A stretch of DNA of 39,240 bases from Minisyncoccota bacterium (GTDB taxonomy: Bacteria; Patescibacteriota; Minisyncoccia; Phycocordibacterales; JABAAK01): the NCBI GenBank assembly GCA_963668425.1, contig OY764332.1:1-39240 (forward strand), written 5' to 3'. The position numbers were made by a program, and so were the translations under genes. How positions within the stretch are numbered: the first letter of the stretch is position 1; each line of letters opens with the position of its first letter. Shown one piece after another: positions 1-39,240 of this stretch. The notes under the pieces were generated by a model that was not told the origin of the DNA, searched no databases, and saw nothing but the letters and a program-made list of their open reading frames with translations.

Positions 1-249
1 TGCTGCCATGCCGGATGCCACTGATGCCATGGACTGCTCACCAATTCCCATCTCTACAAAGCGTTCAGGAAATCGCTCCTTAAAGTAATGGGTCTTTGTT
101 GACTCGGTTAAATCAGCACATAGTGCCACTACTCGCATGTCTTTTTCAGCCGCTTCAAGTAATCCTTTCCCGTATCCTTCACGAATTGGCACACGTTCTT
201 CTCGTGTTGTAAATAGTTTTTTATGAAAATGTATCCTTTCTTCTAACAT
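1..249 (-). CDS. transketolase C-terminal (pyrimidine-binding) subunit, N-terminal part only; continues past window edge
   Basis: Own translation of the minus strand from ATG (cat at 247-249): MLEERIHFHKKLFTTREERVPIREGYGKGLLEAAEKDMRVVALCADLTESTKTHYFKERFPERFVEMGIGEQSMASVASGMAA. The ADL..ST / FPERF..GIxEQ pattern fits the transketolase Pyr domain. It lies 24 nt downstream of the N-terminal subunit gene. It is open-ended, so it is absent from the ORF track. Confidence 0.8.
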   Translation of the reverse strand, partial: MLEERIHFHKKLFTTREERVPIREGYGKGLLEAAEKDMRVVALCADLTESTKTHYFKERFPERFVEMGIGEQSMASVASGMAA

Positions 250-273
250 ACATATTTTTATATACTTTTTGTG

Positions 274-1164
274 CTAGTCACAATCCGACACAATTACTCC
301 CTTTAAGCTTCGTAGCTGTTTCAGTGCACATTCTCCCTGCTTGTCTTTTGTCAGCATGTCTTCCGGACCTTTTCCTGGCGGTGTGCCATGCCAACGATAA
401 TCTCGTTCAAATTGAGGCACCCCTTTGCCGGGTATTGTATGCGCAATAATCATAGTTGGTTGCATCGCTGACTGCGCTTCGCCGAACGTGTCATATATCT
501 CCTCGATACTATGTCCATCAACATTAATAACATGCCAATTAAATGCTGTAAATTTCTCCTCTAGTGGCTCAAGTGGCATTATGTCACGTGTGAAACCATC
601 TATTTGTATTCCGTTCCGATCTATTAGAGCGATTAAATTATGTGGTTGTTCTTTTCCCGCATGCATAATTGCCTCCCAATTTTGCCCACAGTTCAGTTCT
701 CCGTCACTCATAAGGCAGTAGAAATACGTTGATGACTGTGGTTTATCTATTCTATCTGCTAATACCATACCTAGCGTTTGTGATAGACCAGAGCCGAGAG
801 GTCCTGAGCTTGTTTCAATTCCTGGTAAGTATTCACGATGTGGGTGTCCTTGTAGACGTGAGCCAAATTTTCGCAATGTCATCAATTCTTTCACTGGAAA
901 ATATCCTGCGTGCGCCATGGTTGCATATAGTACTGGACAGATATGTCCGTTAGATAGTATTAATCGGTCTCGCCCTTCTGCCTGTGGGTTTTTTGGATCA
1001 TGCCGTAATACTGAAAAAAACAGTGTGGCAAACACATCTGCCATCCCTAACGGTCCGGCGGTATGCCCTGATCCTGCTTCAATAAGTGATTCAATAATTG
1101 AAATACGGATTTGGCTTGCTTTTTTTCCAATCATTGCCACTTCCCTGTCTTTCAAATGTTTCAT
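274..1164 (-). CDS. transketolase N-terminal (TPP-binding) subunit
   Basis: The translation has SGHTAGPLGMADV, ILSNGH, GSRLQGHP and SDGELNCG (GDG-type TPP loop). The length of 296 aa is typical of the split form. Confidence 0.85.
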   Translation of the reverse strand: MKHLKDREVAMIGKKASQIRISIIESLIEAGSGHTAGPLGMADVFATLFFSVLRHDPKNPQAEGRDRLILSNGHICPVLYATMAHAGYFPVKELMTLRKFGSRLQGHPHREYLPGIETSSGPLGSGLSQTLGMVLADRIDKPQSSTYFYCLMSDGELNCGQNWEAIMHAGKEQPHNLIALIDRNGIQIDGFTRDIMPLEPLEEKFTAFNWHVINVDGHSIEEIYDTFGEAQSAMQPTMIIAHTIPGKGVPQFERDYRWHGTPPGKGPEDMLTKDKQGECALKQLRSLKGVIVSDCD

Positions 1165-1229
1165 ACATATCTACTATAACACACACTACACGGAACAAAT
1201 GTTTTGATCAAGCACTATCTTGCAAGTGT

Positions 1230-1805
1230 TTATGGGCTGTAGCAGTGACTCAATAAAAACCTCCATTTTTTATCTTGCGCTTTTGTGATACCAACTCTTG
1301 GAGTTGTTCTAATGTTACCTTGCTTTTTTATTTTTGGTAAAACGTATAATAATGATTTTTTGTTTGTCATGTCAATTCCATTGTCCTTCAATGATATTTC
1401 AAATGCCTGACATATTTTTCCTGGGCCATTCGTTAAGATATCATTTCTTTTGCCACCACGATTTTTTTGCATGAGATGCATGCCTTTCATTGGTGCAATC
1501 GCGCGGATCAACACAGCACAACCTTGTCCTTTATGCTCAGAGACAATGTTCAGACAGTGATGTATGCCGTAGGAAATGTACACGTATGCATGCCCGCCGT
1601 TTGTGAACATCATTTCATTTCGCTTTGTTCGTTTTCCATTAAATGAATGTGATGCTGTGTCATTTTCGGTATATGCTTCGGTTTCAATAATCATACCTGC
1701 CATTTTTCCTAATTTTGTCTCCCGTACTACTATGCACCCGAGTAATTCTTTTGCAAGATGTACTGTAGGCACTGTAAAAAATGCTCTTGATAATCTGTTG
1801 TTCAT
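1230..1805 (-). CDS. mpg: DNA-3-methyladenine glycosylase (Mpg/AAG family)
   Basis: FFxxPTVHLAKELLGCIVV, ETEAY...DxASHS, GHAYVYxxYGxHxCLN and VLIRA motifs are characteristic of the AAG/Mpg family. Confidence 0.85.
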   Translation of the reverse strand: MNNRLSRAFFTVPTVHLAKELLGCIVVRETKLGKMAGMIIETEAYTENDTASHSFNGKRTKRNEMMFTNGGHAYVYISYGIHHCLNIVSEHKGQGCAVLIRAIAPMKGMHLMQKNRGGKRNDILTNGPGKICQAFEISLKDNGIDMTNKKSLLYVLPKIKKQGNIRTTPRVGITKAQDKKWRFLLSHCYSP

Positions 1806-2266
1806 GTTGCCGGCATGCTGTTTTCATTTTTTGCCTCCTGCTCTTGTCCTCGTTGCTTTTTTTGTTTACGGTTTCGTTTTTGCCGTTCTTTCTTTTTGTT
1901 CTTTTTATGCATTTCTGCTATTTTTTGTAAATGTGTTGATACACTTTTTTTTTCGGCGTGGACAATTTCTCGTTTACCGGTCTTTAATGTTGTGTATTTT
2001 TGTTGAGTTTCAACGATTGGCTTAGTAACCGGGTCAATTAAATCTTTTTCTACCTCATCAACACCTCGCTCATATAATGTATTAACAAAGGCGACTTCCC
2101 CCCACAGATGTTCCAGCAGCGTCTTTACCTTCTGATCTGCATACTGACGGAATTTTTTTCCGAACCGAATTCCTTTTTTTGTTTCTATTACAATAAGAGT
2201 AATATACAAGATAATAACTCCTACTGTAACAAAAAGAGAGTACGCTACAATTCCGGCAATATCCAT
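1802..2266 (-). CDS. hypothetical single-pass membrane protein with Lys/Arg-rich C-terminal tail
   Basis: Track ORF 1802..2353 was trimmed to the internal Met (MDIAGIVAYSLFVTVGVIILYITLIVI = one TM helix). The long form would overlap tsf by 68 nt. The tail reads KKNKKKERQKRNRKQKKQRGQ. The stop overlaps the mpg start (ATGA). Confidence 0.5.
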   Translation of the reverse strand: MDIAGIVAYSLFVTVGVIILYITLIVIETKKGIRFGKKFRQYADQKVKTLLEHLWGEVAFVNTLYERGVDEVEKDLIDPVTKPIVETQQKYTTLKTGKREIVHAEKKSVSTHLQKIAEMHKKNKKKERQKRNRKQKKQRGQEQEAKNENSMPAT

Positions 2267-2285
2267 GTTTATAGTATACCGCTGT

Positions 2286-2867
2286 CTACACCACCCAGAC
2301 CGCAAATCGGCCAATTTCAATCCGCTCACCAAATTTTTGCACGGACTCTTCAATTAGTTGTGCGATAGCACGAGAGTCATCTTTTACAAACATCTGCTCA
2401 AGCAGTACTACTTCTTTTAGTTTTGCATCAAGCATGCCCTGCACTATCTTTTCTTGCACTTCAGTCGGCTTGCTTGTATCTATCCCTTCTTTCAGTTCAA
2501 TTGTTATTTGTTCCAATGTCTCTGCTGGGATGCTTTCCCGGGAAAGGTACTGTGGCTGAAACGCAGCACAGTGCATTGCAATGTCCCGCGCAAGTGTGAT
2601 AAATGCTTCGTTACGTGCCACAAAATCGGTTTCACACAACATCTCAACCATCGTGCCGATGCGGTGTGTGGTATGTATATACGACTGTACTACACCTGAT
2701 CCAAGATCACGATCCGCCTTTTTTTGAACAGCAATTGCTCCTTTTTCTCGTAATATTTCCCGTGCCTTGTCCGTATCACCACTGGACTCTTCAAGTGCTT
2801 CTTTGCATTTTGCTATTGAATGACCCGTTTCATTTCTGAGCTTTTTTATTGTTGTTATATCTACCAT
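2286..2867 (-). CDS. tsf: translation elongation factor Ts (short form)
   Basis: N-terminal UBA-like segment IKKLRNETGHSIAKCKEALEESSGDTDKAREILREKG, followed by the TDFVARNEAF motif. It lies immediately downstream of rpsB, the canonical pairing. Confidence 0.9.
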   Translation of the reverse strand: MVDITTIKKLRNETGHSIAKCKEALEESSGDTDKAREILREKGAIAVQKKADRDLGSGVVQSYIHTTHRIGTMVEMLCETDFVARNEAFITLARDIAMHCAAFQPQYLSRESIPAETLEQITIELKEGIDTSKPTEVQEKIVQGMLDAKLKEVVLLEQMFVKDDSRAIAQLIEESVQKFGERIEIGRFAVWVV

Positions 2868-2870
2868 AGT

Positions 2871-3656
2871 TTATGTTTGTTTATTTTGCGTGCTGTTTGT
2901 TTTTTCCTGTGTCATATTACTGTTCTCACTGCTTTCCTCACCGTTAGTATCGACTTGTTTTACTTTTTTGTTACTCGCTCCTTTTTTATATGCTGTTTCA
3001 ACTAAGCCAAGAATGTATGCAACGGCTTCCCGAGAGTGAATATTAGCAATTATAGGTTGTTGAATACAGCGCACATCTGCGTTAGCGCTGGAAAAACCGA
3101 TGACTGATATGCCTGCACTGTTTGCCTCTTTCACTGCTATCTTCTCTTTTCGGGTATCAAGCACGAAAACTGCTTGTGGCAGCTCAGTCAATGCTGCGAT
3201 GCCAGTGAAGCGATTTTCTAGTTTTGTTAATTCTCGATTCAGTAACACCTTTTCTTTTTTAGTGTATTTTGTCCATGCACCTTCCTCTTTCTCTTTTTGC
3301 ATAGCACTCATCTTGTTTATCCTTCCTTTTATGTTGGTAAAATTTGATAATGTTCCACCGATCCATCGGTTTAGCATGTGTGGTAAGGAGAGGTTTTCTG
3401 CTGTTTGTTTTACTAGGTCAACTGTCTCTTGTCGTGTGGAGACGAATAGAATAATTTGTCCTTTCTTGCCACACTCCTCAATGGAGGTGAGGGTTTTCTC
3501 CAACAGGGTGACAATTTTTTCAATATCAAAAACTGCTCGGTTGCCCTTTTTTCCTTCAATCATAGATGCTAAAGACGGGTGGCGATATTGATTTGTTACT
3601 GCATAGTGTCCCCCAACTCGCTCTATCTCCTGAGCTATTTCCTTGTTGCTTGTCAT
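2871..3656 (-). CDS. rpsB: 30S ribosomal protein S2
   Basis: HYAVTNQYRHPSLASMI, ILFVSTRQE and NRWIGGTLSNF motifs; rpsB-tsf synteny. Confidence 0.9.
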   Translation of the reverse strand: MTSNKEIAQEIERVGGHYAVTNQYRHPSLASMIEGKKGNRAVFDIEKIVTLLEKTLTSIEECGKKGQIILFVSTRQETVDLVKQTAENLSLPHMLNRWIGGTLSNFTNIKGRINKMSAMQKEKEEGAWTKYTKKEKVLLNRELTKLENRFTGIAALTELPQAVFVLDTRKEKIAVKEANSAGISVIGFSSANADVRCIQQPIIANIHSREAVAYILGLVETAYKKGASNKKVKQVDTNGEESSENSNMTQEKTNSTQNKQT

Positions 3657-3666
3657 AATGGTATAT

Positions 3667-3696
3667 ATAATAGCATGCCACCATTGTCTCGTGCAA
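3667..3696 (-). promoter_or_regulatory. candidate rpsB promoter: TTGCAC-18nt-TGcTATTAT, with the -10 only 10 nt from the ATG (near-leaderless)
   Basis: Reverse complement reads TTGCAC GAGACAATGGTGGCATGC TATTAT ATATACCATT ATG. No SD-like purine run lies between the -10 and the ATG. Confidence 0.4.
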
Positions 3697-3720
3697 ACCT
3701 ATTTTTTGTTGTATATATAT

Positions 3721-3748
3721 GAAAAAGGCACGCTTGTAAAGCGTGCCT
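3721..3748 (-). terminator. intrinsic terminator downstream of lipoprotein gene 3766..5091
   Basis: Minus strand reads AGGCACGCTT-TAC-AAGCGTGCCT followed by TTTTTC. This is a 10-bp perfect stem, 17 nt after the stop codon. Confidence 0.7.
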
Positions 3749-3765
3749 AATGAAAAACTAAAGAT

Positions 3766-5091
3766 TTACTTGGTTACTACGAAGTCCTTGTATTCGCCTC
3801 CTAGTGCTACCATTGTATTGACAGCGATTAGGTGCTTGCCCGGGTACTGGGCGCTTCCGCCACCCAAGGCAAATACATATGTGCCCTGTGCTCTTGCCAT
3901 TGGGCTGGAGACTACCGTTATCAACTGGCCCTCTGGTTGATTTCGGTATAACAGACGCAATTGCGCTGCTGTCTCTTTCGGTACTAACCGATATCCGGCA
4001 CGGACAGTTGCCAGAATTATATCTGACATTGTGTAGATCCCGGTGAGACCTAGCTCTTCTGCCGTCACCCGATATAGGATGGTTTCTCCATCACCCCGTT
4101 CAACCTTAAACCTTGGGGAGGATAGTATTTCCTTTGCCCAAGGGCTAACCTTATACCCGAAATGTTCAAGGGCAGTTAGCATGTGATTCCCGGAGTTGTA
4201 CAGGCCGTGTGGGATGGTTTTCCATACTGTTTCTAAAGCGGGTGTTTCATCGTCTTCAACTTCAACAGTGAGCGTAGTGCTGAAAGCACTGACATCTTCA
4301 CCGTCTAGATCTTCTAGCCCGCCTTCACCGTTGTACGAAACTTCATACGTCCCACCAATAAGGTCTTTGCTCATGATGAGAGTGATTTCATCCCTGTCTT
4401 CTTCGTAACTGCGAATGCGTTTCTTTTTGTTATCAACGACAACACTGATGTTGTCTTTGATTGATCTGTACGCACTCACATCCTCAGAGAAAATTAAGAC
4501 GATTTCGTCTTCAAAGTCGCCGGCGCTGATTGTTTCAAGAGTTGGTCCAGTGGCAACCTCTCTTCGATCAATAGTCATTGTCTCGTCGGCAATCACTCTG
4601 CCGTCACGAGCGACCTCTATTTTTAAATATACTTTCTTGCCTTCTCCTCCCAGATCTGCATTTTCCAGACGGATATGAATCTCTGAGAGTGAAATATCGC
4701 CATGGGGCACCTTGACCTGGCCGAGGTATCCCCCGACCGTATAGAAGCGTATTCTATCTCTGGGAAGTAATGCCCCGTCTATTGCCTCAATGACAATGAT
4801 CTCATCATTGTCGCCTTCTGTTTCTTTGTGAGACAGAGAGACGATTAGATCATTGTGATCTGCTTCTTCGATCTGTACTATACTTGGCGCCGCCATAACG
4901 TTGTTGGTTACAGCTTTGACAATTTCAATGTCTGCCTCTCTGATAGCAGGCGCTGTGTCGGATTTTAGTTCTCCAACCATCGCTATTTCGCTCCCCTCTT
5001 CTACACTTAGGGGATTCTTGCCTTCGCAACCTATTATTCCAATAACCGCTATTGTTGCCAGTAGATACATATACATTCCGAAATTTTTCAT
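3766..5091 (-). CDS. hypothetical acidic lipoprotein (441 aa) with probable Ig-like middle region and unrecognised C-terminal domain
   Basis: Signal peptide plus lipobox MKNFGMYMYLLATIAVIGIIGC. The mature part is very rich in Asp/Glu. AAGGAG SD lies 8 nt upstream. The gene has its own consensus promoter and terminator. Confidence 0.7.
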   Translation of the reverse strand: MKNFGMYMYLLATIAVIGIIGCEGKNPLSVEEGSEIAMVGELKSDTAPAIREADIEIVKAVTNNVMAAPSIVQIEEADHNDLIVSLSHKETEGDNDEIIVIEAIDGALLPRDRIRFYTVGGYLGQVKVPHGDISLSEIHIRLENADLGGEGKKVYLKIEVARDGRVIADETMTIDRREVATGPTLETISAGDFEDEIVLIFSEDVSAYRSIKDNISVVVDNKKKRIRSYEEDRDEITLIMSKDLIGGTYEVSYNGEGGLEDLDGEDVSAFSTTLTVEVEDDETPALETVWKTIPHGLYNSGNHMLTALEHFGYKVSPWAKEILSSPRFKVERGDGETILYRVTAEELGLTGIYTMSDIILATVRAGYRLVPKETAAQLRLLYRNQPEGQLITVVSSPMARAQGTYVFALGGGSAQYPGKHLIAVNTMVALGGEYKDFVVTK

Positions 5092-5145
5092 TTCTTTTTC
5101 TCCTTAAGAGTTAATTTTCATTGTAGAAAGGTCAGTAATATTTAT

Positions 5146-5174
5146 ATTATATAGAAAGATTGTTAATTTGTCAA
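5146..5174 (-). promoter_or_regulatory. consensus sigma70-type promoter for lipoprotein gene 3766..5091
   Basis: Reverse complement reads TTGACA (5174-5169), then the 17-nt spacer AATTAACAATCTTTCTA, then TATAAT (5151-5146). The ATG lies about 55 nt downstream, preceded by AAGGAG. Confidence 0.6.
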
Positions 5175-5400
5175 ATATATGATATTTCTGTCCTATATAC
5201 AGTAAAATACCTTGATTTTGCTGTGTTTTCCGTGGCATATGCGGTTTCTGTCCTCATACTTGAACTTGCCTTTATTGGCAAAATATGGCAGAATAAGTAC
5301 AGTTTATGTCAGAAAACGGCACACACACCATTTTCTGCTGACCCTTGTACAGTTCCTTTTACGCTCTTTTTACACTATTATTAACTTAACTAATACAATT

Positions 5401-6519
5401 ATGAGTAACGTGTTTAAGAACTCGTTACTGATTATCGTAGCGGTGATTATCTGCGTTGTTACCTCATTAGTAGGTAGCAGAGCATTTGCACAATCAGAGT
5501 TGCTTTTCCCTGTTTCAAAGAATGTTTCATATATTGCACCAAGCATAGATGTTGTCTTTGCTAATCACCTTCAAGTGGATGTATTTGCTGACAGTACCAT
5601 GAATACACATGTTGTTCTTGTGGATACTGATACAGATACTTACATTGAGGAGGTGCCTGCGGAAGATAGCTTCATTGTCCGATCAAGTTTACGTTTCCCT
5701 GTTCGTCAGAGAGCGTCATACACTGCACCAAGCATAGATGTTGTCTTTGCCAACCACCTTCAAGTGGGTGTATTTGCTGACAGTACCATGAGCACACATA
5801 CTGTTCTTATGGATGCTGCTGTAAATTCATACATTGAAGAGGTATATGTTGAAGATACTTTTCTTGCTCGTTCAGAGTTGCGTTTTCCGGTTGTAAAGAG
5901 AGCGTCATACACTGCACCGGACCTGGAAGTTGTTTTTGTTGGAATCTCTTATAATGAGATATCTGTTGCTGATGGAACTACTGACAAAAGAAGCTTTACT
6001 ACTACAAAGAAACAGAAAAAGATAGCACAAAAAATTACTTCTCTTCGTGAGCAGGTTGCTGATTTAGAACAGCGAATTGCATTACTAAAAGAGAATGCTA
6101 CTGCTAATGATTTTGGTTGTGGCTCGTGTGGAACCCATGTTAAGAACCTTCAGAGGTTTCTTAATCGAAAAGGTTTCATTCTTGCGACTACTGGAGCAGG
6201 TTCAATTGGATCGGAAACTTCATTTTTTGGTCCACGAACACTTGCGGCGTTGAAAAACTTTCAGTCAGCATATGCTATTCCTGTGACTGGTGTGGTAGAT
6301 TTGCGAACAAGAGACCTGATTGACAGTATTGAGAGCAATGTGCTCGGTAAGATTATCACTGTAAATTGTGTAACTCCAAATAAAAAGAGTGGACAAGAGG
6401 AAATTATCCGGAACGATCAGAATGATAAAGATGGTACTAAAAGTATATCCGGAAACTTTTTTACCAACTTATTCAAGAAGATCGTTGATTTCTTCCGAAA
6501 CCTTTTTTTGATCGCGTAA
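5401..6519 (+). CDS. secreted protein with three 63-aa tandem repeats, a coiled-coil segment and a peptidoglycan-binding (PG_binding_1-like) domain
   Basis: Track ORF 5212..6519 was trimmed to the in-frame ATG at 5401, which gives a signal peptide MSNVFKNSLLIIVAVIICVVTSLVGSRAFAQ. The PG-binding-like segment is VKNLQRFLNRKGF...FGPRTLAALKNFQSAYAIPVTGVVD. Confidence 0.7.
   Translation: MSNVFKNSLLIIVAVIICVVTSLVGSRAFAQSELLFPVSKNVSYIAPSIDVVFANHLQVDVFADSTMNTHVVLVDTDTDTYIEEVPAEDSFIVRSSLRFPVRQRASYTAPSIDVVFANHLQVGVFADSTMSTHTVLMDAAVNSYIEEVYVEDTFLARSELRFPVVKRASYTAPDLEVVFVGISYNEISVADGTTDKRSFTTTKKQKKIAQKITSLREQVADLEQRIALLKENATANDFGCGSCGTHVKNLQRFLNRKGFILATTGAGSIGSETSFFGPRTLAALKNFQSAYAIPVTGVVDLRTRDLIDSIESNVLGKIITVNCVTPNKKSGQEEIIRNDQNDKDGTKSISGNFFTNLFKKIVDFFRNLFLIA
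5497..5945 (+). repeat. tandem in-frame coding repeats, period 189 nt (2 full copies plus 1 partial)
   Basis: Units start at 5497, 5686 and 5875 (ELLFPVSKNVSY.. / SLRFPVRQRASY.. / ELRFPVVKRASY..). The cores gcaccaagcatagatgttgtctttgc..caccttcaagtgg.tgtatttgctgacagtaccatga are nearly identical at the DNA level between copies 1 and 2. Confidence 0.9.
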
Positions 6520-6555
6520 GCGATGTTACCTATTCGGAACGATAATACAGTACAG

Positions 6556-6593
6556 CAATACAGCCCTGAGATATATATCTCAGGGCTGTATTG
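6556..6593. terminator. 38-nt perfect palindrome between convergent genes (probable bidirectional terminator hairpin)
   Basis: The sequence is caatacagccctgagatat|atatctcagggctgtattg. It lies between the stop of 5401..6519 (+) and the stop of rpsI (-). There is no clear U-tract on either side. Confidence 0.5.
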
Positions 6594-6647
6594 TTATATA
6601 TCCTGTAGATTGGAGAATGGTGTGCTTGGTGTTGCTGTGGTACGTGG

Positions 6648-7061
6648 TTATCGTTTGCTCCACTGTGGTGCCCGTCTTGCCTTTTTTAATCCAAACTTCT
6701 TTCGTTCTTTCTTTCGTTGGTCTCGTGTTAACAATCCTAAATCTTTGAAAAATTTTCTGTCTTTTGGTTCATACTTGACGAATGCTCGTGTCAATGCATG
6801 TCGTATTGCCTCTGCTTGTGCTGATGATCCACCACCTTTAATGATTACTGTTGCTCCAAAGAGTTTTTTGTACTCTTCTTTTTTGTGAAACGGCTGCATT
6901 GCTGTTTTAATGAGTTCCTGTGTTGGTAAATATTTCTCTATAGGTTTTCCATTTATAATGACCTCTTTTGTAAGTTTTGAAATGCGCACACGCGCAATAG
7001 CAGTTTTTCTCCGCCCGACAGTTTCTATGTACCCCCCTCGTTCTATTTGGTTTTGTAGCAT
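6648..7061 (-). CDS. rpsI: 30S ribosomal protein S9
   Basis: GRRKTAIARV, GGGSSAQAEAIRHALTRA and a C-terminal ...ARRAPQWSKR; rplM-rpsI synteny. Confidence 0.9.
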   Translation of the reverse strand: MLQNQIERGGYIETVGRRKTAIARVRISKLTKEVIINGKPIEKYLPTQELIKTAMQPFHKKEEYKKLFGATVIIKGGGSSAQAEAIRHALTRAFVKYEPKDRKFFKDLGLLTRDQRKKERKKFGLKKARRAPQWSKR

Positions 7062-7064
7062 ATA

Positions 7065-7424
7065 TTATTCGTTAATCTGTAATTTTTTCATTTTTGTTTT
7101 TCGTAGGCGATTGTTGGGCAACATGCCATACACTGCTTTACGTAACGCTTCACTGTACCCTTTTTTTTCTATTAATTGCGCGAGGGTTATTTCTTTTCTC
7201 CCGCCAAAATATCCAGTGTATCGTTCGTATATCTTATTGTTTTTTTTCTTTTCAGTAATTTGCATTTGTGAGGCATTAGCAACTTCTACTAGTATATTAG
7301 GTGTTTTGTTTGGTGTATATTCTGGCGTATGTTTGCCATTCAACATATTTGCTATTTCTGTTGCAAGACATCCGAGTCGTTTTCCTGTCGCGCTTATAGT
7401 TATTTTTTCTTGTGTGTGTATCAT
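7065..7424 (-). CDS. rplM: 50S ribosomal protein L13 (short, 119 aa)
   Basis: GKRLGCLATEIANMLNGKH, YxRYTGYFGG and AVxGMLPNNRL motifs; directly upstream of rpsI. Confidence 0.85.
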   Translation of the reverse strand: MIHTQEKITISATGKRLGCLATEIANMLNGKHTPEYTPNKTPNILVEVANASQMQITEKKKNNKIYERYTGYFGGRKEITLAQLIEKKGYSEALRKAVYGMLPNNRLRKTKMKKLQINE

Positions 7425-7433
7425 TCTGTTTTT

Positions 7434-7787
7434 TTATACGAATTCAATCACTGCAACTGTTCGCCCTGAACCTGGACGACACTCAATTTTTGTGATGCGT
7501 GTGTAACCACCGTTTCGATCTTTGTATTTTGGCCCTATTTCTTCAAGCAGCTTTTTCACTATTGCTTTGTCGTTATTGAAACGACTGAGTAATAATCTTC
7601 TCGTTGTCATGTTGTTGATCGCTGCCTTGGTAACAATTTTTTCAAGGTAAGGACGAATGCTTTTTGCTCGTGATTCTGTCGTTTGCACTCGCGTATGCAG
7701 TATAACAGATCGTGCAAGAGAGCGCATTAGCTGTTTCCGCTGATCTCTAGTTCGTCCAAATTTTCTCCCTCTTCTGTGATGTGCCAT
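7434..7787 (-). CDS. rplQ: 50S ribosomal protein L17
   Basis: MAHHRRGRKFGRTRDQRKQLMRSLARSVILHTRVQTT and GGYTRI; follows rpoA as in the canonical alpha operon. Confidence 0.9.
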   Translation of the reverse strand: MAHHRRGRKFGRTRDQRKQLMRSLARSVILHTRVQTTESRAKSIRPYLEKIVTKAAINNMTTRRLLLSRFNNDKAIVKKLLEEIGPKYKDRNGGYTRITKIECRPGSGRTVAVIEFV

Positions 7788-7797
7788 ACGTATTATT

Positions 7798-8745
7798 TTA
7801 TTCTATATCTTTCAGGATTACTCCCCGTTCCTCAAGGCGATTGGTTATTTCTTCAACTGCCTTTGTGCCAATACCTGGCATTTCTCGAACACCAGTTATT
7901 CCTTTTTTTAACACATCCATAACGGTTTGTATATTATTTTTTTCCAATGCATTTACTACCGCAGCACTTAAGCCGAGATCACGTATTGCTATTACTTTCA
8001 TATTTTCATTTGCCTCTTTTTCTATTTCTTCAATTTTTGCATTATTCTCTGATTGAAAACCAAGCATGGCTTCAAACTGTGTTACCATGGTACGCAACGC
8101 TTTTTCCAATGCTTCACGAGGGGTAATGGTGCCATCAGTTTCAATAAATAGAGAGAGCCGATTAAAATCAGTCCTGTCACCGACTCGCATGTTTTCCACT
8201 TCATACGATGATCGTTTGACTGGAGAAAATATTGTATCTACGACAATTGATCCGACTTCAGGATCTTCAGAAAAATCTTCCCGCGGACGAAAACCAATAC
8301 CTTGTTGCACATCTACTTCTATGTGCAATTCTGTTTTTTCATCAGTGATTTCTGCGATGATTAAATCTTTATTCACAATCTCAATTTGTGAAGGTGTTTC
8401 GAAATCTCCAGCAGTGACAACTCCTTTTCCTTTCTTCTTTAGTATCATTTGTTGCGGGAAAGTATCTGTGTTTGCTTTTACACGAATATTTTTCATGTTT
8501 ACAACGACAGTGAGCGCATCTTGTTTTATACCATCTAATGCTGAAAATTCATGTGGCACACCTTGTATGCGGATTGTGGTGATTGCCACTCCTGGTATGG
8601 AGGATAGCAACATTCTTCGTAAAGCGTTACCAAGGGTATTACCATACCCAGGGTATAAGCTTGAAATTTCATATGTTCCTTCTGTGTCCGTTTCCTGCAC
8701 TATCTCTGGCTTGGAAGGAATAGCAATGTTTATGTATTCTGTCAT
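7798..8745 (-). CDS. rpoA: DNA-directed RNA polymerase alpha subunit
   Basis: GYGNTLGNALRRMLLSSIPG, the N-terminal domain pattern and a C-terminal helix-hairpin-helix region (LGLSAAVVNALEKNNIQTV); rpsD-rpoA-rplQ synteny. Confidence 0.9.
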   Translation of the reverse strand: MTEYINIAIPSKPEIVQETDTEGTYEISSLYPGYGNTLGNALRRMLLSSIPGVAITTIRIQGVPHEFSALDGIKQDALTVVVNMKNIRVKANTDTFPQQMILKKKGKGVVTAGDFETPSQIEIVNKDLIIAEITDEKTELHIEVDVQQGIGFRPREDFSEDPEVGSIVVDTIFSPVKRSSYEVENMRVGDRTDFNRLSLFIETDGTITPREALEKALRTMVTQFEAMLGFQSENNAKIEEIEKEANENMKVIAIRDLGLSAAVVNALEKNNIQTVMDVLKKGITGVREMPGIGTKAVEEITNRLEERGVILKDIE

Positions 8746-8766
8746 ATAAAAAAGTTTATTTGTAAT

Positions 8767-9366
8767 CTAGCGGGAATAATACTCAAGTATTGCCGGAATT
8801 GAAAATACCATCTCGCCAAGCATAGGTCTTTCGGTGATGTTGCCTTGGCGCACTTTGCCATCCCAAGAAACCCATTTGACACGTGGTTTTTTTGTGTTTC
8901 CGGCAAGCAACATTTCAAATAATTTTGTCTTCATACTCCCTTCCCGAATTCCAATAGTGTCTGTGTCACGTACTTGGTAGGAGGATATAGTCGTTTTTCG
9001 ATCATTTACTGTAAAATGACCATGTGAAACCATTTGTCGTGCCATACGCCTGGTTGGCGCAAGATTAAGTTGGTATACTACATTGTCTAATCGTCGCTCT
9101 AAAATTTCGGCAAGTGCTTCTTCAGTTTGTGTTTTTTGATTCGCAACTGCTTTCTTGACATAGTTTTTCAGTGCTCGTTCAGAGATGCTATACACATAAC
9201 GCACTTTTTGTTTTTCAGCTAGTTGTTTTCCATACTCAGAAATTGAACCTCTTCGTCGCTTTGGAACACGTCGCTGTTCGCGTAGGACGAATTTCTGTGT
9301 TTGGCAATTTTCAAAAAGTGGTGCTTGTAACCGTCTGCTAATTTTATGTTTTTTTACTTTTTTCAT
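8767..9366 (-). CDS. rpsD: 30S ribosomal protein S4
   Basis: YGKQLAEKQKVRYVY and the S4 RNA-binding domain RLDNVVYQLNLAPTRRMARQMVSHGHFTVN. Confidence 0.9.
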   Translation of the reverse strand: MKKVKKHKISRRLQAPLFENCQTQKFVLREQRRVPKRRRGSISEYGKQLAEKQKVRYVYSISERALKNYVKKAVANQKTQTEEALAEILERRLDNVVYQLNLAPTRRMARQMVSHGHFTVNDRKTTISSYQVRDTDTIGIREGSMKTKLFEMLLAGNTKKPRVKWVSWDGKVRQGNITERPMLGEMVFSIPAILEYYSR

Positions 9367-9399
9367 AGATGTTTTGTCTGTTTCTTCTTTGCAATGCCA

Positions 9400-9837
9400 T
9401 TATACACGTCTTGGTTTTTTGCGACGTGGTCCGTTATGTGGTACTGGTGTTCTGTCGCGAATGGAGTGTATGACGAAACCCCTGTTTAGAAACGAACGAA
9501 GCGCTGATTCTCTTCCGCTTCCAACACCTTTTACGATAATATCTACGTCTTTAACACCTACTGCTGTTGCTTTTTCGGCAACTGCTTCTGCAACTTTTGC
9601 CGCCGCATACGGTGTCGCCTTTTTTGCACTACTGAAGCCAAGCGTACTACTGGTTACCCACATTACTACATTGCCATTTGGTTCAGTGAATAACACTTTG
9701 GTGTTATTAAAAGTTGCCTCAACAAAGATGATGCCTTTATTGATTTTCTTTTTTGGAATTTTAGAAAGAACACGTGTTCTTTTTCCTGAATCACCCCTAT
9801 TCTGCTCAACTTTATTTGCTGTTCGCTTTTTTCCCAT
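9400..9837 (-). CDS. rpsK: 30S ribosomal protein S11 (with a short basic N-terminal extension)
   Basis: GIIFVEATFNNTKV, GFSSAKKATPYAA, VKGVGSGRESALR and DRTPVPHNGPRRKKPRRV. Confidence 0.9.
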   Translation of the reverse strand: MGKKRTANKVEQNRGDSGKRTRVLSKIPKKKINKGIIFVEATFNNTKVLFTEPNGNVVMWVTSSTLGFSSAKKATPYAAAKVAEAVAEKATAVGVKDVDIIVKGVGSGRESALRSFLNRGFVIHSIRDRTPVPHNGPRRKKPRRV

Positions 9838-9838
9838 A

Positions 9839-10216
9839 CTACTTCTTCTGTAATTTTACTCGTCCAGAGCCCATGGTTTTCACAGGACCTTTTCTTGTTC
9901 GTGCATTTGTTTTTGTTCGTTGGCCACGAACTGGCAATCCAACATTGTGGAAGTGTCCGCGTAAGGTCTGTATGTCTTTTAGTCGTTTGATGTTCTGTGC
10001 TACCGTTCGACGCAAGTCACCTTCAACAGTATATTCTTCAATTTTTTTGCGAATTGCAGTTTCTTGATCCATGTTTAAATCCCTAACCTTGCTGGTCGGG
10101 TCTATGGATAAATCTTCCAGAATATTTGCTGCTCGTGATTGACCGATGCCGTGCACCGCCATGAGCGCGATTCTCAAATGTTTTTTTTCAGGTATATTTA
10201 CTCCAACAATACGCAT
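9839..10216 (-). CDS. rpsM: 30S ribosomal protein S13
   Basis: MRIVGVNIPEKKHLRIALMAVHGIGQSRA, GDLRR and RGQRTKTNARTRKG. Confidence 0.9.
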   Translation of the reverse strand: MRIVGVNIPEKKHLRIALMAVHGIGQSRAANILEDLSIDPTSKVRDLNMDQETAIRKKIEEYTVEGDLRRTVAQNIKRLKDIQTLRGHFHNVGLPVRGQRTKTNARTRKGPVKTMGSGRVKLQKK

Positions 10217-10222
10217 AGAATA

Positions 10223-10408
10223 TTATTTTTTCTTTCGCCGTTTCCTGTGGGCAGTTGGTCGCCGGCGTTTTTGTGTTTTCTTTTTTGGACTTGATTTTTG
10301 TCGCATTTTTCTGCGGGGATTTGTTTTGTTTATAAGGTATAGGCGACCACTTCGACGTACAATTTGATCGTTCTTATCTTTTTTTTTGATAGAAGTTTTG
10401 ACTTTCAT
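10223..10408 (-). CDS. rpmJ: 50S ribosomal protein L36, Cys-free (type B / YkgO-like) with a roughly 22-aa polybasic C-terminal extension
   Basis: [37 protein letters not shown] aligns with L36 (MKV+.S+K... GR+Y+I.. NPR.K.RQ), but all Zn-ligand positions are D/D/I/R. The extra tail reads [24 protein letters not shown]. The gene sits in the canonical slot between infA and rpsM. Confidence 0.8.
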
Positions 10409-10443
10409 ACATAATTACAAATAGATATTTTACTGCCACCCTC

Positions 10444-10680
10444 TCAAAGACGCTTGACAATTCTTGCTCTGCCGCCGTGTGGATCTAACACAAGAGACAC
10501 CTTATCTCCTACAAGGACCCTAATGCGATTCATACGCATACGCCCTGACAAATAAGCAAGTGCTTGCTTATTTGTTTCTTCCACTGTTACTCTAAATAAC
10601 GTATTAGGGAGTGTTTCATCAACACTTCCTATGACTTCTTCTGCTTGCTTGCTTTTATCTTGCTTCATTACAGTGGGCAT
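10444..10680 (-). CDS. infA: translation initiation factor IF-1
   Basis: S1-like fold pattern: LPNTLFRVTVEE...ALAYLSGRMRMNRIRVLVGDKVSLVLDPHGGRARIVKRL. Confidence 0.9.
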   Translation of the reverse strand: MPTVMKQDKSKQAEEVIGSVDETLPNTLFRVTVEETNKQALAYLSGRMRMNRIRVLVGDKVSLVLDPHGGRARIVKRL

Positions 10681-10753
10681 ATTAATTCTAACATATTAAA
10701 AAGCATTCATGCAAGGTATTGTGTAAAAAAATCTATTCATAACACTTGAAATA

Positions 10754-11395
10754 CTATTTGTCAAGTTTATTTTTTCTATAGGTTTCTATATTTTTGTGAT
10801 GTCCTGAAAGTAGTATTTTTGGAACGCGATAGACCTTTCCGTCATATTTCAGTAATTCTGGACGAGTGTACACACTACTGCCTGCCACTCGAACATCCTC
10901 TCGTGAAGCTTCATTTCCTAGCACTCCGGGCGTTTCCCGTGCCACTGCATCAATGATGCTCATTGCTGGTAGTTCACCACCAGTAAGCGTATATGCCCCG
11001 ATGGATACGTGCTCTGCGCATGTCGCTTCTGCGACACGTTCGTCAATGCCTTCATAGTGTCCACAGAAAAAGATAAGGTTTTCATATTGTGTATATTCTT
11101 TTGCTTTTTTCTGTGTAAACAATACACCACCAGGAGTGAGGAAAATCACTTTCCTTGCTCCCTTATATTGTTTTGTTTTTTCAAAACATTGAAGGTATGG
11201 TTCTGCTTTGAGAACCATACCTGGTCCTCCGCCGTATTGACGACTGTCAACGCGCTTTAGTGCCGGCACTTCATTAATGGGATTGTAATACTGTATTTCA
11301 ATTATCTTTTTCTCAACTGCTCTTCCTAAGATAGAGCATTGGAAATACGGTTTACACACCTCTGGAAACAGTGTTATGATATGCACCCGCAACAT
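10754..11395 (-). CDS. trmD: tRNA (guanine37-N1)-methyltransferase
   Basis: IITLFPE, DSRQYGGGPGMVLKAEP, FFCGHYEGIDERV and ISIGAYTLTGGELPAM motifs. Confidence 0.9.
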   Translation of the reverse strand: MLRVHIITLFPEVCKPYFQCSILGRAVEKKIIEIQYYNPINEVPALKRVDSRQYGGGPGMVLKAEPYLQCFEKTKQYKGARKVIFLTPGGVLFTQKKAKEYTQYENLIFFCGHYEGIDERVAEATCAEHVSIGAYTLTGGELPAMSIIDAVARETPGVLGNEASREDVRVAGSSVYTRPELLKYDGKVYRVPKILLSGHHKNIETYRKNKLDK

Positions 11396-11403
11396 AGCAG
11401 CTA

Positions 11404-11691
11404 TTACATTTCGTTCTTCTCTGGTTCTTCTATAATAACGCTTACTTTTGCTTCATGTTGACCACCGTATGCGTGCATAATAGTTCGAATTGCAGTTGCC
11501 ATTCTTCCTTGTGCGCCGATAACTTTCCCCATGTCATTTGGATCAACATTGAGTGTTAATTTCACACCCTGCTTATCAACTTCCTGCTCTACCATAACTT
11601 TTTCAGGATTATCAACAATTCTTTGGATAATTTCTTTGAGAAACTGTGCCTCTTCTTTTACTTGTGTCATATTTTCTATTTTATTAAACAA
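11404..11691 (-). CDS. KH-domain RNA-binding protein (YlqC/UPF0109-like)
   Basis: GKVIGAQGRMATAIRTIM (GxxG KH loop); conserved position between rpsP and trmD. Confidence 0.8.
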   Translation of the reverse strand: MFNKIENMTQVKEEAQFLKEIIQRIVDNPEKVMVEQEVDKQGVKLTLNVDPNDMGKVIGAQGRMATAIRTIMHAYGGQHEAKVSVIIEEPEKNEM

Positions 11692-11700
11692 TAACTAATT

Positions 11701-12195
11701 TCATCCTTCCGTAGAAGGAGTGTCTTGTGGAAGTGATGTTTGCGATTCTTTTTCACTGGTGTCAGTGCTACTGTCTGTACTTTTCTCTTTAGGTGTATCT
11801 GACTCTGATGCTTCAGTTTTCTTATCTTCTGTATTTGTAACAGTAGTGTCAGATGCCTGTGCGTTGTTTGTTGTTGCTTTTTCTTGATCAATGCTGGCAC
11901 TGTCATCTTTCTTTTTTGCAATAGGACTTTTTTTCGGTAACGTATTTACTTTCACTCCCTCTATTATCCCATTTTTGATTAAAATATTGTGCATTGTGTC
12001 TGATGCTTGAGCTCCTGTTGACAGCCAGTATAGTATCCGCTCATTATTTAATGAGGTTGTTTTTCGTATTGTGTCATATGTTCCCAATAACTCAACCGGT
12101 TTTCCTTTTTTTGCTGCTGTTGCAGAATCAATCACAACAACCCTATATGAAGGGTTGTTTCGTCGACCAATACGCTGTAGCCGTATTTTTAACAT
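11701..12195 (-). CDS. rpsP: 30S ribosomal protein S16 with a roughly 75-aa Ser/Thr/Asp/Glu/Lys-rich C-terminal tail
   Basis: Track ORF trimmed to the internal Met: MLKIRLQRIGRRNNPSYRVVVIDS...ILYWLSTGAQASDT is the canonical S16 N-terminus. The tail reads KKKDDSASIDQEKATTNNAQASDTTVTNTEDKKTEASESDTPKEKSTDSSTDTSEKESQ. Confidence 0.85.
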   Translation of the reverse strand: MLKIRLQRIGRRNNPSYRVVVIDSATAAKKGKPVELLGTYDTIRKTTSLNNERILYWLSTGAQASDTMHNILIKNGIIEGVKVNTLPKKSPIAKKKDDSASIDQEKATTNNAQASDTTVTNTEDKKTEASESDTPKEKSTDSSTDTSEKESQTSLPQDTPSTEG

Positions 12196-12270
12196 GATGT
12201 ATATAGTATAGCATAGCAGTAGGTTGATACAATCAGCTTGTGTATCCACTGCCACTACTTTTCAAACTTA

Positions 12271-12552
12271 CTACTCTGGCACGTGCGCAGCTGAAACCGT
12301 CATTGGCTCTATAATGACAAGATGGGATGCAACTACATTGTGCATATCTATCTCTTGCACCCCTGCACTCGCCATTTGTACAATTTGATTTCTCACAAAA
12401 TATATTTCTTCTTCTGTCTGTCTTGCAGTGTTCACATATTGCCCACTCATATATACAAAATACATATGTGATGCTATGACTCCGATGCATAACGTAACTA
12501 CAATGCCTGTGATGCTGCTGCGAATAAAAATTCCTTTTCGTGTTTTTTTCAT
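12271..12552 (-). CDS. small bitopic membrane protein in the FtsL position of the dcw cluster
   Basis: Trimmed to the internal Met (MKKTRKGIFIRSSITGIVVTLCIGVIASHMYFVY = basic N-terminus plus one TM). It starts 7 nt after the rsmH stop. The call rests on position and topology only. Confidence 0.45.
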   Translation of the reverse strand: MKKTRKGIFIRSSITGIVVTLCIGVIASHMYFVYMSGQYVNTARQTEEEIYFVRNQIVQMASAGVQEIDMHNVVASHLVIIEPMTVSAAHVPE

Positions 12553-12559
12553 ATAATTT

Positions 12560-13456
12560 TTAAGTAACAATAAAGGTTCGTAATGTTGCGCTTCGTGCGC
12601 GAGGGTTAGACATACACTCTTCTTGCGTTGGCTTGTATGCTTTCTTTGTATATCGTTTTCCAATGTTCTCCTGTTCCCACGTTTTAAATATTTGTTTTAC
12701 CACCCTGCTTTCCCCGCTGTGAAATGCTATGATGCTAATTCTCCCTTTCGGTTGCATGAGTGGCTGTATTGCTGCAAGGAATTGCTTGAGCGTATTGATT
12801 TCATCATTTACTGTTATGCGAATTGCTTGAAATGTCCTGGTTGCTGCGTGTATGTGCCGCGGATGAAGTCGTCTTGGTATCGCTCCTGCCACAATATCTG
12901 CAAGATGTTTTGTTGTGGTGATTGGTGATATGGCGCGTGCTTTTACAATATGCTTTGCTATACGCACTGCCCATCGTTCTCCGCCATATCCCTTGATAAT
13001 ATCTGCTAGATTATTTTCTTCAAATATGTTCACCACATCAAATGCTGTTACCGTGCATGCATTTTTTTGTGTGCCGTAACACATGTTTAATGGTTCATCG
13101 TGCATAAAAGAGAATCCTCTTCCACTTTGTATCTGATGGGATCCCCATCCTAAATCAAGGAGCACTCGGTCATATCCTGCTATTGCTAACTTTTTTGTGA
13201 TAGCTGTAATATTTCTGAAATTTTCTTCCACGAAATGTGCCGTTATTCCTTTCGCTAATGGCATAAGGTGCTGCTGTGCTGTTGTCAATGCGTTTTTGTC
13301 TGCGTCAATTCCTACAAATATTCCATTCTGCATTGCATGCACTAGATCTCTTGCGTGCCCGCCAAGTCCGATTGTGCCGTCAAGAACAATGTTGTTCGGT
13401 TGAATTGCCATCTGCTCAAGCACTTCTTGCACTAATACAGGTATGTGTTTTTCCAT
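12560..13456 (-). CDS. rsmH: 16S rRNA (cytosine1402-N4)-methyltransferase
   Basis: HIPVLVQEVLE, DGTIGLGGHA, LLDLGWGSHQI, ISFHSGE-like IAFHSGESRVVK and NPRARSA motifs; follows mraZ. Confidence 0.9.
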   Translation of the reverse strand: MEKHIPVLVQEVLEQMAIQPNNIVLDGTIGLGGHARDLVHAMQNGIFVGIDADKNALTTAQQHLMPLAKGITAHFVEENFRNITAITKKLAIAGYDRVLLDLGWGSHQIQSGRGFSFMHDEPLNMCYGTQKNACTVTAFDVVNIFEENNLADIIKGYGGERWAVRIAKHIVKARAISPITTTKHLADIVAGAIPRRLHPRHIHAATRTFQAIRITVNDEINTLKQFLAAIQPLMQPKGRISIIAFHSGESRVVKQIFKTWEQENIGKRYTKKAYKPTQEECMSNPRARSATLRTFIVT

Positions 13457-13478
13457 GGTGCATGAGTAGCGTCAACCT

Positions 13479-13913
13479 TTAATCGCTCAATTTTTGAAAC
13501 TCTTCCCCTTCGGCAAGCATTTGTGCTTCGTGTAGGTCTGGCATGCCTTCATTCTCCCATTCCTGTGAACTCCATATTTGAAATCCTTCTTCAGTGCTGA
13601 CAAATACAACGGTCTCTTTTAGATTCGCAAATTGTGCAAGATGCTCCGGTATCAATACTCTGCCGGCACTATCAACGGCAATCTGTTCAACGGTTGTAAG
13701 AAATCGTGACAACTTTCTGTGCTTTGCACTAATAGAAAGTCGCTTGTTCAAAACCTGTGCCTTTGTTTTGCCACTCTCCCACATCTTGCTTGCATACACA
13801 TTTAAACATGTATCAAGTCCGCGGCTGATAACTAGTGTCGTTCCAAGTAGCTTTCGACACTTTGTCGGGACAGCAAACCTCCTCTTTTTGTCCATTGTCA
13901 AATAAAATTCCAT
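13479..13913 (-). CDS. mraZ: transcriptional regulator MraZ
   Basis: Trimmed to MEFYLTMDKKRRFAVPTKCRK... The second half-domain is VDSAGRVLIPEHLAQFANL (the two DxxGR/SpoVT-AbrB-like repeats). It is 144 aa and sits upstream of rsmH. Confidence 0.85.
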   Translation of the reverse strand: MEFYLTMDKKRRFAVPTKCRKLLGTTLVISRGLDTCLNVYASKMWESGKTKAQVLNKRLSISAKHRKLSRFLTTVEQIAVDSAGRVLIPEHLAQFANLKETVVFVSTEEGFQIWSSQEWENEGMPDLHEAQMLAEGEEFQKLSD

Positions 13914-13957
13914 AGCTGTGTGTATACCCCTTCCTCCCACCACGCTTCTACTATAAA

Positions 13958-13991
13958 CCATTTATTTCCACATATCCCCACTTTTTTCCAC
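13958..13991 (-). promoter_or_regulatory. candidate MraZ operator: four direct GTGG/ATGG boxes at exact 10-nt phasing upstream of mraZ
   Basis: Minus strand reads GTGGA AAAAA GTGGG GATAT GTGGA AATAA ATGGT (plus-strand CCAC at 13988, 13978 and 13968, CCAT at 13958). The boxes lie 45-78 nt upstream of the mraZ ATG. E. coli MraZ binds TGGGN repeats with the same 10-bp periodicity. Confidence 0.5.
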
Positions 13992-14207
13992 AATTTTATG
14001 TAAAATAGAAAAATATCCTTATTTAGCAGGGGTATTTCAATATTGTTTTGTGTAAAAACTAACCCTTGCCCCTTGACACCATTTTGACCCATTACTCATC
14101 AGATATTTGCACTCTCAATGCCATACAAAATGGATATCAATTTACTCGGATGCTATGCAAAGACATATGGCATGCCTTTCAGGAACATTGTAGAAGTATG
14201 CTTTGTT

Positions 14208-14522
14208 TTACTGACACCCTTTTGCGAGAGTATACCCCTCTGCCTGCGCTTTCTCTGGTGTGTTGTACCATATCTTATTTTCTTTGACTATAGTATTACC
14301 CGCATTACACCACCATGGATAATACCGCTTACCTTGTTTTGATGCGTACACTCGTTTCCTATTGTTTTGCTGCTCAACTTCCAATGGCATCAGATGTATA
14401 TCGGCTGTTGTCTTTGTTGCGTTATGAAATGAATGTATGAATAATCCACCAAGTAGGAATGCTCCCACCCCCACCAACACAATGATTAGCACCTCATACC
14501 ACTTATTGAATATATCTTTCAT
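14208..14522 (-). CDS. small membrane protein with C-terminal Ada-Zn-binding-like / sunset-type motif
   Basis: Trimmed to [29 protein letters not shown] (TM helix). The C-terminus is [39 protein letters not shown], which fits the Y..C....I...N...F/Y.....A...GY...K.C pattern. Confidence 0.5.
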
Positions 14523-14550
14523 ATACGGTATACTAAGTATTGACAATAGT

Positions 14551-14829
14551 ATGGCACATAGGAAGGCGGGAGGATCCGCAAAAAGTTTACGTGATTCAAA
14601 ACCAAAGTTTCTTGGTATCAAGCGAGGTGACGGTCAACAGGTGCGTATTGGCGAGATATTGGTTCGTCAACGAGGTTTGTGCATTCTGGCTGGCAAGGAT
14701 GTTGGTGTTGGCAAAGATCATACTTTGTTTGCCTTGCAGGATGGTGTTGTTCGGTTTATCACACGTAGAAAAACTGCCTTTACTGGCAAAGCAAGAAATC
14801 GTACGGTTGCCACGATTGAATCAGTATAA
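14551..14829 (+). CDS. rpmA: 50S ribosomal protein L27
   Basis: Trimmed to [42 protein letters not shown]...[13 protein letters not shown], the canonical L27 sequence. Confidence 0.9.
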
Positions 14830-14841
14830 CTATGGTATTGT

Positions 14842-15315
14842 ATGCATCCTGTTGTTTCATCTATTCGCTCACTTCTTGATGAGCATGCTGTCCCTTACAC
14901 TTTTATTGAGCATGAGGCAGGTATCACTAGCGAGGAAATGATGCTCATCAGAAAGGATTATTCTTTATCGGAGGGTGCGAAAGCACTCATCCTGCTGACT
15001 GATATCGGTTTTGTGCAAGTGGTTGTGCCTGGTGATAAAAAATTTAAGAACAGTAAACTGCGTAAGGTGATTCGCACCAAAGATATTCGTTTTGCCACAT
15101 TGGAGGAATTAGCAACTATTACAGATGGCATACTTCCTGGTGCAATTCCGCCATTCGGCACTCTTTTTAATCTTACTGTTTACGCCGATAAAAAACTTTT
15201 CGCTAATGATCATATTGTTTTTAATTGTGGTGAGCGAACTGCCAGCATTAGCATGCAATCTGACGATTACAAGAATGTCATCCGTCCCGTCATTGTTGAC
15301 ATAACTGAAGAATGA
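14842..15315 (+). CDS. YbaK/ProX-type aminoacyl-tRNA deacylase domain protein
   Basis: 157 aa, with GAKALILLTD, VVVPGDKKFKNSKLRKV, PGAIPPFG and VFNCGERT, typical of the YbaK/prolyl-tRNA editing fold. Confidence 0.7.
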   Translation: MHPVVSSIRSLLDEHAVPYTFIEHEAGITSEEMMLIRKDYSLSEGAKALILLTDIGFVQVVVPGDKKFKNSKLRKVIRTKDIRFATLEELATITDGILPGAIPPFGTLFNLTVYADKKLFANDHIVFNCGERTASISMQSDDYKNVIRPVIVDITEE

Positions 15316-15406
15316 CTATTTTGTTGAGAATGCATCTGCTGCAATCCTATCACTCGCCTCCATTAAAAGATTCTAGATTGTTTGCTATACGATTATGGCG
15401 AGGTGA

Positions 15407-17101
15407 TTATTCACCGTGTATGTACTGAGGATACTGCTCTGCGATGGCATTAAAAAACATCTTTGCAGTAGCAATAGCACCACTTTCCTGTTCACTTCTC
15501 TCCATCACAATAGCAAACGCATATTTTGGTTTTTCATACGGAAAGAATCCAACTAAAAGTGAGTTTAATATATCGCTTGTGCCTATCTGTGCCGTTCCTG
15601 TTTTTGCTGCGAGGGTGTATGTGTTAGTATGCAATGCTTTTGCCGTTCCTTCGATAACGGTTTTTCGCATTCCCGCTCGTATCATCTTTAAACTTTCTTC
15701 TGATATTGCCAGTCGAACCTTTTTTGACTGTTTTCCGTTTTGTAAGTGTGGTTCAAGAAAAATGCCGCCATTGGCAATTGCTGCCGTCGCTCGCACAAGT
15801 TGTAGAGGTGTTGTCTGAAACGCATACTGCCCGATGACAGTATTGTATGTATCTCCGATGGTCCATCCCTCATCGTACCGCTCTTTTTTCCATTTTGGAT
15901 TTGGTACTAACCCGTCCGGCTCATGAAATATGCCGATATTTGTTGATCGTCCAAAGCCGAACATCTTTGCATAAAAATTCAGACGATCAATTCCGAGCCC
16001 TTCATCTATGTGTCCGTAACCTCCACCGACATAGTAAAAGTATACGTTTGATGATTGTGCTATCGCATCGTAGATAGTGAGGTCACCATGCGCTTTCCAA
16101 TCCTTGTGGGTGTATACAATATCTGTATTATACGGATTTTGCACTGTGATGAATCCTTTGCTCGTTATAATGTCATTTGGTGTAACAATTTCTTCTTCTA
16201 ATGCAGCGGCGGCAAAAAACGGTTTTACTGTTGAACCGGGGCTATAGAGTCCAGAAACTGCTCTATGAACAAAAATTCCTTCATCCTGTTGCTCCAGGTA
16301 GTTTGTAGGTATTTTTTCTGTTTGACTTACCAGTATATTATTATCAAAATCTGGATATGACACTAGCGCGATAATCTCTCCACTTTGTACGTTTAGCATG
16401 ACACTGGATCCACTTTGAAACTCTCGATCCTCTGCAACTTTTTTGAGTGTTGTGTAAAGAAGTTTTTGAATATCCGCATCAATAGACACTACCACATCTT
16501 CACCATTTGTTGGCTCTTCTATATATAATTTTGAGATGATGTCTCCATTTGCATTTTTTTCTAATATGATTGACCCGCTCCCGCCGGCAAGCAAAAAATC
16601 ATATTTTTGTTCCAACCCTCCACTTCCTTTTGTCTCCTGACGATAATATTTACCTGACGTATCTTGCTTTGGATATCGTACAAACCCGAGGAGTGAACTA
16701 AATCCCTCTCCTGGGTATGTTCTTTCCGGCAAGGTATCACCACTTTTCCCTGTATTCCAAGCAATTGCTGTTCCGTTTCTGTCATATATGTTTCCCCTAA
16801 TTGGTAATACTGCTATACGATCAAATGAGTTGTTTTCGCTGATACGTGTATATTGGTTCCCTATTATAACTTGTAAATAACCGGTTCGAGCTAGTATGAG
16901 CAACATAAGGAGTGTGAATACTCCACCAAGCCAATATAGCTGATTACTTGCTATAGATCTGTGTAGATGTCCTTCTCCATCTTGTACTGAGAATTCTTTA
17001 TCAGGGATAGATTTATCAATGTAAGTTTCATGCAAATGAGCATGTTGGATCCCTTTTCTTTTTTTGAGCAATCTACCCATCCTCTTTAATGCGTTATTCA
17101 T
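15407..17101 (-). CDS. mrdA: penicillin-binding protein 2 (elongasome transpeptidase)
   Basis: Trimmed to MNNALKRMG... so that the start overlaps the upstream stop (ATGA at 17098-17101). It has an N-terminal TM, a PBP dimerisation region (RGNIYDRNG), SxxK (PGSTVKP), SxN (QSSNVYF) and KTG (AKTGTAQ). It follows mreBCD. Confidence 0.85.
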   Translation of the reverse strand: MNNALKRMGRLLKKRKGIQHAHLHETYIDKSIPDKEFSVQDGEGHLHRSIASNQLYWLGGVFTLLMLLILARTGYLQVIIGNQYTRISENNSFDRIAVLPIRGNIYDRNGTAIAWNTGKSGDTLPERTYPGEGFSSLLGFVRYPKQDTSGKYYRQETKGSGGLEQKYDFLLAGGSGSIILEKNANGDIISKLYIEEPTNGEDVVVSIDADIQKLLYTTLKKVAEDREFQSGSSVMLNVQSGEIIALVSYPDFDNNILVSQTEKIPTNYLEQQDEGIFVHRAVSGLYSPGSTVKPFFAAAALEEEIVTPNDIITSKGFITVQNPYNTDIVYTHKDWKAHGDLTIYDAIAQSSNVYFYYVGGGYGHIDEGLGIDRLNFYAKMFGFGRSTNIGIFHEPDGLVPNPKWKKERYDEGWTIGDTYNTVIGQYAFQTTPLQLVRATAAIANGGIFLEPHLQNGKQSKKVRLAISEESLKMIRAGMRKTVIEGTAKALHTNTYTLAAKTGTAQIGTSDILNSLLVGFFPYEKPKYAFAIVMERSEQESGAIATAKMFFNAIAEQYPQYIHGE

Positions 17102-17364
17102 AAGTTGGTAGTATATCGTAGATATATGCAGAGTGGTAGGAAAAGTATTACATACAGGGTGAGTGATGTCCACGGTGGGGCAATAGAGCCGGGTACCAAA
17201 AAAGAATCAAGTAAGATAGAGAATGCTAATGCACTTGCTGGCAATTTATACCACAATAGTAAAAACGGTATGATTAATAAACCCCAAAATGGTACTAGTG
17301 GTGCCATACCAATTCCTATAACTAATAATCCGCAACCAATAATTTTCATATGTATATGATGCAT
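17098..17364 (-). CDS. mreD: small polytopic membrane protein in the MreD position
   Basis: 88 aa and entirely hydrophobic (2-3 TM), lying between mreC and PBP2 with overlapping or adjacent stops and starts. It is much shorter than typical MreD, so the call rests on synteny only. Confidence 0.4.
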   Translation of the reverse strand: MHHIHMKIIGCGLLVIGIGMAPLVPFWGLLIIPFLLLWYKLPASALAFSILLDSFLVPGSIAPPWTSLTLYVILFLPLCIYLRYTTNL

Positions 17365-17370
17365 ACGTAT

Positions 17371-18144
17371 TTATTCTGATACTATTTCTTTTGCGTTGCT
17401 ATTTTTTCCTTCTTCTTGTGTATGTTGCTCATCTGTTGCGATAGATTTTGCCGTATCAATTGCTGATTCAACAGGTTTTGACACTATTGTGTCATTTGAT
17501 TTATGTGCCACATACAATGTTGCCATTTCAAATGGACTTCTCTTTAATACACCAGTAACTTTCTGTATATTTTTTTCTGGAATACTGTTAATTGCAATGA
17601 CAGTGCTGACTACTTTTCCTGTTGCCTGATGTGTGATTGGTGTACCGATTGTTACTGCCATATCTATAGGGATTTGTAAAGAAAATCCTCCACCCCCCTC
17701 ACCCTTGCTGCGAGAGATATAGTTGTTTACTGAAAATACTTCATTACTTTTTGGCGCACTAAATAATGTTACTATAAATAGTGTTGGGTACACTTTTTCT
17801 ATGTACCCTATCGGCTTTACTGTCTCGTCATATACATACCAAGTTCCTTTTTTATATTTTGTAAATTGCTGATGTTCTGGCACTGTGGTAATAAGATAAT
17901 CATACGGTGTCTGTGGTGGCCGGGCCATAACAAAGATTGGCAGTAGTTCGGACTCCTTAGGTACCGTATTACTGCTGGCAATAGGTATATCATTTTGTAA
18001 CGATTGTGCATGTTGTGTATATAGTATGCTAAACAACCTTTGTGAAACAGTCCTGTACCATGACGGAAAAAGAATATATGTTACAAGAAGAATGGCCATT
18101 ACTACATAACTAATTTTGTTCGTTATCTGTTTTTGTTTTTGCAT
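17371..18144 (-). CDS. mreC: rod shape-determining protein MreC-like
   Basis: N-terminal TM (ISYVVMAILLVTYILF) followed by a beta-rich periplasmic part (IGYIEKVYPTLFIVTLFSAP..., GTPITHQATGKVVSTV). It sits between mreB and the MreD-position gene. Confidence 0.6.
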   Translation of the reverse strand: MQKQKQITNKISYVVMAILLVTYILFPSWYRTVSQRLFSILYTQHAQSLQNDIPIASSNTVPKESELLPIFVMARPPQTPYDYLITTVPEHQQFTKYKKGTWYVYDETVKPIGYIEKVYPTLFIVTLFSAPKSNEVFSVNNYISRSKGEGGGGFSLQIPIDMAVTIGTPITHQATGKVVSTVIAINSIPEKNIQKVTGVLKRSPFEMATLYVAHKSNDTIVSKPVESAIDTAKSIATDEQHTQEEGKNSNAKEIVSE

Positions 18145-18159
18145 AGTGAATACTGCAGA

Positions 18160-19299
18160 TTACGTGAGAAAATATTTTTCATACATCTCAGGACTTTGTG
18201 CGATTAGCGCGGTGCCTCGTGCGACAAGTCCAGTTGTGTTTTCTGGCACTACTATACGCAGATTCAGTATTTCCTCAATTTTTTTAGGGAATGAGTGTAT
18301 TGCAGGTCCACCGCCGACAAAATATATGTTATTATTTTTTAAATCTGCTTGTACTTCTGGTGATGATTGCCCTACGAACATGCCGATATGTTCAGCAATT
18401 TTCCTCAAGTGTGGTTCAAGAAATTGAATAATTTCGTCAAATGATACTTTTGCTTCAAGCGGTAGTCCGGTACTGCTACTCCTACCTTGCACACTGAACA
18501 CCGTTTGCTCATTTGCTGATTGCATGGTTGCAATTTTTAAATCTTCTGCAACCCGCCCCCCAATGATAATCTGTTTTTTCTCCTTAAGCCCTTCAACAAT
18601 TGCTGTATCAAATGCATCACCTGCGACTCGCATACTGCTTGAAGCGACTATTTCCCCTCCGGCAAGGATCATCGCATCACTAGTACCACCACCAACATCA
18701 ATCACCATAATTGCTGTTTCACTCATTAGCGGTAAATCTATGCCAACTGCTGCTGCAAATGGCTCATATACAATGCCCATACGTCGTGCCCCTGCATCAA
18801 TAACTGCATCTCGCACTGCATTTATCTCTGCCTGCGAGGTGCGACATGGAACTCCGATTATCACTGAAGGGTTGAAAATCTTTGGTGATGCATTTTGTAC
18901 TTTTCTAAAAATATGTTCAAATAACTGCTCGGTTATTTCATAATCATTTATAACCCCTAACTGTATTGGCTGTATTACTTCTATATGTTCTGGTGTTCGT
19001 CCAATCATTTGTCGCGCTCGTTTTCCTACGGCAACCACCTGATCTGTTCTCTTATTTACTGCAACTAATGTTGGCTCCCGCATCACTATTCCCTTACCTC
19101 CCACATACACAACGGTAGTTGCGGTACCGAGGTCAATGCCTACTTGATTTTCAAATGATCCCAAAAAATATCTTGTATTTTTTTTCAGTGCCCCTGCTTC
19201 CTTTTTTTTTCGTGCTACTTGTTGATGCAGTTTTTTTTTCTGTAAAATGCTTGTGTCATTGCTTCTAACTTCCTTTTTTTCTCTTGATGTGTTTGCCAT
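18160..19299 (-). CDS. mreB: rod shape-determining actin homolog MreB with a roughly 50-aa basic N-terminal extension
   Basis: VGIDLGTATTVVYV, REPTLVAV, IGVPCRTSQAEINAVRDA, VIDVGGGTSD and YFVGGGPAI motifs. No in-frame ATG exists between 19299 and the GIDLGT motif. A TTG at about 19176 would be the only short alternative. Confidence 0.85.
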   Translation of the reverse strand: MANTSREKKEVRSNDTSILQKKKLHQQVARKKKEAGALKKNTRYFLGSFENQVGIDLGTATTVVYVGGKGIVMREPTLVAVNKRTDQVVAVGKRARQMIGRTPEHIEVIQPIQLGVINDYEITEQLFEHIFRKVQNASPKIFNPSVIIGVPCRTSQAEINAVRDAVIDAGARRMGIVYEPFAAAVGIDLPLMSETAIMVIDVGGGTSDAMILAGGEIVASSSMRVAGDAFDTAIVEGLKEKKQIIIGGRVAEDLKIATMQSANEQTVFSVQGRSSSTGLPLEAKVSFDEIIQFLEPHLRKIAEHIGMFVGQSSPEVQADLKNNNIYFVGGGPAIHSFPKKIEEILNLRIVVPENTTGLVARGTALIAQSPEMYEKYFLT

Positions 19300-19302
19300 A
19301 TG

Positions 19303-19875
19303 CTACGCTTGTATGTCTTGTATTTTTTTTTCATACATTTCTTCTGCTTTCTTGTTTGTCATGTCAATTTTTTCCTGTAATTCTTTTTTAGCTGCAAATT
19401 CTTCATCTTCGGATAGATCCCCGTCTGCTTTTTTATGCTTAATATCCGCTAGTATTTTCTCTCGTATTCCACGAATGGACTTTTTTGCTTCCTCTGTTCT
19501 CTCCCGTGTGGTTTTTTCTAATATTGTCCGTCGCTCTCCGGTCAAATCAGGTGTTATTGCTCGCACCGTTGTCTCGCCGGTTGCCACACTTACAGATGGT
19601 GCCTGTTCTCGCAATGCTGTTTCTATCTCAGGTAGTAGTGTTGCATCATACGGCGTAACTGCTATTGTTTTTGCGTCTTCTACGGCAATGGCGGCGCAAT
19701 GATGTAATGCCGTTTTTGCACCGTATGCGGAAACCATAACCCGATCTAATAGTGCTGTTGTGATCCTTCCTGATTGTATTTGAGCATATTCAGTACTCAA
19801 CCATAGAATTATTTCTTCTTCTCTTGCAGAAAAACTACTAAAATCATACTGCATCACCAGCATGGTACCATGCAC
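19303..19875 (-). CDS. frr: ribosome recycling factor
   Basis: SGRITTALLDRVMVSAYG, ITPDLTGERR, IRGIREK and LSEDEEFAAKKELQEKID. The start could be one of the Mets at codons 1, 5 or 8. Confidence 0.85.
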   Translation of the reverse strand: MHGTMLVMQYDFSSFSAREEEIILWLSTEYAQIQSGRITTALLDRVMVSAYGAKTALHHCAAIAVEDAKTIAVTPYDATLLPEIETALREQAPSVSVATGETTVRAITPDLTGERRTILEKTTRERTEEAKKSIRGIREKILADIKHKKADGDLSEDEEFAAKKELQEKIDMTNKKAEEMYEKKIQDIQA

Positions 19876-19986
19876 AATTGATCGTGTACTGTTTAGATTT
19901 TTTATTATCTTGTGAAAACTGTGTACTATGTGTATAACTATATCTCTATACTTTAATTATTCAAGTGTGGCATATCCTAACTTGGA

Positions 19987-20427
19987 TCATTGCCCCAGAC
20001 ATTTTAAGCATTTGCATCCATATGGTTTTATAAAATCATCAAAATATTCTTTACCGTAGTCATATGTTAATTCTTCGCCTTCCTTAATATTTCGTTTGGC
20101 ATAGATATATATTTTACCTTTTACGATGTCTGTTTCGCAGTTTGGTCTGCATGAATGATTGAGGTAGCGTGCGATGTTGTGGCGAGAGGAACCGTCTATT
20201 ACTTTTCTGCTGTTTATTTCAAATAGATATTTACCACCTTTTTCATCTGCCTGTGTCTTGGTTAGTATCGTACCATGGTATTCAATCACAAATTTTCCCC
20301 GCTCTATTGAGCTTTCAGTGAAGAGTCCAAGTCCTGCCGATGATCGCCGCACTCTCAAGGTGTATTTGCTCTTTCTTGGTACATACATTACAACGCTATT
20401 AGTGTCGGATTGCTTCTTCTGCTTCAT
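19987..20427 (-). CDS. SET-domain protein-lysine methyltransferase with post-SET Cys cluster
   Basis: GLGLF, EYHG, NHSCRPN, ELTYDY and a C-terminal CKCLKC. It starts 9 nt after the smc stop. Confidence 0.85.
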   Translation of the reverse strand: MKQKKQSDTNSVVMYVPRKSKYTLRVRRSSAGLGLFTESSIERGKFVIEYHGTILTKTQADEKGGKYLFEINSRKVIDGSSRHNIARYLNHSCRPNCETDIVKGKIYIYAKRNIKEGEELTYDYGKEYFDDFIKPYGCKCLKCLGQ

Positions 20428-20436
20428 ACTTGTTTT

Positions 20437-22599
20437 TTATTTTGCCATGCTTGTTGTACCATTAAACTGCACTGATAGTAGTGTTGATATGCTGTTTATC
20501 CCCATTGTTACGCCATAGAGTGCACCTGCACGATGCATCGTCTCTCGGTTATGTGTTATTAGGACTAGCTGTGATCGTTTTGCTAATGACTCTATCATAT
20601 CACCATATCGCCTGGAATTCGCTTCATCTAATGCAGCATCAGTTTCATCTAATACTAAAAATGGTGGTGGTGTTACCTGCGAAATAGCGAATAATAATGC
20701 AATTGAAACCAGTGCGCGCTCTCCACCTGAAAGCTGTTCTAATGTGCTGATTTTTTTGTGTGGTAACGCTATTTGCACTGCTACACCAGCTCGCACCTCG
20801 GGCTCCTCCCTTTCTTTTGTAATGGTTTGCTTTTCAATTGCAACTGCTGCTTTTCCTCCACCGAATAAAATTTTGAAAAATCCTTCAAACTCACTACTGA
20901 TTGCCTGTATCCCTGCCTTAAATCTGATATCTACCTCCTCTTTTATTTTTTTTATACCTTCTTCACAATCCTGTATGCTGCGCAATAAATCTTCTTTTTC
21001 CTTTTGTAGAAAATTAACTCGTTCGGACGTCTCTTGGTACGCAATGTAGGATTCTTCGGCGTTGCCTCCCATACCCACTGTTTCAAGTTCAATCTTTTTT
21101 CGTTCTAAAATTCGTCGTCGCTCTTTTTGTTTTGTTCGGTCTTCACTTTGTGCTTCTTGTAGGACAATTGCGGTTTTATAGTTGTTAATTGCATTTCCAA
21201 TGAGTATTGAACCTTCGGTTATTTCCCGTTGTATATTCTCTTCGTCTTCATGTAGCATGTCACGTGTGTGTTGTGCTTCAGAAAGCTCCTGCTCAAGGGT
21301 ATTTTTTTTGGTAATGAGCATAAGTACTTTTCTTTCTGATCGTCGAGTGGTAGTAATCTCTCGCTCTTTCTCTTTGCGGAGTGTCTCCTGTGCACACATC
21401 TGTTCTCGCTCTTTTTTTTGTAGCACATTCATTTCTTCTTGTGCTTTTTCCTCCTTTTGTTTTAATCTTGCGAGTCGTTTCTCTGCTTCCTGCTGCATTG
21501 CACTTCTGTTTCCAAGCATTGTTTGCAATTGCTCTAGTGCGTAACTAATAACTGTTTTATAATCATCCTCTGTCATAAAACGATGCTTCAATTCTTTATA
21601 TAAATGAGTAAGCGCTTTTCGATCTATGGATTCACTTTTGGTGTTTTGTGTTACATTTTCTAATGCAATTCGTTCACCTTCTAACCGTCCGATTTCCCGA
21701 CTCAAGATATCTTTTTTATCTCGTATGGTACGAAGTGCATCTATTGCTGATTTCTCTTGGTTACTTACCTCCTCTGCCTTTTGAATAGACACTGCTTTCC
21801 TTTTTTCTTTTGCTATGTCTTTTGTAACGGCATCAATTTTTTCTTTTACTGTGTCAAATGTGTTTTCTACTGCACATTTAGTTGTTGCTATGTATGCTGT
21901 TTCATGTGCAAGATATACCGCATACAATTGTACTAGTTCTTTCTGTACTTTTTTTGCTTTTTCATATTTTTCAACCTGTCGCTTCAAGTGACGTAGGTGT
22001 GGCATGGTCTCACGTAATATAAGATCAGTTTCGGTGATGTTTGTTTGAGCACGTTGTAGTTTTTTCTCTGCTTCAGCGCGACGATATTGTAATAATTTTA
22101 ATCCTAGTCCATCTTCTAACATTTCCTTACGCTCTTCGTTTGAGGCATGTAGAATGCGATCTGCCTCTCCTTGTGCAATAATATGATGTCCAGTGGAGCC
22201 AATATTTGCTTTTGCTAACAACTCAACAACATCTCGGTGTCGCACCTGCGTGTCGTTAATTGTGTATTCATTTGTGCCATTGCGATACACTGTACGAGAT
22301 ACTAATACATCGGTAAATGGACTGTTAAGCAGGTGATTGGCATTGTCAAACACAATGGACACCTTTGCTCGGTTTGCCCTGCTTTCTCTGTTGCCGCCGT
22401 TAAATATTAGGTCTCCTCCACGCCTACCGCGCATACTCTTCATTGACTGCTCACCTAGTACAAACCGAAATGCTTCTGCAACATTTGATTTTCCTGATCC
22501 ATTCGGGCCGACGATGCCAGTGATATTTGTTGGAAACGATAGTACTGCTGACTTACCAAATGACTTAAATCCCTCAATCCTTAACTCTTTAAGATACAT
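20437..22599 (-). CDS. smc: SMC-family chromosome partition ATPase, unusually short (720 aa), no recognisable hinge
   Basis: N-terminal MYLKELRIEGFKSF...GPNGSGKSNVAEAFRFVLGEQSMKSMRG (Walker A). C-terminal LSGGERALVSIALLFA (signature) and FLVLDETDAALD (Walker B). Between them is a continuous heptad-like K/E/R/Q-rich sequence. Confidence 0.8.
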   Translation of the reverse strand: MYLKELRIEGFKSFGKSAVLSFPTNITGIVGPNGSGKSNVAEAFRFVLGEQSMKSMRGRRGGDLIFNGGNRESRANRAKVSIVFDNANHLLNSPFTDVLVSRTVYRNGTNEYTINDTQVRHRDVVELLAKANIGSTGHHIIAQGEADRILHASNEERKEMLEDGLGLKLLQYRRAEAEKKLQRAQTNITETDLILRETMPHLRHLKRQVEKYEKAKKVQKELVQLYAVYLAHETAYIATTKCAVENTFDTVKEKIDAVTKDIAKEKRKAVSIQKAEEVSNQEKSAIDALRTIRDKKDILSREIGRLEGERIALENVTQNTKSESIDRKALTHLYKELKHRFMTEDDYKTVISYALEQLQTMLGNRSAMQQEAEKRLARLKQKEEKAQEEMNVLQKKEREQMCAQETLRKEKEREITTTRRSERKVLMLITKKNTLEQELSEAQHTRDMLHEDEENIQREITEGSILIGNAINNYKTAIVLQEAQSEDRTKQKERRRILERKKIELETVGMGGNAEESYIAYQETSERVNFLQKEKEDLLRSIQDCEEGIKKIKEEVDIRFKAGIQAISSEFEGFFKILFGGGKAAVAIEKQTITKEREEPEVRAGVAVQIALPHKKISTLEQLSGGERALVSIALLFAISQVTPPPFLVLDETDAALDEANSRRYGDMIESLAKRSQLVLITHNRETMHRAGALYGVTMGINSISTLLSVQFNGTTSMAK

Positions 22600-22631
22600 A
22601 TATCCAGTATTGTATCATCTTTCAAAAAATG

Positions 22632-22659
22632 AAAAAGACGAACTGTTGTTCGTCTTTTT
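22632..22659 (-). terminator. intrinsic terminator after lipoprotein gene 22674..23312
   Basis: The sequence is aaaaagacgaac-tgtt-gttcgtcttttt. The 12-bp stem is flanked by A and T runs, so it can work in both directions. Confidence 0.7.
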
Positions 22660-22673
22660 ATTGTTTTTGCCCT

Positions 22674-23312
22674 TTACCTGGGCGGGGAGAACACGAGGTG
22701 TTGGTGATTTACAACCGGTTCATACGGCACAAACTTATGCTCTTTTGTGATTGTATGTAGTTCTGCGGTTGCTCGCGGTAACTCTTGTTTTTCAAGCATC
22801 TCTAAAGGCATTATAGATATCATGTCCGTTGTTCCAGGCCATAGATCTGGAAAATACCACAATGACGTAGTGTCGTGCTTACGAATGGTCACGACTACGT
22901 CGTCAAATTTAATCGGAGCAAGATCTTCTGCGTGTGCCCAACGGGATAATCGTAAGAGAATGAATAATGTTCCTTTTGAAGGAGCAAGAGCTGTTCTTAC
23001 TCTGACTGCTGTCTTGATCTCTCCTGAGATTATAAATTCCTCTTGTTCCAGCAATACTGGAGACAAGGCAACCTTGCCATCAGCAAAGTTTACGCCCTCT
23101 TCTCCATCAACAGCTCGTGCCGTCGCTGTGGTATCATCACCACTTTCTCCGACACTTGATGATCGTGTTGGTGGCGGTTGCCTACCTAGTATCTGAGTTT
23201 GATCCTGCCCACTGTCAGTTATGAGACCGGGGGTGGTAGGGTTTTCACCACAGCCAACAATAAGTGGTAGAAACAATACTGAACATATCAAAAACTTTTG
23301 TAAAAACTTCAC
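22674..23312 (-). CDS. hypothetical lipoprotein
   Basis: MKFLQKFLICSVLFLPLIVGC lipobox, followed by a low-complexity linker GENPTTPGLITDSGQDQTQ...PPPTRSSS. Confidence 0.65.
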   Translation of the reverse strand: MKFLQKFLICSVLFLPLIVGCGENPTTPGLITDSGQDQTQILGRQPPPTRSSSVGESGDDTTATARAVDGEEGVNFADGKVALSPVLLEQEEFIISGEIKTAVRVRTALAPSKGTLFILLRLSRWAHAEDLAPIKFDDVVVTIRKHDTTSLWYFPDLWPGTTDMISIMPLEMLEKQELPRATAELHTITKEHKFVPYEPVVNHQHLVFSPPR

Positions 23313-23391
23313 TTTCTGTTCCTCCAGTTTGAAATGTGATGTAGATATTCTCCGTGGTTAGTGTAGCATTATTGCTTACCAATATCAAAGT

Positions 23392-23441
23392 AAAAAAATA
23401 AGGTCGGCAAACATACTGTAGTGTACGTATTGTCCGACCTT
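23392..23441 (-). terminator. intrinsic terminator after lipoprotein gene 23457..23948
   Basis: Minus strand reads AAGGTCGG..(loop)..CCGACCTT followed by ATTTTTTT. Confidence 0.6.
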
Positions 23442-23456
23442 ACTGGTTATCTGGAA

Positions 23457-23948
23457 CTATCTTGAGACAGAAGCATCATTCTCTTTGACCACGTAAGGAT
23501 ACTTCTTGAAATTATACTCAACGGTTACTTCTATTTTCTCTGTGTTCTTCGCCAATTTCGGTAGCGAAACTTTTACTCTTTCACTATCGGGTTGCAGAGT
23601 AACCGTGCTCACTTCTGTGTCATCGATCATAAAGTCGAAGGCCTCCGACTGGTGATGTCCATCGCGAATCACAATGAACTCACCTTCACCGTTGTTGTAC
23701 GTCACGTAAACAACGAGGTCCTTCAACACAGGGGTTTCCGCTTCAAGGTGGAACGTTGTTTCAGACGAGTCACCCTTTGTGACGGTCGTCTTGTAAATGC
23801 CGACCTCGGGCGTCACCTCCAAAGATTCAGTGCCACCGATGATAAGTCCGCTACTGCTGGCTCTGGTGGTTTCATTTCCTTCAACTCCACAACCTAGGAC
23901 AAATGTGGTCGCTACTATTGCGACCAAGAAAAAAAGGTTCCTGATCAT
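23457..23948 (-). CDS. hypothetical acidic lipoprotein
   Basis: MIRNLFFLVAIVATTFVLGC lipobox. AAAGGAG SD lies 8 nt upstream. The mature part is beta-rich. Confidence 0.65.
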   Translation of the reverse strand: MIRNLFFLVAIVATTFVLGCGVEGNETTRASSSGLIIGGTESLEVTPEVGIYKTTVTKGDSSETTFHLEAETPVLKDLVVYVTYNNGEGEFIVIRDGHHQSEAFDFMIDDTEVSTVTLQPDSERVKVSLPKLAKNTEKIEVTVEYNFKKYPYVVKENDASVSR

Positions 23949-24004
23949 TGTGATCTCCTTTTAGGTCGTCAATTGCGACCAAGAAAAATTTAAGGTTCAG
24001 GTTT
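23908..24004. repeat. approximately 38-nt imperfect direct repeat: the 5' end of the lipoprotein CDS is duplicated in its own 5' UTR
   Basis: 23908-23946 ggtcgctactattgcgaccaagaaaaaaaggttcctgatc versus 23964-24004 ggtcgtcaattgcgaccaagaaaaatttaaggttcaggttt. Confidence 0.7.
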
Positions 24005-24027
24005 ATTCAACGCTGTCATTTATTACT

Positions 24028-24036
24028 ATAATACCA
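24028..24036 (-). promoter_or_regulatory. extended -10 element TGGTATTAT upstream of lipoprotein gene 23457..23948
   Basis: The reverse complement of ataatacca is TGGTATTAT. It lies about 80 nt upstream of the ATG. Confidence 0.4.
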
Positions 24037-24124
24037 AAAAAATAAAAAAAATCAACCGTTGACGATATTTTTTTTTGTGATATAGTTAACCTATGTAAAA
24101 CTTGACAAATGTACTGTGTTATGA

Positions 24125-24832
24125 TTATTTTTTATAGCGTTTAAGTGTTTGTTCTGCTGCTTTCTGTGCTGCCTCTTGCTTTGATTTCCCAATTGCCTGT
24201 GCATGCATGCTGTCGCCAATTTTGACACCAATGGTAAATGTTTTGGCATGATCTGGTCCAGATTCGTCTATCATGATATATTCTGGCGTTATGTCAAACT
24301 CTTGCTGTGTATATTCCTGCAATGCTGTTTTTGCATCCTGCAATGGTGCTTGTGATAGATACCCTTGTATGTCAGTTAATACTTTTTCAAAAATAAATTG
24401 CTCTGCTGCTTCTAGTCCTCCGTCAAGATATATTGCACCGATGATCGCTTCTACCGCATCAGCAAATAATCCAGTACTCACAGTATTTAGATCTTTCTTC
24501 TGACCACTTGAGACCCGCAAATAACTGGGTATTTTTAACTTCTCTGCTACCTGTACTAAAAATTCTGTTTTCACCAGCAATGATCGATACACACTCAACT
24601 CCCCTTCTGCCACATCAGGATATAGCGTGTAGAGTTTACACGTTGCAGTTAGCTGTAGTATTGCGTCACCCAAAAATTCGAGACGCTCATTATGTATTGT
24701 TTCTTGGTATTCGTTGGTGTAGGAACGATGTGTAAGGGCTTGCAAGATGATATTTTTATCAGTAAAACGATACCCGATGTTCTCCTCTATCTTCTGTACT
24801 ATGTCGCTGTCACGTGTATTATCCTTTTGCAT
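24125..24832 (-). CDS. rnc: ribonuclease III
   Basis: The RNase III signature is NERLEFLGDAIL. The gene also has DAVEAIIGAIYLDGG and a C-terminal dsRBD (GPDHAKTFTIGVKIG...GKSKQEAAQKAA). Confidence 0.9.
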   Translation of the reverse strand: MQKDNTRDSDIVQKIEENIGYRFTDKNIILQALTHRSYTNEYQETIHNERLEFLGDAILQLTATCKLYTLYPDVAEGELSVYRSLLVKTEFLVQVAEKLKIPSYLRVSSGQKKDLNTVSTGLFADAVEAIIGAIYLDGGLEAAEQFIFEKVLTDIQGYLSQAPLQDAKTALQEYTQQEFDITPEYIMIDESGPDHAKTFTIGVKIGDSMHAQAIGKSKQEAAQKAAEQTLKRYKK

Positions 24833-25709
24833 ATTCTTGAATCGCTTTCGTCATGCCATCTAAAATAATTTGCCGTAAATCAGGATAGAAGGATAATTTT
24901 TTTGCTTCATCAAATGAGAACCATTTTGCCTGATCTAGTCCTTCGGTTTCTTTCAAGGTAAGTAAGTCATCATCAGTCCTTGCAAGGAGGTACGCAACCT
25001 CTTTCAGCACTGGACCAGTTGGTGGATGTGCTTTGTATGCATTGGATCCAATTTTTTCTATCACCTCAACAGTAATACCTATTTCGTCCTTGATGACTCG
25101 TTTCAGTCCACTATCAATTGACTCTTTTTCTTCTAATCCACCCTTTGAAAGTGTCCATTTGCCGAACACATCGTGAACAAAAGCAAACCACAGTGAACCA
25201 TCTTCATCAGCCCTAAAAATAACCCCTCCGACTGATTTTTTATGTTGCATCTTTTTTGGTACATAGTCGTCTTCTGCTGGATCTTTTACTTCTGTGTAGA
25301 TAGAACCGAGCACACCATTTACAAATCGTCGTGCACCATCTCCTAGAAACATTTTAGTAATTTCAATTGCTTCATTGAGTGCCACTCGTCCTGGCACTTC
25401 TAAATCTTTTCCAAATAAAAGTTCAAATACGCCTAATCGCAAGATGTTTCGATCCACACTTCCAATCTTATCTAGTGGCCAATCGGTGGCTGCTTTTTCA
25501 ATGATGGCATTAATTTCATAGTACTTACTAGCAATGCCGGCAAGTACTTTTTTTGCGTAATCGTTATCAACCAATGCTGGATTATGCTCTCGGGCAATGG
25601 CGTTAAACATGTCCACCATATGCACGCCATTCGGCTCCCGTCTGTGGAAGTCACTTTCAAAGAGCGCTTGAATGATCATTATGCGCGCGTCGCGTCTTGA
25701 TGTTGTCAT
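24819..25709 (-). CDS. nusB: NusB antitermination factor fused to a C-terminal Nudix hydrolase domain
   Basis: Residues 1-140 are NusB (ARIMIIQALFE..., DRNILRLGVFELLF, ALNEAIEITKMF, FVNGVLG). Residues 157-296 have the Nudix fold, with box G-GLEEK-E-SIDSGLK-RVIKDEIGI. The last 14 nt overlap the rnc start. Confidence 0.8.
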   Translation of the reverse strand: MTTSRRDARIMIIQALFESDFHRREPNGVHMVDMFNAIAREHNPALVDNDYAKKVLAGIASKYYEINAIIEKAATDWPLDKIGSVDRNILRLGVFELLFGKDLEVPGRVALNEAIEITKMFLGDGARRFVNGVLGSIYTEVKDPAEDDYVPKKMQHKKSVGGVIFRADEDGSLWFAFVHDVFGKWTLSKGGLEEKESIDSGLKRVIKDEIGITVEVIEKIGSNAYKAHPPTGPVLKEVAYLLARTDDDLLTLKETEGLDQAKWFSFDEAKKLSFYPDLRQIILDGMTKAIQEYAKG

Positions 25710-25804
25710 AGGTATACGATAATAGTATATATCTTTCTTAGGTGGTGTTGATATGCTGACTGCCTTTTTGGGGATATTTCATTACTACGCCCTATATATT
25801 CATT

Positions 25805-26047
25805 CTATTTTGGTGCCGCTACCTGTTCAACAGTATTCTTTTCTCCGGTATCATCTCCCTGCTTGGATCGTACTCTTTTTTCTGCTTTCTGCGTACTATC
25901 TAACACTTTTCGCCCCCGATACATACCTGTTAATCGGCTTGCTCGATGCCTCATCCGCACTGTTCCGTCCTCATCAGTAGTGTGGGCGGTCGCTGATATA
26001 CTATGATGTGAACGTCGATTATTCCGTTTGCTTTTTGTGACTCGCAT
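25805..26047 (-). CDS. rpmF: 50S ribosomal protein L32 (Cys-free) with a charged C-terminal extension
   Basis: Trimmed to MRVTKSKRNNRRSHHSI... (the L32 N-terminal KxxKSxRxxRRSH pattern) ...YRGRKVL. No CxxC pairs are present. The tail reads DSTQKAEKRVRSKQGDDTGEKNTVEQVAAPK. Confidence 0.7.
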   Translation of the reverse strand: MRVTKSKRNNRRSHHSISATAHTTDEDGTVRMRHRASRLTGMYRGRKVLDSTQKAEKRVRSKQGDDTGEKNTVEQVAAPK

Positions 26048-26107
26048 TCTATTCATTACTTTGCAGTGTACCATATATGCACCTCACCTGCCAATCCTGT
26101 GCCTGCG

Positions 26108-27067
26108 CTATACTTCATTCGGAGCTTTCCCACCATGCAATACTGCTATAATATTTTCTGCTACCATTTTCGCCATTTTCGCTCGAGTTGTAATGCTTGC
26201 AGATGCAATATGTGGTGTTAAAACAACGTTTGGCAGATTTCTAAGAGCGGCGGGTACGTCTGGTTCATTTTCAAATACATCAAGACCGGCACCGAATATT
26301 TTTTGCTTTTGTAGTGTGGTGATCAATGCTTTCTCATCAATTACCGCTCCTCGTGAGGTGTTTACTAATATTGCGTTTGACTGCATCATGGACAATGTAT
26401 GTGCGTTAATATAATGATAGGTCATATCATTTAGTGGTAAATGTACTGATACAACTTCTGACTTTCGTAAAACCTCTTCAGGGCTGCCACATTGTTCAGC
26501 ACCTGTTTTTTCCTCTAACATTTTATTTTTTTGTACATCGTGATATATAATTTCCATGCCAAGTGCCTTTCCTATTTCTGCAACCCGAGAACCAATGCGC
26601 CCCGCACCAATAACCCCAAGTGTTTTTCCCGACAAATCAATGCCGAGTAACAATTTTGGCTTCCAACCAGTAAATCTTTTTGCTCGTACGAATGCATCTG
26701 CCTCTACAATTCGTGTTGCCACTGCAAAAATAAGTGCAAATGTATGCTCTGCGACAGTTTCAGTTAATACCCCTGGTGTGTTTGTGATGGTGATTCCACG
26801 CTCTTTTGCTTTTTGCACATCTATGTTATTGAACCCGACTGCATAATTTGCTATCACCTTCATTTGAGTGCCGACTGCATCCAAAACCTCCTCATCAATG
26901 GTATCAGTCAATAGTGTAATCATCCCATCGTATGCTTCTTTTTTTAGTGCCGCAATAAGTGTACTTTTTCGAACTGTCTTTTTTTTGAGGACGTGCATCT
27001 CAATAGCATGTTCACGTAGCAATGCCAGTCCTTCATCAGGAATATCCTGCGAGATAAGGATTTTCAT
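26108..27067 (-). CDS. D-isomer-specific 2-hydroxyacid dehydrogenase (glyoxylate/hydroxypyruvate reductase-like)
   Basis: Trimmed to MKILISQDIP... The NAD-binding motif is GKTLGVIGAGRIGSRVA. Also LINTSRGAVID, and catalytic LDVFENEP with TPHIASA. Confidence 0.85.
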   Translation of the reverse strand: MKILISQDIPDEGLALLREHAIEMHVLKKKTVRKSTLIAALKKEAYDGMITLLTDTIDEEVLDAVGTQMKVIANYAVGFNNIDVQKAKERGITITNTPGVLTETVAEHTFALIFAVATRIVEADAFVRAKRFTGWKPKLLLGIDLSGKTLGVIGAGRIGSRVAEIGKALGMEIIYHDVQKNKMLEEKTGAEQCGSPEEVLRKSEVVSVHLPLNDMTYHYINAHTLSMMQSNAILVNTSRGAVIDEKALITTLQKQKIFGAGLDVFENEPDVPAALRNLPNVVLTPHIASASITTRAKMAKMVAENIIAVLHGGKAPNEV

Positions 27068-27076
27068 ACTTTTTAT

Positions 27077-27085
27077 AGTATACCA
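27077..27085 (-). promoter_or_regulatory. extended -10 TGGTATACT 9 nt upstream of the dehydrogenase ATG (leaderless-type arrangement)
   Basis: Reverse complement of 27065-27086 reads C TGGTATACT ATAAAAAGT ATG. Confidence 0.4.
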
Positions 27086-27093
27086 GTAAAGTA

Positions 27094-27102
27094 TGCTATA
27101 CT
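27094..27102 (+). promoter_or_regulatory. extended -10 TGCTATACT upstream of ORF 27175..27603
   Basis: tgctatact at 27094-27102. AGGAGG SD at 27161-27166, 8 nt before the ATG. Confidence 0.35.
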
Positions 27103-27174
27103 TGTTAGAGAGTAGAAAATATTGAGATCTATCGAAATTAAGTTCAAATTTCTTACAAAGAGGAGGTTTTTGTA

Positions 27175-27603
27175 ATGGGATGTGGTGAAAATCCTGCAAA
27201 TCATGATGAACAACGACCTTTTATGTATTTTAAGGTTGAAAGTGCTACTGCAGGCAAACATTTTAATTGGGATCCTGAAAAGATTAGAGTGACAAAAATT
27301 TCTGAGACAGGTGGTGTATCTCTAAGTAGTAGTTCAAGATCTGATGCTTCTTCTGCCTACATACGAGGTGGAAAGTGTTTAGTGATCTCTGAGAATGCTT
27401 TATTCTATTATTCCTATGATGAGGAAGAAGAGAGTGTTGGAATCCAGCATATTAAAGATCCTAACAGTGCTCAACTATCTATTTTAAAAGCAGTAAAGGA
27501 AGAATGTTTTTCTGAAATGATGAGGAGTGTTAGAGAGGGTCAAGGTACGCCTAGTTTCAAAAAAATTGAAAATTTGATTCAACAGAATCAAAATTCTCAA
27601 TAA
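27175..27603 (+). CDS. hypothetical protein (142 aa) beginning with a lipobox remnant MGCGENP but lacking a signal peptide
   Basis: It has a strong AGGAGG SD and its own terminator. An in-frame stop at 27139 excludes a longer N-terminus. It contains Ser-rich and Glu-rich patches. Confidence 0.55.
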   Translation: MGCGENPANHDEQRPFMYFKVESATAGKHFNWDPEKIRVTKISETGGVSLSSSSRSDASSAYIRGGKCLVISENALFYYSYDEEEESVGIQHIKDPNSAQLSILKAVKEECFSEMMRSVREGQGTPSFKKIENLIQQNQNSQ

Positions 27604-27626
27604 TCCCCATAGATATGTAGTAAAAA

Positions 27627-27657
27627 GCAGTATCAAATTTCATGATGCTGCTTTTTT
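27627..27657 (+). terminator. intrinsic terminator after ORF 27175..27603
   Basis: gcagtatca-aatttca-tgatgctgc (9-bp stem with one G-U pair) followed by tttttt. Confidence 0.65.
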
Positions 27658-27751
27658 AGTGCCGCTGCAATAAGTGTGCTCTTAGCAATGCCAGTCCTTC
27701 ATCAGGAATATCCTGCGAGATAAGGATTTTCATACTTTTTGTAGTATACCA
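27641..27751 (-). pseudogene. duplicated, internally deleted 5' fragment (promoter plus first codons) of the 2-hydroxyacid dehydrogenase gene
   Basis: 27683-27751 matches 27017-27085 with one mismatch. 27654-27680 matches 26941-26964 with a 3-nt insertion and one substitution. The 52 nt at 26965-27016 are missing, which shifts the frame. The result is MKILISQDIPDEGLALLRAHLLQRH followed by a stop. Confidence 0.8.
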
Positions 27752-27778
27752 AGAAAAATGGATATATTCTTGTTATTC

Positions 27779-27787
27779 TGGCATAAT
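27779..27787 (+). promoter_or_regulatory. extended -10 TGGCATAAT upstream of 27809..28615
   Basis: tggcataat at 27779-27787. GGAGGTG SD at 27795-27801. Confidence 0.4.
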
Positions 27788-27808
27788 AGTGCATGGAGGT
27801 GAAGATTG

Positions 27809-28615
27809 ATGAAATGTGTAATTGCATGTTTTCTCTTTGTTTTATTTACGTTAGTTCAGCAAGATGCCTTTTCTCGGAACGTTTCTGTGACTGGGGAAAA
27901 AATGGCTGCATCTAAAGAGATTCTTTCAGAGCATACCTCTGTTCAGAAGTTTTTCCAGTCCTTGAATGTAGAGGAAGCCCGATTCCTTAATTCTGTTTTG
28001 AAGGAAAATTATTCTGTAGGGTATTACTCAGAATTATTAAGATTCTCTGACGACACTCATTATACTGAGGTGAGTACATGCTTGTTAGCATCTGAGGAGC
28101 ATTTACATGCTCTAAAGAGCAACAAGATATATTACTCTATTTTACGCCAGGCAAAAGGTGAGAATAAACACCACCTAATTCGGTTTATTGTTGGACGACG
28201 AGAAGCCGGAATGATTCACGGTAACTCTATTGCTCTTCGTAAATGGGTGAACGAAAGCAATCCTGCACTCAGTGTAAAGCTGAACCTAGGATATGGTTGT
28301 TACTGGGGGACGTTATTCTTTGGCGAGGTGTATACCCCACCAATTCATGGCCATCAATACTATTTAGAAGCAAAAGATGTGTTCCCTCCTTATGTTCACT
28401 ATGTTCATAAGGCAGCTCCAAAACCAGCACGGTCTTCAAAGTCAAGGTTGCGAAAATTTGACTTGAGCCAAGTTGGCGCTGAAGAGATCAGCAAAATATC
28501 TTTTGTTGTCTTGCTTGCTTTGCTTGCAGTGGCAGCGACTGTCTCACTCATTGGTGCCTATTGTTTTCCACAGGTATTCGTATTCAGAAGAATGCGGATG
28601 TTGCTTGAGCACTAA
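27809..28615 (+). CDS. hypothetical bitopic membrane protein, paralog A (signal peptide plus C-terminal TM anchor)
   Basis: ATG at 27809 (the track starts at TTG 27806). The N-terminus is MKCVIACFLFVLFTLVQQDA and the C-terminus is ISFVVLLALLAVAATVSLIGAYCFPQVFVFRRMRMLLEH. It shares YSVGYY, YYSILRQAKG and the anchor with 28801..29430. Confidence 0.65.
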   Translation: MKCVIACFLFVLFTLVQQDAFSRNVSVTGEKMAASKEILSEHTSVQKFFQSLNVEEARFLNSVLKENYSVGYYSELLRFSDDTHYTEVSTCLLASEEHLHALKSNKIYYSILRQAKGENKHHLIRFIVGRREAGMIHGNSIALRKWVNESNPALSVKLNLGYGCYWGTLFFGEVYTPPIHGHQYYLEAKDVFPPYVHYVHKAAPKPARSSKSRLRKFDLSQVGAEEISKISFVVLLALLAVAATVSLIGAYCFPQVFVFRRMRMLLEH

Positions 28616-28621
28616 AACATC

Positions 28622-28661
28622 AAAGACCTTATTTACTACTAGTAGTAAATAAGGTCTTTTT
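28622..28661 (+). terminator. intrinsic terminator after paralog A
   Basis: The perfect palindrome aaagaccttatttactact|agtagtaaataaggtcttt ends in a T run. Confidence 0.75.
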
Positions 28662-28740
28662 GTGTGAAGTTGCTAAATATGTATGCTATTATATTATCAG
28701 ATTATTCAAATTTGTCAAAATAGAAAAAAGTTTATTTTTT

Positions 28741-28749
28741 TGGTATAAT
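28741..28749 (+). promoter_or_regulatory. extended -10 TGGTATAAT upstream of paralog B
   Basis: tggtataat is an exact TGnTATAAT consensus. GGAGGTG SD at 28787-28793. Confidence 0.5.
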
Positions 28750-28800
28750 GAGAATAATGTAAAGTGGTGCCCACTTGATTAGAGATGGAGGTGTACTGAC

Positions 28801-29430
28801 TTGAAGTTACGGCATATAATTTTTATTGCCCTTTTATGCTTTTTCGCCCTTTGGCTTTTGTTTATGAATGAGGCAACAGGAACGTTGCCACTTGAACATC
28901 AACATAAACTGACAGAAAAGCTCTTTCGTGAAATGAGCAGAAAAGAAAGGGTATATTTGTATGATCTCCTTGCGGAGAGCTACGCTGTTGGGTATTACGA
29001 TGTTCTGAATGCTTTTTCTCATGCGACTGAAGTTACCCACCTTAAAACAAAAGCGAGAGAGAACTTGTACAAACTAAGGATAGATAGCACATACTATTCT
29101 ATTTTGCAGAAAGCAGGTGGCAAACGTCACTTGGAGCAATATATTGCTCAGTGGTCTCAGCAAGGCAAAGCAGACGCGCATGCACGAAATCTTATCAAAG
29201 ATAAACGTGCATTGAGACCGAAGGATGTCTTTTATAGCACCAAAGAAAAAAGCGCTCCTTTCGTTTTTGATCTTGCAAGAAACGCTCTTGCCGCTGATAA
29301 TCTGGGTAAGATATTTCTTGTTTCCTTGCTTTCTTTTATTGCGATACTAGCAATCACTGGACTTATCGGTGCTTGTTGCTATCCTAACATATCAGTGTTC
29401 AGGAAAGTACGATCTTTCCTTGAATCCTAA
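28801..29430 (+). CDS. hypothetical bitopic membrane protein, paralog B
   Basis: TTG start 9 nt after GGAGG, the same spacing as in paralog A. The N-terminal hydrophobic segment is IIFIALLCFFALWLLF. It has YAVGYY and YYSILQKAGG. The C-terminal anchor is IFLVSLLSFIAILAITGLIGACCYPNISVFRKVRSFLES. Confidence 0.6.
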   Translation: MKLRHIIFIALLCFFALWLLFMNEATGTLPLEHQHKLTEKLFREMSRKERVYLYDLLAESYAVGYYDVLNAFSHATEVTHLKTKARENLYKLRIDSTYYSILQKAGGKRHLEQYIAQWSQQGKADAHARNLIKDKRALRPKDVFYSTKEKSAPFVFDLARNALAADNLGKIFLVSLLSFIAILAITGLIGACCYPNISVFRKVRSFLES

Positions 29431-29437
29431 AAATGAC

Positions 29438-29467
29438 AAGACCCATCTACCTTGGTAGATGGGTCTT
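29438..29467 (+). terminator. hairpin after paralog B (attenuating or terminating before the DsbB-like gene)
   Basis: aagacccatctacc-tt-ggtagatgggtctt forms a 14-bp perfect inverted repeat, followed by atttct (a weak U-tract). Confidence 0.5.
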
Positions 29468-29474
29468 ATTTCTA

Positions 29475-29483
29475 TGTTATATA
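29475..29483 (+). promoter_or_regulatory. extended -10 TGTTATATA 9 nt upstream of the DsbB-like ATG (leaderless-type arrangement)
   Basis: tgttatata at 29475-29483, then tgttatatt, then ATG at 29493. Confidence 0.35.
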
Positions 29484-29492
29484 TGTTATATT

Positions 29493-30056
29493 ATGGGTAT
29501 GGATGTGTTTCTCTATTCAAAAATATTAGCACTGTTTACTGTAGGCGCACATTTCTTTTTGGCTTGTTTTTTTATTTTGTATTATATTAAGATTCCACTT
29601 GTTCAAAAGGTCATTGCTCGCATCAAGCATTTTTTGCATCGTAATGGATTATTTTGTGCCTTTGGTGTTGCAGTCCTGTCAACGGTCTGTCCGCTTGTCT
29701 ATGCTTATGTATATCACCTCTTTCCTTGCACTCTTTGCTGGTATCAAAGAATTTTTATGTTTCCGCTCGTTATTATATTGTTCCTTATGATCAAACGAAA
29801 AGAGTATCATAATAAAATATATGTCTATGCACTCAGTGTAATTGGGTTAGGAATTGGTGTGTATCACTATTTTAGTCAACGACTATACTCCATTATTACC
29901 CCTGGCTGTGATGCAGTTGGCATGGCAAAATCCTGCTCTGAATACTATTTCATAGAATTCGGCTATATTACCATTCCTCTTATGGCAATGACTGGGTTTA
30001 TACTTATTATCTTCTTCACGCATTTTGCGCAAAAACAAAAAACCTTGCGCCAGTAG
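29493..30056 (+). CDS. disulfide bond formation protein, DsbB/BdbC family
   Basis: The start was trimmed because the first 20 codons of the track ORF cover the terminator hairpin. FPCTLCWYQRIFMFPL (the CxxC..QR motif of BdbC), a second Cys pair PGCDAVGMAKSC, and FGYITIPLMAMTGFILII resemble B. subtilis BdbC. There is one extra N-terminal TM. Confidence 0.75.
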   Translation: MGMDVFLYSKILALFTVGAHFFLACFFILYYIKIPLVQKVIARIKHFLHRNGLFCAFGVAVLSTVCPLVYAYVYHLFPCTLCWYQRIFMFPLVIILFLMIKRKEYHNKIYVYALSVIGLGIGVYHYFSQRLYSIITPGCDAVGMAKSCSEYYFIEFGYITIPLMAMTGFILIIFFTHFAQKQKTLRQ

Positions 30057-30137
30057 TTCTACATTATTGTGGCATCTCAAATTGATTTAGCTCTGGCTGA
30101 TCTTGTTTCTGGTTTTGATATTCTTCGGCAGGCACCA

Positions 30138-31349
30138 TTACATGTCAGAGGTTTTTTCTTTAATACGCAACTTATTTTGATGAGCACTTGTAAGTACATT
30201 GGTTGCAAAATCGTTGTGTATTTCCTGGCTTTCCTGCCAGCGGTGCATGCCGTTTTTGAGCATCATCTCTAGTACCACATTAGTATCTATGCTGGATTTT
30301 TTCCAGAGATGGTGGTACAGTGTGCCCGGCAGTGTATTTATCTCGTTTGCAAATAATTCTTTTGTTTCTTTGTTTAGGAGAAAATCAATACGCATTGTGC
30401 CGTTTGCCTCTAATGCTGTAAACAGTTTTTTGCTAATGTCTTTAATCTGTGCCGTGTTTTCTTTTGAAATGTTTGCTGGAATAACTAGGTTTGATTCTGC
30501 GTTACCAGTTTGTGCACCACCATCCTCAAGGTACTTTACATGGTAATCAAATAAATCTGATTTAAATAAGGACTCTTGCACTTCTGAAACTTGTATTTCC
30601 GTACCGTCGCTTACTACTGCACATGTAATATCAACGATATTTTCAACCGATTTTTCAACAATTATTTTCGGATCATAGTATAGCGCGAGGTTTAATGCAT
30701 CCTGCAATTCTTCTTTCTTTTTCACCTTTGTTATGCCGATGGAAGACCCTGATCGCGCCGGCTTAACGAAAATTGGTAGACCGAGTGTGTCCTGTATTTG
30801 CTTTTCAATTGCATTGGTATTTTTTTTGTACTCTTCTTTATATATTGTAAGAAAGTCTGTGGTTGGGATATTTAGTGCTTGTAGCATTTTCTTAGTCAAT
30901 ACTTTGTCAACTGCTATTGCCGAGGCATATATACCACACCCCGCATACGGCACTTGAAAAAATTCTGCTAATCCCTGCACTGTTCCATCTTCTCCGTACA
31001 GTCCGTGAAATGCAGGAAAAATATATTCTATATCTATCTTTTCAATACTAAAAACTCCTTTTTGTTGTAGTGCTAACTTACATTTTGATCGTCCAAGGTT
31101 GAGGTAATATTCTGGTAAATTTTTCAACTCCTTTGTGTATTCTTCCTTAAAAAATGCTAATTTTGTTATTTTTTCGTCACTATACCACGCTCCGTCTCTA
31201 TCAACATACACCGCTATTACGGTGAGTCCCATTTTTTTCATTTCAGCAATAATAAACTCACCAGTGATAATAGAGATTTCGTGTTCAGGACTTTGCCCAC
31301 CGAAAAAAACACCAATGGTTTTATCTTGTACTTCTTCTAATGTGTTCAT
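30138..31349 (-). CDS. ddl: D-alanine--D-alanine ligase (long form)
   Basis: IGVFFGGQSPEHEISIITG, FPAFHGLYGEDGTVQG, the ATP-grasp segment PIFVKPARSGSSIGI and the NEINTLPG motif. Confidence 0.85.
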   Translation of the reverse strand: MNTLEEVQDKTIGVFFGGQSPEHEISIITGEFIIAEMKKMGLTVIAVYVDRDGAWYSDEKITKLAFFKEEYTKELKNLPEYYLNLGRSKCKLALQQKGVFSIEKIDIEYIFPAFHGLYGEDGTVQGLAEFFQVPYAGCGIYASAIAVDKVLTKKMLQALNIPTTDFLTIYKEEYKKNTNAIEKQIQDTLGLPIFVKPARSGSSIGITKVKKKEELQDALNLALYYDPKIIVEKSVENIVDITCAVVSDGTEIQVSEVQESLFKSDLFDYHVKYLEDGGAQTGNAESNLVIPANISKENTAQIKDISKKLFTALEANGTMRIDFLLNKETKELFANEINTLPGTLYHHLWKKSSIDTNVVLEMMLKNGMHRWQESQEIHNDFATNVLTSAHQNKLRIKEKTSDM

Positions 31350-31354
31350 ATATG

Positions 31355-32743
31355 TTATGTGTAATTATCAGTTATATCGTTTTGAAATAAAATGGTGTCC
31401 CCATCTTCTAAAACATTCGCCAAGTCATCATGCGCTTCTTGTGTGGTGTCATACACCTTGAATGCATTGTACCCTATCTTTCGTAATGCCCTTACTATAT
31501 ACTCTGTATTTTTATTTTTTACAAGTAGCAAAAGATTCACTTTTGTTGCATACTCTTTTGCCAGATCTGTGTGTACCTGTTCTGATCGTTTTGTACCGAG
31601 TTCAACAATTCCTGGTGTTAGCACCACTTTTCGCTTTTTTGCTTGCTCAAGCACTGCCAATCCTGCTAAAAAACCTTCATAATTCCCATTATAACTATCA
31701 TCAATTACAATCCTGTTTTCTGCCTCATTGCGTATGATCTCCAGTCGGTGCTTCATGTAGCTGACTTGCTCAAATCCTTTTTTTATTTCCTTCACTGACA
31801 TCCCAAGATTTTGCGCAAGCGCAAATGCCAATGCCGCCAAGTTAACAACATACCTTGCTACCAATTTTGTGGTGAAGCCCTCACCCTGATAGGTAAATGA
31901 TATACCTCTAAAATTATCAAGTGATTCTACATCTGAAATAGTTTCACTGCTTGAGACCTTTACCACACTGATAGATTGATCTACCATTGTTTGAGCGTAT
32001 CGCTTAATGTGTGTGTCGTCTATGTTCAGAAATGCCTTTTTCTTTGTTGCATTCGCTAACTCAAACTTAGTGGAAACAATATTCATAAATGAGCCAAATC
32101 GTTCTAAGTGACACTCACCAAGTGCTGTCGTTAATGAGTAATCCGGCTTAACAATCGCACATACTTTTTTAATATCTCCTTTTTTGTACGCTCCCATCTC
32201 AGCAATCAACACTTCTGCTTTTATGATTTCTTCTTTGTGCTTCAGTATGTAGTTTGCTATCCCAATATCAGTATTTATGTTTCCCGGGAAAGAAAAAGTG
32301 TTGTATTTTTCTTGAAGCACGCTTAGTAGAATGTGTTTCAAGCTGGTTTTTCCGAAGCTGCCAGTAATACCAACGGTTATTAATTTTCTCCGCTTGCCTT
32401 CTTGAATTACCCTTTTTGCCAGCAGCAAGGTATTATTTTTTTTAACAATAACCAGTGGTGCTATTAGCATGTCAGCAAATACGATTATTGCTGGCAATGA
32501 CACAAGGCAGCATAGTAGCAACAGTATTGTTGTTTGTAATCCGTACGTCAAAAAGATAATCATTGCCGGCAACATTATTACTACCAAACACACAGAGAAA
32601 ATTAATCCGATACGGTGCGTCCAATCAAGTGTCGTCCGTTTTCGTAAACTGAACCAGTTTATGTTTTTGTACGCGAATAGTAGAAATCGCTTTTTATCGT
32701 AGTGTTCTAACTGGTAGATGTAGAGTAGGTTCTGTACAATCAT
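31355..32743 (-). CDS. murF: UDP-MurNAc-tripeptide--D-alanyl-D-alanine ligase (MurF) with a hydrophobic N-terminal region
   Basis: Mur ligase P-loop VGITGSFGKTS, then GNINTDIG, AEMGA, DDSYNGN and the C-terminal domain. Residues about 40-100 form 2-3 predicted TM helices where MurF domain 1 normally lies. The start overlaps the hydrolase stop (ATGA). Confidence 0.8.
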   Translation of the reverse strand: MIVQNLLYIYQLEHYDKKRFLLFAYKNINWFSLRKRTTLDWTHRIGLIFSVCLVVIMLPAMIIFLTYGLQTTILLLLCCLVSLPAIIVFADMLIAPLVIVKKNNTLLLAKRVIQEGKRRKLITVGITGSFGKTSLKHILLSVLQEKYNTFSFPGNINTDIGIANYILKHKEEIIKAEVLIAEMGAYKKGDIKKVCAIVKPDYSLTTALGECHLERFGSFMNIVSTKFELANATKKKAFLNIDDTHIKRYAQTMVDQSISVVKVSSSETISDVESLDNFRGISFTYQGEGFTTKLVARYVVNLAALAFALAQNLGMSVKEIKKGFEQVSYMKHRLEIIRNEAENRIVIDDSYNGNYEGFLAGLAVLEQAKKRKVVLTPGIVELGTKRSEQVHTDLAKEYATKVNLLLLVKNKNTEYIVRALRKIGYNAFKVYDTTQEAHDDLANVLEDGDTILFQNDITDNYT

Positions 32744-33528
32744 ATGGTTATACTTTTTTTGAAAATGGTCTTGAATGCATCTTCGGTCTCACCAAGGAAT
32801 GGAAAATGATCTCCGTCTTCAATGCGATGCATGGTTGCACCGACTCTATGTGCAATTACTTCAGTGTCTGTGATTGGTGCGGCGACATCATCCGTACCCC
32901 AAATAAAGACAGTATTATACTTGTGAAGTGATTGTGCGAGATACTCCATATCAGCATTGATGATGTGTTGAAAGGTTTTTCGCATTACCTCATTTTTAAG
33001 ATCGGCATAGTCCTGTGCGCCGATAATATCATACCCCCACTCTTGCATCTTCTCCCTTGCTGACCTTGGTAACAGTAGCAGTATGTTTTTTGCTGTTCGT
33101 AATATTGCTTGTATGAAATTTTGTGCTCTTGTTCGCTTTCGTGTAAATGGTATTCCTATACAGATAACCTGTTGTATCCATGAGATCTTGCTTTGTTGAC
33201 TCAACATCTGTAATAGCACTCGTCCGCCAAAAGAATGCGCTATAAATACCACCTTCCTGTCGCCTACCTTTTTTTCTACAAACTCTCTCACTATTGCTGC
33301 ATATGTTGCTAATGTCCACGGCTCTTGTAGTGGTGAGCTTCCGCCAAACCCAGGAAAATCAATTGCTACTGCACAGTCAACTACTTTGAACAGTGGCTCA
33401 AAGATAGTATACTCACTCCCCCACCCATGCAAGAACACATATACTACGGATGCATCGCTACTTTGCTTTTCGCCATACCGTACCTTATACCCATTAATAA
33501 TTATTTCCTTTTCAACCATACTCTTCAT
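32740..33528 (-). CDS. alpha/beta-fold hydrolase
   Basis: VVYVFLHGWGS, nucleophile elbow AHSFGG, and a C-terminal D...H (EDGDHFPF). Confidence 0.75.
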   Translation of the reverse strand: MKSMVEKEIIINGYKVRYGEKQSSDASVVYVFLHGWGSEYTIFEPLFKVVDCAVAIDFPGFGGSSPLQEPWTLATYAAIVREFVEKKVGDRKVVFIAHSFGGRVLLQMLSQQSKISWIQQVICIGIPFTRKRTRAQNFIQAILRTAKNILLLLPRSAREKMQEWGYDIIGAQDYADLKNEVMRKTFQHIINADMEYLAQSLHKYNTVFIWGTDDVAAPITDTEVIAHRVGATMHRIEDGDHFPFLGETEDAFKTIFKKSITI

Positions 33529-33572
33529 CTCTCATAATAGTATCCTTTTTTACTACAGTCAATTTTACACAT

Positions 33573-34595
33573 CTAGGCACTGCATTGAGGCGCTTCTTCA
33601 ATTCCTTTATATTTTTTAATGGCATGTTGCAATGTTTGTGTGAATGCTAACTGTGCATTTAGTATATTTTCTTCTTTTCCTTTCCATTCATTTAGTACTG
33701 GTTCTTGCAATGCTCGGGCATATGAAAATGAAAGTGGTGTTGAAAACTCTTCCTGCTCAGCAAGCGCTTTAATGCGCTGTATATATGCAATTGCCGTTTT
33801 TGACTCTAACCCACCTGAGAGAAAGACAATGCCATAAAAACTTTTATTTCCACTGAGTCCAGTTTCTTTGAATACTGTTAGCGTCCTCCTTGCCGCCTCT
33901 TCTGCCGGTTGCACACCCCCTGTCAATCCATCTGTTATAAATGATGTTTTTAAAATACACTGTTGTGGATTGCACTTCTTTTCTGCAAGGGCGGCAAGCA
34001 CTGCTGGCATTACTTTTTTGAAAGTTTCTTCAGTTGCCTCAATAGTGTGATCGCCACTTAACAGCAATTCTGGCTCTATGATGGGCACTAACTCATTGGC
34101 TAAGGCACAGTGTGCATATGCTGCCATATCTGTTGCCACGGCTTTTATGAATTCGTCTGTTGCACCAACAACTGGAATTGCTGATCGCCATTTTGTGAAT
34201 GTTGCTCCTTGTTGTTGATACTGCTTGCAGCGTTCGCCTAACCCCTCTAACCCTTTTGTTCTTTTGAGTGTATCGCTGCTCTTATATGGCTCTAACCCAC
34301 CGTCAACTTTAACACCGACTGCAATACGTATCTCCTGCAAAAAATCTCTGGTCGGCACATCACCCATGGTGTGTTTTATAAATGTATCTTCTGATAGGAT
34401 GATGCCGCTGATGGTTCGTTCAAGATTTGGTGTTGAAAAGAGTATTTCTCGATACTGATTTCGCATCAACTCTCCGCTTTTGATACCATGTTCTGCTAAG
34501 CGACGATCCATAGATGACGGTCGCTCATCTGCCGCAAGAATACCCTTATACGGCTGAAAAATTGTTGTTACTGTAGTATCAATGTTTGTGTTCAT
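33573..34595 (-). CDS. fructose-bisphosphate aldolase, class I
   Basis: GILAADERPSSMDRRL, GIILSEDT, VGVKVDGG, KWRS, EPELLLSGDH, the Schiff-base region ILKTSF and FLSGG. Confidence 0.85.
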   Translation of the reverse strand: MNTNIDTTVTTIFQPYKGILAADERPSSMDRRLAEHGIKSGELMRNQYREILFSTPNLERTISGIILSEDTFIKHTMGDVPTRDFLQEIRIAVGVKVDGGLEPYKSSDTLKRTKGLEGLGERCKQYQQQGATFTKWRSAIPVVGATDEFIKAVATDMAAYAHCALANELVPIIEPELLLSGDHTIEATEETFKKVMPAVLAALAEKKCNPQQCILKTSFITDGLTGGVQPAEEAARRTLTVFKETGLSGNKSFYGIVFLSGGLESKTAIAYIQRIKALAEQEEFSTPLSFSYARALQEPVLNEWKGKEENILNAQLAFTQTLQHAIKKYKGIEEAPQCSA

Positions 34596-34597
34596 AC

Positions 34598-35029
34598 TTA
34601 TGCACTTTTTTCTATAATCACGGTGATTGATTTCTCACCCTGCTTGTAGTGTATCGTATATTCACCGACCTCTTTAATCGGGTCCATTGAAAACTGCTGT
34701 GGTGCGGTTGGAATATCCTGCTTGCCAAGGTGTTGTACGATAGTATCTGCGGTAACGGCACTAAACAGTGTTCCTTGGTCGTTTGCAGGCACTTGTAGTG
34801 TGATTGTATCTGGTAGCATTTTTACAATACTTTGCTCTTCTTCAGCCCGCTCTTCTCGTTGCTGGTCCTGTGCTGTTTTTTGCCGTGCTACTTGCGCGCC
34901 TTGTGCGTCTTTTGTTTCAAGGGCTTTTTTCTTTGGTATGAGAAAATTCAATGCATATCCGTCACCGACACTACATACATCACCCCGTACCCCAAGCCCC
35001 TTTATATCTTCTAATAGCACGATTTTCAT
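34598..35029 (-). CDS. rplI: 50S ribosomal protein L9
   Basis: MKIVLLEDIKGLGVRGDVCSVGDGYALNFLIPKKKA is the canonical L9 N-terminal domain. Confidence 0.85.
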   Translation of the reverse strand: MKIVLLEDIKGLGVRGDVCSVGDGYALNFLIPKKKALETKDAQGAQVARQKTAQDQQREERAEEEQSIVKMLPDTITLQVPANDQGTLFSAVTADTIVQHLGKQDIPTAPQQFSMDPIKEVGEYTIHYKQGEKSITVIIEKSA

Positions 35030-35067
35030 TACCAAGAGTATACCACAGGCAAGGCATATATATGTAT

Positions 35068-36084
35068 CTATTTAGATTTTATAACCCATTTATGAAAATC
35101 CAAATGTCCGCTTTGCATGCTTCGTCCGATTCCCCGTATTACAGCATGCTCCGGCTCATCAGCAATTTGGACTGGCACGTTAATATGCTTGCTGATCTCT
35201 ATATCAAGTCCGTGTAGTTTTGCCACGCCACCTGTCAAAATCAACCCTCTGTCAATAATATCTGAGGTTAACTCTGGTGGCGTGCTTTGAAATACGCTTG
35301 CTATCGCATCTAAAATCATCTTGACTTCTCCACGAATTGCATCAGCAATATCATTAGCAGTAACCCGCACTATGCGTGGCAGTTTGTTTCGTGCATCCCC
35401 TCCCTTTACCTTTATTTCTTTTGGATTGACTACCTGCATCGCAGACCCGATCTTTTCTTTCACCCTTCGTGCGGTGCCCTTACTGATGAGCAGTTGATGA
35501 TGTCGCTCCACATGAGCCACGATAGATGCATCCATGTCATTGCCACCAACTTGTACCGTGCTATTGCTGCTGGCACCTCCTAGAGAAATGACCGCCGTCT
35601 CTGTTAAACCTGCGCCGATGTCAGCAACCATACGTCCATGTAATTCATCTTTATGCATACCAACCCCAAGTGCTGCTAAAATTGCATTCTCTTCAGTAAA
35701 TACATGTCTCATACCTGCTCGCCTGCAGGTTTGAATGGCTGATCTTTGTTGCATGTTGGTTGCGCTGGTTGGCACGCCGACTAGTGCATCCCGCCGGATA
35801 CATGTAAACATGCCGTTTGATTGCTTGAAAACCTTCCGTAAATATTGCTCAACTATTTTTTCATCCTGTATCGCACCACAGATGATAATATGCTGCGCTT
35901 CAGTCCGCTGATTTGCTCGTTCCATCATTTCTTTGGCATCACTGCCGATGCAAATCATCTCTTTTTTATCCAGCGCTACAATGCTTGGTTCGTCAAATAC
36001 TATACCTTTGTACGGCACATATAGTCGTGTCCGAGAAGTCCCCATATCTATGCCAATATTCCGCGAAAACGAAAAAATACCCAT
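35068..36084 (-). CDS. divergent MreB/actin-like paralog
   Basis: Trimmed to MGIFSFSRNIGIDMGTSRTRLYV (an MreB-like N-terminus). Also has DEPSIVA, VGVPTSATNMQQRSA, VADIGAGLTE and LTGGVAKLHGL. Identity to the mreB at 18160..19299 is clearly lower than is typical for duplicate MreBs. Confidence 0.75.
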   Translation of the reverse strand: MGIFSFSRNIGIDMGTSRTRLYVPYKGIVFDEPSIVALDKKEMICIGSDAKEMMERANQRTEAQHIIICGAIQDEKIVEQYLRKVFKQSNGMFTCIRRDALVGVPTSATNMQQRSAIQTCRRAGMRHVFTEENAILAALGVGMHKDELHGRMVADIGAGLTETAVISLGGASSNSTVQVGGNDMDASIVAHVERHHQLLISKGTARRVKEKIGSAMQVVNPKEIKVKGGDARNKLPRIVRVTANDIADAIRGEVKMILDAIASVFQSTPPELTSDIIDRGLILTGGVAKLHGLDIEISKHINVPVQIADEPEHAVIRGIGRSMQSGHLDFHKWVIKSK

Positions 36085-36159
36085 ATATACCGTGTTATGT
36101 AGATAGCATACCATATTCACCACCTGCATCTCTTTATGCAATACGTTATACTAGTGTGT

Positions 36160-36447
36160 ATGGATACCATTGGCAGTCATATAGAGCGTTTTATGGTCAG
36201 CAATCAGAATCGCCCGACTTCAGAGCGCGCGCATCTTATCCAGATGGTGTGTGATACCCTTTTTGACGATACACACTTTAAAAAAATTCTCGGGCAAACT
36301 CACCAATTTACTCTAGAAGAAATTCGCGATATATTTAATCAAGCGAAATCTTGGCACGTTAATCCAAAAGCCCTCTTTTGGAAACTCGTCCGCGAAAAAC
36401 AGCGGGAGATTAAAACACAACTCACTGAAACAGAGCAGACACAGTAA
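36160..36447 (+). CDS. hypothetical small protein
   Basis: ORF with a helical, charged C-terminus (KLVREKQREIKTQLTETEQTQ). The start is uncertain (36136, 36160 or 36193). No motif was recognised. Confidence 0.4.
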   Translation: MDTIGSHIERFMVSNQNRPTSERAHLIQMVCDTLFDDTHFKKILGQTHQFTLEEIRDIFNQAKSWHVNPKALFWKLVREKQREIKTQLTETEQTQ

Positions 36448-36547
36448 GGATAACCCTACAACCATCACCGGCGTGCTGTGGGTGTGTTTTTCAGGATTCA
36501 GATTATTGCGTGTATAGTATATAGTATCCTATACTATGTAGGTATAT

Positions 36548-36622
36548 TCCGCGGTAGCTCAGCGGTAGAGCAACCGGCTGTTAACCGGTAGGTCGCAGGT
36601 TCGAATCCCGCCCGCGGAGCCA
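36548..36622 (+). tRNA. tRNA-Asn (anticodon GTT), CCA encoded
   Basis: Manual cloverleaf of 75 nt: acceptor tccgcgg/ccgcgga, D arm gctc-agcggta-gagc, anticodon arm accgg-cTGTTAa-ccggt, variable aggtc, T arm gcagg-ttcgaat-cccgc (one A-C mismatch), discriminator g, then cca. Confidence 0.85.
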
Positions 36623-36671
36623 GACAGAATAGTGTTTGAATTTGAAAAACATCTTGAAGACACTTCGCACG

Positions 36672-36860
36672 CTCCACCTTCCACGCCATCTCACCCACAT
36701 TTTCTTTTGCCTTTCAAGTGCGCGTAGTCGCAAAAACACACTACACAGACCTTTTACTGCTCTAGTGTTCTTCACCGGCACAGCCCTGCGATAAGCGTGC
36801 GAAAAGGGGCGGCGGGAAAATTGAAAAAGAAAAGCGAGGGTGAGATGGTGTGGGAGGAGT
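36672..36860. repeat. approximately 190-nt imperfect palindrome (MITE-like) between tRNA-Asn and the R-M cassette
   Basis: The left arm is ctccaccttccacgccatctcaccc..ttttctttt..caa..gtgcgcgtagtcgca. It pairs with the reverse complement of the right arm tgcgataagcgtgc..ttgaaaaagaaaagcgagggtgagatggtgtgggaggag. Confidence 0.6.
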
Positions 36861-36908
36861 ATTAGGAATTCGCCTATGCATCATTCCCTGACATAGGCGG
36901 ATTTCCTT
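36846..36908. repeat. left inverted repeat (IR-L) of the R-M cassette
   Basis: tggtgtgggaggagtattaggaattcgcctatgcatcattccctgacataggcggatttcctt is the reverse complement of 38566-38628 with 2 mismatches. It contains an internal 8-bp hairpin (cgcctatg/cataggcg) and a GAATTC site. Confidence 0.9.
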
Positions 36909-36918
36909 AATCAATTTG

Positions 36919-37590
36919 TTATTTATTTTTCCAGAATTTTCGCACCTTCTGAAAATATTCAATCCTTTCATTGATTTTAGCGATCTCCTTTGGATAGAAC
37001 TCAAAAAGAGTATCACACATCTCCAACATCCATTTTTTGCGCGATTGCTTTTCCTTGATTTTTATAATGTTGGAGTTTGCAATTTGTATTTGACCCCAAC
37101 CTAAAGCACCAAGGGTAAGACACTGCCATGAAAAAAACTCTATTGGTTTAAATAGAACTTGCTTAATCATAAATTTTTTATTTGTAATCTCATAGTCAAT
37201 TTTTAAAATAACAAAATTATTTTTGTCATCTTCATAAAATCTACTCAAGCGTTCTACCGATGTGAGGTTAGGCATGTTAAACTCGGTGTCTAATCTATGT
37301 GTCTTTACATCAACGATGTAGTAATTACCATCTTTATCATAAAACGCCAAATCAGCCATTGCGCGCCTTGCAAAAGAAACAGAGGGCTCTCTTATATTTG
37401 AATCATTGCCTAATAAATCATCAATTATTTTCTGGAAGTTTTTTTCCAAAATATTTTGTATAGCATCCCCCACTGCGCGCGGGCTATCTAGTGTTTGTCG
37501 TGATAGAAAATTTGGATGCGATAACAAAAAATCTAGCACCCGTTTTTCAATATCCTTATGGATACCTCGTGTGAAAATATTTTTTGCCAT
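36919..37590 (-). CDS. putative type II restriction endonuclease (PD-(D/E)xK-like)
   Basis: 223 aa, starting 6 nt downstream of the methyltransferase stop. The candidate catalytic motif is AMADLAF...YYIVDVKTH (D...DxK). No closer family was recognised. Confidence 0.55.
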   Translation of the reverse strand: MAKNIFTRGIHKDIEKRVLDFLLSHPNFLSRQTLDSPRAVGDAIQNILEKNFQKIIDDLLGNDSNIREPSVSFARRAMADLAFYDKDGNYYIVDVKTHRLDTEFNMPNLTSVERLSRFYEDDKNNFVILKIDYEITNKKFMIKQVLFKPIEFFSWQCLTLGALGWGQIQIANSNIIKIKEKQSRKKWMLEMCDTLFEFYPKEIAKINERIEYFQKVRKFWKNK

Positions 37591-37596
37591 ATAGTA

Positions 37597-38526
37597 TTAG
37601 TTAAACGCATTTCGCTCCCAAAAGATTCCGTCAACATATCCTTGTATACATTTATCTTTTCTTGCCTGTCGTAATCTTTTTTGAGCAATGAGACAATATT
37701 GTTTATCAATCTCAATCCCAACATGTTTTCTATTGAGTTTTTCCGCAACGACAGAAGTAGTACCTGAACCAAGGAACGGATCAAAAACAATGTCATCTTC
37801 ATTTGAACTCGCTAAAAGTATTTTAGCTAATAACTTTTCCGGTTTTTGTGTCGGATGTTCCGTATTTTCTTTCATAGACCAAAATGGAATTGTTATATCG
37901 GTCCAGACATTTGAAGGAAATGTATCCCGATAGCCAATACTGCCAGGACCAAACTCCCAATCTTTCGGTTTTCCATTTTCTCTATAAGGTGCAACGACTT
38001 TTTTCCTTAGTTTTATCGTCTCAACATTAAAGGTGTATGCATCGGAATTGGTGCAAAAAAATATATCCTCTGAACAGTTCTTATAATTTGTTTTTGCCCC
38101 CCTACCTTTCTCTCTTTCAAAGGTTATTCTATTTCTTACTTTAAAGTATTTATTCAAAACAGTATATAACGCAGAGCTTGAGCGCCAATCACCACATACA
38201 TAGATTGATGCGTCATAGGTAAGTTTGTCTTTTAATCTTGAGATCCATTTTTCAGTGTACTCTTCATATGATTGTATATCCATTTTTTTGAAAGTTACAT
38301 CATTAAACTTTTTGTCTATGTTGTATGGCGGATCTGCAAAAACAAGATTGACGAAATTATTTGGCAATAGATCAAGTGTACCAAAAACATCTTGATGTAA
38401 TACTTTATTCTCTACATCTTTTGGTTGAACCTTTTCTTCAATAGAAATAACATATTCTTCAGAAAAAGATTTCTCACCATCATTTAAAACCAAAGTTTTA
38501 TTTCTTGATTTTATTTCTGTTTCCAT
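37597..38526 (-). CDS. DNA methyltransferase, beta-class amino-MTase (N6-adenine or N4-cytosine)
   Basis: Motif IV (FADPPYN) precedes motif I (VFDPFLGSGTT), which is the beta permutation. Also has HPTQKPEKL. The ATG at 38526 is preferred over the track TTG at 38532. Confidence 0.85.
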   Translation of the reverse strand: METEIKSRNKTLVLNDGEKSFSEEYVISIEEKVQPKDVENKVLHQDVFGTLDLLPNNFVNLVFADPPYNIDKKFNDVTFKKMDIQSYEEYTEKWISRLKDKLTYDASIYVCGDWRSSSALYTVLNKYFKVRNRITFEREKGRGAKTNYKNCSEDIFFCTNSDAYTFNVETIKLRKKVVAPYRENGKPKDWEFGPGSIGYRDTFPSNVWTDITIPFWSMKENTEHPTQKPEKLLAKILLASSNEDDIVFDPFLGSGTTSVVAEKLNRKHVGIEIDKQYCLIAQKRLRQARKDKCIQGYVDGIFWERNAFN

Positions 38527-38532
38527 AATCAA

Positions 38533-38541
38533 ATTATAGCA
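38533..38541 (-). promoter_or_regulatory. extended -10 TGCTATAAT 6 nt upstream of the methyltransferase ATG (leaderless-type arrangement)
   Basis: Reverse complement of 38524-38541 reads TGCTATAAT TTGATT ATG. The element lies inside the cassette, just internal to IR-R. Confidence 0.45.
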
Positions 38542-38565
38542 ATAAAATATAGGATTAATTGAACA

Positions 38566-38628
38566 AAGGAAATCCGCCTATGTCAGGGAATGATACATGG
38601 GCGAATTCCTAATACTCCTCCCACACCA
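38566..38628. repeat. right inverted repeat (IR-R) of the R-M cassette
   Basis: aaggaaatccgcctatgtcagggaatgatacatgggcgaattcctaatactcctcccacacca is the reverse complement of IR-L apart from 2 mismatches. Confidence 0.9.
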
Positions 38629-38653
38629 GTTGGGGAGCTTGAGTGGCAAAGGT

Positions 38654-38689
38654 GGTGCATCCTTCTTATCAGTCATGCACCTGTTTTTT
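38654..38689 (+). terminator. plus-strand intrinsic terminator with no plus-strand gene directly upstream (possibly the displaced tRNA-Asn terminator)
   Basis: ggtgcat-ccttcttatcagtc-atgcacc followed by tgtttttt. Confidence 0.5.
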
Positions 38690-38771
38690 GCATTCCAATC
38701 TCCTTTCTAAAGTACTGATGAAAATAAGTTATGATACTTTTGCCCGACTTGTTTACTGACTACCAACATTA

Positions 38772-38780
38772 TGCTATAAA
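38772..38780 (+). promoter_or_regulatory. extended -10 TGCTATAAA upstream of the HExxH ORF
   Basis: tgctataaa at 38772-38780, with TTTACT 17 nt upstream. GGAGGAGG SD at 38803-38810. Confidence 0.4.
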
Positions 38781-38819
38781 GAGTATAGAAAGTAACCTGT
38801 GTGGAGGAGGTTATGTAAG

Positions 38820-39240
38820 ATGTTTTTCAAAAACCGTGCAGTTAATTCTGCAAAAAAGATGCAAGAGGTGCTTACACATCTCTCAAGCATACAACCTTGG
38901 CAGGATGCAGTTATAAAGAACGTTCTTAGATTTCTCAACAATAAAGTAAAGCATCTTCTGTCAGAAGAAAAAACGATTGTGCCTTCGAGAAATCTTTTCA
39001 TCATCCCAAGAGAGTCATTGGCAAAACACGGATATGGATCTATGTGGATTGGCGGATATATGCCAAAGGCAAACTTGATTGTGCTGAGTAATCAATTGGC
39101 ATCAAATCAGTTCGCGTTAGTACATGGGGTTATACACGAAACGACCCACTTCATGGCAGAAAAAGAATGGCAGAAAAATTTCTGGCATTTAGAAGAAGGG
39201 GTAACATGTGAAATCACCAGAAGGACGCAGAAACAATACG
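38820..39240 (+). CDS. hypothetical protein with HExxH zinc-metalloprotease-like motif, 5' part only (runs off window)
   Basis: Own translation from ATG 38820: MFFKNRAVNSAKKMQEVLTHLSSIQPWQDAVIKNVLRFLNNKVKHLLSEEKTIVPSRNLFIIPRESLAKHGYGSMWIGGYMPKANLIVLSNQLASNQFALVHGVIHETTHFMAEKEWQKNFWHLEEGVTCEITRRTQKQY. There is no stop before the window end. The SD is 9 nt upstream. It is open-ended, so it is absent from the track. Confidence 0.6.
   Translation, partial: MFFKNRAVNSAKKMQEVLTHLSSIQPWQDAVIKNVLRFLNNKVKHLLSEEKTIVPSRNLFIIPRESLAKHGYGSMWIGGYMPKANLIVLSNQLASNQFALVHGVIHETTHFMAEKEWQKNFWHLEEGVTCEITRRTQKQY

Follow-up and report, generated by a model that had tools for sequence, protein, structure and literature searches.

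Near the end of the 39,240-nt stretch of DNA analysed here (the window), a Type II restriction-modification (R-M) module lies between two closely matching 63-nt inverted repeats downstream of a tRNA-Asn gene. The evidence supports a genuine module of a methyltransferase gene (M) and an endonuclease gene (R), and does not support the proposal of the initial annotation that the unit is a non-autonomous, MITE-like vehicle. The explanation that we prefer, and to which we give roughly an even chance, is that this is a tRNA-linked defence slot in which a resident copy of a small hairpin element, E, was joined by an inverted E-M-R cassette, the two E copies being homogenised later. The arrangement is real but fairly ordinary, a further example, from the poorly studied Patescibacteria/CPR, of the class of R-M systems bracketed by inverted repeats that was described in 2010.

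Genes, promoter and relatives of the cassette

The interval between the repeat arms holds two real genes only, M and a 223-aa open reading frame (ORF), and the cassette is laid out as follows.

38541-38533, minus strand: putative extended -10, TGCTATAAT, 6 nt upstream of the M ATG and inside the unit, read from sequence
37597-38526, minus strand: M gene, 309 aa, beta-class N6A/N4C DNA methyltransferase with DPPY motif, ATG at 38526
36919-37590, minus strand: R gene, 223 aa, putative Type IIP endonuclease of the EcoRV/HincII/SwaI structural branch, starting 6 nt past the M stop
36907-38578, minus strand: block of cassette DNA homology (BLASTN), ending at or just inside the inner arm edges

The M product matches the Pfam family N6_N4_Mtase (PF01555) over the full profile (E = 6.5e-45) and the PADLOC family MTase_II (4.5e-67); among PDB entries M.BceJIV is the best match (5e-27), accompanied by M.MboII, CcrM and M.RsrI. 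In its translation DPPY stands ahead of FxGxG (FLGSGTT), and this order places the enzyme in the beta class, as the initial annotation had proposed. The start of the gene, ATGGAAACAGAA, is also kept in L001, one of the related loci retrieved for comparison (labelled L001, L002 and so on). An alternative in-frame TTG lies upstream at 38532.

The R product has no family match in Pfam, NCBIfam or PADLOC, and none of its 4392 homologues is named. A sequence search of the PDB yielded nothing beyond a RecA fusion construct, matched spuriously through low complexity, and nothing matched in plasmid and phage collections. Three residues, D80, D94 and K96 (D...DxK, with D94-V-K96), are invariant across 34 homologues. 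An AF2 model (pLDDT 82.8, pTM 0.81) searched with Foldseek gave HincII and SwaI as its top 39 matches, followed by DpnI and EcoRV (HincII, E = 1.5e-6; SwaI, TM 0.69). The invariant D...DxK and a predicted fold like those of HincII, SwaI and EcoRV support the assignment of this protein as a putative Type IIP restriction endonuclease. The initial reading of the pair as a Type II R-M module is supported, by strong family matches for M and by structural resemblance of the model for R.

The M promoter had been placed inside the unit, which agrees with the putative extended -10 at 38541-38533. Its match is at the level of the consensus, and it was absent from the list produced by a simple promoter scan; the combination of TGnTATAAT, 6 nt and ATG recurs in L001, L005 and L006. 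The 6-nt spacing between the putative -10 and the M ATG would imply a leaderless or near-leaderless M-R transcript.

The interior is AT-richer than its surroundings, as first noticed by eye: its GC content is 0.328 against 0.401 in the rest of the window, under the minimum (0.367) of 350 windows of the same size. By BLASTN the cassette is 91.7% identical to L001 over 1672 nt in an unrelated context, 85.7% to L005 (36903-38575), 83.7% to L006 and L007 (36914-38575), 83.6% to L002 and 76% to L003. Horizontal acquisition of the cassette is supported by its outlying GC content together with about 92% nucleotide identity to L001 in unrelated surroundings.

Adjacency of M and R, in that order, is kept in 11 other contexts, none of which has the 63-nt repeats of the window. 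A complete pair (overlapping or 6 nt apart) is present in L001 to L003, L008, L014 to L016 and the window; M is cut by the contig end in L005 and split into two ORFs in L006 and L007, and L011 to L013 were found through R only. The cassette family is in general tRNA-linked: of its 12 distinct contexts, 7 have a tRNA gene no more than 600 nt away and 9 have one no more than 2.5 kb away. Site-avoidance analysis yielded no motif assignable to the M-R pair: GTNNAC-type sites, suggested by the HincII and M.BceJIV matches, are not avoided in the host, nor is GAATTC (7 observed, 11 expected). AGNCT is near-absent from the host, but its presence inside cassettes follows the host and not the cassette, and it was not taken as the site of this system.

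The repeat arms and the tRNA-linked element E

The repeats stand in a locus whose further features are these.

36548-36622, plus strand: tRNA-Asn (GTT), called by ARAGORN, Rfam tRNA 70.6 bits, start of the variable (defence) region
36677-36857, unstranded: HPE, a 181-nt hairpin element with arms at 36677-36708 and 36826-36857 and a 117-nt centre
36846-36908, plus strand: left repeat arm, a copy of the ~70-nt hairpin element E, matching the right arm at 61/63 positions
38566-38628, minus strand: right repeat arm, a second E copy, inverted relative to tRNA-Asn and directly upstream of the M promoter
38820-39240, plus strand: partial ORF of at least 140 aa with HETTH, divergent from M

A repeat search of the window returned the two arms as by far its best inverted repeat (63 nt each, 97% complementary, 1657 nt between them). 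The near-perfect repeat with two mismatches reported at the outset is confirmed: 61 of 63 positions match, and both mismatches (T/C and C/T) fall in the apical part of the hairpin. The expectation of such a pair by chance anywhere in 39 kb is about 1e-25, and a 30-mer taken from an arm had no match across 100 shuffles. The hairpin and GAATTC site described for each arm are likewise present; in the right arm, a single position of the cgcctatg/cataggcg stem is a G-T pair or a mismatch. Whether treated as RNA or as DNA, an arm folds into a stem of about 14 bp (-21.6 kcal/mol for the left arm). Arm GC content (0.476) equals the local intergenic level, unlike that of the cassette (0.328).

The left arm begins 223 nt from tRNA-Asn, close to the 220 nt first estimated. 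Window positions 33558-36629 align to positions 8574-5489 of L010, the closest syntenic relative (its MreB is 88% identical in amino acids to that of the window), and no further. Synteny therefore stops about 7 nt past the tRNA-Asn 3' end, which makes the tRNA the start of the variable (defence) region. In L010 the same tRNA-Asn and a copy of E are followed by genes for an HTH C-protein, a BglII-family R and an N6_N4 methyltransferase, and then by Shedu and a HerA-like ATPase. Since different defence genes follow the same tRNA-Asn and E, the slot is a defence hot spot, and since that E precedes another R-M system, E is independent of this particular cassette. A synteny break at a tRNA 3' end with variable cargo of deviant GC content, as expected of a tRNA-linked island, was thus found; within the window, which stops 612 nt past the right arm, the 3' end of tRNA-Asn is not repeated and no integrase was detected. 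The ORF at 38820-39240 matched nothing in Pfam or PADLOC, had no homologue among 5.8 billion proteins and shows no similarity to L010, so that the variable region probably extends beyond the end of the window. A 95-aa protein adjacent to the tRNA-Asn locus clusters with two further sequences. Searching GTDB gave only two relatives of the locus; in one of them, L009, tRNA-Val and not tRNA-Asn lies next to MreB. Neither of the two offers an empty site. Comparison of the tRNA-Asn locus for presence or absence of the 1.78-kb unit, as the initial annotation advised, found L010 occupied by the other R-M system, with a homologue of the left arm retained.

The HPE right arm and the left repeat arm have 12 nt in common, the first 12 of the latter (TGGTGTGGGAGG). 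BLASTN found compact HPE homologues after tRNA-Ala in L001, L005 and L008, and L001 has three copies within 12.7 kb, one of them away from any tRNA. The lineage-specific element E (~70 nt) consists of a 5' box, TGGTGYGGGAGRA, a long hairpin with an 8-bp outer stem (AAYYCRCC/GGYGGRTT) and a 3' box, GGYGGRTTTCCTT (TTTCCTT). A profile built from relatives only (L001, L006, L008 and L010) recovered both arms at full length in the 39-kb window (36844-36911, E = 6.8e-5; 38630-38561, E = 2.8e-5) and nothing else, the next match having E = 19. Pairing in the outer stem holds for 97.5% of cells, and two of its pairs are compensatory; covariation is statistically weak, as 48 of 500 shuffles reach the observed score, and the family rests on 6 to 7 copies. 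Searches for known RNA families in the arms, HPE and E (window and five loci) returned tRNAs only, besides sub-threshold miRNA-like hairpin noise, and degenerate E and HPE patterns had no match in IMG/VR.

At every locus in which it was found, E lies downstream of a tRNA gene and in the same orientation (tRNA-Asn in L010; tRNA-Ala in L008, L001 and L005; tRNA-Leu in L006). In the relatives it is single in each locus, non-inverted and placed at the tRNA-proximal edge of the defence genes, and in the closest relatives of the cassette it stands directly ahead of the M promoter. The left arm of the window is co-oriented with tRNA-Asn and occupies the same tRNA-trailer position as the E of L010, L008 and L005. 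The junction between HPE and the E 5' box is common to the left arm, L001 and L005, and the junction TTTCCTT/TGTTCAA, from the E 3' box into the M promoter, is common to the right arm, L001, L005 and L006. Conserved in relatives, both the outer junction of the left arm and the inner junction of the right arm are therefore ancestral and not insertion junctions. L005 has the architecture of the window (tRNA, HPE, E, then R and M both pointing back toward the tRNA, M being preceded by an E 3' box); the two E copies of L005 have diverged.

Three other views of the arms were discarded. The outer end CCTCCCACACCA has the look of a tRNA acceptor 3' end with CCA, but ARAGORN and Rfam returned nothing, it differs from the 3' end of tRNA-Asn and it allows no T-arm. 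A mini-ORF in the E 5' box, ATGGTGTGGGAGGAGTATTAG, is not kept in L008 or L010. Insertion of the cassette into the centre of a perfect palindrome was rejected, the E of relatives being single and non-palindromic.

Origin of the inverted arrangement

In the reading that we prefer, a horizontally acquired Type IIP cassette occupies the variable slot right after tRNA-Asn in a Kaiserbacteria-like (Patescibacteria) genome and consists, in order, of the extended -10, the beta-class DPPY methyltransferase, the 6-nt gap and the endonuclease of predicted EcoRV/HincII/SwaI fold. The arms are copies of E and not private transposon ends, the left one in the tRNA-trailer position and the right one in the M-leader position, and gene conversion between close inverted copies, or a recent inverted duplication, would have brought them to 97% identity. 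The arms are 97% identical to each other and 49 to 57% identical to the E of relatives, and their apical part is window-specific and common to both, which points to homogenisation or recent duplication. In syntenic L010, other defence genes have replaced the content of the slot. Against homogenisation, the two copies would at first have had only about 13 nt in common at either end of E, which is short for RecA-type conversion. It also counts against this reading that it gives no mechanism for the inverted insertion of E-M-R flush to a resident E.

As for the function of E, every copy forms a long stable hairpin followed by UUUCCUU, and E may act as a hairpin-plus-U-rich terminator or insulator that keeps outside transcription, notably that of the tRNA, from the cassette. 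A terminator scan did not call E (its loop of 13 nt is too long and its T tract interrupted). The right arm lies in a divergent promoter region with little incoming transcription to stop, an observation against the terminator role. E may also be the conserved stretch where one cassette is swapped for another. Through its inverted repeat the cassette could flip passively, and since it has its promoter inside, expression would stay the same.

Transposon-like R-M units with long flanking inverted repeats have already been described (Furuta, Abe & Kobayashi 2010, NAR 38:2428; PMC2853133), and in those published cases an empty site and a target duplication of 8 bp confirmed the insertion (PMC2853133). 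That the window holds such a non-autonomous unit, inserted whole as 1.78 kb and able to move, with its arms serving as terminal inverted repeats for a transposase encoded elsewhere, is in our view unlikely. In form the arms match this description, being a long imperfect repeat (61/63) of the kind found at the ends of MITE-like or non-autonomous transposons that tightly brackets M and R only, around an interior that is a compositional outlier. They are also far closer to each other than to any related element, and a Type II R-M system of Xanthomonas oryzae has near-identical geometry, with a 60/65 repeat unique in its genome (PMC2853133). The left flank (...AGCGAGGGTGAGA; ...GGGTGAGA) and the right flank (GTTGGGGAGCTTG...; GTTGGGGA), however, share no direct repeat or target-site duplication of at least 2 nt. 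The search for further arm copies, which the initial annotation had recommended, found none in the window, none in 16 related loci, none in GTDB (exact 23-mer GGGAGGAGTATTAGGAATTCGCC, 185,579 species genomes) and none in JGI metagenomes (exact 24-mer TCCCTGACATAGGCGGATTTCCTT). Consistent with the reported lack of a transposase or integrase, no transposase was found in the 39 kb, and none of the window's 30 largest ORFs encodes a recombinase.

The comparison with relatives weighs further against a mobile unit. The other 11 contexts of the cassette lack the arms, the arms have single-copy positional homologues in relatives, and the HPE/E and E/promoter junctions are kept in relatives that have no inverted repeat, so that the arms did not arrive jointly as the two ends of a single insert. 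The counter-case named by the initial annotation, a repeat unique to this locus and relatives with the same genes and no repeats at an otherwise identical junction, largely holds in the sequences searched, but the cassettes of these relatives lie at other loci. What look like terminal repeats go back, on one side, to a resident tRNA-linked hairpin and, on the other, to the leader of the cassette itself; the inverted repeat alone is therefore no evidence of mobility.

It is very unlikely that the arms serve as sites for a site-specific recombinase encoded elsewhere, or for homologous recombination, by which the cassette flips in the population. Close 63-nt inverted repeats are competent for inversion, the orientation of the cassette to the tRNA and HPE is opposite in L001 (M-proximal) and in the window and L005 (R-proximal), and in L001 the cassette and an ABC-type ATPase gene are bracketed by a 427-nt, 91% inverted repeat beside a large serine recombinase. 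Yet with the promoter and both genes inside the segment, inversion would alter neither a gene fusion nor any obvious state of expression; the window's 30 largest ORFs include no invertase, and two mismatches persist between the arms.

We give equally little credence to the view that a short dispersed hairpin repeat (REP- or MITE-like, ~65 nt) inserted twice, each time independently, and came by chance to flank the cassette in inverted orientation, the arms being nearly identical because the repeat family is young in this genome. E and HPE do behave as short palindromes of intergenic DNA (L001 has HPE three times), and E hairpins, whose ends are conserved while the centres vary, are reminiscent of REP-like families. 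Against this, the ~37 kb of housekeeping DNA in the window has no other copy, the ~170 kb of related loci have one per locus and none beyond, and both copies stand at positions with direct positional homologues in relatives.

There is a slimmer chance still that E is an attC-like, structure-specific recombination site of an undescribed capture system at tRNA-linked defence islands by which the R-M genes were captured: E has conserved ends and a variable hairpin with compensatory changes, it marks the edge of cassettes that differ in content (M-R in L001, L006 and the window; C-R/M in L010), and cassette homology stops at the E 3' box on both sides, but the arms are inverted, whereas integrase-type capture yields direct repeats, E bears no likeness to the attC R'/R'' consensus, no integron-type integrase was seen in any locus fetched and only 6 to 7 E copies are known.

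More broadly, we speculate that E and HPE together form the recognition site of an undescribed exchange or inversion system that loads and shuffles defence cassettes (R-M systems of different types, Shedu and others) immediately downstream of tRNAs in Kaiserbacteria-type Patescibacteria, in which case the bracketed R-M system would be a cassette caught between two such sites; we regard this as improbable. If E were a recombination site, it would explain the turnover of defence cassettes in organisms with almost no classical mobile elements.

Significance and comparison with known systems

The locus cautions that an R-M system flanked by inverted repeats is by itself no proof of transposon-like mobility. 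Two by-products may be worth more than the repeat. One is a family of Type II endonucleases resembling HincII and SwaI that is very large and has no annotation (more than 4000 clusters, always beside a beta-class methyltransferase); the other is the short, conserved hairpin that marks where defence slots begin on the tRNA side in these reduced genomes.

The M product resembles the beta-class N6A methyltransferases M.BceJIV (GTWWAC), M.MboII, CcrM and M.RsrI in sequence and in having DPPY before FxGxG. The R product is like Type IIP enzymes of the EcoRV branch (HincII, SwaI and EcoRV) in predicted fold and unlike them in sequence, being only 13 to 17% identical and outside the Pfam, NCBIfam and PADLOC families. 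The locus shares with tRNA-linked defence islands the synteny break after tRNA-Asn, deviant GC content and exchangeable content (R-M here, C-R-M with Shedu and a HerA-like ATPase in L010). It differs from such islands in that neither an integrase nor a direct repeat of the 3' end of the tRNA is visible within the window, beyond which the far end of the island lies.

In composite MITE-mobilised units, cargo lies between two MITE copies, as in the MITE-flanked integrons of Acinetobacter. The window likewise has two inverted copies of a short, hairpin-forming, non-coding element around cargo genes, but E shows no evidence of being a multi-copy transposable family and there are no target duplications. 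Integron attC sites have the consensus R''/L''...L'/R' (RYYYAAC...GTTRRRY) and a linked IntI. Like attC, E is a cassette-boundary element with conserved ends and a hairpin conserved in structure and variable in sequence; unlike attC, it lacks the consensus, which is absent from the arm, and a linked IntI (no tyrosine recombinase was seen in any fetched locus), its copies are inverted and not direct, and the cassette has its own promoter.

A close parallel is the X. oryzae unit (PMC2853133), also a compact Type II pair with no mobility gene and with imperfect inverted repeats of about 63 to 65 nt that are not found elsewhere. The window locus differs from the units of Furuta et al. in having neither a duplication nor an empty site among the relatives found, and in that its arms come from a family of local elements that was there before, whose positional homologues in relatives are single-copy.

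The restriction-modification pair and its repeats

The initial annotation described a Type II restriction-modification (R-M) gene pair packaged between inverted repeats, and two credible genes, with none more, do lie between the arms.

36548-36622, tRNA-Asn gene, the tRNA adjoining the slot
36677-36857, HPE, a second conserved non-coding element just past tRNA-Asn, a long hairpin of the 100-180-nt type
36846-36908, left inverted-repeat arm, 63 nt
36919-37590, minus strand, R, the 223-aa open reading frame (ORF), beginning 6 nt past the stop of M
37597-38526, minus strand, M, the methyltransferase; relatives conserve its ATG start, and a TTG at 38532 is in frame too
38566-38628, right inverted-repeat arm, 63 nt
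38820-39240, partial ORF divergent from M, with an HExxH-like motif (HETTH)

M matched the whole of the Pfam N6_N4_Mtase profile (E = 6.5e-45) as well as the PADLOC Type II MTase models, resembles the solved beta-class enzymes M.BceJIV, M.MboII, CcrM and M.RsrI, and carries its motifs in the order DPPY, then FxGxG. R had no family matches in Pfam, NCBIfam or PADLOC. Its homologues form 4392 clusters (90% identity) in public data, every one unnamed, and come from Patescibacteria and a number of other phyla, with 64-94% identity; no members were found among known plasmids or phages. Across 34 aligned homologues, D80 and D94-V-K96 do not vary, and the AlphaFold2 model (pLDDT 82.8, pTM 0.81) resembles HincII (E = 1.5e-6), SwaI (TM 0.69) and EcoRV in a structure search. 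These three enzymes belong to the blunt-cutting EcoRV branch of the PD-(D/E)xK Type IIP endonucleases. Because M matches known families, R combines an invariant motif with this fold, and the two genes are kept as an M-to-R block in 11 other genomic contexts, the assignment as a Type II R-M pair is supported. Neither GTNNAC nor GAATTC, whose avoidance was sought as a clue to the recognition site, is avoided. The R family is very large, highly conserved and wholly unannotated, and merits family definition.

A repeat search placed the arms 1657 nt apart with 97% complementarity, the longest and best inverted repeat of the 39-kb window by a wide margin. Base-by-base alignment gave agreement at 61/63 positions, both mismatches falling in the internal hairpin's apical part, and a 30-nt piece of the arm had two sites in the window, one per arm, and none in shuffled sequence. 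Each arm contains a GAATTC site and a hairpin of ~14 bp with the core cgcctatg/cataggcg. The GC content of the arms (0.476) resembles that of neighbouring intergenic DNA, and that of the interior (0.328) falls below the minimum (0.367; mean, 0.399) of 350 same-size windows from the remaining sequence. The initial annotation was accurate on the repeats, their hairpins and GAATTC sites, the AT-rich interior and the nearby tRNA gene.

The arms as copies of a tRNA-trailer element

A lineage-specific hairpin element of ~70 nt, here called E, was recognized from regions upstream of M and downstream of tRNA genes in relatives. Its parts are a 5' box (TGGTGYGGGAGRA), a long hairpin with a conserved 8-bp outer stem (AAYYCRCC/GGYGGRTT), and a 3' box (TTTCCTT). 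When a profile was made from four fetched loci alone (L001, L006, L008 and L010), with the window left out, it found exactly two sites in the window, which are the arms, at full profile length (E = 2.8e-5 and 6.8e-5; next-best match, E = 19). In ~210 kb, comprising the window and 16 loci, each locus with E had one copy and no further site was seen, the window holding its two arms. In the outer stem 97.5% of cells are paired and two pairs show compensatory changes; with five sequences the stem statistics are weak, 48/500 shuffles equalling the observed score. No Rfam family was found for E. Its copies fold as a hairpin with a U-rich tract after it, and a simple terminator scan did not call it.

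In relatives, E is always downstream of and co-oriented with a tRNA gene, namely Asn (L010), Ala (L001, L005, L008) or Leu (L006). L010, which derives from a Candidatus Kaiserbacteria MAG, shares synteny with the window: 33558-36629 aligns (MreB, 88% aa), and synteny stops 7 nt past tRNA-Asn. Beyond it, L010 has ~50 nt of unrelated sequence, then E, in the same position and orientation as the left arm, then a different R-M system comprising an HTH (HTH_3) controller/C-protein, a BglII-family endonuclease and a convergent N6_N4 methyltransferase, followed by a Shedu (SduA_C) gene and a HerA-like (HerA/DUF87) ATPase gene. Positions 1-5450 of L010 form a compact defence island behind the same tRNA-Asn. 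The window has two MreB-family genes (35068-36141 and 18160-19299); the one beside tRNA-Asn was the anchor that found relatives, and its 88% aa identity to the Candidatus Kaiserbacteria MAG puts the window in Patescibacteria/Paceibacterota. Since L010 carries other cargo after the same tRNA-Asn and E, the region past this tRNA is a defence slot whose content differs among relatives, and E marks the edge nearest the tRNA regardless of cargo.

In L001, L006 and L005, E directly precedes the M promoter of a window-type cassette through a junction, GGRTTTCCTT joined to TGTTCA...TGnTATAAT-6 nt-ATG, which the right arm shares. Likewise, the junction of HPE with the E 5' box is identical in the left arm, L001 and L005. 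As both junctions are common to relatives, two of the arms' four boundaries continue ancestral sequence and are not insertion junctions. The overall layout of L005 is that of the window (tRNA, HPE, E, then R and M on the opposite strand, with an E 3' box upstream of M), but unlike the window arms its E copies have diverged.

HPE has arms CCTYCCRCGCCATCTC.../...GAGATGGTGYGGGAGG and a block GGGCGGCGNNNAAATTGAAAAAGAAAAG, and its right arm runs out in the E 5' box. Copies occur in L001 (4850-4969, 9725-9827, 11646-11712), L005 (1839-1953) and L008 (2673-2741); it has no Rfam match. With three copies in 12.7 kb of L001, one away from any tRNA, HPE may be a dispersed repeat.

Mobility of the cassette and origin of the repeats

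Cassette DNA homology covers window 36907-38578 in L001 (91.7%), 36903-38575 in L005 (85.7%) and 36914-38575 in L006/7 (83.7%), and slightly less in L002, L003 and L008. Judged from these limits, the homologous block is exactly the interior plus at most ~13 nt of the arms' inner edges. Flanking genes differ in every context, and no other locus compared has a window-like repeat pair around the cassette. The cassette is mobile, and it travels without window-type repeats in other genomes. The sole other inverted repeat, in L001, is different: 427 nt long, it encloses the cassette and an ABC-type ATPase gene and adjoins a large serine recombinase gene. Of 12 distinct contexts, 7 have a tRNA gene no more than 600 nt from the cassette and 9 have one no more than 2.5 kb away, making the family strongly tRNA-linked.

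L003 and L006 have a partial tRNA duplicate between the tRNA and M. Partial or degenerate duplicates are found at L003 4377-4490 versus 4970-5054, L006 3156-3242 versus about 3300-3372, and L002 2500-3003, a pattern expected from repeated integration at tRNA genes. The duplicated genes (Val, Leu and Glu; L003, L006 and L002) include their upstream regions and sit between the intact tRNA and M or beside other R-M genes. L001, the closest relative of the window cassette, has three copies of a 160-430-nt repeat within 2891-10149 (2962-3123 forward, 4526-4951 inverted, 9725-10149 forward), beginning exactly at the tRNA-Ala 3' end. They bracket a 528-aa large serine recombinase, its C-terminal coding part inside the repeat, and also E-M-R with a 911-aa SMC_N/AAA_21 ATPase that has PADLOC Ppl/AriA-like matches. 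The region resembles a defence locus of two segments that invert or rearrange.

The reading that best fits the window is that its tRNA-Asn defence slot contains a resident E, in the tRNA-trailer position, and an inverted [E-promoter-M-R] cassette. The trailer copy would have been resident when the cassette was placed in the slot in inverted orientation, and the two copies of E would then have been homogenized, with gene conversion between these closely spaced inverted copies and a recent inverted duplication as the two candidate routes. The arms are 97% identical to each other versus 49-57% to E elsewhere, and they share an apical hairpin sequence present nowhere else, from which we infer homogenization after a window-specific apical variant arose. 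Both copies of E face outward-in and could thus halt outside transcription entering the cassette, notably tRNA read-through antisense into R. E may also be a conserved patch where cassettes are swapped; a cassette-exchange system that recombines at E in tRNA-linked defence slots is improbable. Inversion of the cassette through its arms is possible and would alter nothing obvious, because the promoter lies inside it.

The alternative in the initial annotation, a MITE-like vehicle carrying the R-M pair, is not supported. No direct repeats of at least 2 nt occur at the outer arm ends, and no further or solo arm copies were found in the rest of the window or any related locus; exact 23-/24-mers of the arm had no match in either 185,579 species-representative genomes or the 241 million records of the JGI metagenomes. 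The 30 largest ORFs upstream of the tRNA are all housekeeping genes, with no recombinase or transposase among them. Comparison with relatives of the tRNA-Asn locus, as the annotation had suggested, gave no empty site; L010 has another R-M system there, and the right-flank ORF has no homologues. Repeats confined to one locus, with relatives having the gene pair but no repeats at a junction otherwise unchanged, had been named as telling against the proposal, and in the collections searched this is largely what was found, although the relatives have the cassette at other loci.

Other window features and comparison with known systems

AGNCT is nearly missing from the window (1-39240), with 2 sites (3909 and 30854) against ~105 (trinucleotide Markov) to 136 (base composition) expected. 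It is similarly scarce in L002 (2/47), L015 (3/48) and L016 (1/44), other relatives being only mildly depleted, and counts in M-R cassettes follow the host, with 0 where the host is depleted and 2-3 in the others. These counts suggest that some lineages have long been under a different restriction pressure, one specific to AGNCT; the literature searched does not mention AGNCT. The partial ORF on the right flank has no family match and no homologue in 5.8 billion proteins, so the variable region probably runs beyond the window end. Elsewhere, an 82-nt direct repeat (27009-27090 and 27675-27756; 93% identical, 666 nt apart) lies around the 5' end of a 2-hydroxyacid dehydrogenase gene, and a 2 x 189-nt tandem repeat (77%; 5486-5863) lies in a peptidoglycan-binding protein gene (5212-6519).

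R-M systems bordered by inverted repeats that are long and imperfect were described as "transposon-like structures" by Furuta, Abe and Kobayashi (2010; PMC2853133). One of their examples, a Type II system of Xanthomonas oryzae, has 60/65 repeats, unique in the genome; both an empty site and an 8-bp duplication of the target validated it. The window cassette has the same geometry but fails the duplication test, no empty site was found for it, and, unlike in the cases of Furuta et al., its arms are traceable to a local origin in E. It is therefore an R-M system in a CPR tRNA-linked defence island, not a new mobility mechanism.
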